Assembly (NCBI GenBank): GCA_963746845.1
Contig: CAVVCZ010000004.1
Location: 1,280,001-1,344,000 of the forward strand
Length of the DNA stretch: 64,000 nt
Direction: 5' to 3'
Source of the DNA: an uncultured Chloroflexia bacterium
Lineage (GTDB): Bacteria; Chloroflexota; Limnocylindria; Limnocylindrales; CSP1-4
Both the position numbers and the translations under genes were made by a program. Under the pieces are notes generated by a model. That model saw only the letters and a list, made by a program, of their open reading frames with translations, made no database searches and was not told the origin of the DNA. This document shows, one piece after another, positions 1 to 64,000 of this stretch (positions are counted from its first letter, which is position 1; every line of letters starts with the position of its first letter).

Positions 1-838
1 CGGACCGCACGAGCGCTTCCCCGACGAGCGCGCCGTCGAAGCCGGTCGCGCGCCACGCCGCGATCGTCGAGGCGTCCCGGACACCGGACTCCGCGATGAC
101 GAGCCGATCGTCCGGGACGAGCCCGCGCAGCCGGATCGCCCGCCCGGTGTCCACCTCGAGGGTCCGCAGGTCCCGGTTGTTGATCCCGATCAGCCGGGCC
201 CGGGTCGCGAGCGCCCGCGCCAGCTCCTTCTCGTCATGAGCCTCGACGAGCGGCTCCAGCCCGATCTCCAGCGCGCGCTCGACGAGCCCGGCGAGTCGCT
301 TCGCCGGGTGGAGGACCGCGAGGAGCAGGACGAGGTCGGCACCGGCCGCGCGGAGATGGGGCAGCTGGATCTCCTCGACGACGAACTCCTTCGCGAGCAC
401 CGGGATGCTCACCGCCGCGCGAACGGCCCGGAGGTCGTCGACGGATCCGCCGAACCAGTGCGGCTCGCACAGGACGGAGATCGCGGCCGCTCCTCCCGCC
501 TCGTACGCGCGTGCGCGGGCGACGATGTCGTCGTCGGTGACCGCGATCTCCCCGGCCGATGGCGACGAGCGCTTGATCTCGGCGATCAGGTGGAGGCCCG
601 GGCCGGCCAGGCGTCCGAGGATGTCCCGCGGGAGCGGCGTGGCCTCCGCGGCGGCGAGGTGGTCGTCGAGGCTGAGCCGGGCCATCTCCGCGCGGATGTC
701 GGCGCGTCGGCGGTCGGCGATCTCCGCGACGACGTTCCGGGACCGCCGCCCCGCCGGTCCGGAGCCGTCGGGATCGGACGCGGCGTCGTCGTCGGACGGC
801 GGGAGCCGCTCGAGATCCGGCCGGTCGAGGAGGGTCAT
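1..838 (-). CDS. trpC: Indole-3-glycerol phosphate synthase (3' end outside window)
   Basis: Minus-strand translation gives IAEIKRSSPSAG, SVLCEPHWFGGS, LAKEFVVE, LVEAHDE, IGINNRDL, VIAESGV; ATG at 836-838 overlaps the trpD stop. Confidence 0.95.
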   Translation of the reverse strand, partial: MTLLDRPDLERLPPSDDDAASDPDGSGPAGRRSRNVVAEIADRRRADIRAEMARLSLDDHLAAAEATPLPRDILGRLAGPGLHLIAEIKRSSPSAGEIAVTDDDIVARARAYEAGGAAAISVLCEPHWFGGSVDDLRAVRAAVSIPVLAKEFVVEEIQLPHLRAAGADLVLLLAVLHPAKRLAGLVERALEIGLEPLVEAHDEKELARALATRARLIGINNRDLRTLEVDTGRAIRLRGLVPDDRLVIAESGVRDASTIAAWRATGFDGALVGEALVRS

Positions 839-1890
839 GCCGGCGCGCCCTCGGCGACCGGCGGGCGCCCGGCCTCGGCCGCTCGTCGCTCGGCGCGCAA
901 CCGTTCCAGGAGCTCGGTCGCGAGGCCCGCGTCGATGGTCAGCGCCGCACGATCGATCCCGTCGGCCAGCTCGTCGACGACGCCCGCCACGACGAACGCC
1001 GCGCCGGCGTTGAGGAGCACGACGTCCCGGCGCGCGCCGGGCTCGCCGTGGAGCACGGATTCCACGATCCGGGCGTTGTCCGCCGGCGTGCCTCCCTTCA
1101 GCTTGGCGTTCCCGGCCTTCGTGAGCCCGAGGGCGGCCGCGTCGACCCGCCGCTCGGTCACGCCGGACGGCGTCACGTCGAGGATCGTGCCGGTCCCGTC
1201 GAGCGGCAGCTCGTCGATCCCCTCGCCGCCGACGACGAACGCCCGCTCCGAACCGAGACGGTGGAGGACGGCGGCGAGGCGTGGGGCCGCGACCGGGTCG
1301 GCGACGCCGATGACCTGGCGCCGGGCGCCTGCCGGGTTCGTCAACGGGCCGAGCAGGTTGAAGGCGGTCCGGACCCCGATCTCGCGACGGGTCGGCCCGG
1401 CGTGCTTCATCGCCGGGTGGAAGCCCGGGGCGAACAGGAACGCGAACCCGAGCTCGCGCATCGCGACGGCGGCCGAGACCGCGTCGTGGTCGATCCGGAC
1501 GCCGAGCGCGTCGAGGACGTCGGCGGACCCCGACTGTGACGTCATCGCCCGGTTGCCGTGCTTCGCGACCGGGACGCCGGCCGCGGCCACCACGAGCGCC
1601 GCGGTCGTCGAGATGTTGAACGTCCCGCTGCCGTCGCCCCCGGTCCCGCACGTGTCGATGGCTCCGTCGGGCGCGTCGACGCGGAGGACGCGCTCGCGCA
1701 TCGCCGTCGCGAACCCGGCGAGCTCGTCGACCGTCTCGCCCCGCATCCGGAGCGCGACGAGCAACGCCGCGAGCAGGGCGGGTGTCGCCTCGCCGTCCAT
1801 GACGCTGCCCATGGCGTCGCGGGCTTCGTCGAGCGTCAGCGTCCGCCCGTCGACGACGGCGGACAGGGCGGAGCGGACCCGGTCGCTCAT
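835..1890 (-). CDS. trpD: Anthranilate phosphoribosyltransferase
   Basis: DTCGTGGDGSGTFNISTT, KHGNRA, SGSADVL, RTAFNLLGPLTNP; start MSDRVRS overlaps the trpG stop. Confidence 0.97.
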   Translation of the reverse strand: MSDRVRSALSAVVDGRTLTLDEARDAMGSVMDGEATPALLAALLVALRMRGETVDELAGFATAMRERVLRVDAPDGAIDTCGTGGDGSGTFNISTTAALVVAAAGVPVAKHGNRAMTSQSGSADVLDALGVRIDHDAVSAAVAMRELGFAFLFAPGFHPAMKHAGPTRREIGVRTAFNLLGPLTNPAGARRQVIGVADPVAAPRLAAVLHRLGSERAFVVGGEGIDELPLDGTGTILDVTPSGVTERRVDAAALGLTKAGNAKLKGGTPADNARIVESVLHGEPGARRDVVLLNAGAAFVVAGVVDELADGIDRAALTIDAGLATELLERLRAERRAAEAGRPPVAEGAPA

Positions 1891-2573
1891 CGGACGCCCT
1901 CGGCCGCGACCGGCTCCGCCTCGGCCAGCCCCGCGGTCGCGAACGACCCGCTCGCGTCGTCGAGGCGCGACGCCTCGCCCTCCCCGGCGAGCCGCAGGAA
2001 GTTCGCGAGCAGATGCGGGCCCTGGGGCGTGAGGACCAATTCCGGATGGAACTGGACGCCTTCCAGCGGCAGGGTCACGTGGCGGATGCCCATGACCACC
2101 CGGTCCACCTCGCTCATCGCGGTGACCCGGAGCTCCGGGGGCAGCGTCGCGGGATCCACGGCCAGCGAGTGGTAGCGGGCCGCCATGAACGACGGCGGCA
2201 TCCCGGCGAGCAGCCCGGCGCCGTCGTGGGTCACCTCCGAGGCCTCGCCATGGACGAGCGTCGGCGCGCGGACGATCGACGCGCCGAACGCGGCGGCCAT
2301 CGACTGCATCCCGAGACACACGCCGAGCAGCGGAATCTCGCGGTCGCGGGCCACTTCGATCGAGGCGACGGACACGCCGGCGGAGGCCGGGTCGCCCGGC
2401 CCGGGCGAGACGACGATCCCGCGCAGATCCGCCTCGGGATCGGCCGCGAGGGCCTCGATCCCGTCCCGCGTGATCGCGTCGTTGCGGACGACGCGCACGT
2501 CCGCCCCGGCTGCCTCGAGCGCCTGGACGAGGTTGAACGTGAACGAGTCGTAGTTGTCGATGACGAGGATCAT
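1887..2573 (-). CDS. trpG: Anthranilate synthase component II (glutamine amidotransferase)
   Basis: MILVIDNYDSFTFNL, SPGPG, LGVCLGMQ, RYHSL, GVQFHPE. Confidence 0.97.
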   Translation of the reverse strand: MILVIDNYDSFTFNLVQALEAAGADVRVVRNDAITRDGIEALAADPEADLRGIVVSPGPGDPASAGVSVASIEVARDREIPLLGVCLGMQSMAAAFGASIVRAPTLVHGEASEVTHDGAGLLAGMPPSFMAARYHSLAVDPATLPPELRVTAMSEVDRVVMGIRHVTLPLEGVQFHPELVLTPQGPHLLANFLRLAGEGEASRLDDASGSFATAGLAEAEPVAAEGVR

Positions 2574-4198
2574 CGCGATGCTCCGACCCCCGTGTCCGAC
2601 CGGGGCCGCGGCGCGTCGGCCGGGGCCGCCGCCAGCTCGATCGCCCGGCGTAGGGCCGCCGCCTTGTGCTCGGTCTCCTCGAACTCCTTCTCGGGCACGG
2701 ACGCGGCGACGATCCCGGCGCCCGTGTGGATGTGGGCCTGGCCCTCGCGCAGGACGGCGCTCCGGATCGTGATCGCGGTGTCGAGGTTGCCGTCGTAGCC
2801 GAGATAGCCAACCGCGCCGCCGTACAGCCCGCGCCGCTCACCCTCTGCGGCGGCGATCAGCTGCATCGCGCGGACCTTCGGTGCGCCCGAGAGCGTGCCC
2901 GCGGGGAACACGGATCGAAGCGCATCGAGGGCGTCGAGGTCCGGCCGGAGACGGCCCTCCACGTGCGACACGAGATGGAGGACGTGGCTGTACCGCTCGA
3001 CCTCCAGGTACTTGCTCACCGTGACCGTGCCGGGTCGCGAGACGCGGCCCAGGTCGTTCCGGCCGAGGTCGACGAGCATGATGTGCTCCGCCCGCTCCTT
3101 CGGGTCGCGCTGGAGCTGCTCCGCGAGGAGCTGATCCTCGCGCTCGTCGGCGCCACGTGGCCGTGTGCCGGCGATCGGGTGGGTCGTCAGGCGATCGCCC
3201 TCGACCTGGAGGAGGAGCTCCGGGCTCGCGCCGACCACCTCGAACTGGGGCGTCCGGACGAAGAACAGGTACGGGCTCGGGTTCACCCGGCGGAGCGCGC
3301 GATAGAGCGAGATTCCGTCGAGGGGGGCGCCGGTCGCGGGGTCCGTCGGCAGGTCGAACGACTGGCGGCGGGCGAGCACGACCTGGATCGCCTCCCCGGC
3401 GGCGATCGCGTCCTTGGCGACCTCGACGGCGTGGATGTAGGCCTCCCGGCCGAGGCTCGTGTCGATCCGGTCCTCGCCCAGCGCGACCGCCCCCGTGCCG
3501 CCGCCGCTCTGCAACGGGCGGCCGCCGCCGCCGCCCGCCAGCTCCGCGGCGCTCGGACGGGCGGTCCGCTCCAGCGCCTCGAAGATCGCCTCTTCGGCGA
3601 TCCGGTAGCGGCCCTCGAGGTCCGGCGCGTCGGTATGGAGCGAGGCGATCGCGCTCAGCGTGTGGGTCAGGTGGTCGAAGACGACGACGAGGTCGGTTTC
3701 GATGAACGCCGCCGTCGGTGCGCCGACTGGGTCGCGGTCCGGGAGCGGCACCGTCGGCTCGAACAGGCTGACCGCGTCGTACGCCAGCGCGCCGACCGCA
3801 CCGCCCGTGAACCGCGGCATGCCCTCGGTCGGCTGGACGCGGCGGCGCGGGACGAACGCCCGGATCGCGTCGAGCGGGTCGGGCGCCTCGGCGACATCGA
3901 TCGGGAGGTCCGGGCTGTAGGCCTCGACGGTCACCGGGCGGGTCTGCGTCCGGGCGATCCCGTCGCGGACCTCCAGCAGGCGGCGCGGACCGACGCCCAG
4001 GAACGAGTAGCGCCCCAGCCGCTCGCCGCCCTCGACCGACTCGAGCAGATAGGCCGGCGTCGCGGCGTCGTCCAGGCGGAGGAACGCGCCGATCGGGGTC
4101 TCGAGGTCCGCAGGGCGGGTGGCGCGCAGGAGCAGCGTGTCGGCGTTGCCGGCGAGTCGCTTCGCCTCGGTCAGGCTGAGCGGATCCGTTGTGGCCAT
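2570..4198 (-). CDS. trpE: Anthranilate synthase component I
   Basis: LLESVEGGERLGRYSF, NPSPY, PIAGTRPRG, AEHIMLVDLGRND, FPAGTLSGAPKVRAM; ATG 4196-4198 with AGGAGA RBS. Confidence 0.97.
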   Translation of the reverse strand: MATTDPLSLTEAKRLAGNADTLLLRATRPADLETPIGAFLRLDDAATPAYLLESVEGGERLGRYSFLGVGPRRLLEVRDGIARTQTRPVTVEAYSPDLPIDVAEAPDPLDAIRAFVPRRRVQPTEGMPRFTGGAVGALAYDAVSLFEPTVPLPDRDPVGAPTAAFIETDLVVVFDHLTHTLSAIASLHTDAPDLEGRYRIAEEAIFEALERTARPSAAELAGGGGGRPLQSGGGTGAVALGEDRIDTSLGREAYIHAVEVAKDAIAAGEAIQVVLARRQSFDLPTDPATGAPLDGISLYRALRRVNPSPYLFFVRTPQFEVVGASPELLLQVEGDRLTTHPIAGTRPRGADEREDQLLAEQLQRDPKERAEHIMLVDLGRNDLGRVSRPGTVTVSKYLEVERYSHVLHLVSHVEGRLRPDLDALDALRSVFPAGTLSGAPKVRAMQLIAAAEGERRGLYGGAVGYLGYDGNLDTAITIRSAVLREGQAHIHTGAGIVAASVPEKEFEETEHKAAALRRAIELAAAPADAPRPRSDTGVGASR

Positions 4199-4214
4199 CG
4201 ATGCGGTCTCCTGC

Positions 4215-4550
4215 GGCCCCCGGTTACGACCCGGGCTCGCCCGGGAATCAGAAACGACCAGTCGTCCCGGGACGAAAGGTCGTGCCTTCCGCGGTGCCAC
4301 CCTCATTCGGCGATGCCGCACTCGATGACCGACGGGTGGTCGTGGGCTGGTCCCGCGGCCGCCGATCGGCGCTGCCCTGTATCGCTGGCGCTCTGCGCCG
4401 AAGCCTACTGGGGTCGCGCCGCGTGTCCGAGGTGCTCACCGTTCGGTCCGGAGGCTCCCGGGTCCATTCCCTGTCGCCGTCGCTCCGGTTTCCACCAGCC
4501 ACCGGATCTCTCTGCCGACGCTCGACGGGTACTCGTCCCGTTCACAGCCC
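4215..4550 (-). ncRNA. T-box riboswitch, Trp (UGG) specifier
   Basis: T-box GAATGAGGGTGGCACCGCG at about 4290-4308; stem I with AGAGA and GGTGGAA loop motifs; specifier GAA-TGG-A with TGG at 4464-4466; AGTA box; directly upstream of trpE. Confidence 0.93.
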
Positions 4551-4571
4551 GTTCTTCGTGATGTGGCCGGG

Positions 4572-4601
4572 AGGATAGGCGCGTCCGGCCGGAAGCGTCA
4601 A
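4572..4601 (-). promoter_or_regulatory. Sigma70-type promoter of trp leader
   Basis: TTGACG-18 nt-TATCCT just upstream of T-box stem I. Confidence 0.7.
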
Positions 4602-4609
4602 GGCCGGGG

Positions 4610-4837
4610 TCAGGACCGCGGATCGGAGCCCGGCGGCCGGACCTCGAAGCCGGGGCAGGCCAGCACCGGGAGGCGCGGATAGCGCGCATAGGCCGGGTCG
4701 GCGCGCGAGCGCTCGCACAGCACGAACCGTGACCCACGACCCGACACGACCTCGCGGGCATGACGGCAGGTGTCGCACAGCCCGCCGGAGACCCGGCTCG
4801 GCGGTGAGAGCTCAGGCGGCGTCCGGTCCGATGGCAC
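4610..4837 (-). CDS. Small Cys-rich hypothetical protein (probable metal binding)
   Basis: GLCDTC...FVLCERS...YPRLPVLACPGF: four spaced Cys. Confidence 0.65.
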   Translation of the reverse strand: MPSDRTPPELSPPSRVSGGLCDTCRHAREVVSGRGSRFVLCERSRADPAYARYPRLPVLACPGFEVRPPGSDPRS

Positions 4838-4891
4838 GCGCGCACCGTACCCCGAGCCGCGCCGTCGGGGGCGCTCAGCGCGACGCGACTC

Positions 4892-5383
4892 CTACCAGCG
4901 CCAGCCCGGCAGGGACTCCAGCTCCGCCGCCTGATCCGGGTCCAGGGTCCCCGACCGGTGCCGGCCGCGGTACGTCGTCTCCCACACGCCGAGGGGGAAC
5001 CCCTCCGTGCTCGCGGCACCCGGCGGGAACGGGAGCGCGGCACCCGCGTCGATCGCCGCGCGGGCGAAGGCAAGGCCGCTGTCGAAGAACGGGTCCACCG
5101 TCCGCCACTGTCCGTCGTCGTCCTGGCCGAGCGTCAGCCGATCGACGAAGCACCACGCCCAATCCTCACCGGGCTCGAGGCTCCGCATGATCGGGTGGCC
5201 CGACGCGTGGAAGTGCTTCGTCGCGTGCCGGTTCGGGCTGGAGTCGCAGCAGTTGGTCCCGCCGCAGATGAGGCACTGGCGGAGGTGCACCCAGCGACTG
5301 CCGATCTCGACGCACGGCTCGCAGACCTTCAGCGGCGCCCCGCGGTGGGGGTCGATCTGGTCGAGATGGAGACAGGCCTGCAC
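4892..5383 (-). CDS. UBP-type zinc finger protein with C-terminal helicase-associated (HA)-like domain
   Basis: CxHL...CEPC...WVHLRQCLICG...CCDSSPNRHATKHF...EPGEDWAWC; C-terminus GFPLGVW...RSGTLDPDQAAELESLPGWRW; GTG 6 nt after TACCGT. Confidence 0.85.
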   Translation of the reverse strand: MQACLHLDQIDPHRGAPLKVCEPCVEIGSRWVHLRQCLICGGTNCCDSSPNRHATKHFHASGHPIMRSLEPGEDWAWCFVDRLTLGQDDDGQWRTVDPFFDSGLAFARAAIDAGAALPFPPGAASTEGFPLGVWETTYRGRHRSGTLDPDQAAELESLPGWRW

Positions 5384-5477
5384 GGCCCGACGGTACAGGA
5401 TTCCGCGGCGAAGATGGGCCGGGCCGACCGTGCCGCTCCCGCTCGACGGAACGCGGCGCACACGGCAGACTGGACCC

Positions 5478-6500
5478 ATGAACGAGAACGGCGGCGGGCC
5501 GCGCCATCGACGACGGCCCGAGCCAGCATCGAGCGCCGACGGCGCGAACGGGTCGTCGTCGACCGACCCGATCAGCGCGCTGACCATCGAGGCGACCGCG
5601 GCCAACGCGAAGTGGCGGGCGCTGCTCGCCGAAGGCGGCCCGATCCTCGCGGACGGGGCGATGGGCACGATGCTCTTCGCGTCCGGGCTGCAGTTCGGCG
5701 ACCCACCCGAGGCCTGGAACGTCAGCCATCCCGAGGTCGTCCGGCGGATCCATCGCGGCTACCTGGACGCGGGCTCGCGGATCGTGATGACGAACACGTT
5801 CGGTGGCAACCGGCTGCGTCTCCGCCTGCACGGGCTGGACCCGCGGGTCGCGGAGCTGAACCGGACCGCGGCGATCCTGCTCCGAGCGGAGGTGGACGCC
5901 GCCGGCGGCACGGCGCTCGTGGCGGGCGACATCGGACCGAGCGGCGAGATCATGGCCCCGCTCGGAACCCTCGACGAGGACGAGGCCGTTGACGTGTTCG
6001 CCGAGCAGGCTTCGGCCCTGGTCGCGGGCGGGGTGGACCTGATCTGGATCGAGACGATGAGCCACCTCTCGGAGATCGGCGCCGCGATCCGCGGCGCCAG
6101 GCGCGCCTCCCCGACGATCCCGATCGTCGCGACGATGACGTTCGACACCCGGGGCTTCACGATGATGGGCGTGTCGCCGGAGCAGGCAGCCCGGGCGCTG
6201 CTCGAGGCCGGCGCCGACGCCGTCGGGGGGAACTGCGGCAACGGTCCGGACGAGCTCGAGCCGGTCGTCGAGAAGATGCATGCAGTCGCGCCGGATGCCG
6301 TCCTCGTCGCGAAGTCGAACGCGGGGATGCCGGAGCTGATCGATCTCCGGGCGGTCTACCGGGCGGATCCGGAGACGATGGCGGCCGCCGGGGTCGGGTT
6401 CCGCCGGGCCGGCGCCCGGATCATCGGGGCGTGCTGCGGGTCGACGCCCGCGCACCTCGCGGCGATGGCCGAGGCGCTCCGGGTCCTCGAGACCGTCTGA
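5478..6500 (+). CDS. Homocysteine S-methyltransferase family protein (stand-alone Hcy-binding domain of MetH type)
   Basis: DGAMGTML, TNTFG, AGDIGP, IETMS, GGNCG, IGACCG; start uncertain. Confidence 0.9.
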   Translation: MNENGGGPRHRRRPEPASSADGANGSSSTDPISALTIEATAANAKWRALLAEGGPILADGAMGTMLFASGLQFGDPPEAWNVSHPEVVRRIHRGYLDAGSRIVMTNTFGGNRLRLRLHGLDPRVAELNRTAAILLRAEVDAAGGTALVAGDIGPSGEIMAPLGTLDEDEAVDVFAEQASALVAGGVDLIWIETMSHLSEIGAAIRGARRASPTIPIVATMTFDTRGFTMMGVSPEQAARALLEAGADAVGGNCGNGPDELEPVVEKMHAVAPDAVLVAKSNAGMPELIDLRAVYRADPETMAAAGVGFRRAGARIIGACCGSTPAHLAAMAEALRVLETV

Positions 6501-6533
6501 CCGTCTCGCCCGCGGCCCGGCTGCGGCGCCGGG

Positions 6534-7157
6534 TCAGTGCGCGGCGCCCTCGGCCAGCCGCTCCCCGGCCTCGACGCGAACGGACAGCCGGTTCTCGGCC
6601 GGGGTCAGCGGGCACGAGTACTGCGGCGCGTACACGCACGACGGGTGGTACGCGAGGTTGAAGTCGATCGCGTACGTCCCGTCCTCGTCGGGCTCCAGGT
6701 CGAGGTAGCGCCCGGCGCCGTAGGTCTCGCTGCCGCTCGTCGCGTCGAGGAATGGCAGGAAGAGCGAGCCGTCTTGGTGGGCGCCCTCCAGCTCATAGGC
6801 GGTCAGTCGCCGCGGCTCGTCGTCGAGCTCGAACGTGAACGTCCCGGCCCGGCGCGCCGGCCGGAGCTTGCCGTCCGATGTCGGGATCTGGAAGGTCGAC
6901 GGCTCGTTGCCCGCATACGGCGCCAGGTTCAGGCCCTCGAACACGAGCTCGACATTGACCGGGTAATACGGCAGGCCGGTGAAGTCGTCGCGCTCCTCGA
7001 ACGGGATCGGGCTGCCCGGGGCGCTCTTGAAGAAGGCGTCCTTCTCCGCACGGTAGCCCTGGATCGCCCCGACGTAGTCGTGCGGCCCGTCGTGGTGATG
7101 GTGCTCGTGCTCGTGCTCGTCGCCGTGGTCGTGGTCGTGGTCGTGCTCGGTCGTCAT
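6534..7157 (-). CDS. DUF1684 family protein with His-rich N-terminus
   Basis: LFLPFLDATSGSETYGAGRYL, IDFNLAYHPSCVY...SCPLTPAENRL...EAGE. Confidence 0.9.
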   Translation of the reverse strand: MTTEHDHDHDHGDEHEHEHHHHDGPHDYVGAIQGYRAEKDAFFKSAPGSPIPFEERDDFTGLPYYPVNVELVFEGLNLAPYAGNEPSTFQIPTSDGKLRPARRAGTFTFELDDEPRRLTAYELEGAHQDGSLFLPFLDATSGSETYGAGRYLDLEPDEDGTYAIDFNLAYHPSCVYAPQYSCPLTPAENRLSVRVEAGERLAEGAAH

Positions 7158-7195
7158 CGTCGCCGAAGTCTACGCGGCGGCGCGGCGACGACGCG

Positions 7196-7594
7196 TCAGG
7201 CGTGCTCCTCGTCGGCGTCGGCCTCGGCCTTCGTGCGGTGGATCGTGCCGGGCGCGTGCTGCGGCGGCGCGTACACCGTGTAGAGCTTGAGATCGACCGT
7301 CCCGGCGTTGACGATATTGTGGCGCGTCCCGGCGGGCACATGGACGAGGCGGCCGGCGGACACCTGGCCATGCTCGCCCTCGAGCGTGGCGATCCCTTCG
7401 CCTTCGACGAAGACGAGGACCTGGTCGACGTCGGTGTGGACCTCCTCGCCGATCTCGCCGCCCGGCGGGATGCTCATCACGACGACCTGGGCGTGCGGCC
7501 CGGTCGAGACGACCTCACGGAAGAATCGGTTGCGCTTCGCCCGCGCGACGATGTCGTCGACGTAGGGCTCGAAGGCCTTCTGGATCAGCGTCAT
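7196..7594 (-). CDS. Cupin domain protein
   Basis: QVVVMSIPPGGEIGEEVH..DQ, VPAGTRHNIVN, LYTVYAPPQH. Confidence 0.9.
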   Translation of the reverse strand: MTLIQKAFEPYVDDIVARAKRNRFFREVVSTGPHAQVVVMSIPPGGEIGEEVHTDVDQVLVFVEGEGIATLEGEHGQVSAGRLVHVPAGTRHNIVNAGTVDLKLYTVYAPPQHAPGTIHRTKAEADADEEHA

Positions 7595-7687
7595 GGCGTT
7601 CCCCTTTCGCCACGACGCTGCACCGGCTCGCGGCGTCCGGCAAGGGCCATTCGCCACGAATCCAGGCGGTCCGGACACGCCCGATGC

Positions 7688-7773
7688 TGGCGGAGAGGGT
7701 GGGATTCGAACCCACGAACCTTTCGGTCTCCGGTTTTCAAGACCGGTGCAATCGGCCGCTCTGCCACCTCTCC
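7688..7773 (-). tRNA. tRNA-Ser (UGA)
   Basis: GGAGAGG acceptor, anticodon arm CCGGT-CT-TGA-AA-ACCGG, long variable arm, GGTTCGAATCC T-loop, encoded CCA. Confidence 0.97.
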
Positions 7774-7810
7774 GCGCGTCATCCTACGGCGCGTCCCGGC
7801 GCCGCGCCGC

Positions 7811-8602
7811 TCACCGAAGGTCGTGGACGACCCAGAGGTTGGCGTCGTGCGACACACCGGTGTCCGCTTCGCGGTCGATCGCGAGCGTCGAGGTGGCACG
7901 CGGGATCACGTACTCGCCTGACTCGGGCAGGGACATCCCGCTCCACGACTCCCAGTCGGCGACCGATCCACGCATCGTCATCGACTCGGGCGACGCACGC
8001 ACGATCCGGGCGCCGAGCCGGACGTGGAGCCGGATCCACGGGTCGAACGGCAGGCCGTCGGCCCGCGTCCAGGTGGCATACCGCTCCATCGGCGCCAGGG
8101 GATAGCGGTCCTTCCACGTCGGGCGCAGGCAGGCGATGACCGCCCGGAACCCGGCCGATCGCGCGGCCGCCTTCATCGCCTCGACCATGGTCCCGGACAG
8201 ACCACCGCCGTGGAGATCCGGCCGGACGACGATCTGCATCGCGCCGAGCGTGTCCGGGGGGCGCCCGGCGTCGTGATCGGCGACCGCGCGCAGACCCTGC
8301 TCGACCCAGCCGGCCGGGAGCCCGTCGTCCGTGCCGTCCCAGCGCAACGGCATCGAGTTCGCGATCGCGGCGAACCCGCCGGCCTCGTCGGTCAGGACGA
8401 GCTGGAAGTCGGGCCAATCGCGATCCGCACGGCCGAACAGCTCCGCGGCGGGCTCGTGGGCGCGCATGAAGTCCGGCCAGACGGCGGCCATGGCGGCGTC
8501 GATCGCCGGCTCCGTATCGGGCCGCTCGGCGAACGTCGCGATCGACAGCCCCTCGGGCAGCCCCAGGCCGTGCGCGACGAGCCGCTCCTGGGTCGAGGCC
8601 AC
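7811..8602 (-). CDS. GNAT-family N-acetyltransferase
   Basis: IVVRPDLHGGGLSG acetyl-CoA motif, RPTWKDRYP, DGLPFDPWIRLHVRLG; GTG start after GGAG. Confidence 0.85.
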   Translation of the reverse strand: MASTQERLVAHGLGLPEGLSIATFAERPDTEPAIDAAMAAVWPDFMRAHEPAAELFGRADRDWPDFQLVLTDEAGGFAAIANSMPLRWDGTDDGLPAGWVEQGLRAVADHDAGRPPDTLGAMQIVVRPDLHGGGLSGTMVEAMKAAARSAGFRAVIACLRPTWKDRYPLAPMERYATWTRADGLPFDPWIRLHVRLGARIVRASPESMTMRGSVADWESWSGMSLPESGEYVIPRATSTLAIDREADTGVSHDANLWVVHDLR

Positions 8603-8613
8603 GGCTCGGACTC

Positions 8614-9948
8614 CTAGAGCGTGTCGCGCCCGAGGTATGGGCGGAGCACCTCGGGAACGCCGACCGAGCCGTCCGGTCGCTGGTACGTCTCGAGGATGGC
8701 GGCGAACGTGCGGGCCATGCCGAGGGCGGAGCCGTTGAGGGTATGGACGAGCTCGGGACGGGCACCCGGCTCCGGTCGATGCCGGATCGCCATCCGGCGC
8801 GCCTGGTAGTCGCGGAAGTTCGAGCACGAGCTGACCTCGAGCCAGCGTTCGACGCCCGGCGCCCAGACCTCGAGGTCGTACTTCTTTGCCTGGACGAAGC
8901 CCATCTCGCCGGTCGACATGAGGATCACGCGGTAGGCGAGCCCGAGCTTCTGGAGGATCGCCTCGGCCACGCCGGTCATCCATTCGAGGGCGTCGTTGGA
9001 CGCGTCCGGCTTCTCGAACAGGACCATCTCGACCTTGTCGAACTGGTGGACCCGGAGGATGCCGCGGGTGTCCTTGCCGGCGGCGCCGGCCTCGCGCCGG
9101 AAGCACGGCGTGTAGGCGCAGTAGCGGATCGGGAGCTGGTCCGCGTCGAGGATCTCGTCGCGGTGGAGGTTCGTGACCGGGACCTCGGCGGTCGGGACCA
9201 GGTACAGCTCGTCGCGGGTGACGACGTACATCTGGTCTTCCTTGTCCGGAATCTGGCCGGTGCCGGTCGCCGAGGCCGTGTTGACGACGACGGGCGGCCA
9301 GACCTCGGTGAACCCGAACTCGCCGGTCAGCGTGTCCATGAAGAACTGGATCAGGCCGCGCTCGAGCCGCGACCCCGAGCCCTTGTAGACCGGAAAGCCC
9401 GATCCCGCGACCTTCGCGCCGCGGGCGAGGTCGATGATGTCGAGGTCCGCAGCGATGTCCCAGTGCGGTCGACGTCGCCAGGTGGCGCCGCCGGCCGGCG
9501 CATCGGCGCCGGTCTCGCCATCGACCGGCTGATCGACGGGGAGCAGCTCTCCCCACGTGCGGACCGTGACGATCGCGTCCTCGCCGCCGACGGGGACGTC
9601 AGGGTCGGCCGGGTTGGGAATCCGGAGCAGCTGTGTCTCGATCTCGGCCTCGACCGTCGCGAGCTCGGCGTCGATCGCGTCGATCTTCGCGCCGGCTGCG
9701 ACCGATGCCGCCTTGAGCTCGGCGACCTCCGCGCCGTCCGGCTTCGCGCCGCCCTTGATCGTCTCGCCGATCCGCTTGCTGGCGATGTTCCGCTCGGCCT
9801 TGAGCGTGTCGCCCTCGCCGAGCAGCGCCCGCCGGCGCGCGTCCAGCTCGAGGACGCGATCGACGATCGCCGGGTCCTCGCCCTTGTCGATCGCGCCCCG
9901 CCGGACGGTGTCCGCGTCGTCGCGGAGCCGCTGCAGGCCGACGCTCAT
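8614..9948 (-). CDS. serS: Serine--tRNA ligase
   Basis: YLVPTAEVP, FRREAGAAGKDTRGILRVHQFDKVE, EVSSCSN, HTLNGS. Confidence 0.97.
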   Translation of the reverse strand: MSVGLQRLRDDADTVRRGAIDKGEDPAIVDRVLELDARRRALLGEGDTLKAERNIASKRIGETIKGGAKPDGAEVAELKAASVAAGAKIDAIDAELATVEAEIETQLLRIPNPADPDVPVGGEDAIVTVRTWGELLPVDQPVDGETGADAPAGGATWRRRPHWDIAADLDIIDLARGAKVAGSGFPVYKGSGSRLERGLIQFFMDTLTGEFGFTEVWPPVVVNTASATGTGQIPDKEDQMYVVTRDELYLVPTAEVPVTNLHRDEILDADQLPIRYCAYTPCFRREAGAAGKDTRGILRVHQFDKVEMVLFEKPDASNDALEWMTGVAEAILQKLGLAYRVILMSTGEMGFVQAKKYDLEVWAPGVERWLEVSSCSNFRDYQARRMAIRHRPEPGARPELVHTLNGSALGMARTFAAILETYQRPDGSVGVPEVLRPYLGRDTL

Positions 9949-11543
9949 GCCGGGATCTGCCCGGACGCGATGCGGAGACGGTCGAGAACGAACTCCGGGT
10001 CCAGCGACGCCAGCAGCCAGCCGGCCCGGGGCCCGTTCGCCCGGCCGAGGAACGCCGCGTAGAGCGCCGCGAACGCCTGACCGTGGGGCAGCCCGCGGTC
10101 CGTGGCGACGGTGAAGATCCGGTCCTGCCAGCCCTCGCCGGAGGCGGGCGGTCCCTCGGCGACCGCGTCGGCCAATGCCCCCAGATACCGCCGCTGGTCG
10201 TCGTGCAGGGCGAGGAGCGCCTCGACCGGCGGGTCGTCCCGGACGGCGACGATCGCGCGCTCCGGGGCGTATGTCTCGAGCCATGCCCGGGCGGCCCGGA
10301 GGCGCTCGTCGAGGATCGCCTCCTCGTGCGGGGTGAGGCCGCTCCCCTTCTCCGCGTCGATCCTTGCCCGGATGTCGACGTTCGGGACCTGGGCCAGGAG
10401 CGCGAGATGGCCGAAGGCCGGCCGAAACGCGTCGGCCTCCGTCGCGACATGCGCGTGCGGGTCGAGGAGCGAGTATGCGAACGTCGCGGCGTAGCCCGGC
10501 GGCAGCTCGCCGCGGACCGGCCGGCCGGCCGTCGCGGCCGCGAACTTGTCGAACTCGTCGAAGAGGCGCGGGACCGCGTCCGTCCCGTTCGGCTCGAAGT
10601 CGACCGCGTGGTTCGGCTTCGGGCGGAGGAAGAAGAAGCGGAGCTGCTCGGGCGGGATGACCTCGACGATCTCGTGGGCCGCGGCGCCACGCCCCTTGGA
10701 GGTCGACATCTTCCTGCCGCCGATGTTGATGAACTCGTAGGGCACGTTCATCGGCGGCTCGCGCTCGAACACCTCGCGCGCGATCGCGTCGCTCCGATCC
10801 CGGGAGCCGCCCGCGGTCGAGAGGTCCTTGCCGCACGGCTCGATCGTCACGCCGAACAGCGACCACTGGGCCGCCCATTCGAGGTTCCACGGCAGCTTCG
10901 CGCGGCCGCCGAACGGTGCGACCCAGCCGCTGTGCCCGCAGCCCGTCGCCCAGTCGACGAGGTTCGCGCGGCACTCGTAGAACACCCGCTCGCCGTCCCA
11001 CTTCGTGACGATCGTCGTCCCGATCCGGCCGCAGCTCTCGCAGATCACGTTGATCGGGTGCCAGGAGTCCGGGTGCTGGACGTTCGCGACCCGGCGGTAG
11101 ATCTCGCGGACGGTGGCGGCCCGGTCCAGCGCGGTCCGGATGAAGCCGTCCATCTGGCCGGTCGGGTAGATGTCGCTCATCCAGTAGTAGCGATCCGGGA
11201 CGATCCCGAGCCCGCGGAACGTCTCGATGAAGATCCCCGCGAAGTGGCGGGCGTAGCTCGAGTGGCAGTCGCTGACGGGATCCGGCACGTGGGCGAGCGG
11301 ACGGCCCATCTCGCGCTCGACGGCATCCGGCGTCAGGAGCGCCTGGGCATCCATCGGGTCGAGGTCGTCGACGCCGTAGAGGAGCGTCGTCTCCTGGCCG
11401 GCATGGCGGAGGGCGCGGGTGATGACGTCGAGGATGACGGGCCCGCGCAGGCTGCCGACGTGGACCGTCCCCGACGGGGTCTTGCTGTCGTTGACGACCT
11501 GCGGTCCGCTGACGCCGGCCGCGAGCTCGTCCGCCCAGTCCAC
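9945..11543 (-). CDS. lysS: Lysine--tRNA ligase, class I
   Basis: MDWAD N-terminus, PSGTVHVGS (HIGH-like), KLPWNLEWAAQW, EPCGKD, KMSTSKG. Confidence 0.95.
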   Translation of the reverse strand: MDWADELAAGVSGPQVVNDSKTPSGTVHVGSLRGPVILDVITRALRHAGQETTLLYGVDDLDPMDAQALLTPDAVEREMGRPLAHVPDPVSDCHSSYARHFAGIFIETFRGLGIVPDRYYWMSDIYPTGQMDGFIRTALDRAATVREIYRRVANVQHPDSWHPINVICESCGRIGTTIVTKWDGERVFYECRANLVDWATGCGHSGWVAPFGGRAKLPWNLEWAAQWSLFGVTIEPCGKDLSTAGGSRDRSDAIAREVFEREPPMNVPYEFINIGGRKMSTSKGRGAAAHEIVEVIPPEQLRFFFLRPKPNHAVDFEPNGTDAVPRLFDEFDKFAAATAGRPVRGELPPGYAATFAYSLLDPHAHVATEADAFRPAFGHLALLAQVPNVDIRARIDAEKGSGLTPHEEAILDERLRAARAWLETYAPERAIVAVRDDPPVEALLALHDDQRRYLGALADAVAEGPPASGEGWQDRIFTVATDRGLPHGQAFAALYAAFLGRANGPRAGWLLASLDPEFVLDRLRIASGQIPA

Positions 11544-11581
11544 GGCGTTGGCCTCCGGGTTGGGCGCGGCGCCTCGCCGCG

Positions 11582-12046
11582 CTAGGAGATGCTCACGACC
11601 TTGTAGGTGAAGTCGCCCGCGGGGACCTTCACGACGACCTTCTCGCCCTTCTTCTTGCCGAGGAGGGCGCGCCCGACCGGGCTTTCGTTGCTGATCCGAC
11701 CCTCCTTCGGCTTCGCCTCGGTCGAGCCGACGATCGTGAACGACTCCTCGCCGTCGTCGCTCGTGACCTTGACGGTCGAGCCGATCTGGACGTGCTCGGT
11801 CGAGTGGTTCTCGTCGATGATCGTCGCGTTCTTGATCAGCGCCTGGAGAGTCTGGATCCGGCCCTCGACGAACGCCTGCTCGTTCTTGGCGTCCTCGTAC
11901 TCGGCATTCTCCGAGAGGTCGCCGTGCTCCTTGGCATCGTGGATCCGCTGGGCGACCTCGGGTCGCTTCACGGACGTCATCTCGTCGAGCTCCGCGCGGA
12001 GCTTGTCGAGGCCGTCCTTCGAGAGATACGTGGGCTTGGTATTCAT
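11582..12046 (-). CDS. greA: Transcription elongation factor GreA
   Basis: GDLSENAEYEDAK, ISNESPVGRALLG. Confidence 0.97.
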   Translation of the reverse strand: MNTKPTYLSKDGLDKLRAELDEMTSVKRPEVAQRIHDAKEHGDLSENAEYEDAKNEQAFVEGRIQTLQALIKNATIIDENHSTEHVQIGSTVKVTSDDGEESFTIVGSTEAKPKEGRISNESPVGRALLGKKKGEKVVVKVPAGDFTYKVVSIS

Positions 12047-12107
12047 CGGAATCGGCGCCTCTGCGGCGGGTGACGGGGTGCGCGACGCGCAGCCGTCAGC
12101 GGCTTCG

Positions 12108-12157
12108 AATAAAGGAAAGAACTCCAGGCTGCGCACCGTTCCGCGCGCCTGAAGTTC
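12108..12157 (-). terminator. Intrinsic terminator in the greA 5' leader
   Basis: Minus strand GAACTTCAGG...CCTGGAGTTC hairpin followed by TTTCCTTTATT. Confidence 0.7.
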
Positions 12158-12168
12158 GACCGGCCGAA

Positions 12169-12197
12169 AGGGTACTGCGGGCGGTCCGGGGTGTCAA
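12169..12197 (-). promoter_or_regulatory. Sigma70 promoter for greA
   Basis: TTGACA-17 nt-TACCCT. Confidence 0.8.
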
Positions 12198-12421
12198 AGC
12201 GCCGCGAGTGCGGCCGAGCCTCCCCAGCTGCCTGACCCGGCGGATATGCACCGGGGTGTTGTCTGCGGGGTCTGGAGGGGCAGAAGGGGCCTCCGATCCG
12301 CGAAGCTGCGCACGGCCGAGCGTCATCTGCCGCACCGATTGCGCCCGCGTCGCTGCCTGCGGCCGCCGATCCCGAAGATCCAGCACTGCGGTGCATGTCG
12401 ATCGCGGGAACGGTCGAGCGG

Positions 12422-13243
12422 CTACTCGAGGAAGTGGATGCTCGAGACGAGCCGATCCGTGACCGCCGCGATCCCGGACCGGTTGAAGATCCCGGTGACG
12501 GCGACGATCGTGTCCGCATCGCTCGGTATGACGTACAGGCGATGGATCGGCGCCTTGCTCCTCGGGTCGTCCTTCGCCCCGAACTCGGCGAACGGATCGC
12601 AGTCCCGGTTCCGCAGCGTCACGTCGAACACCCGGACGGCGCGCCCGTCGACGTGGAACGACGAGCGCCGCACGACGTGGAGACCCGGGAGGCTCGTGAT
12701 CCAGCCCACGACCGCGTCCGGCGTCAGGGGATAGATGAAGTGGCCGACGTCGGCGGTCTGGCAGGCATCGGTCGTCATCGCCACGCGGTCCAGAAGCGTC
12801 AGCCTGCCCGTGGCGGTCGATTGCCTCAGCGAGGGCCCGTAGCGCCCCCACTCGATCGTCATGTGGTTGTAGTCCCGGATCCGGGCCACGGCCGTCGCCC
12901 GCGTCTTCGGCTGCACGTAGGTAAATTGCATGCCGAAGCCCCTCGTCTGGTACGTGGACCCAGGGGAAACTGGACCGGAGGCGGTTTGGACGCGTGGTGT
13001 CGCCAACGGCGTCGCCATCGCCGACGCTGCCGGCGACGCATGCGGATCGGGACCGATCGAGGGCTCGAGCGACGTGCCGGGCCGCGACGGCGTGGGTTGT
13101 TCCGGAAGGATGGCGAGGGGCGACGTCCCGGAAGGGATCGGCGGCGGCGAAGTCGAGCCGAGGGTGGCGGCCGCCACGAGGGCAGTGGCAACCAGCGCGG
13201 AGCCGACCACGAGCCCGACGGACCGGGGAGAGACGTGTTCCAT
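12422..13243 (-). CDS. Hypothetical exported protein
   Basis: N-terminal hydrophobic helix, Pro/Ser/Thr linker, globular C-terminal region; fills the gap between argR and greA. Confidence 0.6.
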   Translation of the reverse strand: MEHVSPRSVGLVVGSALVATALVAAATLGSTSPPPIPSGTSPLAILPEQPTPSRPGTSLEPSIGPDPHASPAASAMATPLATPRVQTASGPVSPGSTYQTRGFGMQFTYVQPKTRATAVARIRDYNHMTIEWGRYGPSLRQSTATGRLTLLDRVAMTTDACQTADVGHFIYPLTPDAVVGWITSLPGLHVVRRSSFHVDGRAVRVFDVTLRNRDCDPFAEFGAKDDPRSKAPIHRLYVIPSDADTIVAVTGIFNRSGIAAVTDRLVSSIHFLE

Positions 13244-13279
13244 GCCCTACAGATGCGCGAGCAGGGCCGTTTGATGCAA

Positions 13280-13744
13280 CTAGCCGGTGAGCTCCCGCAG
13301 GCGCGCCGCCGCACGCTTCAGGGCGGGCCTGTCCGGGCAGGCCACGAAGACCGTGTCGTCGCCGGCGATCGAGCCCGCGACCTCGGACCAGCGGGCACGA
13401 TCCAGGGCCGCCGCGATCGCGTGGGCCGATCCCGGCAGGGTCTTGACGACGAGGAGCAGGCCCGCCTCACGCACCTCGATCGGCAGCTGGCGGAGGAGCG
13501 CCCGGAGCCGGTCCTCGCCGGACGTCTCGGCCTCGACGAGGCGCGTCGGGAGGGCGTAGGCCTGGGTCCCGTTGCGGGGCGCCTTGACGAGCCCGAGCTC
13601 GGCGACGTCGCGCGACATCGTCGCCTGGGTGGTCTGGAAGCCGCGGTCGCGGAGGGCGGCGGCCAGCTCCTGCTGGGTCCGGATCGGGCGCGCCACGATG
13701 ACGTCGCGGATCGCGCGCTGGCGGAGCTGCTTCATGACCTCCAT
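13280..13744 (-). CDS. argR: Arginine repressor
   Basis: TQQEL, TQATMSRD, KTLPGSA, GSIAGDDTVFV. Confidence 0.95.
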   Translation of the reverse strand: MEVMKQLRQRAIRDVIVARPIRTQQELAAALRDRGFQTTQATMSRDVAELGLVKAPRNGTQAYALPTRLVEAETSGEDRLRALLRQLPIEVREAGLLLVVKTLPGSAHAIAAALDRARWSEVAGSIAGDDTVFVACPDRPALKRAAARLRELTG

Positions 13745-13799
13745 CGGGGCCGAGGGTAGCGCGCGCGACGGGGTTGCGGGGCGCCGGGCGCCGAACGGC

Positions 13800-14621
13800 T
13801 CAGCCGAGCCAGACCACGAGGACGATCGCGGCCAGCACGATCCGGTACGCGACGAAGATGTCGGTCGAGTGGGTCCGGAGGTAGCGCAGCAGGAACGAGA
13901 TCGCGAACACGCCGAACCCGAACGAGGCGATCAAACCAACGACGAGGGGAGCGATCTCGACCGGCGGCCCGGAGCCGCGCACGACCTGGAGCACCTCGTA
14001 CGCCGCCGCGGCCGCGGTGATCGGCGTCGCCATCAGGAAGCTGAAGCGAGCTGCCTCGTCGCGCTTCAGGCCGGCGAACAACCCGGCGGAGATCGAGATC
14101 CCCGATCGGCTGATGCCCGGGATCAGCGCGAGCGCCTGGGCCGCCCCGATCACGAACGAGGTCGGGACCGCCAGATCCGTGGCGGTCTTCGAGCGCGCCC
14201 CGCTCCGCTCGGCGACCCACAGGATCGCCGCGCCGACGACGAGCATCACCGCCACGAGCCCGACCTGCTCGCGGATGGCGTCCTCGAGATCGTGAAGCAG
14301 GAAGCCGGCGATGAGCGCCGGCACGGTCGCGACCGCGAGGAGGACGGCCAGCTTCCGGTCCGGATCACCCGCGAACGAGCGGTCGCGGAGCGTCGCGAAG
14401 AACGCCGGAACGATGCGCAGCCAGTCGGCCGAGAAGTAGAGGAGCAGGGCGAGCAGCGTTCCGATGTGGAGGATGACGCTGAACTCGAGCGAGGTGATGA
14501 ACGGATCGTCGATCCCGAGCAGGTACGGGACGATGATCAGGTGCCCGCTCGAGGACACCGGCAGGAACTCGGTGAGCCCCTGCACGGTGCCCATGATCAG
14601 GGCAGCGACGATCGGGTCCAT
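13800..14621 (-). CDS. uppP: Undecaprenyl-diphosphatase
   Basis: QGLTEFLPVSSSGHL, PGISRSG, ARFSFLM. Confidence 0.96.
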   Translation of the reverse strand: MDPIVAALIMGTVQGLTEFLPVSSSGHLIIVPYLLGIDDPFITSLEFSVILHIGTLLALLLYFSADWLRIVPAFFATLRDRSFAGDPDRKLAVLLAVATVPALIAGFLLHDLEDAIREQVGLVAVMLVVGAAILWVAERSGARSKTATDLAVPTSFVIGAAQALALIPGISRSGISISAGLFAGLKRDEAARFSFLMATPITAAAAAYEVLQVVRGSGPPVEIAPLVVGLIASFGFGVFAISFLLRYLRTHSTDIFVAYRIVLAAIVLVVWLG

Positions 14622-14655
14622 CAGATCGCCGACCCGGAGCTCGTTGCCGGGCCCC

Positions 14656-16908
14656 TTACCGGATGAACAGCGGGGCGAGGACGAGCGTGATCGTGGCCAG
14701 CAGCTTCACGAGGACGTGGAGCGACGGGCCGGCCGTGTCCTTGAACGGGTCGCCGACGGTGTCACCGACGACCGCGGCCGCGTGGGCATCGGAGCCCTTG
14801 CCAAGGACATTGCCCTGGTCGTCCTTCAGGTGGCCGGACTCGATGTACTTCTTCGCGTTGTCCCAGGCGCCGCCACCGTTGTTCAGCACGGTCGCAAGGA
14901 GGACGCCGGAGATCGTGCCGACCATCAGCATGCCCGCGACGGCCTCGAACCCGAGCACGATCCCGATCACGATCGGGGTGATGACCGCCACGAGGCCCGG
15001 GGCGACCATCTGGCGCAGCGCGGCACGGGTCGTGATGTCGACGACGCGGGCGTAGTCCGGACGCTGGGTGTAGTCCATGATCCCGGGCATCTCCCGGAAC
15101 TGGCGGCGGACCTCGACGATGATCGACTGGGCCGTCGTGCCGACCGCGCGAATCGCGAGCGAGCTGAAGAAGTACACGAGCATCGCCGCAAGGAGCGCGG
15201 CGATGAAGACGTTGACGTTGGCCAGGTTGACCGAGTTCAGGAGCTGGGCGCCGTCGACCCCGGCGGCGATCCGGCGGCCCTGGATCAGGTTGATCTTGTC
15301 GATGTAGGCGCTGAACAGCAGGAACGCCGCGAGCGATGCCGAGGCGATCGCGTAGCCCTTCGTGAGGGCCTTCGTCGTGTTGCCGACCGCATCGAGGCGG
15401 TCCGTGATCTCGCGTGCGCCGGCCTCGGCGCGGCTGAACTCGGCGATGCCACCGGCGTTGTCCGTGATCGGGCCGAACGTGTCCATCGCGAGGATGTAGG
15501 CCGTCGTCATGAGCATGCCCATCGTCGCCACCGCGGTCCCGAAGATGCCGCCGACGTTGACACCTTGCGGGTTGATCAGGTTGGCCTGCTCGCCGAGCCA
15601 GTGGCTGGCGAAGAGCGCGATGCTGATCGTGATCGCGGTCACCGCGGTCGTCTCGAAGCCGACGGCCGTGCCGCTGATGATGTTCGTCGCCGGGCCCGTC
15701 TTCGACGCCTCGGCGATCTCGCGGACCGGACGATACGAGCCGGCGGTGTAGAACTGGGTGATGTAGACGAAGGCGACGCTCGTGGCGAGGCCGACGATCC
15801 CGGCGGCGAAGAAATAGACCCACGTCGGGAGGCCGCCGACGCCGGTGCCGCCGTTGGTGTTCATCATCACGGAGGTGACGATGCCCAGGCCGACCACGGA
15901 CAGGAGGGTCGTGACCCAGTAGCCGCGGTTGAGCATGTTCATCGGGTCCTCGTCCTCGCGGCCGCGGACGAAGAAGATCGCCACGATGGTCGCGAGCAGG
16001 CCGAACGCGCGGACGACGAGGGGGAAGAAGATCCAGGCCTCGGGGTCCGGCCAGCCGCCGGCGACCGCGATCCCGTAGACCGCAACGCCCAGGATCATCG
16101 CGCCGATGTTCTCGGCAGCGGTCGACTCGAACAGGTCGGCACCACGGCCGGCGCAGTCGCCGACGTTGTCGCCGACCAGGTCGGCCACGACGCCCGCGTT
16201 CCGCGGGTCGTCCTCGGGGATGCCCTTCTCGACCTTCCCGACGAGGTCGGACCCGACGTCGGCGGCCTTCGTGTAGATCCCGCCGCCGAGCTGGGCGAAC
16301 AGCGCCACGAACGACGCCCCGAAGCCGAACCCGACGATGAGGAACGGCGCCTGGGCGGGCGTGACGTCGCCGACGAAGGTGTCGTAGGCGGTGAAGATGC
16401 CCCAGACGCCGAGCAACGACAGGGAGACGACGAGGAAGCCGGAGACGGCCCCGCCGCGCATCGCGACCTGGACGGCCTCGACGAGGGAGCGCCGGGCGGC
16501 GGATGCCGTCCGGACGTTCGAGCGAACAGCCACGAACATGCCGATGATCCCGGACGCCATCGAGCACAGGGCCCCGACGAAGAAGGCGACGCCGGTCATG
16601 ATCCCGATCGGCAATCCGGCCAGCTGCGGGACGTCGGCGACCTCCGGTGTCTCGACGAGGGTGATGACGGCGCCGATGACGAACACCCCGACGATCGCCA
16701 GGATGAAGATCGTCGTGTACTGGCGACGGATGAAGGCGACCGCGCCTTCGTAGATCGTCCCGGCGACGTCCTGCATCTCCTTCGTGCCCGTGTCTCGGCT
16801 CAGGACGTCGCGGGCCAGGTAGACCGCGAAGAGGATCGCGATCACGCCCGCCGGCAGGATGATCAGCTGGAGGGTTGCAGCGGTCATCAGGGTCTCGAGT
16901 TCCTCCAC
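14656..16908 (-). CDS. hppA: Membrane proton-translocating pyrophosphatase, K+-independent type
   Basis: GGIYTKAADVGSDLVGK, EDDPRN, DNVGD, GNTTKA (Lys at the K+-dependence site), GGAWDNAKK, GDTVGDPFKD. Confidence 0.95.
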   Translation of the reverse strand: MEELETLMTAATLQLIILPAGVIAILFAVYLARDVLSRDTGTKEMQDVAGTIYEGAVAFIRRQYTTIFILAIVGVFVIGAVITLVETPEVADVPQLAGLPIGIMTGVAFFVGALCSMASGIIGMFVAVRSNVRTASAARRSLVEAVQVAMRGGAVSGFLVVSLSLLGVWGIFTAYDTFVGDVTPAQAPFLIVGFGFGASFVALFAQLGGGIYTKAADVGSDLVGKVEKGIPEDDPRNAGVVADLVGDNVGDCAGRGADLFESTAAENIGAMILGVAVYGIAVAGGWPDPEAWIFFPLVVRAFGLLATIVAIFFVRGREDEDPMNMLNRGYWVTTLLSVVGLGIVTSVMMNTNGGTGVGGLPTWVYFFAAGIVGLATSVAFVYITQFYTAGSYRPVREIAEASKTGPATNIISGTAVGFETTAVTAITISIALFASHWLGEQANLINPQGVNVGGIFGTAVATMGMLMTTAYILAMDTFGPITDNAGGIAEFSRAEAGAREITDRLDAVGNTTKALTKGYAIASASLAAFLLFSAYIDKINLIQGRRIAAGVDGAQLLNSVNLANVNVFIAALLAAMLVYFFSSLAIRAVGTTAQSIIVEVRRQFREMPGIMDYTQRPDYARVVDITTRAALRQMVAPGLVAVITPIVIGIVLGFEAVAGMLMVGTISGVLLATVLNNGGGAWDNAKKYIESGHLKDDQGNVLGKGSDAHAAAVVGDTVGDPFKDTAGPSLHVLVKLLATITLVLAPLFIR

Positions 16909-17152
16909 TCTGGCTGGTTCCCGGACCGCGGACCGCGCAGCGGATCCAGCACATTGCTCCGGGGATCAGGGGCACAGGGGCTTCACACGCGGGTTCGGCG
17001 AGCGGGCCGCCGGGAGTGTAGCAAACACCGCGGTCACGCCACGCCGGGCGGCGCGTGGCGATGGCCGCCCGATCCTCCCGACCGGCCCGCGGGCCGTCGC
17101 CGCGTCGCACCGTATACACTCCCGGACTTGTGACCAGCACCTCCCCCGTCTC

Positions 17153-17749
17153 GTGACCCGACGGCCTGCCCTCGGCTGTCTTCTGGAGATCGTCGAGACC
17201 CTCGTCCTGACCCTGATCATCTTCTGGGTCATCCAGTCCTTCATCGCCCAGCCGTACCGCGTCCAGCAGCAGTCGATGGAGCACACGCTCGAGCCGGACC
17301 AGTACGTCCTCGTCGACAAGCTCACCCCGCACTTCGATCCGTACAAGCGGGGCGATATCGTGGTGTTCAACCCGCCCCAGAACTGGGTCCAGCAGGGGGG
17401 CCAGCCGTACATCAAGCGGGTGATCGGTCTCGGCGGCGACACGATCGAGCTGAAGGGCGGCGACGTCTACGTGAACAGCACGAAGATCAACGAGCCGTAC
17501 ATCTATCACGGCGAGGACGGCAAGGCCCAGCCCACCGACGACCTGATCGGCGTGAGCAAGTGGGTGATCCCCCAGGGCCAGCTGTTCCTGATGGGCGATC
17601 ACCGGGCGAACTCGGCCGACTCGCGCGAGTTCGGTCCGGTCGACGTCGGCGCGGTGATCGGACGGGCCTGGCTCCGGTACTGGCCGATCGATACGCTCCA
17701 GATCCTCCATACGCCCACCTACCCGGAGCTCACGACCTCGGCCCCATGA
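17153..17749 (+). CDS. lepB: Signal peptidase I
   Basis: SMEHTL, RGDIVVF, YIKRVIG, GDHRANSADSR; true start may be GTG 17130 if one base is missing. Confidence 0.93.
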   Translation: MTRRPALGCLLEIVETLVLTLIIFWVIQSFIAQPYRVQQQSMEHTLEPDQYVLVDKLTPHFDPYKRGDIVVFNPPQNWVQQGGQPYIKRVIGLGGDTIELKGGDVYVNSTKINEPYIYHGEDGKAQPTDDLIGVSKWVIPQGQLFLMGDHRANSADSREFGPVDVGAVIGRAWLRYWPIDTLQILHTPTYPELTTSAP

Positions 17750-17774
17750 ACGCGCGGCCGAGCCGGCGCGCGTC

Positions 17775-18509
17775 GTGAACCTCGCCCTGGCGGGGATCGC
17801 CGCCGTCGCCGTCGCGGGTGCCGTCCTCGCGGTCTCCGCGCGCGATCCGCGCGGCACGGTCCTCGGGCTCCTCATCGTCCTCCTCGCTTCCCCGCTGATC
17901 GCGGACCCGTGGCCGGGACCGCTGCCGATCCTCGCCCGGACCGCGGCCGCCCTGCTCGCCGCACGCCTCCTGACCGTCGGGCTGCGTGGCGAGGCCGGCG
18001 AGGCCGGCGGCTCGCGGATCGGCTGGCCGGCCGAGGCGCTTGTCGCGGCCGCGGCGGCCGTCGCGGGGTTCGGCAGCCACGGGCTGGGCGCCCCCGGTCT
18101 CGGCCCGGCCGAAGCCCAGGCGGCGGGGTTCGCCCTCGGCGCGCTGGCGGCCGCGCCGCTCCTCGTCGGTCGCGATGCGCTCCGGCTCGGCGTTGGGGCG
18201 GTGCTCCTCCTCCAGGCTGCGATCCTCGTCCGCCAGGCGCTCGACGGACCCGCGACGGATGCAGAGCAGCTCGTCCTGGCCCTGCTGACGATCGCCCTCG
18301 GCGGGGCGGTGGCGGTCATCACCGCGGCGGCGCGGGCGGCCGGCGGCCTCTCGGTCGTCGACGAGACGGGGCCCGACGGCTCGCGGCGCGTCCGTCGACC
18401 GGACGCCCATCGACGGACGGAGCGCGAGCTGGAGCAGGAGCGAGAACGCGAGCGGGCGCGTGACCGGGACCGTGGCCGCAACCACGACGACGCGGAGGCC
18501 TCGTCGTGA
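17775..18509 (+). CDS. Integral membrane protein, weakly NuoJ/NuoK (HyfE)-like
   Basis: About 6-7 hydrophobic segments; SARDPRGTVLGLL and GRDALRLGVGAVLLLQAA recall NuoJ and NuoK/MrpC motifs. Confidence 0.55.
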   Translation: MNLALAGIAAVAVAGAVLAVSARDPRGTVLGLLIVLLASPLIADPWPGPLPILARTAAALLAARLLTVGLRGEAGEAGGSRIGWPAEALVAAAAAVAGFGSHGLGAPGLGPAEAQAAGFALGALAAAPLLVGRDALRLGVGAVLLLQAAILVRQALDGPATDAEQLVLALLTIALGGAVAVITAAARAAGGLSVVDETGPDGSRRVRRPDAHRRTERELEQERERERARDRDRGRNHDDAEASS

Positions 18510-20245
18510 CCGTCATCCCGTTCCTCGTCGTGGCCGCGGCGGCGGGGACCGCGTCGCTCCTGGCCCGTCACCTCCGTGGCTGGTCGACCGCGATCGCGGT
18601 CTTCGGGCTGCTCGTGATGATCGGCACGTCCACGGCCATGGGCTCGAACGCGTCGATCGAGATCGGCGGGTCGCGGCTGGCGTCGTCGGACTGGCTTCGG
18701 CTCTATGCGATCCTCGGCTCCATCGTCGGGCTGCTCCTCGTGCTGGTCGACGTCACCGCGGTCCACGAGCCGGATGCGCCGGGGGTGATCGTCCTCGGGC
18801 TGGGAGCGGCCGTCCTGGCCCTCGCGTTGACCGATCCCGGGATCGCCGTGCTCGCGGCCACGACCGGTGGGCTGGCCGGCGTGCTGGTCGCGGCCCCCGT
18901 CGGCGCGGCGGCTCGTGCGGCCTTCGTCGGGACCCGGGAGCTCCGGGCGCTGGCGGTCGCCGGAACCCTCGCGATCCTCGCGACCGCGTGGCTCGCACGG
19001 CCGCTCGGCGACCTCGTCTCGGTCCCGGCGGTGTTCGGCGCCGCGTACCTCGCCTTCGCGACGGCCGTCGCCATCCGCTTCGGCGCGATCCCGTTCCATC
19101 TGTGGGCAGCCCGCGTCGCCGACGCCGCGCCGGGGGTCGCCCTGCCGCTCCTCATGGCCTGGGGGCCGGCCGCCTTCGCCGCGGTTGCGCTCGTCTGGAT
19201 CGACCAGTCGGTCGCACCGCTCGTCCTGCCGTTCGGCACCGAGCGGACGCTGATCGCCGCCGTCGGCGCCGCGAGCGTCGTGCTCGGACTCGTGGCCGCG
19301 CTGGTCCAGGACGACCTCGAGCACATCGTCGGCTACACGATCGTCGCCGACGCGGGCTACATCGTCCTCGGCCTCGCCGTCCTCGACCCCGCGATCTGGG
19401 AGCCCGTCCGGACCTGGATCCTGATCTTCGTCGTCGCCCGGAGCGCCCTCGCCGCGTGGGTCGTCGCGCTGCAGGGCGGGTTCGCGTCCCGCCGGCTGCC
19501 CGAGCTCGCCGGCTGGGCCCGGCGGACCCCGCTCCTCGTCGTCGGCCTGGTGGGGATCGCGGTCGCGACGATCGGCTGGCCGGGGCTGTCCGCCTGGGAA
19601 GCGCGGGCCGCGATCGCCGACCTGTCACTGCCGAATGTCCTCGCGGTCATCGTGACGATCGCCCCGGTCGCCGGTCTCGCGGTCTACGGACGGATCCTCG
19701 CCGTCGGGCTCCAGCCGGCAGGGACCACGGTCCGGACCGGCCGCGGCGAGCGCCCGTCATGGCCGGCGCCCTGGCCGCATCGACCGATGGTCGGGCAGAG
19801 CACGCTCGAGCGGGCGTTCGAGAAGACCGGCCACGCGCTGAGCGGCGCGCTGGACGTGCTGTGGACTCTGCCCGCGGCGGCTCGCCGCAACCGGATGGGT
19901 CTGGCGTCGGTCGCCGTGTTCGTCCTGGCGGTGCTCTCGCTATCGGTGTCGGGTGGCGGGCTGGGGGTGCCGGCCGCCGCGGCCGCGGTGCCGGTGATCG
20001 TCGAACCCGGCCCGGGTCAGCCAACCGAGCCGCAGCCGTCGCTCGGGACCGAGCCGAGCGCATCCGGGGACACCGGGCCCGGAGCGTCGGACGCCGTCAG
20101 CTTCGAGCCGGTCGGGTCCGAGCCCGCGGAGTCGGCGCCGGTCGCATCCCCGCCGACCGCGTCCGCGCCGGCAGCGTCCGCACCGACGGCATCGGCGCCG
20201 GCCGCCGGGGAGCCCGGCGGGCCGTCGGGTTCCGTCGCGCCCTGA
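18506..20245 (+). CDS. Proton-conducting membrane transporter-like subunit (NuoN/MrpD/HyfF family), divergent
   Basis: AIRFGAIPFHLW...DAAP, ALVQDDLEHIVGYTIVADAGYI, LAGWARRTP, IGWPGL; Pro/Ala/Ser-rich tail. Confidence 0.75.
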   Translation: MTVIPFLVVAAAAGTASLLARHLRGWSTAIAVFGLLVMIGTSTAMGSNASIEIGGSRLASSDWLRLYAILGSIVGLLLVLVDVTAVHEPDAPGVIVLGLGAAVLALALTDPGIAVLAATTGGLAGVLVAAPVGAAARAAFVGTRELRALAVAGTLAILATAWLARPLGDLVSVPAVFGAAYLAFATAVAIRFGAIPFHLWAARVADAAPGVALPLLMAWGPAAFAAVALVWIDQSVAPLVLPFGTERTLIAAVGAASVVLGLVAALVQDDLEHIVGYTIVADAGYIVLGLAVLDPAIWEPVRTWILIFVVARSALAAWVVALQGGFASRRLPELAGWARRTPLLVVGLVGIAVATIGWPGLSAWEARAAIADLSLPNVLAVIVTIAPVAGLAVYGRILAVGLQPAGTTVRTGRGERPSWPAPWPHRPMVGQSTLERAFEKTGHALSGALDVLWTLPAAARRNRMGLASVAVFVLAVLSLSVSGGGLGVPAAAAAVPVIVEPGPGQPTEPQPSLGTEPSASGDTGPGASDAVSFEPVGSEPAESAPVASPPTASAPAASAPTASAPAAGEPGGPSGSVAP

Positions 20246-20269
20246 TCGGGCGGGCAGGCGCGGCGCCCG

Positions 20270-20731
20270 TCAATCCTCCGGCGCGAGCACCCAGCGATCC
20301 ACGTCGCGGGCGTAGTCGAGCAGCTCGTCCGGCCGGAACCACAGCGCGATCTCGGCAGTCGCGGTCGCGGCGCCGTCCGACGCGTGGACGAGGTTCTGCG
20401 CGGTCTCGAGCGCGAAGTCGCCGCGGATCGAGCCGGGCGCCGCCTCGTGCGGGCGGGTCGCCCCGTTCATCGCCCGGACGCTTGCGATCGCGTCCGGACC
20501 CTCGAGGACGGCCGCGACGAGCGGCGCGCTCGTGATGAAGTCGACGAGCCCGCGGAAGAACGGCTTCTCGCGGTGGACCGCGTAGTGCCGCTCGGCCAGG
20601 TCGCGCGACACCTGGATCAGCTTCAGACCGACGAGCTTCAGCCCGCGATCCTCGTAGCGGGCCAGGATGCGGCCGGCGAGCAGGCGCTGGACCCCGTCGG
20701 GCTTGATCAGGACGAGTGTGCGTTCGTTCAC
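20270..20731 (-). CDS. ndk: Nucleoside-diphosphate kinase
   Basis: ERTLVLIKPDGVQR, GSIRGDF, NLVHASD. Confidence 0.97.
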   Translation of the reverse strand: MNERTLVLIKPDGVQRLLAGRILARYEDRGLKLVGLKLIQVSRDLAERHYAVHREKPFFRGLVDFITSAPLVAAVLEGPDAIASVRAMNGATRPHEAAPGSIRGDFALETAQNLVHASDGAATATAEIALWFRPDELLDYARDVDRWVLAPED

Positions 20732-20841
20732 GGGCAGGACTACCTGTGTGCGGTGAGGATTGACGCGTGAACGGTAGCAGCGGATCGGCCGGCGCACGGA
20801 GCCCGGCCCGGGCTCCGAATCGACGAAGGTGGGCGCTCCGG

Positions 20842-21756
20842 TCAGGCCGAGCGGCGGGCGCTCCGATTCCCGAGGGCCAGCACGCCGCCGAGGAGGACCC
20901 AGCCGAGGCCGTTGAGGAAGACGCCGGTCAGGGCGATCGTCGACCAGACCTCGCCGTATGGCTCGGAGTCGACCAGCCCGAGGCGGTCGTCGCCGGTCCA
21001 GGCGACGCTCGACCCGAGCAGGGCGATCGCACCCAGTCGCGTCGCGACGCCCCGCCAGCGGGGCATCCCCTGCCACGCCGCGCCGATCCTCAACATCGCC
21101 GCGCCGTACACGGCGGCCGAGAGCCAGAGCGCGCCATTCGACCAGAAGTTGATGGCCCCGAACGTCCCCGAGAACGGACTCTCGACCCACAGCGCGAGCA
21201 CGAGGCAGGTGACGTATGCCACCGCGCTGAACACCACGGCTCCGGTCGTCACGAGCGCGAGCGACCGCGCGACACGCGCCTGCCGGCCGTGAAACGCGAT
21301 CGCGACAGCCGCGCCGCCGAGGGCGAACGTGATCAGCCGGATCATGTTCGCGGCCTGCGTCTCGAACGGGTTGAACGAGAGGAACGCCCAGAGCAGGAGG
21401 ATCCCACCGGCCAGGCCGGCCAGGCCGAGGAGTCGCATCGTCCGTGTCGGCTCGAACGTCGCCAGGGATTGGGCCACGGTTCCGTCCTCGCTGAGGTGCT
21501 CGCCGAGCGCGTTGGTCGCCAGATCGAGCACGGTCCGGATCCAGAGGACGGTGATCCCGGGCGTCCCGTTGGCCACCCGCGCATCGCGCAGCTGGTCGCC
21601 GAACAGGACGGTCATCTCGTCCGCGTAGCGCGCCCGGAACTGGCGGGGATAGGCACGGAGCAGGCCGGCGAAGACGCGCTCGCTCCGCCCGGCGCGGGCC
21701 TCGGGGGCGCGGCCGCCATCGGCTTCGATGTGCCCGGGAGCACGCGCGACGCCCAC
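20842..21756 (-). CDS. PadR-associated membrane protein
   Basis: LLRAYPRQFRARYADEM N-terminal motif followed by about 6 TM segments; directly downstream of the PadR gene. Confidence 0.75.
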   Translation of the reverse strand: MGVARAPGHIEADGGRAPEARAGRSERVFAGLLRAYPRQFRARYADEMTVLFGDQLRDARVANGTPGITVLWIRTVLDLATNALGEHLSEDGTVAQSLATFEPTRTMRLLGLAGLAGGILLLWAFLSFNPFETQAANMIRLITFALGGAAVAIAFHGRQARVARSLALVTTGAVVFSAVAYVTCLVLALWVESPFSGTFGAINFWSNGALWLSAAVYGAAMLRIGAAWQGMPRWRGVATRLGAIALLGSSVAWTGDDRLGLVDSEPYGEVWSTIALTGVFLNGLGWVLLGGVLALGNRSARRSA

Positions 21757-21758
21757 GG

Positions 21759-22145
21759 TCAGGCCGTCGCCGGTCGAGTGAGCGAATGGAACCGGTCGGG
21801 GTCCAGCGCCCATCCGCGAGTCGACGAGACCAGTGCATCGAGTCGGCGGACCTCGGCCGCCGCGACCGTTCGTCCCAGGGCGGTGAGCCGGTAGTAGCGC
21901 CGACGCTGGTCGTCGAGATCGGGGTCGGGACGCTCGTCGCTCTCCTCGATCAGGCCGTCCGCGTGCAGGCGCTTGATCGTCGTGTAGATCGCGCCCGGCC
22001 CGAGCTTCACGGCGCCGCCGGTGATCCGCCGGACCTCGTGCATGATCGCGTAGCCGTGGCGCTCCTCGGGCCCGATGGCCAGCAGGACGTACACGGCAAC
22101 ACGCGAGAGGGGTGGGGTCGACGGCTGCTGGCGGGTTGTGGTCAC
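21759..22145 (-). CDS. PadR-family transcriptional regulator
   Basis: ERHGYAIM, GPGAIYTTIKRL, RRRYYRLT. Confidence 0.93.
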   Translation of the reverse strand: MTTTRQQPSTPPLSRVAVYVLLAIGPEERHGYAIMHEVRRITGGAVKLGPGAIYTTIKRLHADGLIEESDERPDPDLDDQRRRYYRLTALGRTVAAAEVRRLDALVSSTRGWALDPDRFHSLTRPATA

Positions 22146-22151
22146 GGCCCG

Positions 22152-22179
22152 ACTATATCTATTTCAGATGCATTGTCAA
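22152..22179 (-). promoter_or_regulatory. PadR gene promoter with overlapping palindrome
   Basis: TTGACA-16 nt-TATAGT, 6 nt before GTG; ATCT-N5-AGAT inverted repeat in the spacer. Confidence 0.7.
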
Positions 22180-23294
22180 GGGATAGAGTCGGATCCCGGC
22201 GGCTCGTCGTGCGGTTCGGTGATCAGGGGCGCATCCGGATCGTGCATTGGCGGGCCCAGCTCGAGCACCCCCTCGTTCGACTCGGGTGCGTCGTCATGGG
22301 GCTCGACCACGGCCGTTGTGGGGCTGGAGGGCCGCTCCGACACGCCGGTCGCGGCGGCCGTTCGGTCGCGCAACGCGTCGACGTCCCGGCCGACGATCTC
22401 CTCGGCGTCGCCGCGGACGAGGAGGAGGATCGGCTCGCTCCGCCCGGACAGGAGGTCGAGCACGGCCGGCGCCAGCTCCGGCGCCGAGCGCAGGGCGAGG
22501 ATCAGGCCGGTCGCGGCCTCCGCGGTCTGACCATCGTCGAGGGCCGCCCGGGCGCGATGGAAGAGCTCGACCGGCTCGACCTCGGCGGCGTCGGCCGCCA
22601 GTGCCGCACCCGGCTCGTGGTCCCACAGGCCGGGCCCCGCCTCGAACGCCGCCGGCAGGGCGGGGTCGATCGGCGCGTACGGCGTGGCATTGCCGTTCGC
22701 CAGCGCCTGGTCCGAGGTCCGGCGTGCGAAGTCGGGCGACGGGGTGATCGGGCTCGGGTGGAGGTGGTCGAACAGGACACCGACCGGGCCGACCGTCGTG
22801 CCCGGATCGGACGGCCAGATCGAGCTCCGGCGCATCCCCGCGAAGACCGGATCGAGGGACCCGTCGGCGCGCTCCATCGCCCGGCCGGCGAGCCGCCGGG
22901 CCTCGCCCGGCCGGCCGAGGTCGGCCTGCGCCTCCGCCGCCACGACGAGGGCGAGGACGTCGTCCGGGTTGCCCTCGAGGAACGCGGCGGCGGCCTCGCC
23001 GGCACCGGTCGTATCGCCGGTCCGCCAGCGGGCCTCCGCGAGATCGCGGATCCCGTCGTCGTCGAGCTCGTCGCGGCCGGCCAGCGTCTCCAGCTCCGCG
23101 CGCGCGAGGCCGAGCAGCCCCAGACGCAGGTGCGCGCGGGCCAGGATCAGGTTGGCGTCGCGGGCGCTGATCCCGTGGTGGACCGTGGCTTCCCGAGCGG
23201 CGTCGTTGCCGGCCTGCGCCTCGCCGCCCTCGGTCGACCCGTTCGTGGGCGCTTCCGCGATCGGCGCCATGGTCGGCTCCTCTGACGGTGTCAC
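22176..23294 (-). CDS. Hypothetical TPR-like helical-repeat protein
   Basis: LARAHLRLG, LAEARWRTG, AAEAQADLG repeats; GTG overlaps the M16 stop (alternative ATG 23270). Confidence 0.65.
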   Translation of the reverse strand: MTPSEEPTMAPIAEAPTNGSTEGGEAQAGNDAAREATVHHGISARDANLILARAHLRLGLLGLARAELETLAGRDELDDDGIRDLAEARWRTGDTTGAGEAAAAFLEGNPDDVLALVVAAEAQADLGRPGEARRLAGRAMERADGSLDPVFAGMRRSSIWPSDPGTTVGPVGVLFDHLHPSPITPSPDFARRTSDQALANGNATPYAPIDPALPAAFEAGPGLWDHEPGAALAADAAEVEPVELFHRARAALDDGQTAEAATGLILALRSAPELAPAVLDLLSGRSEPILLLVRGDAEEIVGRDVDALRDRTAAATGVSERPSSPTTAVVEPHDDAPESNEGVLELGPPMHDPDAPLITEPHDEPPGSDSIP

Positions 23295-24562
23295 GCGGGC
23301 AGCCTCAGGCGCCGCTCGAGGCCGCGCAGGTGACGCGCCGGCGCGACGACCGCGAGCCGCAGCCCCTCGTCGACGAGCAGCTCGCCGGCCAGCCGCTGGA
23401 CGTCCGCTGCCTGGACACCGGCCACCGCCTCCAACGCCTCGTCGAGTGTCAGGACCCGATCGTGCAGGGCCTCCTGGCCGCCGACCCACGACGCGAGATG
23501 GCGCGTCTCCTCCATCCGCAGCTCGAGACCGCCGGACAGGTAGGCCTTGGTCTTGGCCAGCTCCTCGTCCGGGACCGGCTCGTCGCGGAAACGGGCCAGC
23601 TCGGCGAGCATCGCGGCCAGCGCGGCGGGCAGGCGTTCGGGATCCACGCCGGCCGAGATCTCGAGCGAGCCGGCATCTGCATAGTCGACGAGCCCGGACG
23701 ACACGTCGTAGGCGAGCCCCTGGGCCTCGCGGACCGACAGGAACAGCCGGCTCGACATCCCGTCGCCGAGCACGGCGTTGAGGACGGCGAGGATCCACGC
23801 GTCCGGGTGGTCGCGGCGGAGGGCCGGGACGCCGACGATCAGCTGGGCCTGGCTTGCGTCCCGTCGCGAGCGCAGGATCGCCCGCTCGCCGGCCGGCAGG
23901 GCCGGCGCAGGTGCGAAACCGGGCACGACGCCGTTGCCGGTCCCGAATGCGGTGCCCGCCAGGTCGACCGCCTCGTCGTGGAGCAGGTCGCCGGCGATCG
24001 CCACGACCGTGTTCGCCGGGCGGTACATCGTCCGCCAGAACGAACGGATCGTCGCGGCCGGGAGGGCCCGGATTCCCTCCTCGTCGCCGCAGATCTCGCG
24101 ACCCAGCGCCCCATCCCCGAACATCGCCTGCTGGAACAGGATCTGGGCATGCTCGGCGGGGTCGTCCAGGTACGAGCGGATCTCCTCCACGATGACGGCC
24201 CGCTCGCCGTCGATCTCGGCTTCGTCGAGGTTCGGCCGGACGATCAGCTCGCCGAGGACGTCCATCGCCCGGCGCGCCTCGCGCCGCGGGACGCGGACCC
24301 AGTAGACCGTGGACTCCCGATCCGTGGCCGCGTTGAACGACCCGCCGACGCCCTCGATCGCCTCGGAGATCGCGCGCGTCGAGGGGAACCGCTGGGTCCC
24401 CTTGAACGTGATGTGCTCCATGAAATGGGCGACCCCGGTCTCCTCGGGCGTCTCGAGGCGCGAACCCGCCAGGACGTACGCCGCGATGGAGACCGAACGG
24501 GCGCCCGGGAGCCTGGCGCTGATCACGCGCGGCCCGCTCGGCAGCGCGGTTCGTTCGAACAT
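23291..24562 (-). CDS. M16 family zinc peptidase
   Basis: GVAHFMEHITFKGT (HxxEH), NAATDRE, LGDGMSSRLF, GLAY. Confidence 0.94.
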   Translation of the reverse strand: MFERTALPSGPRVISARLPGARSVSIAAYVLAGSRLETPEETGVAHFMEHITFKGTQRFPSTRAISEAIEGVGGSFNAATDRESTVYWVRVPRREARRAMDVLGELIVRPNLDEAEIDGERAVIVEEIRSYLDDPAEHAQILFQQAMFGDGALGREICGDEEGIRALPAATIRSFWRTMYRPANTVVAIAGDLLHDEAVDLAGTAFGTGNGVVPGFAPAPALPAGERAILRSRRDASQAQLIVGVPALRRDHPDAWILAVLNAVLGDGMSSRLFLSVREAQGLAYDVSSGLVDYADAGSLEISAGVDPERLPAALAAMLAELARFRDEPVPDEELAKTKAYLSGGLELRMEETRHLASWVGGQEALHDRVLTLDEALEAVAGVQAADVQRLAGELLVDEGLRLAVVAPARHLRGLERRLRLPA

Positions 24563-24805
24563 CGCGGCCGATGGTACAGGACGACCCCCGGACTCCAGAC
24601 GGTGGCCGCTCACGGTTTGGCGTCGCAACCGATTCGCCACCGCGAATCGAGCGGGAACGGTCACCCGCCGGCCGGTGCGGGGGCTATCCTTCCGTCCTGA
24701 CCGAGCGGAACCGGGACCCGCCAGGTCGCCCCGAGCACGCGCGTGCCCGTCATGGCCGCGCGGTCCGATCGAGCGCGATTCCATGCGGTGAGGAGGAGGG
24801 TCCTG

Positions 24806-26080
24806 ATGGTCAGCACACGGCTGCGGCTCGCGAGCCTGGTCGCGGCGGCGGCGATCGCCGTCGGCGCGTGCGGCTCGTCGACGCCAGCTGCAAGCGGCAG
24901 CGCCGCCGCCGGCGGCGGTGGCAACGACTGTACGGCGGGCTCCGCCCAGGGTGGCGCGAACCTCCAGATCCCCGACGTCGTCGCGGGCAAGTTCAACGTC
25001 GCGATGGTCCTGATCGGACCGCATGACGACGGCGGCTGGAGCCAGGCCCACTACGAGGGTCTGCAGTACCTCTGCCAGAACCTCGCCGGCTCGCACGTCG
25101 CGTACATCGAGCTCGTGCCCGAGGGCGCGGACTCCGAGCAGGTCTTCCGCAGCCTCGCCCGGAAGGGCTTCAACTTCATCATCGGGACGTCGTTCGGCTA
25201 CATGGACCCGATGAACACGGTCGCGACCGAGTTCCCGGACGCGACGTTCCTCCACCTCACGGGCTACAAGTCGAACGGCAAGAACTTCGGCAACTTCTTC
25301 GGCGCGGTCGAGGATTTCAAGTACCTCGCCGGGATGCTTGCCGGGTCGCGGGCGAAGAAGGACGGCGTCCCGAAGGTCGGGTACATGGCGACGTTCCCCA
25401 TCCCCGAGGAGATCCGGCTGGGCAACGCGATCGCCCGCGGCGTGGCGGTCACCTGTCCCGAATGCAAGATCGACGTCCGCTTCATCAACACCTGGCACGA
25501 TCCGCAGAAGGAGCGTGACGGGGCCGCGTCGCTGTTCGACGCCGGCGCCGACGTCGTCTTCACGGGGGCGGACACGCCGGCCGTCGCCGACGTGGCCAAG
25601 GAGAAGGGCAAGTGGGCGGTCACCTACGACCACCCGTCGTCGTGCGCGGGCAAGGACGCCTGCCTCACCGCCCCGTACTGGATCTGGGGACCCGAATACA
25701 CCCGGATCGGCCAGCAGGTGAAGGACAAGAAGTACACCGCCGGCTACGAGTACTTCGACGCCGACTCCAAGGCGATGGGCCTGTACGGCTTCATGGACGG
25801 GCAGACGCCCCAGAAGGGCATCACGGATCTCCCCCAGGCCGACGTCGACAAGGTCAAGTCCACCCTCGCCACGATGCTCGGCAGCAGCACCGGCCGCTTC
25901 GACATCGTCTTCGCCGGGCCGATCAAGGACAACACCGGCAAGGAGCTCCTGCCCTCGGGGCAGAAGCTCAAGCAGCCGGACCTCGACCAGTTCCCGCCCG
26001 GAGCGCCCGGGTCGGAGTGCTCGGTCTGCATGTACTGGTGGAACGAGAACATCACCGCTCCGCTCCCGCCGAAGTCCTAG
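24806..26080 (+). CDS. BMP-family ABC transporter substrate-binding lipoprotein (purine/nucleoside type)
   Basis: Lipobox VGAC, DDGGWSQAHYEG, IIGTSFGY, FINTWHDP; AGGAGG RBS. Confidence 0.9.
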   Translation: MVSTRLRLASLVAAAAIAVGACGSSTPAASGSAAAGGGGNDCTAGSAQGGANLQIPDVVAGKFNVAMVLIGPHDDGGWSQAHYEGLQYLCQNLAGSHVAYIELVPEGADSEQVFRSLARKGFNFIIGTSFGYMDPMNTVATEFPDATFLHLTGYKSNGKNFGNFFGAVEDFKYLAGMLAGSRAKKDGVPKVGYMATFPIPEEIRLGNAIARGVAVTCPECKIDVRFINTWHDPQKERDGAASLFDAGADVVFTGADTPAVADVAKEKGKWAVTYDHPSSCAGKDACLTAPYWIWGPEYTRIGQQVKDKKYTAGYEYFDADSKAMGLYGFMDGQTPQKGITDLPQADVDKVKSTLATMLGSSTGRFDIVFAGPIKDNTGKELLPSGQKLKQPDLDQFPPGAPGSECSVCMYWWNENITAPLPPKS

Positions 26081-26141
26081 GCACCAGGTCGACGGCCCGC
26101 GGGCACCCGCCCGCGGGCCGCGCCATTTCGAGACGCGATCG

Positions 26142-27749
26142 ATGACCCCATCCGGCACCGCCCCATCGGGCGCCGAGCCGCTCGCGATCGAGGCCCGCGG
26201 GATCGTCAAGCGATTCCCCGGGGTCCTCGCCAACGACGCGGTCGACTTCGATCTGCGCCGCGGCGAGGTCCATGCCCTGCTCGGCGAGAACGGCGCGGGC
26301 AAGAGCACCCTGATGAACATCCTCGCCGGCCTCTACCGCCCGGACTCCGGGGAGATCCGGGTCGAGGGCGCGGCCGTGGACTTCGGGTCACCGCGAGACG
26401 CGATCGCGGCCGGGCTCGGGATGGTCCACCAGCACTTCACGCTCGTCCCGTCGCAGACGGTCACCGAGAACATCCTGCTCGGGCTCGACCGGCCGCGCTT
26501 CCTCCTCCACGAGCGAACCTCCGAGGCCGAGATCGGCCAGCTCGCCGAGCGGTTCGGCATGCGCGTCCATCCCGGCGCCCGGATCTGGCAGCTCTCGGTC
26601 GGCGAGCAGCAGCGGGTCGAGATCCTGAAGATGCTCTATCGCGGCGCCCGGATCCTGATCATGGACGAGCCGACGGCCGTGCTTGCCCCGCAGGAGGCGG
26701 ACGAGCTGTTCGCGACGCTCCGATCGATGACCGCCGACGGCCGGAGCGTGGTCTTCATCAGCCACAAGCTCGGCGAGGTGGTCTCGATCGCGGACCGGAT
26801 CACGGTCATGCGTCGGGGCAAGGTCACGGCCGCGGGCGTCCCGGCCGCCGGCGCGACGAAGGCCGACCTCGCCCGTCTGATGGTCGGCCGGAGCGTCCTC
26901 GAGACCCTCGATCGGACGCCGTTCGCGCCCGGGCCGGTCGTCCTCGCGGTCCAGGGTGTGTCGGCCGAGAACGACCGGGGCCTGCCGGCGCTGCGCGACG
27001 TCTCGCTCGACGTCCGGGCGGGCGAGATCGTCGGCATCGCGGCGGTCGCCGGCAACGGCCAGAGCGAGCTCGCCGAGGTCGTGACCGGTCTGCGTCCGTG
27101 CCAGGGCGAGGTCCTGGTCGGCGGCCGGTCCGTGGCGAACCAGTCGGCCGGCACGGCCATGAAACGGGGTGTCGCGCACGTGCCGGAGGACCGGGCGTCG
27201 GTCGGGAGCGCGCCGAACCTGTCGCTCACCGACAACCTGATCATGAAGCGCTACCGCGACGCGCCGGTGGCCCGGGGTCTGCTCGTCGATGACGACACCG
27301 CCCGCTCGATCGCGACCGACCTCCGGGACGCGTACAAGATCGCGTCGCCCACGATCGACACCCAGGTCCGGCTCCTGTCCGGTGGGAACCTCCAGCGGGC
27401 GATCCTCGCCCGCGAGATCGAGACGAAGCCGGAGATGCTCGTCGCGGTCCAGCCGACGCGCGGCCTCGACGTCGGCGCGATCGAGACGGTCCACCGGCTG
27501 TTGCTCGACCTTCGCTCGAAGGGCGCGGCGATCCTCCTGATCTCCGAGGAGCTCGACGAGATCCTCGCGCTCGCCGACCGGGTCGATGTGATGTACGAGG
27601 GCCGCATCGTCGGCTCGTTCCCGAGCGACGAGGCCGAGATCGGCCGGATCGGGCTGCTGATGACGGGCGGCGACGACGACGACGAGGACGGAGCGGGCGG
27701 AAGCGGGCTGCACGAGGGAGCGGCGGGCGACGCCATGGATCTCGCATGA
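26142..27749 (+). CDS. ABC transporter ATP-binding protein (two NBDs)
   Basis: GENGAGKST, LSVGEQQRVEI, LSGGNLQ, QPTRGLD. Confidence 0.95.
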   Translation: MTPSGTAPSGAEPLAIEARGIVKRFPGVLANDAVDFDLRRGEVHALLGENGAGKSTLMNILAGLYRPDSGEIRVEGAAVDFGSPRDAIAAGLGMVHQHFTLVPSQTVTENILLGLDRPRFLLHERTSEAEIGQLAERFGMRVHPGARIWQLSVGEQQRVEILKMLYRGARILIMDEPTAVLAPQEADELFATLRSMTADGRSVVFISHKLGEVVSIADRITVMRRGKVTAAGVPAAGATKADLARLMVGRSVLETLDRTPFAPGPVVLAVQGVSAENDRGLPALRDVSLDVRAGEIVGIAAVAGNGQSELAEVVTGLRPCQGEVLVGGRSVANQSAGTAMKRGVAHVPEDRASVGSAPNLSLTDNLIMKRYRDAPVARGLLVDDDTARSIATDLRDAYKIASPTIDTQVRLLSGGNLQRAILAREIETKPEMLVAVQPTRGLDVGAIETVHRLLLDLRSKGAAILLISEELDEILALADRVDVMYEGRIVGSFPSDEAEIGRIGLLMTGGDDDDEDGAGGSGLHEGAAGDAMDLA

Positions 27750-28903
27750 CGATCCGTCTCGAGCCCCGGACGACCGTCTCGCGCTGGCTGTCGCCCGCGC
27801 TGACCGTCGGGGCCGTGGCGGTCGCGCTCGTGATCTCGGGCGCGATCATCGCGATCGTCGGCGGCGACCCGATCGCCTCGTACGTTCACATCCTCAACGC
27901 GTCGTTCGGGAGCGTCGGCGTCCTGTCCGACACGCTCGTCAAGGCGACGCCGCTGATCCTGACCGGCCTCGCGTGCGCGCTCGCGTTCCGGATGCGGCTC
28001 TGGAACATCGGCGCCGAGGGCCAGTTCCTCCTCGGGGCGTGGGGCGCGAGCGCGGTCGTGCTGTTCCCGCTCGTGCCGGCCGGGACGCCGGGCATCGTCC
28101 TGATCCCGCTGATGATGCTGGCCGGGATGATCGCCGGCGGGCTGTGGGGCCTGATCCCGGGAATCCTCAAGGCGGCACTCGGCGTGAACGAGATCATCGT
28201 CACGCTGATGCTCAACTACATCGCCCTCTTCTGGATCCAGTTCTGGGTCTTCGGGGCGTGGAGCGAGTCCGGCTTCCAGCAGACGAAGCCGTTCCCGAAG
28301 GAGTCGTGGCTGCCGCGCCTCACGGACCTCGCGAGCCTCAACCCGGCCCTCGGCGGGCTGACCGTCCACCTCGGGTTCATCTTCGGGCTCGTCGCGGCCG
28401 GGATCATGTGGCTTTTCCTCGAGCGCTCCCGATACGGCTACGAGATCCGCCTGATCGGCGACAGCCCGCGGGCCGCGCGATATGCCGGCATCAACATCGG
28501 CAAGCGGATCATCGTGGTCTTCGCGATCTCGGGCGCGCTCGCCGGGCTGGCCGGGATGAGCGAGGTCAACGGCGCCGTTCATCGGTTGCAGGACCACATC
28601 TCGCCCGGCTACGGCTTCACCGCGATCATCGTCGCGTACCTCGCGAAGTTCCGGCCGGGTCGGGTGGTCGTCGCGTCGATCCTGTTCGGCGCCCTGATCC
28701 TGGCGGGCCGCGAGATCCAGCCGTCCGGCGTCCCGGCGATGATCCAGGGGATCATCCTGTTCACGCTGATCGTCGCGGACGTCCTCGTGCGCAACCGCAT
28801 CCGGATCGAACGTCGGGTCCCGACCTCAGCGGCGCCGGCCCCTCCCCTTCCGCCGGTCGCGACCGCCCCGCCCGGCCCGGCCGCCCCCGAGGCGAGCGTC
28901 TGA
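27746..28903 (+). CDS. ABC transporter permease
   Basis: WNIGAEGQ, VNEIIVTLMLNY, GYGFTAIIVA. Confidence 0.93.
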   Translation: MTIRLEPRTTVSRWLSPALTVGAVAVALVISGAIIAIVGGDPIASYVHILNASFGSVGVLSDTLVKATPLILTGLACALAFRMRLWNIGAEGQFLLGAWGASAVVLFPLVPAGTPGIVLIPLMMLAGMIAGGLWGLIPGILKAALGVNEIIVTLMLNYIALFWIQFWVFGAWSESGFQQTKPFPKESWLPRLTDLASLNPALGGLTVHLGFIFGLVAAGIMWLFLERSRYGYEIRLIGDSPRAARYAGINIGKRIIVVFAISGALAGLAGMSEVNGAVHRLQDHISPGYGFTAIIVAYLAKFRPGRVVVASILFGALILAGREIQPSGVPAMIQGIILFTLIVADVLVRNRIRIERRVPTSAAPAPPLPPVATAPPGPAAPEASV

Positions 28904-29868
28904 TGGACCTCGGGCTGATCGCGGCCGCGGGCGTCGCCACCGGCACGGTGCTCCTCTTCGCCGCGATCGGCGAGATCTTCGCGGAGCGGGCGGGCGTCCT
29001 GAACCTCGGCGTTGAGGGGATGATGCTGATGGGCGCGGTCGCGGGCTTCTCGACGACCCTGAGCACCGGCAATCCGTGGATCGGCGTGGTGGTCGCGATG
29101 GTCGTCGGCGGCTTGCTCGGCCTGCTCCACGCCATCGTCACGATCTCGCTCCGCGCCGACCAGGTCGTGTCGGGCCTCGCCCTCACGTTCCTGGGCACCG
29201 GGCTCGCGCGAGTCCTCGGCGAGGGGCTGACGAACCAGAACGTCGAGCGCCTGCCGTCGTTCTCGATCCCCGTCCTCTCGAGCATCCCGATCCTCGGCCC
29301 GATCCTGTTCCACGACCAGAGCGTCCTGGTCTACGTGGGCTTCTTGTTCGTCCCCCTCGCCTGGTTCTGGATCGAGAAGACCCGGCCCGGCCTGCACCTC
29401 CGGGCGGTCGGCGAGGCGCCGGCGGCGGCCGACGCCCAGGGCATCGGCGTGTACCGGCTGCGCTACGTCTACGTCGCGGTCGGCGGCATGCTGGCGGGTC
29501 TCGCCGGGGCGACGATCACCCTCGCGGTCTCACCTGGATGGTTCGGTGACCAGACCGTCAACGGCCGCGGCTGGATCGCGATCGGGCTCGTGATCTTCGC
29601 CCAGTGGAACCCGATCCGGGCCGCCCTCGGCGGCTACCTGTTCGCCGCCATCACCCCGTTCATCCTCGGGCTCCAGGGCGTCGACACGATCCTCGGCGTC
29701 CAGAACCCGTTCCTGCCCGGCCGATCGGCGACGTTCTTCCTCGAGATGCTGCCGTACCTGTTCGTGATCGCGGTCGTGATCCTCGGCGCGCGCGGCGCGG
29801 CCAAGCGGCGTCTCGGCGCGCCGGCCGCGCTCGGCATCCCGTACGTCCGGGGTGAGCGCGGGCACTGA
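28903..29868 (+). CDS. ABC transporter permease
   Basis: ERAGVLNLGVEG, GLHLRAVGE, GRGWIAIGLVIFAQW. Confidence 0.93.
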   Translation: MDLGLIAAAGVATGTVLLFAAIGEIFAERAGVLNLGVEGMMLMGAVAGFSTTLSTGNPWIGVVVAMVVGGLLGLLHAIVTISLRADQVVSGLALTFLGTGLARVLGEGLTNQNVERLPSFSIPVLSSIPILGPILFHDQSVLVYVGFLFVPLAWFWIEKTRPGLHLRAVGEAPAAADAQGIGVYRLRYVYVAVGGMLAGLAGATITLAVSPGWFGDQTVNGRGWIAIGLVIFAQWNPIRAALGGYLFAAITPFILGLQGVDTILGVQNPFLPGRSATFFLEMLPYLFVIAVVILGARGAAKRRLGAPAALGIPYVRGERGH

Positions 29869-29877
29869 GCCGGAACG

Positions 29878-30018
29878 CTCAGATGACAGCCACGACGGCC
29901 TTGGGCGCGGGGGAGGCCGGTTCCTGGATCAGATGACAGCTGTGACGGCGATTGCGCCGAATCGGGCCGACGTCGCCGACCACCGGGCTGGATGAGGTGA
30001 GCGTGGCTGTCGTTTGAG
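29878..30018 (+). repeat. Intergenic inverted/direct repeat element
   Basis: CTCAGATGACAGCCACG pairs with CGTGGCTGTCGTTTGAG (17 bp with two G-U pairs); internal second copy of TCAGATGACAGC. Confidence 0.65.
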
Positions 30019-30047
30019 ACAACCGGGGCGCGGGAACCGAACTGGGC

Positions 30048-30533
30048 TCAGCCCTCGGTGTCGGCCTCGGGCGGGGGGCCGGTCGCCGGCTCGGGCTCGC
30101 CACGGCGATCCGCATCCAGGCCCTGCAGCTCCATCTGGACGAAGCCGCTCGTGTCGAACGTGAGCTGCTCTGCGCCACGGAGCACCTCGCCGTCCTCGCC
30201 CGTCGTCAGCGGCGCGTACTCGATGACCACCCGCTCATCGCCCTGGACGAGGGAGTACACGAGGAGCTGATCCGGCCGGGTGTCGAACTCGAGGTGCTCG
30301 AACGAGTCGACGTTCAGGCTGATCGAGATCGGCGTGAAGTAGGTCGAGGTCTCCGGGTCGTCGACGACGATCCGCTCAACCCAGCCCGTCCCGTGCGCGA
30401 TCAGATCGCGGCCCCGGTGGTAGCGGTAGGAGACGGTCTGCTTCAGCAGGGGCCGGAGGAGGTTCTGCATGTCCGTCCGGCTGGAGACGACGCCCTGGTT
30501 GACGAAGAACTTCGCGGCCGGGGCGCTCGACAC
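30048..30533 (-). CDS. Hypothetical protein
   Basis: Open frame with protein-like composition; GTG after AGGAG. Confidence 0.7.
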   Translation of the reverse strand: MSSAPAAKFFVNQGVVSSRTDMQNLLRPLLKQTVSYRYHRGRDLIAHGTGWVERIVVDDPETSTYFTPISISLNVDSFEHLEFDTRPDQLLVYSLVQGDERVVIEYAPLTTGEDGEVLRGAEQLTFDTSGFVQMELQGLDADRRGEPEPATGPPPEADTEG

Positions 30534-30686
30534 GGCGGTCTCCTGGGGAAGACGGACGGCGGTGGGCGGGTCGATGGTAGCGCAGTCGGGGTCGGCGGAC
30601 GGGGCCGTCCCGGCTCGGCGTGGACCCACTTGAACAGGATCGGCCGGGTCGGGACGATCCCCGACCCGGCCGTCATCACCGAGGCT

Positions 30687-31022
30687 TCACGAGGCGCCGT
30701 TCGTCTCCGCCTCCGCTTCTGCGGCCAGCGCCGCAAACCCGAGGGCTTTCGCGATCTTGCCCGTGGCGGACACGATCCGGGCGGTGCCGACGATCGGGGC
30801 GACCGCGGCGAGGACGTCGCGGGCGTCGTCGGCGGTGAGGCCGGCCTCGGCCGCCACACCGAGGTTGAGCAGATACGACGCCGGCGGGGCATCGACCGCG
30901 ACGAGTGCGGCGAGGCGGACCAGCATCAGCTCATCCGCCTCGAGGTGCGAGGTCTGGATCGACGCCTCGGTCATCGTCGCGAGCAGGTCGAGGACGGGCG
31001 TGTCCGTGGTGGTGTGGGTCAT
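30687..31022 (-). CDS. Carboxymuconolactone decarboxylase (CMD/AhpD-like) family protein
   Basis: LMLVRLAALVAVDAPPASYLLNL, LAAVAPIVGTARIV; GGAGG RBS. Confidence 0.8.
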   Translation of the reverse strand: MTHTTTDTPVLDLLATMTEASIQTSHLEADELMLVRLAALVAVDAPPASYLLNLGVAAEAGLTADDARDVLAAVAPIVGTARIVSATGKIAKALGFAALAAEAEAETNGAS

Positions 31023-31168
31023 GGTCGATCGCCTCCGGCTTCACGTGGGTTCCTGAGCGGGACATGACTGGTCAGGTCGTCCCCGCGACAGCGTCGGTCG
31101 GCCGGTCCCCGGGTTCAATGGCGCCCACCCCACGACGACCGCCCGGTGGCGCACTCTATGATCCGGCC

Positions 31169-31984
31169 ATGCTCCTGGCGGTCGACATCGGGAACACGAA
31201 CGTCACGACCGGGCTGTTCCGGAACGGCGCGCTCGTCGCAACGCGGCGCGCCGATACGAACCCCCGCGCCTCGACCGACGAGACCGAGCATCTCCTCGAC
31301 GCCCTGCTCGGTCTCGACGACGCGTCGTTCGCGGACGTCTCGGGGATCGTCGCGTGCTCCGTCGTGCCGGCCCTGACCGCGGCCCTCGAGGCGATCGCGG
31401 CCCGTCACGAGCGGCCCCTCCTGGTCGCGTCGTCCGGGAACGTCCCGATCGCCGTCCGGACGGATCGACCGGCGGAGGTCGGTGCGGATCGGCTGGTGAA
31501 CGCCCTGGCAGCGGCGCGGCTCCACGGGACCCCTGCGATCGTCGCCGACTTCGGAACCGCGACGACGTTCGACTGCGTGGCCGCGGACGGGGCATTCGTC
31601 GGCGGCGCGATCGCCCCGGGGCTGGAGCTGGGGCTCGAGGCGCTCGCGGCGCGGACGGCGAAGCTGCCACGGGTCGACCTGCGAGCGCCGGACCGGGCGA
31701 TCGGGCGTGACACGGCCGGGGCGATCCAGAGTGGGACGGTGCTCGGGCACCAGGCCATGGCGAACGGGCTGATCGCGCGGATGCGGGCCGAGCTCGCGGA
31801 GACGTCCGGCACGGCGGCTCGTGACGTCCGGGTGATCCTGACCGGTGGCCTCTCCGCCGCGCCCTGGGCGCGCGGCCTCGAGGGCGTCGACGCGATCGAT
31901 CCCGACTTGACCCTCAAGGGGCTCGCGATCCTCCACGCGGAGGTCGGCGGCGGCCAGCCGCTCGAGCTGGGGCTGCCGGGATGA
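31169..31984 (+). CDS. coaX: Type III pantothenate kinase
   Basis: LLAVDIGNTN, VGADRLVN, DFGTATTFD, GGAIAPG. Confidence 0.95.
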   Translation: MLLAVDIGNTNVTTGLFRNGALVATRRADTNPRASTDETEHLLDALLGLDDASFADVSGIVACSVVPALTAALEAIAARHERPLLVASSGNVPIAVRTDRPAEVGADRLVNALAAARLHGTPAIVADFGTATTFDCVAADGAFVGGAIAPGLELGLEALAARTAKLPRVDLRAPDRAIGRDTAGAIQSGTVLGHQAMANGLIARMRAELAETSGTAARDVRVILTGGLSAAPWARGLEGVDAIDPDLTLKGLAILHAEVGGGQPLELGLPG

Positions 31985-33354
31985 CCGCGGACGACGCGGC
32001 GCCGGCCCCGGGCCGCCTCGCCGGCCGGCTGATCGCGCTCGGCGTCACCGGATCGATCGCCGCCTACAAGGCCGCCGACCTCGTCCGGCGGCTGGCCGAC
32101 GAGGGAGCCGACGTGGTCGTCCTGATGACCCCATCGGCGACCCGCTTCGTCGGGCCGCTGACGTTCGCGGCCCTGACCCGCCACCCGGTCGAGACGGACA
32201 TCGGCAGCCTGCTCCCGGATCAGCGGATCGGGCACATCGTGATCGCGGACAGCGCGGACGTGGTCGTCGTCGCCCCGGCCACTGCCCACTGGATGGCGGC
32301 GATGGCGACGGGTCTCGCGGGCGACGCCGTGACGGCCGTCTGTCTCGCGACGACGGCACCGGTGGTCGTGGCTCCGGCGATGGACGGCGAGATGTACGCC
32401 CACCCCGCGACGCGCGCGAACGTCGCCCGGCTCCGCGACGACTTCCGCTACCGGATCGTGGAGCCCGCGGCGGGTCCGCTCGCGTCGGGCCAGGTGGGCC
32501 GGGGCAGGCTCGCGGAGACCACGGACATCGTCGAGGCGGTCGTCGCGGCGCTGGCCGGCGCACCCATCCGGAGCCCGGACGCCGGCACGCGGCCACCGCT
32601 CGTCGATCCGGCACGGACGGCGGACCTCGAGGGCCGCCACATCGTCGTCAGCGCCGGCGGCACCGCCGAGCCGATCGACCCTGTCCGGTTCATCGGCAAC
32701 CACTCGAGCGGGAAGATGGGCGTCGCATTGGCCAAGGCGGCGGCCGCCCGCGGAGCGCACGTGACCCTGGTCGCCGGAAGCGTGAGCGTCGCGCTGCCGA
32801 GCGACGACGCGGTCATGGTCGTCCGCGCGGAGACGACCGCCGCGATGGGCGACGCGGTTCGCCGGGCGATGGAGGGCGCGGATGCCCTGGTCATGGCCGC
32901 CGCGGTGGCCGACTTCCGACCTCGCAGGTCGGCCACGACGAAGCTGACCCGCGACGAAGGCCTGACGCTCGATCTCGAGCCGACCGAGGACATCCTCGCC
33001 GGCATCGGGTCGAGCGTCGCCGGGGCCCCGTCCGGCCGGCCCCGCCCCGTCCTCGTCGGGTTCGCCGCCGAGACCGGCTCGCTGGATCGCGCGGCCGACA
33101 AGCTCCGGCGCAAGCACGTCGACCTCCTCGTCGCGAACGACGTCGCGGAGCCCGGATCCGGCTTCGGGACCGACACGAACCGGGTCACGATCCTCGCGGC
33201 CGACGGCTCGCGCGAAGACCTGCCCCTCCTCACGAAGCGCGAGGTCGCCGACCGAATCCTCGACCGCGTCGCCGTCGCGCTCGATGCCCGGACGCTGGAC
33301 GCCCACGGCGACGCCGCGCAGACTGGACCCGTGACACAGGAGAGCCCAGCGTGA
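31981..33354 (+). CDS. coaBC: Phosphopantothenoylcysteine decarboxylase/ligase
   Basis: GVTGSIAAYK, APAM, GTAEPIDPVRFIGNHSSGKMG, VGFAAET. Confidence 0.96.
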   Translation: MTADDAAPAPGRLAGRLIALGVTGSIAAYKAADLVRRLADEGADVVVLMTPSATRFVGPLTFAALTRHPVETDIGSLLPDQRIGHIVIADSADVVVVAPATAHWMAAMATGLAGDAVTAVCLATTAPVVVAPAMDGEMYAHPATRANVARLRDDFRYRIVEPAAGPLASGQVGRGRLAETTDIVEAVVAALAGAPIRSPDAGTRPPLVDPARTADLEGRHIVVSAGGTAEPIDPVRFIGNHSSGKMGVALAKAAAARGAHVTLVAGSVSVALPSDDAVMVVRAETTAAMGDAVRRAMEGADALVMAAAVADFRPRRSATTKLTRDEGLTLDLEPTEDILAGIGSSVAGAPSGRPRPVLVGFAAETGSLDRAADKLRRKHVDLLVANDVAEPGSGFGTDTNRVTILAADGSREDLPLLTKREVADRILDRVAVALDARTLDAHGDAAQTGPVTQESPA

Positions 33355-34268
33355 GTGCCAACCCCACCCCCGAGACCGTCCGCCGGCTGACCGTCGGCGA
33401 CATCGCCCGGCTGCACGCCGACGGCCAGCGGATCGCGATGTTGACCGCCTACGACTACCCGACGGCGAAGCTCCTCGACGAGGCCGGAATCCCCCTGATC
33501 CTCGTCGGCGACTCGCTGGGCCGGGCGATGCTCGGGTACGAGAGCGAGATCCCGGTCTCGATGGCGGACATGCTCCACCACACCGCGGCCGTCGTCCGCG
33601 GCGCGAAGCACGCCCTCGTCGTCGGCGACATGCCGTTCCTGACCTACTCGACGCGCGAACAGGCCGTCACGAACGCGGGCCGCTTCCTGGCCGAGGCCGG
33701 GGCGCAGGCCGTGAAGGTCGAGGGCGGCGTCCGCTCGGCGCGGACGATCGAGGCGCTGGTCAGGACCGGCATCCCGACGATGGGCCACATCGGCTGGACG
33801 CCACAGGCCGCGAACGCCGCGGGCAAGGTGCGGGTGCTCGGCAAGAGCCGGGAACAGGCACGGGCCCTCCTCCACGACGCGCTGGCCGTCCAGGAGGCGG
33901 GCGCCTTCTCGATCGTGCTCGAGCTCGTCCCCGAGCAGCTCGCGGCGGCGATCACGGATCGCCTCCGGATCCCGACGATCGGGATCGGAGCGGGCGCGGG
34001 CTGCAGCGGCCAGGTCCAGGTCATCACCGACCTGCTCGGCTGGGATGCGTGGCACCCGAAGCACGCGAAGCCGTACGCGGACCTGCGCGGGACGATCCTC
34101 GCCGCCGCGAAGGCGTATGCCGACGACGTCGCCGCCGGCACGTTCCCGGGCCCCGAGCAGACCGTGCGGATGTCCGAGGATGTCCTCGACGAGGTCCTCG
34201 GTCGCGGCGCGATCGACCGCGATGCAGACAACCCTGCCGAGGGAATCCCGCTCGATCGCGACCTCTAG
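33351..34268 (+). CDS. panB: 3-methyl-2-oxobutanoate hydroxymethyltransferase
   Basis: MLTAYD, ILVGDSLG, DMPF, VKVEGG, TIGIGAG. Confidence 0.96.
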   Translation: MSANPTPETVRRLTVGDIARLHADGQRIAMLTAYDYPTAKLLDEAGIPLILVGDSLGRAMLGYESEIPVSMADMLHHTAAVVRGAKHALVVGDMPFLTYSTREQAVTNAGRFLAEAGAQAVKVEGGVRSARTIEALVRTGIPTMGHIGWTPQAANAAGKVRVLGKSREQARALLHDALAVQEAGAFSIVLELVPEQLAAAITDRLRIPTIGIGAGAGCSGQVQVITDLLGWDAWHPKHAKPYADLRGTILAAAKAYADDVAAGTFPGPEQTVRMSEDVLDEVLGRGAIDRDADNPAEGIPLDRDL

Positions 34269-34275
34269 CCCGACG

Positions 34276-34323
34276 CGGGCCGTTCGGCCCTCTCGATCAG
34301 CCCCACCCGGGCCGTTCGGCCCT
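34276..34323. promoter_or_regulatory. Tandem 16-bp near-palindromes (OsdR/DosR-like boxes)
   Basis: CGGGCCGTTCGGCCCT at 34276-34291 and 34308-34323, upstream of ORF 34460. Confidence 0.55.
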
Positions 34324-34459
34324 CTCGACCCCTGCCACGCGACCCTCAGGAGGGGCCGCGCGCCCCTGTGCCCCGAACCCCTCCGCGGGCGACGCTGCCC
34401 TCATCAAGCAATGACAGCGTGGCCGGCAGAGATCCGGCCAGCGGGAAAGGGATGCAACC

Positions 34460-35146
34460 ATGATCGGTCGTTTGAAGGTCCTCGGAGTCGTCCTGGCGGT
34501 CTTCGGCCTCGCGTTCGTCGCCGGCGGAGCCTATGCGTTCGTCCGGACGCAGGACGGAGCGAAGTCCCTGCAGGCGTTCAGCGCCGTGCAGGGCGTCAAC
34601 CTCAGCTACAACGACCAGGGTCAGCTGACCGACGGCGGCGACGTCGCAGGCGGCCAGGCGATCCTGTCGCTCCTGGCGAACGACTGGGGCTACAAGGTCG
34701 ACGCGAGCGAGCTCAATCCCAATGACCCGCTCGTCAACACGGCCAGCGAATACATGGTCCAGATGGCCACGATCGCCCACCACACGCTCGACAGCGTCCA
34801 GACGGTCGTCCTCGACAAGGACGTCACCGCTGCTGACGGCACGGTCTTCAAGGCCGGCACGTACGAGTTCCCGGTCGACGGCCGCTACTGGGCCCAGTTC
34901 AACCGCGCCAATCCGATCGAGGCTGCGGCCCGCGCACAGGCCTGGACCGGCACGGCTCACGCCCTGATCGCCGAGCTCGGCGTCGGCAGCGTTACCGCTT
35001 CCACCATTCAGATGGGCCTCGGGCTTGCGGCACTGTTCGCCGCTCTCGGTGTGACCCTCATCGTCGCCGGCCTTGGCCTCGTCTGGGCAACGCGCCCGGA
35101 GTCGGTCAAGGTCCCGGTCCTCCGTCCCGCGGTCAACCCCGCCTGA
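34460..35146 (+). CDS. Hypothetical membrane protein (N- and C-terminal TM helices)
   Basis: Clean ORF with AAGGGA RBS and two hydrophobic segments. Confidence 0.75.
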   Translation: MIGRLKVLGVVLAVFGLAFVAGGAYAFVRTQDGAKSLQAFSAVQGVNLSYNDQGQLTDGGDVAGGQAILSLLANDWGYKVDASELNPNDPLVNTASEYMVQMATIAHHTLDSVQTVVLDKDVTAADGTVFKAGTYEFPVDGRYWAQFNRANPIEAAARAQAWTGTAHALIAELGVGSVTASTIQMGLGLAALFAALGVTLIVAGLGLVWATRPESVKVPVLRPAVNPA

Positions 35147-35192
35147 CGCGACGTAACCGATCCGGGGCGAGGGGGAATCGTCGTCCTGGATC

Positions 35193-35273
35193 AGGGGGGC
35201 GGCGACTCTCGACCGAGGTTGCCGCCCCCCTCCCCCCACCGAACCCCGAGGTCCATCCGGACCTCGGGTTCGG
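35193..35273 (+). terminator. Two GC-rich hairpins after ORF 34460
   Basis: AGGGGGGCGGCGAC...GTTGCCGCCCCCCT and CCGAACCCCGAGGTCC...GGACCTCGGGTTCGG; no U tract. Confidence 0.45.
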
Positions 35274-35307
35274 CATGTCCGTGCCCGGATGCCGTAGCCT
35301 CCGTCCC

Positions 35308-36168
35308 ATGACCGCGACCCGTCCGGCCACCCTGGTCGTTCGCACGCGCGAGGAGCTGCGAGCGGCGCTCGCCGATCCGCCGAGGCCCTTCGGGCTCGTC
35401 CCGACGATGGGCTGGCTCCACGCCGGCCACCGCTCGCTCATGCAGCGCGCTCGAGCGGACAACGCGACGACGATCGCGACGATCTTCGTGAACCCGCGCC
35501 AGTTCAACGAGGCGGCCGACTACCAGCGCTACCCCCGCAACGAGGCCCGCGACCTCGCGATCTTCGAGGAGGAGGACGTCGACGTCGTCTTCGCGCCGGA
35601 CGTCGAGGAGGTCTATCCGCCCGGGTTCGACACGACCGTGGCGGTCGGCGCGGTGGCGCGTCCCCTGGAGGGCGCGGCGAGGCCGGGGCACTTTGACGGG
35701 GTCGCGACCGTCGTCGCGATCCTGTTCGACCTGATCGGCGCGGATCGCGCGTACTTCGGCCAGAAGGACGCCCAGCAGGTCATGGTCATCCGCCAGATGG
35801 CGCGCGACCTGGCGATCCCGACGAAGGTGGTCGCCTGCCCCACCGTCCGGGAGCCGGACGGGCTGGCGCTCTCGTCGCGGAACGTCCACCTCTCGCCCGA
35901 CCAGCGCGCCGCGGCGCCGGTCCTGCGGCGGGCGTTGCTCGCGGCGCGCGACCGCTGGGAGGCCGGCGAGCGATCCGGCGACGCCTTGCGAGCCGCGATG
36001 TCGGACACGCTCGCGGCCGAGCCCCTGGCGACGCCGGCCTATGTGAGCGTCGCGGATGGTCAGACCCTGGCGGAGCTGGACCGGGTGCCCGACGGTGCCC
36101 CGGCCCTCCTGTCCCTCGCCGTCCGATTCGGCCCGACTCGGCTGATCGACAACGAGCCCCTGCCATGA
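35308..36168 (+). CDS. panC: Pantoate--beta-alanine ligase
   Basis: VPTMGWLHAGH, IFVNPRQF, RPGHFDGV, FGQKDAQQ, GLALSSRN, RLIDN. Confidence 0.96.
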   Translation: MTATRPATLVVRTREELRAALADPPRPFGLVPTMGWLHAGHRSLMQRARADNATTIATIFVNPRQFNEAADYQRYPRNEARDLAIFEEEDVDVVFAPDVEEVYPPGFDTTVAVGAVARPLEGAARPGHFDGVATVVAILFDLIGADRAYFGQKDAQQVMVIRQMARDLAIPTKVVACPTVREPDGLALSSRNVHLSPDQRAAAPVLRRALLAARDRWEAGERSGDALRAAMSDTLAAEPLATPAYVSVADGQTLAELDRVPDGAPALLSLAVRFGPTRLIDNEPLP

Positions 36169-36253
36169 CGGGAACCGATCCGGCGCGACGGATGTATCCC
36201 GGGCACACCGAACCACGCGGCCGGATGCCGCGTCTCGAGCTCCGGAGGATCCG

Positions 36254-36946
36254 ATGACCACACGCCGCATGGGCCGGACGATCGCCGTCGTCGCCGCCGC
36301 GTTCCTCGCTCTGCTGATCGCCGCGCCGGCGGCCCTCGCCAAGGAGGGCATCGAGACGCGCCTGGCCGCCCCGATCTCGGGTGACGCCCAACCGGGCGAC
36401 ATCGTGCCCGTCTACTTCACCGCGAGCGCGATCAGCGAGACCGGAATGACGCCGGTCTACGGGACGAACATCTTCTTCCGCCTGTACGGTCCCACCGGTG
36501 CGATGACGGAGGCGACGGCGGTCGAGCAGTCGACGCCCGGGACCTTCAAGGTCATGATCGAGATCCCGTCCGGCGGCGCCGCCCGCGCGGAGTTCGGGAT
36601 CCATGGGACGTCCCCCAACGGCCCGTCCGACATGGTCTGGGCCTACGACGGGATGCTTGTCTCGGCCAGGACGCCGCCCGCGGTCGACCCGAACGCCTTC
36701 CAGCTGCCGAAGCCGCGCTACGAGCCGGTGACCCCGGTGACCGGTTCCGGCCCGGCGCTCGCGACGGACGGCTCCTCGACGACGGCCACCACTCCAACGA
36801 CCACGACACCGGCTCCCGCGGCTTCCGCGCCGTTCCCGGTCGATCCGCGAGCCGTCGGCGTCGGTGCGCTGGCCGTCGCCGGTCTCGCGATCCTGGCCGG
36901 CCTCGGCCTTCGCCATCGCCGCCACGGGCAGACGTCCGCCGTCTGA
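36254..36946 (+). CDS. Hypothetical secreted protein with C-terminal membrane anchor
   Basis: Signal peptide ending APAALA, Thr/Pro linker, TM helix followed by RHRRH; GGAGG RBS. Confidence 0.75.
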   Translation: MTTRRMGRTIAVVAAAFLALLIAAPAALAKEGIETRLAAPISGDAQPGDIVPVYFTASAISETGMTPVYGTNIFFRLYGPTGAMTEATAVEQSTPGTFKVMIEIPSGGAARAEFGIHGTSPNGPSDMVWAYDGMLVSARTPPAVDPNAFQLPKPRYEPVTPVTGSGPALATDGSSTTATTPTTTTPAPAASAPFPVDPRAVGVGALAVAGLAILAGLGLRHRRHGQTSAV

Positions 36947-37170
36947 GCTCTCTCCCTCCCGCACAGGATCGGGCGCTCCGTCGCGGGAGCGCCCGATCCG
37001 CTCGTTCAGGGTTCTCATCGCTCGCGGGTGGTCGCCGACCCCCGGTGCGGTCCGGCCGTGACGGAGAGCCAGCGCGAGATACACGAGCCACCCGATCCCG
37101 AGGACGATGGCGAGCGCGACGAGGATCGGGCAGCGGCCTGATCCGCACGCCGGGCGCGTCAACCGCCGCG

Positions 37171-38361
37171 TCAGGCCGTTGGGGCCTCCCGGGCGACCGC
37201 CAGGATCCGTTCGATGTCGAGGTGCTTCGCGACGAGACCCTTGATCAGCTCGATCTTCTCACGGTCCGCCGGGTGGGTCTTCACGAGCAGGTCGTGGACC
37301 TCCGAGGCGACCGCGTAGGTGTCCTCCTTGACGATCGTCGCGAACAGGTCGGCCTGGCGGATCGCCGCCAGGACCGGGTCGCGCGGGCGGTAGCCACCGG
37401 TCAGGACCAGCCCCACCGCGGCCCCCTCGTGACCGTCGACGTTGGCCGTCCGCTCGTTCGTGGCCTCGGCCGCGATCTGGGCGATCCGCGCCGCCTCGGC
37501 GGCTCCAGCGACCCGGAACCGCCGGGCGAGGTGGGCGGTCGTCAGGGTCAGGATCACGTCCTCGCGGTCACCCGGGACGATGACCAGCGTCCCCGGGCCG
37601 ACTCGCTCGAGCATGTGGCGCGGCTCCATCGCCCCGATCGCGACCCCGTCGATCACCCGATCGAGGTCGGGGCCGGGGTGGATCGTCTCGCCGCCGACGC
37701 CGTCGAGGATCATGCCGAGGGTCGGGTTCGACAGGATCGGCCGGACCGGCAGGACGCCGAGCAGGCGGATCCCGTTGAGCGCGAGCCCGCGCTCGAGGAC
37801 GTCGGCGATCCCCGGCTGCGCGTCGAGGTCGACCTTGTTGACGATGGCGCCCGCGACGGGCACGCCGTGCGCGGCGAAGTGCGACGCGTTGAGGACGATC
37901 TCGTCGATCGGCCGGCCGACGCCGCCCTCGCTGACGATGATCGCCGGCGCCCCCAGCATCGACGCGACGACCGCATTCGACAGCCCGATGACGGCCCCGA
38001 CCCCGGCGTGTCCGGTCCCCTCGATCAGGAGCATCTCGAACCGGTCCCGGAACGTGTCGCGGGCGGCGACGATCCGCGCCCCGAGGTCCTCGACGACGTC
38101 GCCCGCGATGTACTTCTTCGTGAATCCGCGCGGGATGTGGACCGGGCTCATCGCTCCGTACTCGGCCGCGAGATCGAACGTCTCGTGCATGAGCACCGCG
38201 TCCTCGTCGGCGGGCTGGCCGTGGTCGATCACCGTCCGCTGCCCGACCGGCTTCATGAACGCCGTCCTGAGGCCCGCTTGCTGGAACCCGTCGAACAGGC
38301 CGAGCGCGGCCGTGGTCTTGCCGCGGTTCTGGCCCGTGGCCGCGAGGTAGAGCTGTCGCAC
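37171..38361 (-). CDS. Phosphotransacetylase-family protein (BioD-like AAA plus DRTGG domains, no catalytic Pta domain)
   Basis: ATGQNRGKTT, FMKPVG, IEGTGH, PGDREDV. Confidence 0.85.
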   Translation of the reverse strand: MRQLYLAATGQNRGKTTAALGLFDGFQQAGLRTAFMKPVGQRTVIDHGQPADEDAVLMHETFDLAAEYGAMSPVHIPRGFTKKYIAGDVVEDLGARIVAARDTFRDRFEMLLIEGTGHAGVGAVIGLSNAVVASMLGAPAIIVSEGGVGRPIDEIVLNASHFAAHGVPVAGAIVNKVDLDAQPGIADVLERGLALNGIRLLGVLPVRPILSNPTLGMILDGVGGETIHPGPDLDRVIDGVAIGAMEPRHMLERVGPGTLVIVPGDREDVILTLTTAHLARRFRVAGAAEAARIAQIAAEATNERTANVDGHEGAAVGLVLTGGYRPRDPVLAAIRQADLFATIVKEDTYAVASEVHDLLVKTHPADREKIELIKGLVAKHLDIERILAVAREAPTA

Positions 38362-38362
38362 G

Positions 38363-39109
38363 TCAGCAGTGAAGCAGGGTGCAGGGCTCGACGAGCGGCC
38401 ATCCGAACCGGATCGCCCAGATCAGGTACGCCAGGAGCGTGACCAGCGAGGACGCGAACACGAAGACGACGATCGGATGGCGCGACCCGCCGAGCCGGTC
38501 GCGACCGGCCCAGACGAGGAGCACGATCGACGCGGGGATGCCGAGCGCAACAGTGGCCCCCTCGGTCGTCACGAAGAAGAAGACCGCGCCGTGGATCGCG
38601 CCGGCCAGGGTGGAGATCGCGGTCCCGGTCGTCGAACCGACGGCGCGTCCACCGCCGGCGAGCGCGAGCATCAGAACGGTGAGCGCGACCCACGCGACGT
38701 GCCATGCCCAGTGGCTCAGGACCTCGTCGAACCAGTGATCGAGGACGCCGCCGGGCGTCAGGTAGAAGGCGTCGCGTTCCGGTCCGGCGGGATAGGTGTC
38801 GCCGATGGCGTTGGCCGCAAGGTGCATGCCCTGCGCCTCGATCCACAGGGCGGCGATCACGAGGAAGAGGACCAGCGCGAGGCCGTTGAGCCGGCCCGTC
38901 CCGTCGAGGACCCACCAGGCGAGGGGGATGATGACAAGGGGCGTCAGGAGATCGGCCGCCTCCTGCCAGGTGAACCCGGGAGCCGTCCCGACATCTCCGT
39001 GAAGCGTCGGCGGGATCAGCAGGAAGACGGCGAGGGCGATCGAGTACGCGAGCAGCCGGATCGGCAGGCGGGCCGCGCGGACGAGGTCGTCGGCTTGCGT
39101 CGGGGATCC
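38363..39109 (-). CDS. Multi-pass membrane protein; start codon unresolved
   Basis: Frame is open from the UAG at 39110-39112 to 38363 with about 7 TM segments; first canonical start (GTG 38860) falls inside a TM segment. Confidence 0.65.
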   Translation of the reverse strand, partial: GSPTQADDLVRAARLPIRLLAYSIALAVFLLIPPTLHGDVGTAPGFTWQEAADLLTPLVIIPLAWWVLDGTGRLNGLALVLFLVIAALWIEAQGMHLAANAIGDTYPAGPERDAFYLTPGGVLDHWFDEVLSHWAWHVAWVALTVLMLALAGGGRAVGSTTGTAISTLAGAIHGAVFFFVTTEGATVALGIPASIVLLVWAGRDRLGGSRHPIVVFVFASSLVTLLAYLIWAIRFGWPLVEPCTLLHC

Positions 39110-39715
39110 CTAGCCGCGGGCGGCCGTCTTGCGCTCGATCAGCGCGATCGCGTCGCGGATCCGCGACATGGTCTCGGCATCGACGGCGTCCGGCTCGAGG
39201 TACGGCCCGAGCCGCTCCATGATGTCGGTGACCAGCCCGAGGAACACGGTCGCGTCGGCGGCGAAGAACTGGGGCTCGTTGTTGTACCGGACGAGCGTGA
39301 GGCGGCCCTGCAGGACGCGCCGCTCCTCGACGTGGGCGACCTGGGTCGCGAAGTTGTGACCCTGGATCCCGTCGGGGTTGTTCAGGAAGTTCAGGGCGTT
39401 GTCGATCGCGAGCCCGAACCGCGCTCGCCACGCGACCAGCCGCTCGTGGACCTCCGTCGGGATCCGGACCTCCGCGACCTCCTCGAAGACCTCGGGTGCG
39501 ACCGTCAGCAACCCCACGAGCGTCGTCCCTGCGCGCGACCCGAGCATGACCTGGAGGCTGCGCTCGAGGGTGAAGACCTCCGAATCGAAGCGCGGGCTCG
39601 TGATCACGTCGGTCAGCAGGTCCTCGACGTTGTCGAGCGTGCCGGGCTCGGCGACCGCGTTCGCGAGATGGAGGACCTCCTCCTTGAACAGGAACTTCTC
39701 TTCGTGGTCGTACAT
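39110..39715 (-). CDS. Hypothetical protein (201 aa)
   Basis: Protein-like composition; ATG 7 nt after TACCAT. Confidence 0.8.
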   Translation of the reverse strand: MYDHEEKFLFKEEVLHLANAVAEPGTLDNVEDLLTDVITSPRFDSEVFTLERSLQVMLGSRAGTTLVGLLTVAPEVFEEVAEVRIPTEVHERLVAWRARFGLAIDNALNFLNNPDGIQGHNFATQVAHVEERRVLQGRLTLVRYNNEPQFFAADATVFLGLVTDIMERLGPYLEPDAVDAETMSRIRDAIALIERKTAARG

Positions 39716-39798
39716 GGCGCCGATGGTAGCAGCGGCGGATCGGCGGATCGGCGGACGAGCGTCGTCGCCCCCGTCACAATGGCCGCCGGAGGGCAGCG

Positions 39799-40407
39799 AT
39801 GAAGGTCCGGCAGGCGCGGGCGGCGGATCTCGACCGGGCGACCGAGACGATCACCCTGGCGTTCATCGACGACCCGGTCTGGCGGGTCGCGCTGACGTCG
39901 GTCGACGGCCGGACCGGGCACCAGGCGGCGTACTGGCGGATGTTCGTCGACGGGGCCTCCGACCAGGACGGGGTCTGGCTCCTCGACGACGGCGCGGCCG
40001 TGGCGGTCTGGATCCCGCCGGACGGGCAGGAGCTCTCGGACCCGGCGACCGAGGCCCTGGAGCGATACAACCTCGAGATGCTCGGGCCGGACGGTGCCCG
40101 GGAGATGCACGAGCTGTACGAACGGTTCGAGGCGAACCACCCCGGGCGCGAGCCGTTCATGTACTTGAGCCCGCTGGCGACCCACCCGGACCATCGCGGC
40201 CGCGGGATCGGCCAGATGCTGCTCGCCGAGACGCTCCGGCGCTGGGACGAGCGTGGCCTGCCGAGCTATCTCGAGTCGACGAACCCTGCCAACGACCATC
40301 GATATGAGCGGGCCGGGTTCCGTCGGATCGGCGGGTTCACGTCGGTCCGGGACGAAGCCCCGATCTCGACGATGTGGCGGACGGTGGGCGGCGCTCCGCG
40401 ACCCTAG
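39799..40407 (+). CDS. GNAT-family N-acetyltransferase
   Basis: AFIDDPVW, AVWIPP, LATHPDHRGRGIG, YLESTNPAN..YERAGF. Confidence 0.9.
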   Translation: MKVRQARAADLDRATETITLAFIDDPVWRVALTSVDGRTGHQAAYWRMFVDGASDQDGVWLLDDGAAVAVWIPPDGQELSDPATEALERYNLEMLGPDGAREMHELYERFEANHPGREPFMYLSPLATHPDHRGRGIGQMLLAETLRRWDERGLPSYLESTNPANDHRYERAGFRRIGGFTSVRDEAPISTMWRTVGGAPRP

Positions 40408-40434
40408 CGCGGCGACATCGTCGGGAAAGGCGTC

Positions 40435-41700
40435 TTACGGGTACAGGCCGCGCATCGCAGTCGCGTCGGCGACGCGCTGGACGGCGAGCAGGTAGGCGGC
40501 GGTCCGCATGTCGACCTGCTCGCGCCGGGCGATGGCCAGGGTCTCCTGGAACGCCTTGACCATGATCTCGCGCAGCTTGTCGTTGACGACGCGCTCGCTC
40601 CAGTGGTCGCGGTTGAGGTCCTGGACCCACTCGAAGTAGCTGACGGTCACGCCGCCGGCGTTGCACAGGATGTCCGGGATCATGAACTTGCTGTTCGCGA
40701 AGAGGATCCGGTCGGCGTCCGGCGTCGTCGGGCCGTTCGCGGCCTCGGCGATCAGGCGGGCCTTGATGTTGCCCGCGTTCCGGCTCGTGATCTGGTTCTC
40801 CAGCGCGGCCGGGATCAGGATCTCGCAGTCGACCTCCAGGAGCTCGGCGTTCGTGATGTCGGTCGTGCCCGGGAAGCCCTGGACGGTGCCGTGCTCCTTC
40901 TTCCAGGCGATGACCCGCTTGATGTCGAGCCCGCCCGGGTTGTGGATGCCGCCGGTCGAGTCGGACACGGCGACGACGGTTGCGCCCTCGTCCGAGATCA
41001 GGGTCGCCGCAATCGAGCCGGCGTTGCCGAAGCCCTCGATCGCGACCCGGGACTTCGACAGCTCGAGCCCGAGATGGCGGGCCGCCTCGATGATGCAGAA
41101 CACGGTGCCGCGGGCGGTCGCCTCGGTGCGACCCTCCGAACCGCCGAGGCTGATCGGCTTGCCGGTGACGACACCCGGGACCGTATGGCCCGCGTGCATC
41201 GAGTAGGTGTCCATGAACCAGGCCATGACCTGGGCGTTCGTGTTGACGTCCGGCGCGGGGATGTCCCGCTCGGGGCCGACGAGGACCTCGATCTCGGTGA
41301 AGAAGCGGCGGCTGAGCGCCTCGAGCTCCTTCTGGCTGAGCTTCTTCGGGTCGACGATCACGCCGCCCTTGCCGCCGCCGTACGGGATGCCGACGACCGC
41401 GCACTTCCAGGTCATCCACATCGCGAGGGCCTTGACCTCGTCGAGGCTGACGTCCTGGTGGTACCGGATGCCGCCCTTCGCCGGCCCGCGGCCGAGGTTG
41501 TGCTGGACGCGGTAGCCGGTGAACACCTGGACCGAGCCGTCGTCCATCTTCACCGGGAAGTGGACGGTCAGCTCCCGGCGCGGCTCGCGCAGGACGCGGC
41601 GCAGACCGGGATCGAGGTTGAGGCGCTCGGCGGCCAGGTCGAACTGTTGCTGGGCGACCTGCCACGGGTTGATCGACGCGGCGACTTGCTCGGTCGTCAT
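40435..41700 (-). CDS. gdhA: Glutamate dehydrogenase (Glu/Leu/Phe/Val dehydrogenase family)
   Basis: GPAKGGIRY, GGGKGG, DIPAPD, GFGNAG, EAANGP, NAGGVTVSYFEW. Confidence 0.93.
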   Translation of the reverse strand: MTTEQVAASINPWQVAQQQFDLAAERLNLDPGLRRVLREPRRELTVHFPVKMDDGSVQVFTGYRVQHNLGRGPAKGGIRYHQDVSLDEVKALAMWMTWKCAVVGIPYGGGKGGVIVDPKKLSQKELEALSRRFFTEIEVLVGPERDIPAPDVNTNAQVMAWFMDTYSMHAGHTVPGVVTGKPISLGGSEGRTEATARGTVFCIIEAARHLGLELSKSRVAIEGFGNAGSIAATLISDEGATVVAVSDSTGGIHNPGGLDIKRVIAWKKEHGTVQGFPGTTDITNAELLEVDCEILIPAALENQITSRNAGNIKARLIAEAANGPTTPDADRILFANSKFMIPDILCNAGGVTVSYFEWVQDLNRDHWSERVVNDKLREIMVKAFQETLAIARREQVDMRTAAYLLAVQRVADATAMRGLYP

Positions 41701-41970
41701 GGTGTGAGGTGATCCTCCGTGGCCGCCGGGGCCTGGTGGCCGACCGGAGGCGAGAGCTGGGTCGTCTCCCGGACGACCCCACGGGGCACCGTGCGCGTGG
41801 AGGGCGATCGGTGCGTCATGAGTCCGCGGTGAGTATACCGGCGAGCGGCCCTGGAGGTCGTGCGTCGTCCACCGTGACGCAACGTTAGCGAAACCCGGCC
41901 GCAACCTTCGCTGGTACAAGAGTCCCGGCCGCGGTCGGGGTGGTCGCCGGCGCGACGACGAGCCGAGGCG

Positions 41971-42816
41971 TCAGCGCTGGTAGAGCACCGCCGCGCCGAC
42001 GCAGCCCGGGCCGAGGTGCGGGCCGACCGACGGACCGACGATCGAGACGAGGACGTCGTCCGGGTCGAGGTTGCCGCGGCGGGCGACCTCGGCCTTGAAC
42101 TCCGCGACGTCGGGGGCCATCGTGTGGAGGATCGAGACGCGCTCGATCGGCCGGGCGCAGATCAGCTCGATGCAGCGCTCGCGCGACTTCGAGCGGGTTC
42201 GCGGCTTGTCGGCCGTCTCGACCGTGCCGTGCTCGACCGCGATGATCGGCTTGACCGAGAGCAGCGTCCCGATCGCGGCCTGGGCGCCGCTGATCCGCCC
42301 GCCCTTCTTCAGGTACTCGAGCGTCTCGAGCGAGACGTACATCCGAAGGTCGTCGGCCCGGTCGCGGAGGACGTCGGCGATCTCGGCCGCCGGCATCCCG
42401 CCCGCGGCGAGGTCCTGGCCCATGAAGCACAGGATCCCCTCGGCCATCGATGCGCCCTGCGAGTCGACGATGTGGATCTCCCGGTCCGGCAGCATCCCCC
42501 GGGCGATCTCGGCGGCCTTGATCGAGCCGGACAGCAATCCGGAGACATGGACCGAGATGATCGCGTCGGCGCCTTCGGCGAACGCGCCCTCGTAGATCGC
42601 CTTGACCTCCCCGGGGCTCGCCGCCGCGGTCTTCGGGAACGGTGCGTCGGGCGCCGTCATCCGCGTCCAGAAGTCCGCGGTCGAGAGATCGACGCCGGCG
42701 CGGTACTTGTCGGCGCCGAATGTCACCTCGAGCGGCACGACGCGAATGCCCGCCCCCTGGGCGACCGCCGGGTCGAGGTCCGACGCGGAATCGGTGACGA
42801 ACGCGATCCGGGCCAC
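41971..42816 (-). CDS. DegV family fatty acid-binding protein
   Basis: FVTDSASDL, SGLLSGS, IVDS, YLKKGGRIS, VKPI, HLGPG. Confidence 0.93.
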   Translation of the reverse strand: MARIAFVTDSASDLDPAVAQGAGIRVVPLEVTFGADKYRAGVDLSTADFWTRMTAPDAPFPKTAAASPGEVKAIYEGAFAEGADAIISVHVSGLLSGSIKAAEIARGMLPDREIHIVDSQGASMAEGILCFMGQDLAAGGMPAAEIADVLRDRADDLRMYVSLETLEYLKKGGRISGAQAAIGTLLSVKPIIAVEHGTVETADKPRTRSKSRERCIELICARPIERVSILHTMAPDVAEFKAEVARRGNLDPDDVLVSIVGPSVGPHLGPGCVGAAVLYQR

Positions 42817-42933
42817 GGCTCCCTCCTCTGAGCTTCCCCTCGCCACGATGATACGGGACCACAACCGGGCTCCGGACCGGTCGGCGACCCGCGTCTGGTC
42901 CGCCGACGTCCAAGGCGGTTACGCTGGCGGGAC

Positions 42934-44259
42934 ATGGATCGTTCTCTGTGGGCCGTGCTCGTCGGCACGTTCACGCTGCGTTTCAGCACGGGCCTCACGG
43001 GCACGATGCTGGCCGTCTATCTCGCGAAGCTGCCCGAGCATGGCGGCCCCGTGGTCGCGGCGACGACGCTGGCCGTCCTCCACGCGACGTTCTATCTCAG
43101 CGAGCTCGGCCTCTCGCCGATCTTCGGCGTCCTGTCGGACCGGATCGGCCACCATCGGGTGATGCTCATCGGCCCCGCGTTCGGAGCGGTCGCGGTGATC
43201 CTGACCGGTCTCACCACGAACCTGCTCCTGCTCGGCGGAACCCGGATCCTGGAGGGCGCGTCGACCGCCGCGAGCGTCCCCTCCATCCTCGGCTACATCG
43301 CGCTCGTGACCGCCGGCAACGAGGTTCTCCGGGGCAAGGCCGCCGCGCGGTTCGAGGGGGCGACGCTCGCCGGACTCGGCGTCGGGCTGGTCATCGCGCC
43401 GCTCCTGTTCGCGGCGCTCGGTCCCGCCGCGTTCTTCCTGAACGCGCTGGTCTACGGGGTCTCCTACCTGATCTACCGATACGGCGTCGAGGACCGCCAG
43501 GGCGTCGAGCGCGCAGAGCGCGCCGCGCGGGCGGACCGTCCGCGCATGGACCTCGGCCGATACGCGGCGCTGCTCCGCACGTCCCACGTCTGGCTCCTGG
43601 CGCCGACCTGGATCGCGGTCAACGCGGCGATCGGCGTGTGGTTCAGCCAGGCCATCTTCAACTTCTCCCGCGCCAATCCCCGCTTTCCGGACCAGCTCCT
43701 GATGCGCGGCTTCCAGCCGTTCCAGATCTCCCTGGCGGCGATCGCGATCGGCGTCGTGTTCTTCGCCGGCCTGATCTACTGGGGCAACCGCTTCAAGACC
43801 CTCCGCCGAACGACGATCATCGCGGGCGGGATCGCCGGCGGGATCGTCATGGCGATCGGCGTCTACGTCGTGAACCATGGCCACGCGCTGCCGCTCGTCC
43901 TGACGCTCGCGGGAGGCGTTGCCGCAGCGGCCGGCCTGTTCGTCCTCGCCGGTGCGACGCCGGCCGCGGTCGGTCTCCTCGCCGACATGTCGGAACGCTT
44001 CCCGACCGACCGCGGAGCGATCATGGGCCTCTACTCGGTGTTCCTCGCGATCGGCCAGATCGTGGGCAGCCTGATCGGCGGCTACGCGGCCGAGTCGCAC
44101 GGGATCGATGGGTTGCTCGCCGCCACGATCGTTCTGCTGATCATCGCGCTGCTCCCGACCGCGCAGCTGCGCCGCCAGGAGTACCTGCTCGAGGAAGAGC
44201 ACCCGGAGCTCGCTCCCACGTCCGCCGCCCACGAGGCGCCGCCCGCAGCACCCGCATGA
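42934..44259 (+). CDS. MFS transporter
   Basis: 12 TM pattern, motif A GVLSDRIGHHR. Confidence 0.9.
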   Translation: MDRSLWAVLVGTFTLRFSTGLTGTMLAVYLAKLPEHGGPVVAATTLAVLHATFYLSELGLSPIFGVLSDRIGHHRVMLIGPAFGAVAVILTGLTTNLLLLGGTRILEGASTAASVPSILGYIALVTAGNEVLRGKAAARFEGATLAGLGVGLVIAPLLFAALGPAAFFLNALVYGVSYLIYRYGVEDRQGVERAERAARADRPRMDLGRYAALLRTSHVWLLAPTWIAVNAAIGVWFSQAIFNFSRANPRFPDQLLMRGFQPFQISLAAIAIGVVFFAGLIYWGNRFKTLRRTTIIAGGIAGGIVMAIGVYVVNHGHALPLVLTLAGGVAAAAGLFVLAGATPAAVGLLADMSERFPTDRGAIMGLYSVFLAIGQIVGSLIGGYAAESHGIDGLLAATIVLLIIALLPTAQLRRQEYLLEEEHPELAPTSAAHEAPPAAPA

Positions 44260-44269
44260 GGGCGACAGC

Positions 44270-45961
44270 GTGAGTGCGGCGGCTCGTCCCGGCGACGGCG
44301 GCCGGCCGCTGGTCCCGATGCCCCTGGTTCGGGGCGCTCGCGGCGCGGTCGTCGCGCCCCACCACCTCGCCACGGCCGCCGGGCTGTCGATCCTCCGGGC
44401 CGGGGGTCACGCGGTCGACGCGGCCATCGCGACGAACGCGGTCCTCGGGGTCGTCCTGCCGTCCGCGTGCGGGATCGGCGGCGACGCGTTCTGGCTGATC
44501 TGGGACGAGGCGACGGGTCGCCAGACCGCGCTGAACGGCTCCGGACGAGCGCCGGCGACGGCCGATGCCGCCTCGTTGCGGGCCGGCGGGCTGGCCGTGC
44601 TCCCGTACCGGGGGCCGCTCGCGGTCACGGTGCCCGGCGCCGTTCGATCGTGGGGCGACGCGCATGCCCGACACGGCCGGCTGTCGAGGGCGGACGTCCT
44701 CGCCCCGGCGATCCAGCTCGCGCGCGACGGCTTCCCCGCCTACGACGGGTTCATCTCGGCCGTCGAGGGCACGCTGCCGGCGATCCTCGACGAGCTTGGC
44801 GCGGGCTCCGGGTTCGAGCGCGTCTACCGGCCGAACGGCAGGCCCTGGCGACCCGGCGAGCGCGTCCGCCTGCCGGCCCTGGCGACGACGCTCGAACGCC
44901 TCGCCGACGCCGGCTTCGACGACTTCTACGACGGTGAGATCGCCGAGCGGCAGGCCGCCGGGCTCGCGTCGGTCGGGTGCGGGATCACGGCCGGCGACCT
45001 GGCGACGCACACCTCGACCTGGACGGACCCGATCGCGACCACCTACCGCGGCACGCGGGTCACGACGCACCCGCCGAACAGCTCCGGCCTGGTCGCACTC
45101 GAGCTCCTCAACATCCTCGAGACGTTCGAGCCGCCGGCGGCCGGTGCGTTCGGGCCGGTCGGAGTCGAGGACGCGCGCTGGGTCCATCTCGGGATCGAGG
45201 CGGCGAAGCTCGCGATGGCCGACCGCGACTTCCACCTGTCGGACCCGGAGTTCGTCGACATCCCGCTCGACCAGCTGCTGTCCAAGGGGCATGCGGCCGA
45301 GCTGGCCCGCCTCATCGATCCGCACCGCGCGGCGATGCCGCCCGCCGCGACGAACCCACGCGGCGGTGGGACGATCTATCTCGCGACCGTCGACGCCGAC
45401 GGGAACGCGGTGAGCCTGATCGAGTCGAACTACATGGGGTTCGGGTCGGGCGTGGTGGACCCCGGCACCGGCATCCATTACCAGAACCGCGGGTCGTACT
45501 TCAGCCTCGATCCGGACCACCCGAACGTGCTCGCGCCGGGCAAGCGGACGCTCCACACGCTGCTCCCCGGGATGCTGTTCCGGCACGGCGAACGGCGGCC
45601 GTGGGTCGTGACCGGCTCGATGGGCGGTGACGCCCAGCCGCAGATCCATGCCCAGGTCGTGTCGGCGCTCGTCGACGGCGGCGTGGACGTCGCGACGGCG
45701 GTGGGCGCGCCGCGCTGGTTCGTCGACGGGGAGGCCCACTTCGCGCCACCGGTCAACGTCCGGGTCGAGCGACGCTACCCGGCGGTGATCCTGGACGAGC
45801 TGGAGGCCCTGGGCCACCCACTCACGCGGACGATCCCGTTCAACGGGCTGCTCGGCCACGCCCACGCGATCGAGCTGGTCGATGGCGGGCCGGCGGAGGC
45901 GGACGGCTCGCTGACGGCCGCGACGGATCCCCGGAGCGCGGGCCTGCCGGCGGTCTGGTAG
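44270..45961 (+). CDS. ggt: Gamma-glutamyltransferase family (Ntn hydrolase)
   Basis: GGHAVDAAIA, GIGGDAF, VTVPG, HPPNSSG, GGT cleavage site, QNRG, GKRTLHTL, MGGDAQPQ, DPRS. Confidence 0.9.
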   Translation: MSAAARPGDGGRPLVPMPLVRGARGAVVAPHHLATAAGLSILRAGGHAVDAAIATNAVLGVVLPSACGIGGDAFWLIWDEATGRQTALNGSGRAPATADAASLRAGGLAVLPYRGPLAVTVPGAVRSWGDAHARHGRLSRADVLAPAIQLARDGFPAYDGFISAVEGTLPAILDELGAGSGFERVYRPNGRPWRPGERVRLPALATTLERLADAGFDDFYDGEIAERQAAGLASVGCGITAGDLATHTSTWTDPIATTYRGTRVTTHPPNSSGLVALELLNILETFEPPAAGAFGPVGVEDARWVHLGIEAAKLAMADRDFHLSDPEFVDIPLDQLLSKGHAAELARLIDPHRAAMPPAATNPRGGGTIYLATVDADGNAVSLIESNYMGFGSGVVDPGTGIHYQNRGSYFSLDPDHPNVLAPGKRTLHTLLPGMLFRHGERRPWVVTGSMGGDAQPQIHAQVVSALVDGGVDVATAVGAPRWFVDGEAHFAPPVNVRVERRYPAVILDELEALGHPLTRTIPFNGLLGHAHAIELVDGGPAEADGSLTAATDPRSAGLPAVW

Positions 45962-46357
45962 CCACGCCCGACCTGCCCCGTTCGGCCCCGTCACCCCCGC
46001 CCAGCCCGCGGCCCCCGGCCCCCGGCCCCCGCCGCGCGCGTTGCGCCCAGCGCACGAAACGACGCCCGAACGGCCGGACTGTCGCCCGAAACGGCCAATT
46101 CCGCCCACTCTGACGTCGGATGGTGCGTCCAGTGCGTCAATCGGCGCTCGAGCGAGCCGTCAGCCGTCGTTTGACGCGCCCAGCGCAATGCCGGCGCCGG
46201 GCCCGAACGCCCGTGAGCGAGGAGCGGAGTGGCCAACGCAGTCCAGCGTCGTTCCAGTGCGACAGCATTGGAGTTATGCTCGGCCCCACCGGTGGCGGGC
46301 TGCGCTCACACGACGCCGCCACCGGTGAACCCACCGATCGGTTGACGGAGCCGCCGC

Positions 46358-46630
46358 GTGACCTCGAACGTCGGGCAGAACTACCCCTACACGAGCGAGA
46401 CCGAGGCCGATCGCGCCGCCGCGATCGCGAGCCTCACGGCCAGGCGCGAGGGTCTGTCCGACACCCTGGAGGCCGAGACGACGCCCGTCGACGTCAACGA
46501 GCAGTGGTGGGTCTGGAAGTGCCCGACCGCGGGCTGCCCCGGCCTCCTCCACGTCGCGGGCTACGCGCTGGACAAGCACGCCCTGTTCGTCGTCTGCGAC
46601 GGGACCTGCGGCAAGACGTTCCTCCGCTGA
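46358..46630 (+). CDS. Small zinc-ribbon protein
   Basis: WKCPTAGCPG...VVCDGTCGK; GGAG RBS; coupled to azlC. Confidence 0.75.
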   Translation: MTSNVGQNYPYTSETEADRAAAIASLTARREGLSDTLEAETTPVDVNEQWWVWKCPTAGCPGLLHVAGYALDKHALFVVCDGTCGKTFLR

Positions 46631-47388
46631 CGGCCCGCGCCCCCGGCACCGCTCCCCTGCCCGCGGACGAGCTCCGCGTCGCGCGGCGCCGGCTCGTCCT
46701 CGACGGGATGGGCATCCTCGTCTCCGCCGCCGGCTTCGGCTTCGTCTTCGGCCTGACGGCCCGGACGGTCGGCCACTACTCCCCGATCGAGGCGATGGCG
46801 ATGAGCCTCATCGCGTTCGCCGGTGCCGCCCAGTTCGCGACGATCGGCTATGTCGTCGCGGGCATCTCCTGGCCCGTGATCGCCCTCCTGACGTTCCTCC
46901 TGAACGCGCGTCACGCCCTGTACTCGGCCGCCATCGCGCCATGGTTCGTGGGCACTCCGTTCGGGCAGCGCGCCGTCGCCGCCCATCTCCTGACCGACGA
47001 GGCGTTCGCCCTCTCGACGACCCACTTCCGCCGGATCGGCCGGTTCGACCCATTCGGCTACTGGTTCGCCGCGATCGTCACGACCCTGATCCCCTGGAAC
47101 ATCGCCACGCTCGCGGGCGTGACGATCGGCGCCTCGATCGTGAACCCCTCGTCGCTCGGGATCGACGTCATCTTCCCGGCGGCGATGGCCGGCCTCGCCG
47201 TCGGGCTGATCACCGGCCGGCGCGAGCTCGCCGCGGCACTGGCCGGCGCCGCGATCGGGGTCGGCGTGACGCTGGCCGTGAGCGCGACCGCCGGGGTCAT
47301 CGCGGGCGGCGTCATCGGGCCGTTCGTCGGCTTCCTCATCCCGTCGTCCGAGGCGACCGAGCCCCCGGCGATCGGTGTCGACATTTGA
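46627..47388 (+). CDS. azlC: AzlC-family branched-chain amino acid exporter
   Basis: FAGAAQF, LLNARHALYS, LTDEAFA; start either CTG 46627 (overlapping upstream stop) or ATG 46708. Confidence 0.88.
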   Translation: MTARAPGTAPLPADELRVARRRLVLDGMGILVSAAGFGFVFGLTARTVGHYSPIEAMAMSLIAFAGAAQFATIGYVVAGISWPVIALLTFLLNARHALYSAAIAPWFVGTPFGQRAVAAHLLTDEAFALSTTHFRRIGRFDPFGYWFAAIVTTLIPWNIATLAGVTIGASIVNPSSLGIDVIFPAAMAGLAVGLITGRRELAAALAGAAIGVGVTLAVSATAGVIAGGVIGPFVGFLIPSSEATEPPAIGVDI

Positions 47389-47711
47389 GCACGGACCTCG
47401 TCCCGCTCGCGGTCGTGATGTGGGCCGTCACCTATCCATCGCGGGCGGTCGGGCTGCTCGCGCCGTCGATGGATCGGCTGCCGCGACCGGTGCTCGACTA
47501 CCTCCGGCTCGTCGGCCCGGCCGTTCTGGCCGCGCTCGCGGCCGTCAACACGCTGTTCCCCGACTCCCAGGAGTCGTCGATCGTGGTCGGCGTCGCCTGG
47601 GTCTCGGTCGCCGCCTGCATCGCGATCGTCGTCTGGCGGCGGAACCTGTTCCTCGGGCTGGTCGTGGCCGTCGCGATCGCGATCGCCGGGAGGGCCGCCG
47701 GCCTGCCCTGA
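47385..47711 (+). CDS. azlD: AzlD-family protein
   Basis: VTYPSRA, YLRLVGPAVLAAL; TTG start overlaps the azlC stop. Confidence 0.85.
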   Translation: MSTDLVPLAVVMWAVTYPSRAVGLLAPSMDRLPRPVLDYLRLVGPAVLAALAAVNTLFPDSQESSIVVGVAWVSVAACIAIVVWRRNLFLGLVVAVAIAIAGRAAGLP

Positions 47712-47729
47712 CGGGTCCAACGCCCCGGG

Positions 47730-48137
47730 TCAGCTGCGACGGACGGCGTCCGCCTCGACCTCGACGAGGAGCGAGGGGTCGATCAGCGCGCCGACCTCGA
47801 GGAGCGTGGATGCCGGCCGGATGCCGCCGAAGACCTCCCCGTGGACCGCGGCGACCGCGAGACCGTCCGTCATCGAGACGACGTACATCCGCGTCCGCAC
47901 GACGTCCGCGAGGCCGAAGCCCGCCTCCTCCAGCGCGCGCGCCACGATCGCCCACGAGGCGCGGGCCTGGGCGGCCGCGTCCCCGGGATGCGCGGACGTC
48001 CCGTCGGCACCGGTGTCGGTGGTGCCGGCGACCCAGCAGCGATCGCCCTCGACGATCGCCCGGCTGTAGCCGAACCGCTCCTCGTACGGGCCGCCGGACG
48101 AGATCCGTCGGCGCGCGGCGGGGTCGGCCGCCGTCAC
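47730..48137 (-). CDS. RidA/YjgF family protein
   Basis: SSGGPYEERFGYSRA, VAGTT, DVVRTRMY, RPASTL, LVEVEADA. Confidence 0.92.
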   Translation of the reverse strand: MTAADPAARRRISSGGPYEERFGYSRAIVEGDRCWVAGTTDTGADGTSAHPGDAAAQARASWAIVARALEEAGFGLADVVRTRMYVVSMTDGLAVAAVHGEVFGGIRPASTLLEVGALIDPSLLVEVEADAVRRS

Positions 48138-49396
48138 GACACCGGCGCCGGGCCGGCGTCCCGCCATGCCGCAGCCTCGGGATCGCGCCCGATCGCGAGG
48201 ATCAGCGCGGCCACGAGCGCGGTCCGCGGCACGATCGAGGCGACCTCCAGGTATTCCGCGGGCGAGTGGTCCATCCCGCCGATCGGTCCCAGACCGTCCA
48301 GCGTCGCGACGCCCATCCCGGACGTCGTGTTCGCATCGGACGCCCCGCCCGTGGCCGCGGCCCCGACCGTGAACCCGAGCCGTTCGGCGAGGGCCTGCAC
48401 GTGGTCGACGAGCCGGCCGGATCGATCGAGCTTCTCCATCGGCCACCAGCGGGCCATCTCGGTGACCTCGGCGCGAGTGTCGGGCACCGCGAGGGTCGCG
48501 AGCATCGCCCGGATCTCGGCCTCGGCCGTCTCGAGATCGGCTCGCCGGACGGCCCGCAGGTCGACCTCCAGAGAGCACCGCTCCGCGACGACGTTCGGCC
48601 GGGTCCCGCCCTGGATCACCCCGACATTGACCGTGACCCCGTCCCAGCGCCCGTTGAGGGCGTGCAGCCGGGTCACCAGGTCGGCCGCGGCGAGCACCGC
48701 GGAGCGGCCCTTCTCGGGCTCGACGCCCGCATGCGCGGCCCGCCCAGACACGGTGATCCGCGCGTCGACGATCCCCTTGCGCGACGAGACGATGTCGCCG
48801 TTCGCGCGGGCGCACTCGAGGACGAGACAGGCGTCGCTCTCCGCGGCGATCTCGCGGATGTGGGGCGTCGAGGTGATCGAGCCGATCTCCTCGTCCGGGT
48901 TCGCGACGAACGTCACCCGTTCGAACGGCAGCGGACCGCGCGCGACGAGGGTCTTCAGGGCATAGAGGCCGGCCAGCAACCCGGACTTCATGTCCGTGAC
49001 CCCGGGCCCGCGCGCGATGCCATCGGCGTCGATCGAGAACGGCCGCTCAGCGGCGGTCCCCGGGTCGAACACCGTGTCCATGTGCCCGATGAGGAGGAGC
49101 CGTGGACCACCCGTCGCCCCGTGCCCGGTCTCGGCATCCCACGTTCCGATGACCGTGGCAGCGAACCGGCCAGCCGGGTCCGGTCGCCGTTCGACGCGAG
49201 CGCCGACCCCCGCGAGGAAGTCGGCGACGAACGCGCCGATCCGGTCCACGCCCTCGGGCGTGTACGAGCCACAGTCGGTGTTCACCAGGCGCTCGAGATC
49301 GGCGAGGTACGCGGGCTCGCCGGCACGGGCCGCCGCCTCGATCTCGGCCAGCTCGTCGGCGGCGACGCCCGCACCCGGGGTCGTCAGGGTGTCCAT
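48134..49396 (-). CDS. M20 metallopeptidase (glutamate carboxypeptidase G2-like)
   Basis: GHMDTVF, GPGVTDMKSG, DEEIGS, AAHAG, GGASDAN, DGLGPIG, HS. Confidence 0.9.
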   Translation of the reverse strand: MDTLTTPGAGVAADELAEIEAAARAGEPAYLADLERLVNTDCGSYTPEGVDRIGAFVADFLAGVGARVERRPDPAGRFAATVIGTWDAETGHGATGGPRLLLIGHMDTVFDPGTAAERPFSIDADGIARGPGVTDMKSGLLAGLYALKTLVARGPLPFERVTFVANPDEEIGSITSTPHIREIAAESDACLVLECARANGDIVSSRKGIVDARITVSGRAAHAGVEPEKGRSAVLAAADLVTRLHALNGRWDGVTVNVGVIQGGTRPNVVAERCSLEVDLRAVRRADLETAEAEIRAMLATLAVPDTRAEVTEMARWWPMEKLDRSGRLVDHVQALAERLGFTVGAAATGGASDANTTSGMGVATLDGLGPIGGMDHSPAEYLEVASIVPRTALVAALILAIGRDPEAAAWRDAGPAPVS

Positions 49397-49473
49397 GGGC
49401 CGAAGTCTAGGTGCGCCGCGGTGTCTCACGTGCCGTCACCGGCACCACAGGCCCGGACTATGCTGCCCGGACC

Positions 49474-51282
49474 GTGCGCGTGATCGAGACTCGCCTGCTC
49501 GAGGGACCGAACGTCTACCGGCTCGAGCCGGTGGTGAAGATCGAGGTTGCGGTCGGTCGCCGTCGGACGTGGTACGGCCAGCGGAGCCCCGGCCGCCACG
49601 CGCTCGTCCACCTCGGCGCGGACGTCGCGCCGCGCGACTGGCCGCTTCCCGTCGACGGGTTGGTCGGCTGGATCCGGCGGCTCCGCGTGGACCACGGCGA
49701 GGGCCGGGGTGGAGTGGCCGTCCACCGCTCATCGGACCCCGGGCACTGGATCGTCACGTTCCCCTGGACCGGCGCCGAGCGGGCCCAGACGATCGCGGAC
49801 GCGGCCGTCGGGCTGGCAGAGCGCGACGTCTCGCCCGTCCGACGTGCACACCTGACCGGCTCCCAGGAACGCCAGGTCGCCCGCTGGTCCGAGCGGATCG
49901 CCGAGTCGCGGGCCACGCCGCCTGCATGGGTCCGGGACGCCGATCGGCGGATCCCGGTCGTCTCGATCACCGGGACGAACGGCAAGAGCACCGTGACCCG
50001 GCTCGTCACCCACATCCTCAAGGTCGCGGGACGGCGGGTCGGGACGACGACGTCGGACGGGGTGCTCGTCGACGAGCGGCTGGTCGAGCCGGGCGACTGG
50101 ACCGGGCCGGGCGGCGCGTGGCAGATCCTCGAGCGATCCGACGTCGACGTCGGCGTGCTGGAGACCGCCCGGGGTGGGCTGGTCCTGCGCGGGATGGGCT
50201 ACGAATCGAACGACGCGAGCGTGATCACCAACGTCACGTCCGACCATCTCGACCTGCAGGGGATCCACACGCTGCCAGAGCTGGCCGAGGTCAAATCCAC
50301 GGTCGCCCGCGCGACCCGTCCCGAGGGCTGGGTCGTCCTGAACGCCGACGACCCGCTCGTCGCGGCGGTCGCGCGGCGGGTCCGGGCCCACATCGCGATG
50401 TTCTCGCTCGGTTCGGGCCGGGGCCTCGCGACCGTCCGGCGGACCGCCGCGAACGGCGGCCGAGGCTACGTCCTCCGCGACGGCTGGCTCGTCGAGATCG
50501 ACGGGAGCCATGGCGGTGCGCACGACGGCCATGGCAGCCACGGTGGTCACGACGACGACCCGGTCGAGCACCGGATCATCGAGGTCGACCGTGTGCCGAT
50601 CACCCTCGGCGGGCTGGCCCGCCACAACGTCGCGAACGCCCTCGCCGCAGCCGGGGCCGCGCGCGGACTCGGGGTGACGCTCGCCCAGCTCCGGGACGGC
50701 CTCGCGGACTTCCAGCCGTCGTCCGAGCGCTCGCCGGGTCGCCTGAACCTGTTCCGGCTGGGCGCGCGGATCGTGATCGTCGACTTCGCCCACAACGAGG
50801 CCGGGGTCAACGCGGTCCTCGACGTGGCCGAGGGGATCGCCGGCGGGGCCGCCGGCCGGACGGCGCCGGTGACGGCGATCGTGGGCACGGCCGGCGATCG
50901 CCCGGACGACACGCTCCGGGGGATCGGGCGGATCGCCGGACAACGCGCCCAGCGGGTCGCCATCAAGGAAACCCTGAAGTACCTTCGCGGCCGGAGCCGC
51001 GAGTCGGTGGTCGGCGAGATCCTGGCGGGGATCGCGTCCGCGAAGCGGTCGACCGCCGACGTGACGGTCTACGAGTCGGAGACCGCGGCACTCCGCGGGG
51101 AGCTGGCAAGGAGCGACGGAGCGAGCAAGCCCGAGGCGCCCCGCGTGATCGTCCTGATGTGCCACGAGGAGCGCGAAGAGGTGTTCGCGCTGCTGACGGA
51201 GCTCGGCGCCCGCCCGGTCGACGTCGGCAGCGAGCTGACGACCCTCGTCCCGCGGCTCCAGACGCGGCCGCGCCGCGCCTGA
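49474..51282 (+). CDS. CphA-derived Mur-ligase protein lacking the ATP-grasp domain
   Basis: N-terminus VIETRLLEGPNVY matches CphA IIETRILRGPNYW; then ITGTNGKST, ETARGG, TNVTSDHL, LNADD, HNVANALAA, PGRLN, DFAHN, AGDR; no KPLDGNHG or other ATP-grasp motif. Confidence 0.85.
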   Translation: MRVIETRLLEGPNVYRLEPVVKIEVAVGRRRTWYGQRSPGRHALVHLGADVAPRDWPLPVDGLVGWIRRLRVDHGEGRGGVAVHRSSDPGHWIVTFPWTGAERAQTIADAAVGLAERDVSPVRRAHLTGSQERQVARWSERIAESRATPPAWVRDADRRIPVVSITGTNGKSTVTRLVTHILKVAGRRVGTTTSDGVLVDERLVEPGDWTGPGGAWQILERSDVDVGVLETARGGLVLRGMGYESNDASVITNVTSDHLDLQGIHTLPELAEVKSTVARATRPEGWVVLNADDPLVAAVARRVRAHIAMFSLGSGRGLATVRRTAANGGRGYVLRDGWLVEIDGSHGGAHDGHGSHGGHDDDPVEHRIIEVDRVPITLGGLARHNVANALAAAGAARGLGVTLAQLRDGLADFQPSSERSPGRLNLFRLGARIVIVDFAHNEAGVNAVLDVAEGIAGGAAGRTAPVTAIVGTAGDRPDDTLRGIGRIAGQRAQRVAIKETLKYLRGRSRESVVGEILAGIASAKRSTADVTVYESETAALRGELARSDGASKPEAPRVIVLMCHEEREEVFALLTELGARPVDVGSELTTLVPRLQTRPRRA

Positions 51283-51339
51283 TCGGTCCATCGACTCCCG
51301 GGGTGCTCGCCCGGCGGGCAGCGGCGGGTTGACCCGGGC

Positions 51340-52413
51340 CTACGACACCCCGGCGAGCAGCGCGTCGATCCGGTGGGTCACCGCGCCGGAGCCTTCCGTG
51401 ACATTCGAGACGACGGCCACCCGCTCGCCCGTTCCCGGGTAGGTCCAGGCGCGGGCGCTGGCGCCCCCGTCCTCGCCGGTGTGCCCGAAGCGGGCGGACG
51501 GGCCGTCGCCGACGTGGAGCACGCCACAACCGAAGCGGAAGATGCCGTTGTCACTCGCAACGTGGGGACCGATGACATGCGCCCGTGTCGGCGCGGACAG
51601 GAAGGCGTCCGCCTTTGCTCCTCGCCCGGACAGCCCGTCCAGGAGCCGGATGAGGTCCGGCGCAGTCACCTGGACGCCGCCGTCCGGTCCGCCCATCGCC
51701 GGCACCGCGTATACGTTCGTTCGCCAACCGGCCGCGGGCGTGCCCGGCGCCGCACCCTCGGCGGGCGGCAGGTATCCGATCGCGAGGCCCGAGACCACCG
51801 CGTCGAGTGCCCAGAACCCGCTTCGGGCCATCCCCAGCGGCACGAAGACCTCCCCGCGGACCAGCTCCGGAAAGGCGAGACCGCTGACCTCCTCGAGGGC
51901 GATCCCGAGGAGCACGAACGCGCCGTCGTTGTACGCGGCGGTGGTCCCGGGCGCGGCCGCCTGCGGCAGGTTCACGAGCAGCGGCATCATGTCCCGCGGC
52001 CCGCGGATGACCGTCGACGGCGTGCGGGTCCAGATCGCCTCGAACGGCTCGTCGCCCTCCTCGTCGAAGTAGTCGCCGATGCCGGACGTGTGCGTCAGCA
52101 GGTGGTGGAGCGTGATCCCCGGATCGAAGGCCGGTGGCCGGTACGCTGCCCCGACGAGGTCGGCGTAGCGCGCGTCCCAGGCAAACACGCCGCGATCCAC
52201 GAGCCTCGCGACCGTCAGAGCCGTCACGAGCTTGCTGATCGAGGCCACCGCGTAGCGCATCGAGACCGCGTTCGGGATCCCGTTCGCACGGTCCGCCAGT
52301 CCGCGTTCGATCGTCAGCGGCGGTTCGCCATCGTCTCCGACGAGGTGGACGACCCCCGCGAAGTCGAGCTCGTCGAGCGACGCGTTCAGCGCCCCCCGAT
52401 CGAGCGCCGGCAA
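51340..52413 (-). CDS. Serine hydrolase, beta-lactamase (class C/AmpC-like) family
   Basis: ASISK (SxxK), HHLLTHTSG, AYND (YxD in place of YxN), FGHTG; TTG start just after the cphA stop. Confidence 0.87.
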   Translation of the reverse strand: MPALDRGALNASLDELDFAGVVHLVGDDGEPPLTIERGLADRANGIPNAVSMRYAVASISKLVTALTVARLVDRGVFAWDARYADLVGAAYRPPAFDPGITLHHLLTHTSGIGDYFDEEGDEPFEAIWTRTPSTVIRGPRDMMPLLVNLPQAAAPGTTAAYNDGAFVLLGIALEEVSGLAFPELVRGEVFVPLGMARSGFWALDAVVSGLAIGYLPPAEGAAPGTPAAGWRTNVYAVPAMGGPDGGVQVTAPDLIRLLDGLSGRGAKADAFLSAPTRAHVIGPHVASDNGIFRFGCGVLHVGDGPSARFGHTGEDGGASARAWTYPGTGERVAVVSNVTEGSGAVTHRIDALLAGVS

Positions 52414-52418
52414 CCGGC

Positions 52419-55322
52419 TCAGCCCTCCGGGACCTCGAGCTCGCCCGGATCGGCGAAGGCGGTCGTCCCCCGCGCCGAGCCGGACGCGGCCATCGCCTCG
52501 CGGTAGACCGCGACCGCGTCGTCGACGCAGCACACGATCAGGTCGCCGGGCGCCGCGCGCCGGAGGGCCGTGCGAACCGCGGCGAGCTCCTCGAGGATCT
52601 TCTCTGCCTTCAGCGCCCGCGCGCCACCGGCCCGGGCGCTGCGCACGCCGTCGACGACGTTGCCAGCGGACTCGCCCGGCGCTCGCCCCCGGAGGTTCTT
52701 GTCCTCGCGGACGATGATCTCGTCGAACGCCTTCGCGGCGATCGCCCCGTATTCGCGCTGGTCGTCGTCGCGCCGGTCGCCCGGGATCCCGATCACGCCG
52801 ATCGCCCGGCCGCCGCGCGCATGGCCGTTCGAACGGGGCCCGATCCGGCCCGCCTTCGACTGCGGCTCGGTCATCATCCGCTCGACGAAGTCCGCGAGCT
52901 GGCGCATCCCGTCGACGTTGTGGCAGTAGTCGATGACGACCCGGATGCCGCCGACGTCGAGCAGGTTCAGCCGGCCCGGCGCCTGGAAGAACGACGTCGA
53001 GAACGTCCGCAGCCCCTGCCGGATGTCGTGGAGATGGGCGCCGGCCGCCCACGCCGCCGCCGCGGCGGCGAGCGCGTTCGCGACGTTCATCCGCGCCCGT
53101 CCACCGAAGGTCGCCGGGATCAGGTGGGTGTACAGGACCGGCATCGTCCGCGGCCCGTGGCGGAGGACGATCAGCTCGCCCTCGGGTCCTGGCTGGAGGA
53201 CGAACGCGGCGTTGCCCCGCGACGTGTGGCCGTCGACCCGGTCGTAACCGTCCTCGCCCTTGTCGGTCGCCATGCTGAACAGCACGACCCGGCCGGCGCA
53301 ATGGCGGCCCATCCGGTAGACGTGGCCGTCGTCGGCATTCAGCACGGCCGTGCCGGACCGCGGCACCGCCTCGACGATCACGCCCTTGACGTTCGCGAGC
53401 TGGCCGATCGTGTCGATCCCGCCGAGCCCGAGGTGGTCGCCGGTGATGTTCGTGACGACCGCGACGTCGTTCCGGTCGTAGCCGAGGCCCTCGCGCAGGA
53501 TCCCGCCGCGGGCCACCTCGAACACCGCCGTGTCGACGGTCGGGTTCTGGAGGACCATCTGGGCCGACTTCGGGCCCGACATGTCGCCCTTCTTGATCAG
53601 CCGGCCGTCGATGACGATGCCGTCGGTCGAGGTCATCCCGACCCGCTTGCCCTTGAGCTTCAGGATGTGGGCGATCATCCGGACGGTCGTCGTCTTCCCG
53701 TTCGTGCCGGTGACCGCGATGATCGGGATCCGGGCGGGGCTGCCGGGCGGGAACAGGCCGTCGATGACCGGCCGGGCGACGTACTGCGGCTCGCCCTCGG
53801 TCGGGTGGGTGTGCATCCGGAACCCGGGCGCGGCGTTGACCTCGACGATCGCGCCGCCGGTCTCCCGGACGGGCGTCGCGATGTCCGGGCAGATGAAGTC
53901 GATCCCGGCAATGTCCAGGCCGACGATCTGGGCGGCGGTCTCGGCGATCTCCACGTTGTCGGGGTGGGCCTCGATCGTCCGGTCGATGGACGTGCCGCCG
54001 GTCGACATGTTGCCGGTGAGCGCGAGCTTGACGAATACCCCCGCCGGCGGGACGTCGTCCAGCCCGAACCCCTGGTCGCGGACGAGCCCCTCGGCCGCCT
54101 CGTCGACCTTGATCCGGGTCAGGACCTTCTCGTGGCCGATGCCGCGGCGCGGATCGGCGTTCGCGACGTTGACGAGCTGGCGAACGGTGTGCTCGCCGTC
54201 GCCGGTGACGCTCGCCGGGACGCGCTCGGCGATGGCGGCGACCTTGCCCCCGATCACGAGGCAGCGATAGTCGTTGCCCGCGACGTAGCTCTCGACGACG
54301 AGGTCGCCGCTGCGGCTCTCCCTCGACGCCCCGTGGTAGGCGGCGCGGACGGCCTCCTCGGAGCGAAGGTCGAGATGCACGCCGCGGCCATGGTTGCCGT
54401 CGAGCGGCTTGACGACGCACGGGAAGCCGATCCGGAGCGCGGCCTCGACGGTCGCCTCCTCGGTGTCGACGACGGCGCTCTTCGGGACGGGCAGCCCGGC
54501 CGAGTCGAGCAGGCGGTTCGTCAGGCTCTTGTCGCTCGCGATGTCGACGGCGATCCCCGACGTCATCGAGGTCATCGTCGCCCGGATCCGCTGCTGGTGG
54601 ACGCCCTGGCCGAGCTGGACCAGCGAATGGCGATCGAGGCGGATCCATGGGATGTCGCGGGACGCCGCCTCGTCGAGGATCGCCTGTGTCGACGGTCCGA
54701 AGGCCGCCCGCTCCGCGAGACGGATCAACCGCTCGAGCTCCGCCATGAAGTCGATCGCGACGCGGTCGTCGTCGGGCGCCACGAGGTGGTTGACGAGCGC
54801 CACGGCGATCTTGCCGGCCTCGATCCCGACCATCTCCTCGCGGAACTCGTAGATCACGTTGTACCGGCCGTATTCGCCGGTCGTCCGCGTCTTGCCGTGG
54901 CGGACGTCCGTGCCGGCGAGGTTCTGCAGCTCGAGGGCGATGTGCTCGGCGATGTGGCCGGCCCAGGTGCCCTCGCGGAGTCGCGTGATGAACCCACCCC
55001 GCCGGCCGAGGCTGCAGGCGTGGTCCTCGAGGCTCGGCAGGAGGTTGACGAGCGCCTCGGTGAAACCCGGGATCTTGTTGCTCGGGAACTCCTCGAGGAC
55101 CCCGAGGTCGACGACCATCCGGACGACCGGCTCGCGGGCCCAATAGTTCGGGCCGCGGAGGATCCGGGTCTCGATGATCCGGAGGGTCGGCTCCGGGCGG
55201 CTGCCGTTGCGCTGACCGTCCGCCGCGCGGCGGCGCGGCGTCGGCGGGCTCTTCGTCTTCGAAGCGCCCGCTGCGCTGGTTGCCGTCTTCTTCTCGCGCG
55301 GCTGAGGAGCGGTCCGGGCCAC
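52419..55322 (-). CDS. cphA: Cyanophycin synthetase (CphA1)
   Basis: RGPNYW, C-x19-H-x2-EH, FGPST, KPLDGNHGRG, NMSTGG, EVNAAPGFRMH, VTGTNGKTT, EVARGG, PGRLN, DYCHN, PGDRRD. Confidence 0.96.
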   Translation of the reverse strand: MARTAPQPREKKTATSAAGASKTKSPPTPRRRAADGQRNGSRPEPTLRIIETRILRGPNYWAREPVVRMVVDLGVLEEFPSNKIPGFTEALVNLLPSLEDHACSLGRRGGFITRLREGTWAGHIAEHIALELQNLAGTDVRHGKTRTTGEYGRYNVIYEFREEMVGIEAGKIAVALVNHLVAPDDDRVAIDFMAELERLIRLAERAAFGPSTQAILDEAASRDIPWIRLDRHSLVQLGQGVHQQRIRATMTSMTSGIAVDIASDKSLTNRLLDSAGLPVPKSAVVDTEEATVEAALRIGFPCVVKPLDGNHGRGVHLDLRSEEAVRAAYHGASRESRSGDLVVESYVAGNDYRCLVIGGKVAAIAERVPASVTGDGEHTVRQLVNVANADPRRGIGHEKVLTRIKVDEAAEGLVRDQGFGLDDVPPAGVFVKLALTGNMSTGGTSIDRTIEAHPDNVEIAETAAQIVGLDIAGIDFICPDIATPVRETGGAIVEVNAAPGFRMHTHPTEGEPQYVARPVIDGLFPPGSPARIPIIAVTGTNGKTTTVRMIAHILKLKGKRVGMTSTDGIVIDGRLIKKGDMSGPKSAQMVLQNPTVDTAVFEVARGGILREGLGYDRNDVAVVTNITGDHLGLGGIDTIGQLANVKGVIVEAVPRSGTAVLNADDGHVYRMGRHCAGRVVLFSMATDKGEDGYDRVDGHTSRGNAAFVLQPGPEGELIVLRHGPRTMPVLYTHLIPATFGGRARMNVANALAAAAAAWAAGAHLHDIRQGLRTFSTSFFQAPGRLNLLDVGGIRVVIDYCHNVDGMRQLADFVERMMTEPQSKAGRIGPRSNGHARGGRAIGVIGIPGDRRDDDQREYGAIAAKAFDEIIVREDKNLRGRAPGESAGNVVDGVRSARAGGARALKAEKILEELAAVRTALRRAAPGDLIVCCVDDAVAVYREAMAASGSARGTTAFADPGELEVPEG

Positions 55323-55381
55323 GATCCCTCCAGCGGTCCGATCGGCGTCGCCCGAGTGTACCCGTCGGCCGTGCGGATGAC

Positions 55382-56218
55382 CTACTCGGACGCGGCTTCG
55401 CCGCCGGAGATCGCGTGGAGCGTCGGGGTCGCCAGGCGGCGTCGGTGGCGCAGGTCGAACCGGTAGCCCGACGGCAGCGAGTGCAGGACCACGTTGCTGA
55501 TCATCAGCGGCTTGTGGCCGCGGACCTCCCAGGCGTCGGTCTCGGACTCGGCCCCGTCGACGACCGTGATGCTTCCCCGCCCGATCACCTCCATGACGCC
55601 GTCCGGGCCGACGACCCCGGCCGTGTCCTCGTCGACGCCCAGCCCGAGGAGCGACGGGTTCTGGGCGATGAGGCTGAGCAGCCGCCCGAGTCGGTTCCGC
55701 TGCTGGAAATGCTGGTCGACGATCACGCCCGGGAGCATCCCGAGACCCGCGGCGATCTGGGCCATCCGGTGCTTCGGCGTCGCGCCGGACGCCCCGAACG
55801 CGATCATGTGGCTGCTCATCGCGGACGCGCCGGCACTCGTCCCCGCCATCACGGCGCCGTGCCGGAACCGGTCGAGCATCGCGTCGGCCAGCCGCGTCCC
55901 GCCGACCTGCGACGCGAGCTTCAGCTGGTTGCCGCCGGTCAGGAACACCCCGGTCGCGTCCCGCAGCGCGAGCGCGACGGACTCGTCGTTCGCCTGGGGC
56001 CGCGTCGCGGCGTGGAGCGTCCGGACGGTCGTCACGCCGAGGTCCGTGAAGATGTGGCGGTAGCGCTCGCCCGCCTCGGTCCCGAGGCTGGACGCGGTCG
56101 AGATGACGACGATGGTCGCGTCGCGACCACCGGCCAGGGTCACGAACCGGTTCAGGATCACCCGGTCGCGGACCTTGTCCTCCGCCCCTCCGATGATGAT
56201 GACGGTCCCGTCGGTCAC
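55382..56218 (-). CDS. cphB: Cyanophycinase
   Basis: IIGGAEDK, FLTGGNQ, AGTSAGA, DQHFQQRNRLGRL, GVDEDT. Confidence 0.96.
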   Translation of the reverse strand: MTDGTVIIIGGAEDKVRDRVILNRFVTLAGGRDATIVVISTASSLGTEAGERYRHIFTDLGVTTVRTLHAATRPQANDESVALALRDATGVFLTGGNQLKLASQVGGTRLADAMLDRFRHGAVMAGTSAGASAMSSHMIAFGASGATPKHRMAQIAAGLGMLPGVIVDQHFQQRNRLGRLLSLIAQNPSLLGLGVDEDTAGVVGPDGVMEVIGRGSITVVDGAESETDAWEVRGHKPLMISNVVLHSLPSGYRFDLRHRRRLATPTLHAISGGEAASE

Positions 56219-56325
56219 AGAATGAATGCACCGCTGCGGCTCGGGTGAGGATAGCGGGTCCGGGACATGAAGAGGCCCGCCGTCATCCTCGGCGGCTTTG
56301 GCCAGCGCGGGTTAGAGTGTCGTCG

Positions 56326-56991
56326 ATGCCCCGTTCCCGGCTGTCGTCCCTCGTGGTCCCCGGCGTGCTCTCGCTGGCCGCCCTGGCGCTGAGCCACGAG
56401 CTGATCTACCGCATCGCGCACGGCGCCGGCGAGGGCTACGAGGCTGCGATGCGGGAAGGCGGCCACGACAGCGTCTGGACCAGCTTCCTGCCGATCGTCG
56501 CCCTCGTCGTCACCAGTGGGCTGTCGGTGGTCGGCGTCTGGCAGGTCCGCCGGCTCCGGCGACTGGCGGCCGCGATGCGCGCGAAGTCCGTCCGTGTCGG
56601 TGACGTAGGCCCATCGCGGTTCTTCGGCCTGCTTGGACCGCTCTGGCTTCGGCTGGCCGTCGCGGTCGTGGTTGTCTACGTCCTCCAGGAGAACATCGAG
56701 ACCGCGCGCACGGGAGCGTCATTGCCGGGGCTCGGCGTCCTCGGAGGCGAGCACGTCCTGGCGCTGCCGGTCATGGTTGCCGCCAGCTTCCTCGTCGCAG
56801 CCGTTGGCGCGCTGGTCGGATGGCGGCGCGAGGTCATCCTCGCCCGGCTCCTGGCGGCGGCACAACGGCCTCTGCGGACCGCGTCAACGACGCGGCGGCC
56901 GTCCGTCTCGAGCGATCGGCCGAGGGGCATCACCGAGGAACGCCGAAACGGCGTCCGCGCACCTCCGTCTGTGCGGTTCGCTCCCGTCTGA
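56326..56991 (+). CDS. Hypothetical membrane protein
   Basis: Four hydrophobic segments, HELIY and QENIE polar motifs; ATG 7 nt after TAGAGT. Confidence 0.65.
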   Translation: MPRSRLSSLVVPGVLSLAALALSHELIYRIAHGAGEGYEAAMREGGHDSVWTSFLPIVALVVTSGLSVVGVWQVRRLRRLAAAMRAKSVRVGDVGPSRFFGLLGPLWLRLAVAVVVVYVLQENIETARTGASLPGLGVLGGEHVLALPVMVAASFLVAAVGALVGWRREVILARLLAAAQRPLRTASTTRRPSVSSDRPRGITEERRNGVRAPPSVRFAPV

Positions 56992-57072
56992 TCCCGTCCG
57001 CCGAGCGTTGCGCCGAGGGCGGGACCCACCGCGCGTCTCGCACAGCGGGTCGCCGCTCCCACGGAGAACGAT

Positions 57073-58911
57073 TTGGCCTCCCGTCCCGGTGCTTCCGGCA
57101 CGTCCGGCACGTCCGGCGGACCGTCCCAACCCAACGACGCAGACTACGGCTACGACCGCGAGCACCTGCCGGACATGATCGCCTTGGCAGCGCGGCAGCG
57201 AGCAAAGGACGAGATCTTCGTCGACCTCCTTGCGCGGCAGCTGCGGCCGGGCCCCGTCCTCGAGATCGGCGCGGGGTGCGGACAGATCGCCGAGATGCTC
57301 GCGGAGCGTGGATGGTCGGTCGTCGCCTCCGACATCGAGCCCTTCTTCGTCGAGTACATGCGGTCGCGCGGTCTTGACGCCCGGGTGCTCGACGCCCTCG
57401 ACCTGCCCCCGCAGCCGGTCCCGCCGATGAATGTCGTCACGACAGGGCTGTCGCCGCTGATCCACCACGACGAGGAAGCGATCCATCGAGCCTACCGCTC
57501 GATCGCCCGGGTCCTCGCGCCGGGCGGACGGTTCGTCTTCATCCATCCCTCGCACATCGTTCACAACCCGTGGAGCCCGGCGAGCACGCACATCAGGGTG
57601 GCCGAGGTCGAGGGTCTGCGTCTCGTCCGGCGCTTCCGGAACCAGGCCCTGCCGTCCAGGGCGTATGCCCACTTGCCGCGTTCCCTGTCCGAGATGATCG
57701 AGGCCAGCCTGGGCCGCCTCGTGGGCGTCCGCTGGGTGCTCGTCTTCGAGCGACCCCAGCGACCGTCCGCCGGGAGATCGAGCGCCACGGGGATCGCCAT
57801 GAGGATTGAGTTCGTTCGGCGTGGTCCCGAGCATCTCGAGGCGATCCGCGCGTTCAACGGCCGCCTCGAGGCAGGCGGGGTCAAGGAACGATTCGGCATC
57901 GCGACCCTCCTTGCCGAGGAGCCGACGCGTTCGCGGGTCGCGGGATCGGGGATCGACTACGAGGCCTTCGTCGCGCTGGAGGGCGAGGCCGTCCGCGGCG
58001 GATATTCCATCAAGCACCAGCGGTTCTTGATCGGCGGCCGGGAGGTGTCGATCGGGTTCCTCGGGCACCCAATCTCCGAGGGCACGATCGATGGTCGCTA
58101 TGCCCTCGTGGGGCCGCGGCTGCTGAGGGACGCCCTGGCGCGGCAGCCGATGCTCTATGCCCTCGGGATCGGCGGACGCGACGTGGCCATCGCGCGTCTG
58201 CTGTCGCGGGCGGGGTTCGAGCTGCAGGAGGTCCCGTTCGCCTTCCGCGTCGAGAACGTTCGACCGTTCCTCCGCGAGATCTCCGTCCTCCGGACCAGTC
58301 GGTCCCGGCGCCTCGCTGCGCGAGCAGGTGCGACGACAGGGGCCGGCTGGATTGCGATTCAGGCCCTCCAGCATCGGCGCAAACGGCTCGTGCGTACGAC
58401 CGTGCGCAGCCGCGTCGTCGTGGAGTTGGCGCCGTGGGCGGACGCGATCTGGACGCAGTGCCGCGGCCGGTTCGCATTCGCCGCCGTCCGTGACGCTGCG
58501 GCGATCCGGGAGATGTACGACGCGTCAGATGATCCGTTCGTGCGGCTGGTGCTCGAAGCCGCCGGCAAGCCGGTCGGCTGGGTCGTGTGCCTGTCGAGGC
58601 AGTTCCGCGACCATCGGTACTTCGGCAACCTGAAGGTCGGATCGATCGTGGACTGCGTTGTCGTGGCCGGGTTCGAGACGGCCGTTCTGGGGGCCGCGAT
58701 TCGACAGTTGCGCGATGAGGACGTCGATCTCGTTGTCACCAACCAGTCCTTCGGGCCAATCCGCGCGGCGCTGCGTGCGACCGGCTTCCTTGACGGGCCG
58801 TCGAACTTCCTGTTCGGTCCGTCGCCACAGCTCGCGACCGCGATGGGAGCCGCCGGGCTGGACATGTTCCAGCTCACGCGAGGGGATGGTGAGGGGCCGG
58901 TCAATCTCTGA
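57073..58911 (+). CDS. Class I SAM methyltransferase in frame with a GNAT-like domain (fusion, or two genes; second ATG 57799)
   Basis: VLEIGAGCG, VVASD, VLAPGGRFVF; C-terminal half RGGYSIKHQ...ISEG...ALGIGG...LTRGDGEGP. Confidence 0.7.
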   Translation: MASRPGASGTSGTSGGPSQPNDADYGYDREHLPDMIALAARQRAKDEIFVDLLARQLRPGPVLEIGAGCGQIAEMLAERGWSVVASDIEPFFVEYMRSRGLDARVLDALDLPPQPVPPMNVVTTGLSPLIHHDEEAIHRAYRSIARVLAPGGRFVFIHPSHIVHNPWSPASTHIRVAEVEGLRLVRRFRNQALPSRAYAHLPRSLSEMIEASLGRLVGVRWVLVFERPQRPSAGRSSATGIAMRIEFVRRGPEHLEAIRAFNGRLEAGGVKERFGIATLLAEEPTRSRVAGSGIDYEAFVALEGEAVRGGYSIKHQRFLIGGREVSIGFLGHPISEGTIDGRYALVGPRLLRDALARQPMLYALGIGGRDVAIARLLSRAGFELQEVPFAFRVENVRPFLREISVLRTSRSRRLAARAGATTGAGWIAIQALQHRRKRLVRTTVRSRVVVELAPWADAIWTQCRGRFAFAAVRDAAAIREMYDASDDPFVRLVLEAAGKPVGWVVCLSRQFRDHRYFGNLKVGSIVDCVVVAGFETAVLGAAIRQLRDEDVDLVVTNQSFGPIRAALRATGFLDGPSNFLFGPSPQLATAMGAAGLDMFQLTRGDGEGPVNL

Positions 58912-58991
58912 GTCGCGGCGACGCCTGCGAACCGCCGGGGCGAGCGGGCCCGGTCAGGTTCGTGCGACGCGCCGTGCCAGAATGCAGGGCC

Positions 58992-60042
58992 ATGGGGACG
59001 ACGGCGACAACCGCGGGCGCGGCTGGCACGACCGAACATCCGGACGGGCTGGCCGGGGACTCGACGGGCCCGCCATCGACTCCCGGCACGCGACGCCGGG
59101 CGGTCTTCCGGCGTGCGATCCGCCACGAGATCAACCGCCTCCACGACCCGCGCCGGATCCTCGCGATGACGATCCTGATCGTCGTCTTCGGGTCGTTGGC
59201 GGCCGGGATCGTCGCCCGGGGCGAACCGGCGGGCGCAGATGCCCGCGCGTACTGGGCGGCGGTCCGGATCTGGCTCGGCGGCGGCGATCCGTACCGCCCG
59301 ACCGGCCCGTTCCTCCCGTACGTCTACGCGCCGTGGATGCTGCCGGCGTTCGCGCCGTGGGCGCTCCTGCCATGGGACGTCGCCTGGTACGTGTGGCGCG
59401 GGGGCACGATCCTCGCCCTGCTCTGGTCGATCCACTGGGCGTACTCGCGCCGCCCGCTGATGACGGCGGTGACTGATCCTGATCCTCGGCTTCCCGATCG
59501 GCGCGAACCTCGACACCGGCAACATCAACCTGCCCCTGACCCTCCTGCTGTTCGGGGCCCAGTTCAGCGGTCCGCTGCTGGCCGGGGCGATCTGGGCGAT
59601 GGCGACATGGATGAAGTGGGTGCCCGTCGTCTTCATCCTCGTCCTCGCCCCGCGCGCGCGGCTGTGGGGACTCCTGATCCTGGCGATCTCGGTCGTCCTC
59701 AGCCTCGCAACATTGCCCGAGACGATCGCCCAGTTCGAGGCCCTGGTCGGGTTCGGGCGCCGGCCGATCCGCCTCGACTACCTTGTCTTCCTGTGGGCGC
59801 TCGTGCCGGTCCTGTGGCGCAAGACCCACCCCCTGGAGTGGTTCACCCTCAGCTGGTGGCGCGGCCGATGGGAAGCGCTCCAGCACGAGCGGCGGTCGTG
59901 GACCCGCCGGGTCCGCGGCTGGGTCGGCGTGCCCCACGGCTCGCCACGCGACCGGCGGCCGTCCACCCCGACGACACCGCCGGCGGCGGCGCGCACCGAG
60001 GCCGTCGAGCCGCCGGCCATCGAGGCCGGCGACCCGGGCTGA
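58992..60042 (+). pseudogene. Glycosyltransferase family 87 (DUF2029)-like, frameshifted near 59472
   Basis: ADARAYW, GGDPY, YVYAPW in one frame; NLDTGNIN, WMKWVP in the next; removing one A in GTGACTGATC joins them. Confidence 0.75.
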
Positions 60043-61383
60043 TCAGGCGGCCGCCGCGCTCGGCGGCTCGGCGCGTCCCGATCGGACCGGCTCGCGGACC
60101 GGCCGCAGCAGGACGATCGCGACGATGTAATACGCGGCGCCGAGCAGGTATGCGACGCGCGGTCCCGTCCCGACCCCGTACACGTTGTTGAAGAAATCCA
60201 GGATCAGTCCGCCGGAGGCGACCGCCAGGAGGGACGCGGATCCCGTCGCGACGTTCGAGAGGCCCATATACCGCCCGGACGACGCCTTCGGGATGATGTC
60301 GGTCATGAGCGCCCAGTCGACGGCGAGGAACATGCCCGCCGATGCGCCGAACAGGAGCCCGCCGAGCAGCGCAAGCGGCACGTTCGGAGCCACGGCCGCG
60401 ATCGTGACGCCGACGAAGCCGATGACGCAGCTCGCGTAGATCACGGGCTTGCGCCCGATCCGATCCGACACCCGGGCGGCTGGCACGATCGCGACGAGGT
60501 TGCCGAGCACGACGAGGATCAGCAGGACGAAGTTCGTGTTGTTCGCCTCCGTCTGCGTCATCCCGTGCGACTGATGGAGGTACGTGATGATGTAGTTGAC
60601 GAGCACGGAGCCGCCCATCAGGAAGAACAGGCGCGACGCGACGAGCCAGACGTACGACCGCTCACGCAGGATGTCGGTGCCCCAGGTCTCGCGGGCGATC
60701 GTCCCCCACGACCGGCCCTCGCGATCACGTGGGGGTTGGCCGCGGCCGACCCGGAGCACGACCGCGAGCATCGTGACCAGCTCGACGATCGCGACGGCCG
60801 CGATGGCGAGCTCGATCCGGCCGATCGCGACGGCCAGGGTGACGAGGAGGAAGCCCGTCACGTTGCCCAGGATCTGCATGAGCCCCACCATCGAGCTCGC
60901 GAGGCCCACCTGCGGCTCCGGCACGAGGTCCGGGACGTAGCCCTGGAACGGGCCGCGGGCGATGTTCGTGCTGAACGCCAGCAGGGCAACGAACGTCGCG
61001 AGGATCACGACGTCGTTCGCGGTCGCGATCCCGGCGAGGAACACCAGATCGAGCAACGACCCGACGACGATGTACGGCTTGCGCCGACCCCACTTGCTGA
61101 CGGTGAAGTCACTGATGTAGCCGACCGTCGGCTGGACGAGGATCCCGATGATCGCGGTCGGAATGGAGATCAGGAACGAGATCCGCCCGACGTCGAGTGC
61201 CGTGGCGAACCCGCCGAAGTTCAGGCGGTTCTGGATGAACAGGCCGACGGCGCCGTCGATCGCGGTCAGGCCGAGCCAGTAGAGCGAGATCCGCGCGAGA
61301 TGCCCCATCGGCAGCCGGAGGGTCGGCCGAAACCCGGCGCCGCCGCCCTCGAGCACCACGGCGCCGGACGCGAGATCGGTCAC
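60043..61383 (-). CDS. MFS transporter (SLC45/sucrose-like)
   Basis: GYISDFTVSKWGRRKPY, DLVP, VSDRIGRK, AVDWAL, GRYMG. Confidence 0.9.
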   Translation of the reverse strand: MTDLASGAVVLEGGGAGFRPTLRLPMGHLARISLYWLGLTAIDGAVGLFIQNRLNFGGFATALDVGRISFLISIPTAIIGILVQPTVGYISDFTVSKWGRRKPYIVVGSLLDLVFLAGIATANDVVILATFVALLAFSTNIARGPFQGYVPDLVPEPQVGLASSMVGLMQILGNVTGFLLVTLAVAIGRIELAIAAVAIVELVTMLAVVLRVGRGQPPRDREGRSWGTIARETWGTDILRERSYVWLVASRLFFLMGGSVLVNYIITYLHQSHGMTQTEANNTNFVLLILVVLGNLVAIVPAARVSDRIGRKPVIYASCVIGFVGVTIAAVAPNVPLALLGGLLFGASAGMFLAVDWALMTDIIPKASSGRYMGLSNVATGSASLLAVASGGLILDFFNNVYGVGTGPRVAYLLGAAYYIVAIVLLRPVREPVRSGRAEPPSAAAA

Positions 61384-61459
61384 GTGCCTACCCTCAGCTC
61401 CCCGAACCACGCGCGTCTGCGCGCAAGCCTACGACGCCCGTCGAGCCCGGACGTTGCAA

Positions 61460-62176
61460 TCAGGCTGCGGCGGCGGCGGTCCCGTCCGGGGCGAGGTCGA
61501 CCGCGATCCCCGGACGCACGAGGCGCCGGTCGGAGGCATCGGGCGCGACGAGCTGGAACAGCGAGCGGTCGATCGAGTAGAGCGCGGTCGAGGCGATCCC
61601 GATCCGCCCGAGGCGGAACGTGAAGACCGGGTTCTCGGCATTGCCCGCGTAGTGGACGACCGAGCCGTCGCGGGCGAGCGTCGCGAGATTCGCCTGTCCC
61701 GGGAACGTCCGATGGAGCTGGCGGAGGGCAGCGGCCGCAGTCGGGCAGTCGTCCCACGCATCCTCGAGCCAGCGGGCACCGACCTCCGTGTCCGCCCGGC
61801 CGAAGATCCGGCCCAGGGCCTGGTAGCGCCGGCGGGTCTCGGCGACCCCCTGGAGATCGCCGTTGTGGCTGAAGACGAACCGGCCGGCCGGATCCGCGAA
61901 CGGCTGCGTGTCGGCGAGCTGGAGGGTCGACAGCTTCGAGGGTCGGCGCAGGTGGACCAGGAGGCTCGTCGTCTCGTTCGCCCCGACATCGGACGCTCCC
62001 GGATCGTCGGCGAAGGACCGGACATCGCGATGGCTCTCGATCGTCCCGTCGGCCCTCAGCCAGGCAGCTCCCCACCCGAACCCGGCCATCCCGAAGTGTT
62101 CGAGCCGCCGGGTGAACGCCCACAGCTCGTCGATCCGGAACGGCTCGCCCGCCCGGGCGACGTAGTGCTCACACAC
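61460..62176 (-). CDS. Class II glutamine amidotransferase-like protein (YafJ/EgtC/DUG3 type)
   Basis: N-terminal Cys2, GWGAAW, HLRR, DTQPF, FSHNG, ADTE. Confidence 0.8.
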   Translation of the reverse strand: MCEHYVARAGEPFRIDELWAFTRRLEHFGMAGFGWGAAWLRADGTIESHRDVRSFADDPGASDVGANETTSLLVHLRRPSKLSTLQLADTQPFADPAGRFVFSHNGDLQGVAETRRRYQALGRIFGRADTEVGARWLEDAWDDCPTAAAALRQLHRTFPGQANLATLARDGSVVHYAGNAENPVFTFRLGRIGIASTALYSIDRSLFQLVAPDASDRRLVRPGIAVDLAPDGTAAAAA

Positions 62177-62203
62177 GGCGGCGATGATACGCGCGGTCCC
62201 GGC

Positions 62204-62497
62204 TCAGCCGCCGTGTCGCGCCCGCATGGCCCCGTCGTAGTCCGGGAAGTAGCGCGCGATGTCGGTCAGATCGAACGACCGAAGGATCAACTCGGGCGGC
62301 TCGCGCTCCAGGAGGAACGCGAACGAGGCCTGGACGAGACCGGCCGGGTCCGCGGCGCCGGGATCGAGGCGGTCGAGATCCGCCGAGCGGACGTCGACAC
62401 GATGCGTCGAGATCTCGCCGCCCTCGTCGTCAATGGTCACCGTGCAGGTCCAGCCGCGCTCGCGGCCTCCATCACAACGAACGCCGATCGCGGCCAT
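62204..62497 (-). CDS. Hypothetical protein
   Basis: LVQASFAFLLEREPPELILRSFDL..IARYFPDY; overlaps the nei end. Confidence 0.75.
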   Translation of the reverse strand: MAAIGVRCDGGRERGWTCTVTIDDEGGEISTHRVDVRSADLDRLDPGAADPAGLVQASFAFLLEREPPELILRSFDLTDIARYFPDYDGAMRARHGG

Positions 62498-63281
62498 CCT
62501 CTTCTCCCTGGCAGACCGGGCACCAGTATGTCGTCCGCGGGAGCTCCGACTTCAGTGGTCCCGACCGAACGAGAGCGCCGCAGCGCCGGCAGGGCCGGCC
62601 GGATCGACGATAGACCGACATCGGCCCGATCCCGGCGGGGGACTCGACGCTCGCGCGCAGCTTCAGCCGGGCTGTCGCGACCAGTCGGGCCAGCGTCGCG
62701 TCGTCCACGTCCGCGATGCGCGCCCAGGGATGGACCCGCTCCGCGAACAGCGTCTCGTTCCGCCAGATGTTGCCGATCCCGGCGAGCGCCTGCTGGTCGA
62801 GGAGCGCCTCGGAGATGGTCCAGCTCGCACGGGACGGGTCGCGCAGCCGGCGAAGGGCCTCGGCCCCGTGGTCGGGGCCCCATCCGTCGTCCAGCAGGTC
62901 CGGACCGAGCCGCGCCAGCGTCGGATGGATCGCCTCTGTGCGCGTCTCGAACAGCTCGACCACGGGGGCGTCGAAACAGACCGCGACCGCGCCCGGGACC
63001 TCGAGGACGAGCCGGGCGCGGGACGGCGGCCTGCGCCACCGCTCGCCCGGGCGGTAGCGGTGCCACGAGCCCGTCATCCGGAGGTGCGACCGGAGCTCCA
63101 GCCCGTTGTCGAAGCGGATCAGGAGGTTCTTGCCCGCCGCCTCGACCGACACGATCGTCGCGCCGACAACCCGCTCGATCTGCGGCCCGCCCGGTCGCGC
63201 GGTCGCCGCCGTGACGGGTCGCCCGACGAGGTACGGTGCAAGGCCGGCGGCGGTCCGTCGGAGGGTGTCGCCCTCAGGCAC
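62472..63281 (-). CDS. nei: Fpg/Nei family DNA glycosylase
   Basis: MPEG, GKNL, HLRMTG, LGPD, LLDQ..LAGIGN, CRRC...WCPVCQ. Confidence 0.93.
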   Translation of the reverse strand: MPEGDTLRRTAAGLAPYLVGRPVTAATARPGGPQIERVVGATIVSVEAAGKNLLIRFDNGLELRSHLRMTGSWHRYRPGERWRRPPSRARLVLEVPGAVAVCFDAPVVELFETRTEAIHPTLARLGPDLLDDGWGPDHGAEALRRLRDPSRASWTISEALLDQQALAGIGNIWRNETLFAERVHPWARIADVDDATLARLVATARLKLRASVESPAGIGPMSVYRRSGRPCRRCGALVRSGPLKSELPRTTYWCPVCQGEEDGRDRRSL

Positions 63282-64000
63282 GCGCGCGTCGGAGGACGAG
63301 CCCGCGGTAGCCGGGCACGAACCCGGCCGCGATCAGCCGGTCGCGGACGGGCGCGGACCCGACCGGCTCCCCGTCGACCTTCGTGATCACGAGCTCCCGG
63401 ATCCGCCCGTCGGCGACGAGAACGTCGAGGGCGCGCGCGGCCGTCACCGCGACGTCCGGGTCGTCGCCCGCCGGCAGGACCTGGAGCGACCCGCCGCCGC
63501 GTTCCAGGTACAGCGCCGCGACGCCATCGACGAGGACGACGTAGGCGCCCGCAGCGCGCTGGAGTGGTCGGCGATCGTTCTCGCCGCGCCGCGGCCACGG
63601 GATGGCGGCGCCGTACGGGTTCGCGGGGTCGGCGGCGGCGAGGAGATGGACCGCGACCTCGTCCGGTCCGCGGGCGGCATCGCGCACGGATCGCAGCCGT
63701 TCGATCGCCCCTGCCTGGGCGAACTGGGCGGCGCCGAGCCCGTCGACGAAGTAGCCCCGCCGGATCCGGCCGGCCTCCTCGAGGGCCCGGAGGACCGGGT
63801 AGACACCCGAGAAGCCGCCGTCGACCGACTCCCCGGCGACCCCGTCACGGGTCACGATCCCCTGGCGGTCGAGCAGGGCCAGGGCGGCGGCGTGGGCGCG
63901 TTCGGTCGGGGTCCCGGCGGCGGGCTCCAGGAGGGACCAGCGACCGGCCGCCTCGGGCGGACCGAGCGAGGTCAGACGACCGGGCCGGCGGCGGACGTCG
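63274..64000 (-). CDS. lhr: Lhr-family helicase, C-terminal part (5' end outside window)
   Basis: GRWSL, LLDRQGIVTR, GGFSGVYPVL, RRGYFVDGLGAAQFA, AADPANPYG; stop overlaps the nei start. Confidence 0.88.
   Translation of the reverse strand, partial: DVRRRPGRLTSLGPPEAAGRWSLLEPAAGTPTERAHAAALALLDRQGIVTRDGVAGESVDGGFSGVYPVLRALEEAGRIRRGYFVDGLGAAQFAQAGAIERLRSVRDAARGPDEVAVHLLAAADPANPYGAAIPWPRRGENDRRPLQRAAGAYVVLVDGVAALYLERGGGSLQVLPAGDDPDVAVTAARALDVLVADGRIRELVITKVDGEPVGSAPVRDRLIAAGFVPGYRGLVLRRARA

Follow-up and report, generated by a model that had tools for sequence, protein, structure and literature searches.

Gene Content of the Locus

The window analyzed here is a 64,000-nucleotide stretch of a contig from an uncultured Chloroflexia bacterium. 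It carries an intact and conserved gene whose product has the N-terminal (N) domain and the Mur-ligase (M) domain of the cyanophycin synthetase CphA but no ATP-grasp (G) domain (Table 1). The frame of this gene, which we call the ligase gene for its predicted product, is open over positions 49411–51282 of the forward strand (623 residues in translation) and ends in TGA at 51280–51282. The GTG at 49474 is the start favored by homology and yields 602 residues, the numbering used below; one database entry starts at the GTG at 49480, for 600 residues. Third-position GC of the gene is 0.92.

A single gene of the beta-lactamase family stands between the ligase gene and the cphA1–cphB pair. The first-pass annotation of this DNA had described the cyanophycin operon as intact, and the scores of cphA (TIGR02068) and cphB (TIGR02069) bear this out. 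In Pfam, the neighboring CphA matches PF18921, several ATP-grasp families, and both Mur families. Its probable start is the GTG at 55322, behind a GGAGG sequence, with the N domain running from 55184.

Table 1. Features of the ligase locus, in window positions
Feature	Position	Strand	Basis
M20 metallopeptidase, nearest glutamate carboxypeptidase / ArgE-DapE type	48134..49396	-	Pfam M20 and M20_dimer; PRK06133 287 bits, under the 349 cut-off; synteny
Divergent intergenic region of 77 bp between the M20 and ligase genes; presumed shared promoter region	49397..49473	.	sequence; divergent pairing kept in Chloroflexota loci
Stand-alone N+M ligase gene	49474..51282	+	translation, Pfam, NCBIfam, homologues, AF2 model
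CphA-type N domain (residues 1–155), without Cx19HxxEH zinc site	49474..49938	+	hhalign, structural superposition
Mur-ligase middle domain, Mcore (residues ~165–396), with GTNGKST P-loop, E229, D256-H257, K273, N289	49966..50661	+	PF08245; columns invariant with CphA1
His/Gly/Asp-rich insertion loop in Mcore (residues ~343–364)	50500..50565	+	translation; BLASTP gap against neighboring CphA; pLDDT <50 at residues 353–358
Mur-ligase C-terminal (lid) domain (residues ~422–541), with R422-x-N424, D436-x-x-H439-N440, G473-D-R475, R504-G-R506	50737..51096	+	PF02875; group-specific columns
Beta-lactamase-family serine hydrolase gene, approximate start	51340..~52400	-	PF00144 160.5 bits; weak AmpH-like match
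cphA1, complete N-G-M with Cx19HxxEH	52419..55322	-	TIGR02068 1141.6 bits, cut-off 850; Pfam; sequence
cphB, cyanophycinase	55382..56218	-	TIGR02069 268.2 bits, cut-off 126.6

An N Domain Joined Directly to an M Domain

The ligase aligns with the neighboring CphA both over the M domain (36% identity over 433 residues, E 6e-65 in BLASTP) and over the N-terminal region (26% over 223 residues, E 7e-6). Comparison by hhalign of its N domain with that of CphA1 gives a probability of 95.8% and an E value of 6.9e-9 over 126 columns, and structural superposition on CphA1 begins with residue 1 on residue 1. The P-loop of the M domain begins at residue 166, such that the N domain runs straight into a complete M domain, the architecture recognized at first pass. 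Domain mapping with HMMs agrees: Mur_ligase_M is matched by the ligase and the ATP-grasp families by the neighboring CphA only, with neither PF18921 nor any ATP-grasp family found in the ligase at E≤0.01. Mur_ligase_M (PF08245) scores 73.9 bits against a cut-off of 24. Mur_ligase_C (PF02875), at 27.0 bits, falls just below its cut-off of 28.4; most homologues score above it, and the fold is present in the predicted structure. The NCBIfam cyanophycin synthetase model TIGR02068 aligns over model positions 474–859 of 862 only, and its 364.9 bits lie below the curated cut-off of 850, so that the score does not assign the ligase to CphA1.

In CphA1 the N domain assists in holding the polymer at the M site and also carries a zinc peptidase site, Cx19HxxEH, which the ligase lacks. 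All 16 CphA1 N domains in the alignment keep this site and none of 16 N domains of the short-ligase family has it, in agreement with the initial reading of the sequence; the 16 aligned short-ligase N domains contain no conserved Cys or His at all. The zinc site occurs in 83% of CphA1 proteins and is thus not strictly defining (PMC9262961).

Conservation in the M Domain

Every M-domain motif listed at first pass is present in the translation: GTNGKST (residues 166–172), ETARGG (229–234), NVTSDHL (252–258), LNADD (288–292), PGRLN (420–424), DFAHN (436–440), and GDR (473–475). We compared 36 rows of the ligase family with 37 rows of the CphA1 clade (31 CphA1 proteins and six short forms nested among them). 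Columns invariant in both groups are G166, N168, K170, R175, D207, E229, R232, D256-H257, K273, N289, N387, R422, D436, H439-N440, G473-D474-R475, and R504; T167 occurs in all family rows and in 92% of the CphA1 group. The ATP and Mg ligands of TeCphA1 are K499, T500, T522, and E558 (PMC9427784), which match K170, S171, S193, and E229 of the ligase by register. In this alignment, the ATP, Mg, and catalytic residues of active CphA1 M domains are all kept in the ligase family.

The residues of Mcore on the acyl side are mostly equal to those of CphA1, whereas several positions of the lid and the rim of the active site differ from CphA1 across the family. These changes are S to G213, R-x to L237-R238, V to T280, P to E441, and GDR-R to GDR-[TPGS], together with D to I, V, or T in column 300, F to A or S in column 312, and D to K or T in column 320. 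Column 323 holds a Tyr in all 36 family rows, and E441 and Y502 are clade-specific residues of the lid.

Predicted Structure and Known Relatives

The AlphaFold (AF2) model of the ligase has a pLDDT of 88.7 and a pTM of 0.90. As a check against CphA1, residues 1–580 of the model were superposed on residues 1–872 of SuCphA1 (7lgq_A), with a Z score of 36.2 and an rmsd of 2.8 Å over 509 residues; residues 1–416 superpose on TeCphA1 (7wae_C) with a Z score of 37.9 and an rmsd of 2.5 Å over 359 residues. The best MurE reaches a Z score of 26.4, and MurE and MurD overall lie between 23 and 26. With scores for the CphA1 structures (7LG5, 7LGQ, 7WAE, 7LGN, and 7LGM) of 36–40, above those for MurE, the model retains for N and M the CphA1 folds as well as the way the two domains are arranged.

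CphA1 is also the best sequence match to the ligase among solved structures (profile E 1e-132, compared with 1e-34 for MurE). The ligase shares Mur_ligase_M, the P-loop, and probably Mur_ligase_C with MurC, MurD, MurE, MurF, FolC, and the pseudomurein ligases, a superfamily that uses acyl-phosphate chemistry. These Mur ligases have a UDP-binding domain 1 where the ligase has its CphA-type N domain, and the ligase scores 105.3 bits with the NCBIfam MurE model, below the curated cut-off of 373. Grouping with MurE, MurF, or FolC, which would have spoken against kinship with CphA, is not seen.

PMC10273328 presents CphA2 as another reduced relative of CphA1 with a single active site and a noncatalytic N domain, composed of N, G, and a truncated, inactive M domain. 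By that account the ligase is its opposite: in CphA2 the G domain is retained and M activity is lost, and in the ligase the M domain is complete and G is absent. PMC9262961 describes CphA2 as a cyanobacterial enzyme; the ligase family comes from Chloroflexota and Actinomycetota. Our literature search found no paper describing a CphA relative with N and M only, although subscription reviews could mention the family; the name CphA3 returned only papers on Aeromonas beta-lactamases.

Linkage to cphA in Two Phyla

Relatives of the ligase at 34–89% identity come from Chloroflexota and Actinomycetota. The best 120 of 7188 word-search matches have 80–100% identity and 584–634 residues, and family representatives of 520–600 residues align end to end at 36–44% identity. 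As read from these sequences, the ligase gene is under selection. Cultured carriers, among them Nocardioides alkalitolerans DSM 16699, belong to Nocardioides, Kribbella, and Ornithinimicrobium. In loci L026 and L028, the ligase was found by a six-frame HMM search, and ORFs overlap it on the opposite strand.

A search for homologues with only N and M, and a test of their co-occurrence with cphA and cphB, had been suggested at the outset; such homologues do exist and are linked. In the phylum sample, 25 of the 28 genomes carrying the ligase have a CphA-type gene right beside it on the same contig; in two, the genes lie on separate small contigs, and in one, G330, cphA is missing. The species-wide scan covered 80 loci and found the ligase in 38 (15 labeled Chloroflexota, 20 Actinomycetota, and three other or unknown). 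In 32 of these 38, cphA1 is downstream and convergent: 30 have a cphA G-domain match on the opposite strand 1.3–7.3 kb downstream, and in two cphA is cut by the end of the locus. The remaining six end early, with ≤2,972 nt of downstream sequence. The arrangement is kept down to 34–39% identity, with spacers of 0.03–7 kb and varying neighbors. The M20 gene lies divergent to the ligase gene in all 13 Chloroflexota loci with upstream sequence; no M20 gene was found near the ligase in 19 of the 20 Actinomycetota-labeled loci. A single module may have passed between the two phyla, so the numerous linked loci should not be counted as independent.

Conversely, cphA1 occurs without the ligase in the Chloroflexota families f30 and f13 and in other sampled phyla (42 of the 80 loci in the species-wide scan), so the ligase is no general requirement for cyanophycin synthesis. 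In G330, a metagenome-assembled genome that is 94% complete, cphA has been deleted to a 60-residue remnant, and both the ligase gene (first 82 codons gone, plus a frameshift) and the divergent M20 gene (frameshifted) are broken, although some of these lesions could be assembly errors.

Phylogenetic Position

On a tree of M domains aligned with hmmalign, the ligase family forms a separate clade (support 96/93) outside all sampled CphA1 M domains (100/98), with the genome's own MurE as a distant outgroup. The partner CphA1s of the linked loci from both phyla fall into one clade (99), and an AU test rejects a tree in which the ligase family joins it (lnL difference 52.3, p 0.0015; the group was chosen with knowledge of the tree). 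Six short proteins do nest within the CphA1 clade, and from these, recent G-domain deletions seem to exist elsewhere.

A second clade of short ligases (17 tree rows, support 90/88) forms a trichotomy with CphA1 and the ligase family. Its members resemble the ligase in layout: they have ~550–590 residues and carry a beta-hairpin motif of the RRLTGPN type at the N-terminal end, ahead of a CphA-like M domain. Unlike the ligase family they are not beside cphA in the two loci examined (L026 and L027). One member matches Pfam DUF4938 (PF16292), which is above cut-off in one of 50 representatives scanned (P0221) and has no match in the ligase at E≤0.01; a literature search for DUF4938 returned one unrelated paper.

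The first-pass description of the ligase as CphA-derived should be amended: the ligase is most like CphA1 M domains, but the family is a deep, separate lineage outside all those sampled and does not descend from the neighboring cphA. The N-M form could have arisen either by an ancient loss of the G domain or by retention of an architecture that predates CphA1.

Discussion

We think it probable, if only modestly so, that the ligase is an active, trans-acting cyanophycin side-chain ligase. We infer here its enzyme activity, both of its substrates, and its direction in the pathway. It would be an ATP-dependent amide ligase built from the N and M (Mcore plus lid) parts of CphA1, the parts that form the side-chain ligation site. 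By analogy with the M site of CphA1, it would phosphorylate a free carboxylate of the chain, most likely the beta-carboxylate of aspartate, and would then link the phosphorylated carboxylate to an amino acid through the amino acid's alpha-amino group. CphA1 elongates the backbone with its G domain. Lacking an ATP-grasp domain, the ligase could not do so and would have to act in trans on the polymer or oligomer made by the neighboring CphA1, where it may complete, re-load, or diversify side chains. Several of the lid positions that CphA1 conserves are altered, so the ligase may attach an amino acid other than arginine.

The CphA1 fold and domain arrangement in the model, the residues kept, selection, linkage, and co-loss all argue for this role as a side-chain ligase. 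Against it, the neighboring CphA1 has an intact M domain of its own, so a second ligase is not obviously needed, and of the Asp residues in the chain, the C-terminal one alone is a substrate for the M site of CphA1. (Replacement of a dead M domain in the neighboring CphA1 was considered and ruled out, its M residues all being intact.) The occurrence of cphA1 without the ligase in other families and phyla, the sister clade's separation from cphA in the two loci examined, the non-independence of the linked loci, and the possible assembly errors behind part of the G330 lesions also count against it.

An unlikely alternative keeps the family and the chemistry and changes the acceptor, with extension or capping at another site of the polymer. 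The ligase might, for example, attach a second residue to the side-chain arginine at its free alpha-carboxylate, as the Mur ligases, one after another, build up the peptide stem; or it might pair with the M20 peptidase to load and unload a poly-Asp backbone that persists. Among M20 enzymes, those of the CPG2/ArgE/DapE type hydrolyze N-acyl amino acids whose alpha-carboxylate is free, and the arginine branch has this same geometry. The constancy of the divergent M20 neighbor in Chloroflexota is consistent with a changed acceptor, as are the family-wide replacement of lid and rim positions conserved in CphA1 and the invariant Tyr of column 323. However, the acyl-side residues of Mcore remain largely as in CphA1, and nearly all Actinomycetota-labeled loci have no M20 gene near the ligase. 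The earlier suggestion of a gamma-Glu-X product found no specific support and was set aside; it draws only on a nearby GGT gene, which is not conserved outside family f1, and on the glutamate-carboxypeptidase-like M20.

It is more improbable still that the ligase serves a substrate unrelated to cyanophycin, some other peptide or metabolite, and lies beside cphA only through shared regional ancestry. The sister clade, including its DUF4938-type member, does stand in unrelated contexts in both loci examined, and the single clade of partner CphA1s means that the linkage could be one inherited arrangement. Yet this arrangement persists among distant relatives while spacers and neighbors change, the ligase gene is in decay in the genome that has lost cphA, and the N domain, polymer-holding in CphA1, is retained.

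We give little credence to a noncatalytic role, in which the ligase would be a structural or regulatory partner of CphA1 with a silent M domain like that of CphA2. Docking of an N-M protein onto CphA1 is conceivable, since Mcore touches neighboring Gcore modules in CphA1 tetramers (PMC9427784). The full-length M domain and the invariance of the ATP, Mg, and catalytic residues in all 36 family rows argue against it, and the M domain of CphA2 is truncated and inactive (PMC10273328), whereas that of the ligase is full length. Finally, a decaying, one-off recent deletion derivative of the neighboring cphA, a concern raised at first pass for which the six nested short proteins offer a precedent elsewhere, is refuted by the open frame, the third-position GC, conservation across two phyla, the separate clade outside CphA1, and the AU test.

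Two broader ideas we regard as possible but doubtful. With the divergent M20 enzyme it might form a cycle that charges and discharges side chains on a persistent poly-aspartate, or it might add a residue other than arginine; in either case the cyanophycin made or remodeled by Chloroflexota and Actinomycetota would differ in composition or dynamics from that described so far. It may also be that N-M came first and that CphA1 arose when an ATP-grasp domain was inserted into this ancestral scaffold, a thought prompted by the three N-M-bearing lineages that meet in the trichotomy.

Cyanophycin metabolism, as described in PMC10206079 and PMC9974463, comprises the synthetases CphA1 and CphA2, cyanophycinases, and the dipeptidases IadA, IaaA, and CphZ. 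A conserved and apparently active ligase that has the side-chain ligation site alone, with linkage to cphA in two large phyla of soil bacteria, would bring in a step outside that scheme, and it bears on the origin of the three-domain CphA1. Because cultured carriers exist, the question is directly testable. Should the ligase load a different amino acid or re-load stripped chains, it would change the view of nitrogen buffering in these bacteria and would provide a tool for making cyanophycin variants, of relevance to industrial developers of this polymer.

Domain composition and predicted fold

The start of the ligase was placed at the GTG at 49474 by comparison with its homologues and with the N terminus of CphA; the resulting protein is 602 aa long and begins MRVIETRLLEGPNVY. 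The next GTG, at 49480, is the start of a sequence-identical database entry of 600 aa. The first-pass annotation had described a protein that starts like CphA, carries a series of Mur-ligase motifs, and lacks both the ATP-grasp domain and the zinc site of the N domain, a description that our analysis bears out. Every listed motif is found in the translation. Pfam detects Mur_ligase_M (73.9 bits) and, under its cut-off of 28.4, Mur_ligase_C (27.0 bits), with no match to ATP-grasp families or to PF18921, the canonical N domain, at E ≤ 0.01. The NCBIfam cyanophycin synthetase model covers the ligase only at model positions 474–859 of 862 (364.9 bits, cut-off 850). Identity to the neighbouring CphA is 36% across 433 aa of the M domain (E 6e-65) and 26% in the first ~220 residues (E 7e-6).

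The ligase begins with a CphA N domain. Compared as profiles, the N regions of 16 members of the ligase family and the N domains of 16 CphA1 proteins align over 126 columns (hhalign probability 95.8%, E 6.9e-9), and the structural model superposes on SuCphA1 from residue 1. The zinc motif Cx19HxxEH, which in most CphA1 N domains makes up the site of endo-cyanophycinase activity (PMC9262961), is present in 16/16 aligned CphA1 N domains versus 0/16 in the family.

An AlphaFold2 model of the ligase, computed from an alignment of 40 sequences, has a pLDDT of 88.7 and a pTM of 0.90, and a Foldseek search with it places CphA1 structures on top (TM 0.73, query-normalised). VIA-align superposes model residues 1–580 on SuCphA1 (7lgq_A, residues 1–872) with Z 36.2 and an rmsd of 2.8 Å for 509 residues, and residues 1–416 on a lid-less TeCphA1 chain with Z 37.9 and 2.5 Å for 359 residues. 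Judged by these superpositions, the predicted arrangement of N and M is that of CphA1, with the G domain simply missing. Clustering with MurE, a possibility raised at first pass, was not seen: NCBIfam MurE models score at most 105 bits, and the top MurE structure reaches only Z 26.4. A His/Gly/Asp-rich insertion of ~20 residues in Mcore, HGGAHDGHGSHGGHDDD, has low model confidence and falls at a gap in the alignment with the neighbouring CphA, and this loop may bind metal or be disordered.

Active-site residues

Among 36 family rows and 37 CphA1-clade rows, P-loop residues G166, N168, and K170 are invariant; T167 is fully conserved in the family and reaches 92% in the CphA1 group. Further Mcore residues invariant in both groups are R175, D207, E229, R232, D256-H257, K273, N289, and N387; so are R422, D436, H439-N440, G473-D474-R475, and R504. 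The ATP/Mg ligands of TeCphA1, K499, T500, T522, and E558 (PMC9427784), correspond by register to ligase K170, S171, S193, and E229. What the ligase retains of CphA1 is precisely the pair of parts that make up the site of side-chain ligation, plus the catalytic residues. Other positions separate the two groups.

Positions that differ between the ligase family and the CphA1 clade
Position	Ligase family	CphA1 clade
G213	G 36/36	S 34/37
L237	L 28/36	R 36/37
R238	R 32/36	variable
T280	T 34/36	V 32/37
E441	E 34/36	P 25/37
Residue after GDR	T/P/G/S	R 31/37
Column 300	I/V/T	D 31/37
Column 312	A/S 34/36	F 30/37
Column 320	K/T	D 22/37
Column 323 (Y502)	Y 36/36	Y 5/37

In Mur ligases, the incoming amino acid is held by the C-terminal domain, as by the DNPR motif of MurE. 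By this analogy, the changes specific to the family hint that its amine substrate might differ from that of CphA1.

Family breadth and phylogeny

The ligase is a member of a family and no accident. A word-based search scored 8000 candidates, of which 7188 match at E ≤ 0.001; the best 120 of these are 80–100% identical, 584–634 aa long, and labelled "cyanophycin synthetase" (JGI) or "Mur ligase family protein" (NCBI). An exhaustive search of representatives gave 10402 matches at E ≤ 0.001 (1117 at E ≤ 1e-30). The N+M-only homologues that the first-pass annotation proposed to look for do exist: the best 150 of the 10402 include many proteins of 520–600 aa with 36–44% identity along query residues 1–580. 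Pfam on 50 representatives finds Mur_ligase_M in all 50, canonical PF18921 in four, and DUF4938 in one. Protein atlas clusters are labelled Chloroflexota, Thermomicrobiota, and Actinomycetota. Antricoccus and Microlunatus are among the cluster members that have names, and the ligase is carried by cultured bacteria such as Nocardioides alkalitolerans DSM 16699, N. lijunqiniae, Ornithinimicrobium cavernae, and Kribbella strains.

An M-domain tree (91 rows thinned to <70% identity, 394 columns, IQ-TREE LG+C20+F+G4) was rooted on a single, long-branched outgroup, the MurE of the source genome. The family forms one clade of 36 rows (ultrafast bootstrap 96, SH-aLRT 93). A second clade holds 31 CphA1 rows with six short proteins nested inside (100/98), and a third, of 17 rows, is another group of short ligases (90/88); the branching order of the three has support of 52/0. 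CphA1s encoded beside ligases of the family form their own subclade (SH-aLRT 99, quick tree). Forcing the family together with these partners, a grouping chosen after tree inspection, lowers the log-likelihood by 52.3 units, and the test rejects it (p-AU 0.0015). Together with the separate clade, this marks the ligase as an old lineage rather than a copy of the neighbouring cphA. Nor is it a decaying one-off deletion, given the 36-row clade, the open frame of 623 codons, and a third-position GC of 0.92, like that of adjoining genes.

The second short clade (P0221, P0213, and others; ~550–590 aa, N-like plus M, one member matching DUF4938) likewise starts with the N-domain hairpin of RRLTGPN type, and hhalign gives 87% against CphA1 N domains and 93% against those of the ligase family. 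Thus, N-M is common to all three lineages. The G domain may have been inserted once or lost twice, and the tree with its one outgroup fits either history. In both loci surveyed for the second clade, cphA is not adjacent; the neighbours are M23 peptidase and DAO oxidoreductase genes in L026 (G161:C134) and glycosyltransferase, enoyl reductase, and DinB genes in L027 (G319:C11).

The six nested short proteins (P0239, P0248, P0269, P0224, P0227, and P0255; metagenomic, ~580–645 aa) require five changes on the tree and look like independent, recent in-frame deletions of the G domain. PF18921 scores over its cut-off in 4/6, and the two sequences read, P0239 and P0248, have Cx19HxxEH and a G-domain stub directly before M. 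Alternatively, they may be gene-call or assembly artefacts.

Genomic linkage to cphA

Features of the ligase neighbourhood
Feature	Window position	Strand	Remarks
Glutamate dehydrogenase	40435–41970	-	
DegV	41971–42918	-	
MFS transporter	42934–44259	+	
Gamma-glutamyltransferase (GGT)	44270–45961	+	
AzlC	46120–47388	+	
Span of the GGT and AzlC/AzlD-type amino-acid exporter genes above	44270–47388	+	upstream of M20 gene
M20 peptidase	48134–49396	-	divergent from ligase, 77-bp spacer
Ligase open frame	49411–51282	+	
Ligase	49474–51282	+	
Mcore insertion of ligase	50500–50565	+	
Ligase stop codon	51280–51282	+	TGA
Beta-lactamase-family serine hydrolase	51340–~52400	-	weakly AmpH/D-aminopeptidase-like
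cphA1	52419–55322	-	probable GTG start behind GGAGG; TIGR02068 1141.6 bits, all three active-site motifs
N-terminal extension of cphA1	55185–55322	-	apparent start 46 codons upstream of N domain; rich in Lys/Arg/Pro/Ala, outside CphA1 model
cphB	55382–56218	-	TIGR02069 268.2 bits
Methyltransferase-domain protein	57073–58911	+	

The co-occurrence with cphA that the first-pass annotation suggested checking is evident at each level surveyed. Within the genus (a tally that takes in unpublished genome G010), 21/24 genomes encode the ligase, all 21 with a CphA-type match; the other three are 60–77% complete. Among 300 further genomes sampled from the phylum, ligase matches occur in Chloroflexota families f1 (7/16), f3 (15/15), and f17 (6/6), and only CphA1 occurs in families f30 and f13. 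Ligase and cphA are adjacent on one contig in 25 of these 28 carriers and on separate small contigs in two; cphA is absent in one, G330. Species-wide, 38 of 80 loci contain the short ligase (Chloroflexota 15, Actinomycetota 20, Methylomirabilota, Pseudomonadota, and unknown one each, by label), and 42 have full CphA1 only (Bacteroidota 31, Cyanobacteriota 5, other phyla 6). A cphA G-domain match lies downstream on the opposite strand, at 1.3–7.3 kb, in 30/38 ligase loci; cphA is cut by the locus end in L053 and L055, and the last six have at most 2,972 nt of downstream sequence.

Pfam annotation of 104 proteins encoded around the ligase in 11 loci reveals a recurring block of divergent M20 peptidase, ligase, and convergent cphA1-cphB, with 3' ends that often overlap. 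M20 is the divergent upstream neighbour in 13/13 Chloroflexota-labelled loci with upstream sequence and lies near the ligase in 1/20 Actinomycetota-labelled loci. The hydrolase gene separates ligase and cphA in the window; elsewhere the two are directly convergent or have different genes between them. The GGT-AzlC order is kept in f1 relatives (L024, L109), not in f3, f17, or Actinomycetota.

G330, a 94% complete genome of the same family as the source genome, retains the order MFS-GGT-AzlC-M20-ligase (L109, G330:C24:174000-190000, about 5700–8700). Its cphA is a C-terminal remnant of the last ~60 codons. The ligase is missing codons 1–82 and shifts frame near codon 490, and the M20 gene also carries a frameshift; upstream, both GGT and AzlC are intact. 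Such lesions would be expected if the ligase depends on cphA, with the reservation that metagenome assemblies may hold errors. The ligase accompanies cphA1-cphB and degenerates in the genome that has lost cphA.

Functional implications

The nearest type of the M20 peptidase is glutamate carboxypeptidase/ArgE-DapE (287 bits, under cut-off). Since neither an IadA over cut-off nor a match to IaaA (PF01112) was found in the source genome (92% complete), M20 is a candidate for either of two roles: that of the missing dipeptidase for beta-Asp-Arg, or that of an enzyme removing arginine from the side chains. As for the ligase itself, the N and M parts and catalytic residues are kept, the gene is linked to cphA1-cphB, and it decays without cphA; for these reasons, the most likely function, as predicted from sequence, is ATP-dependent ligation in trans on chains of the cyanophycin type.
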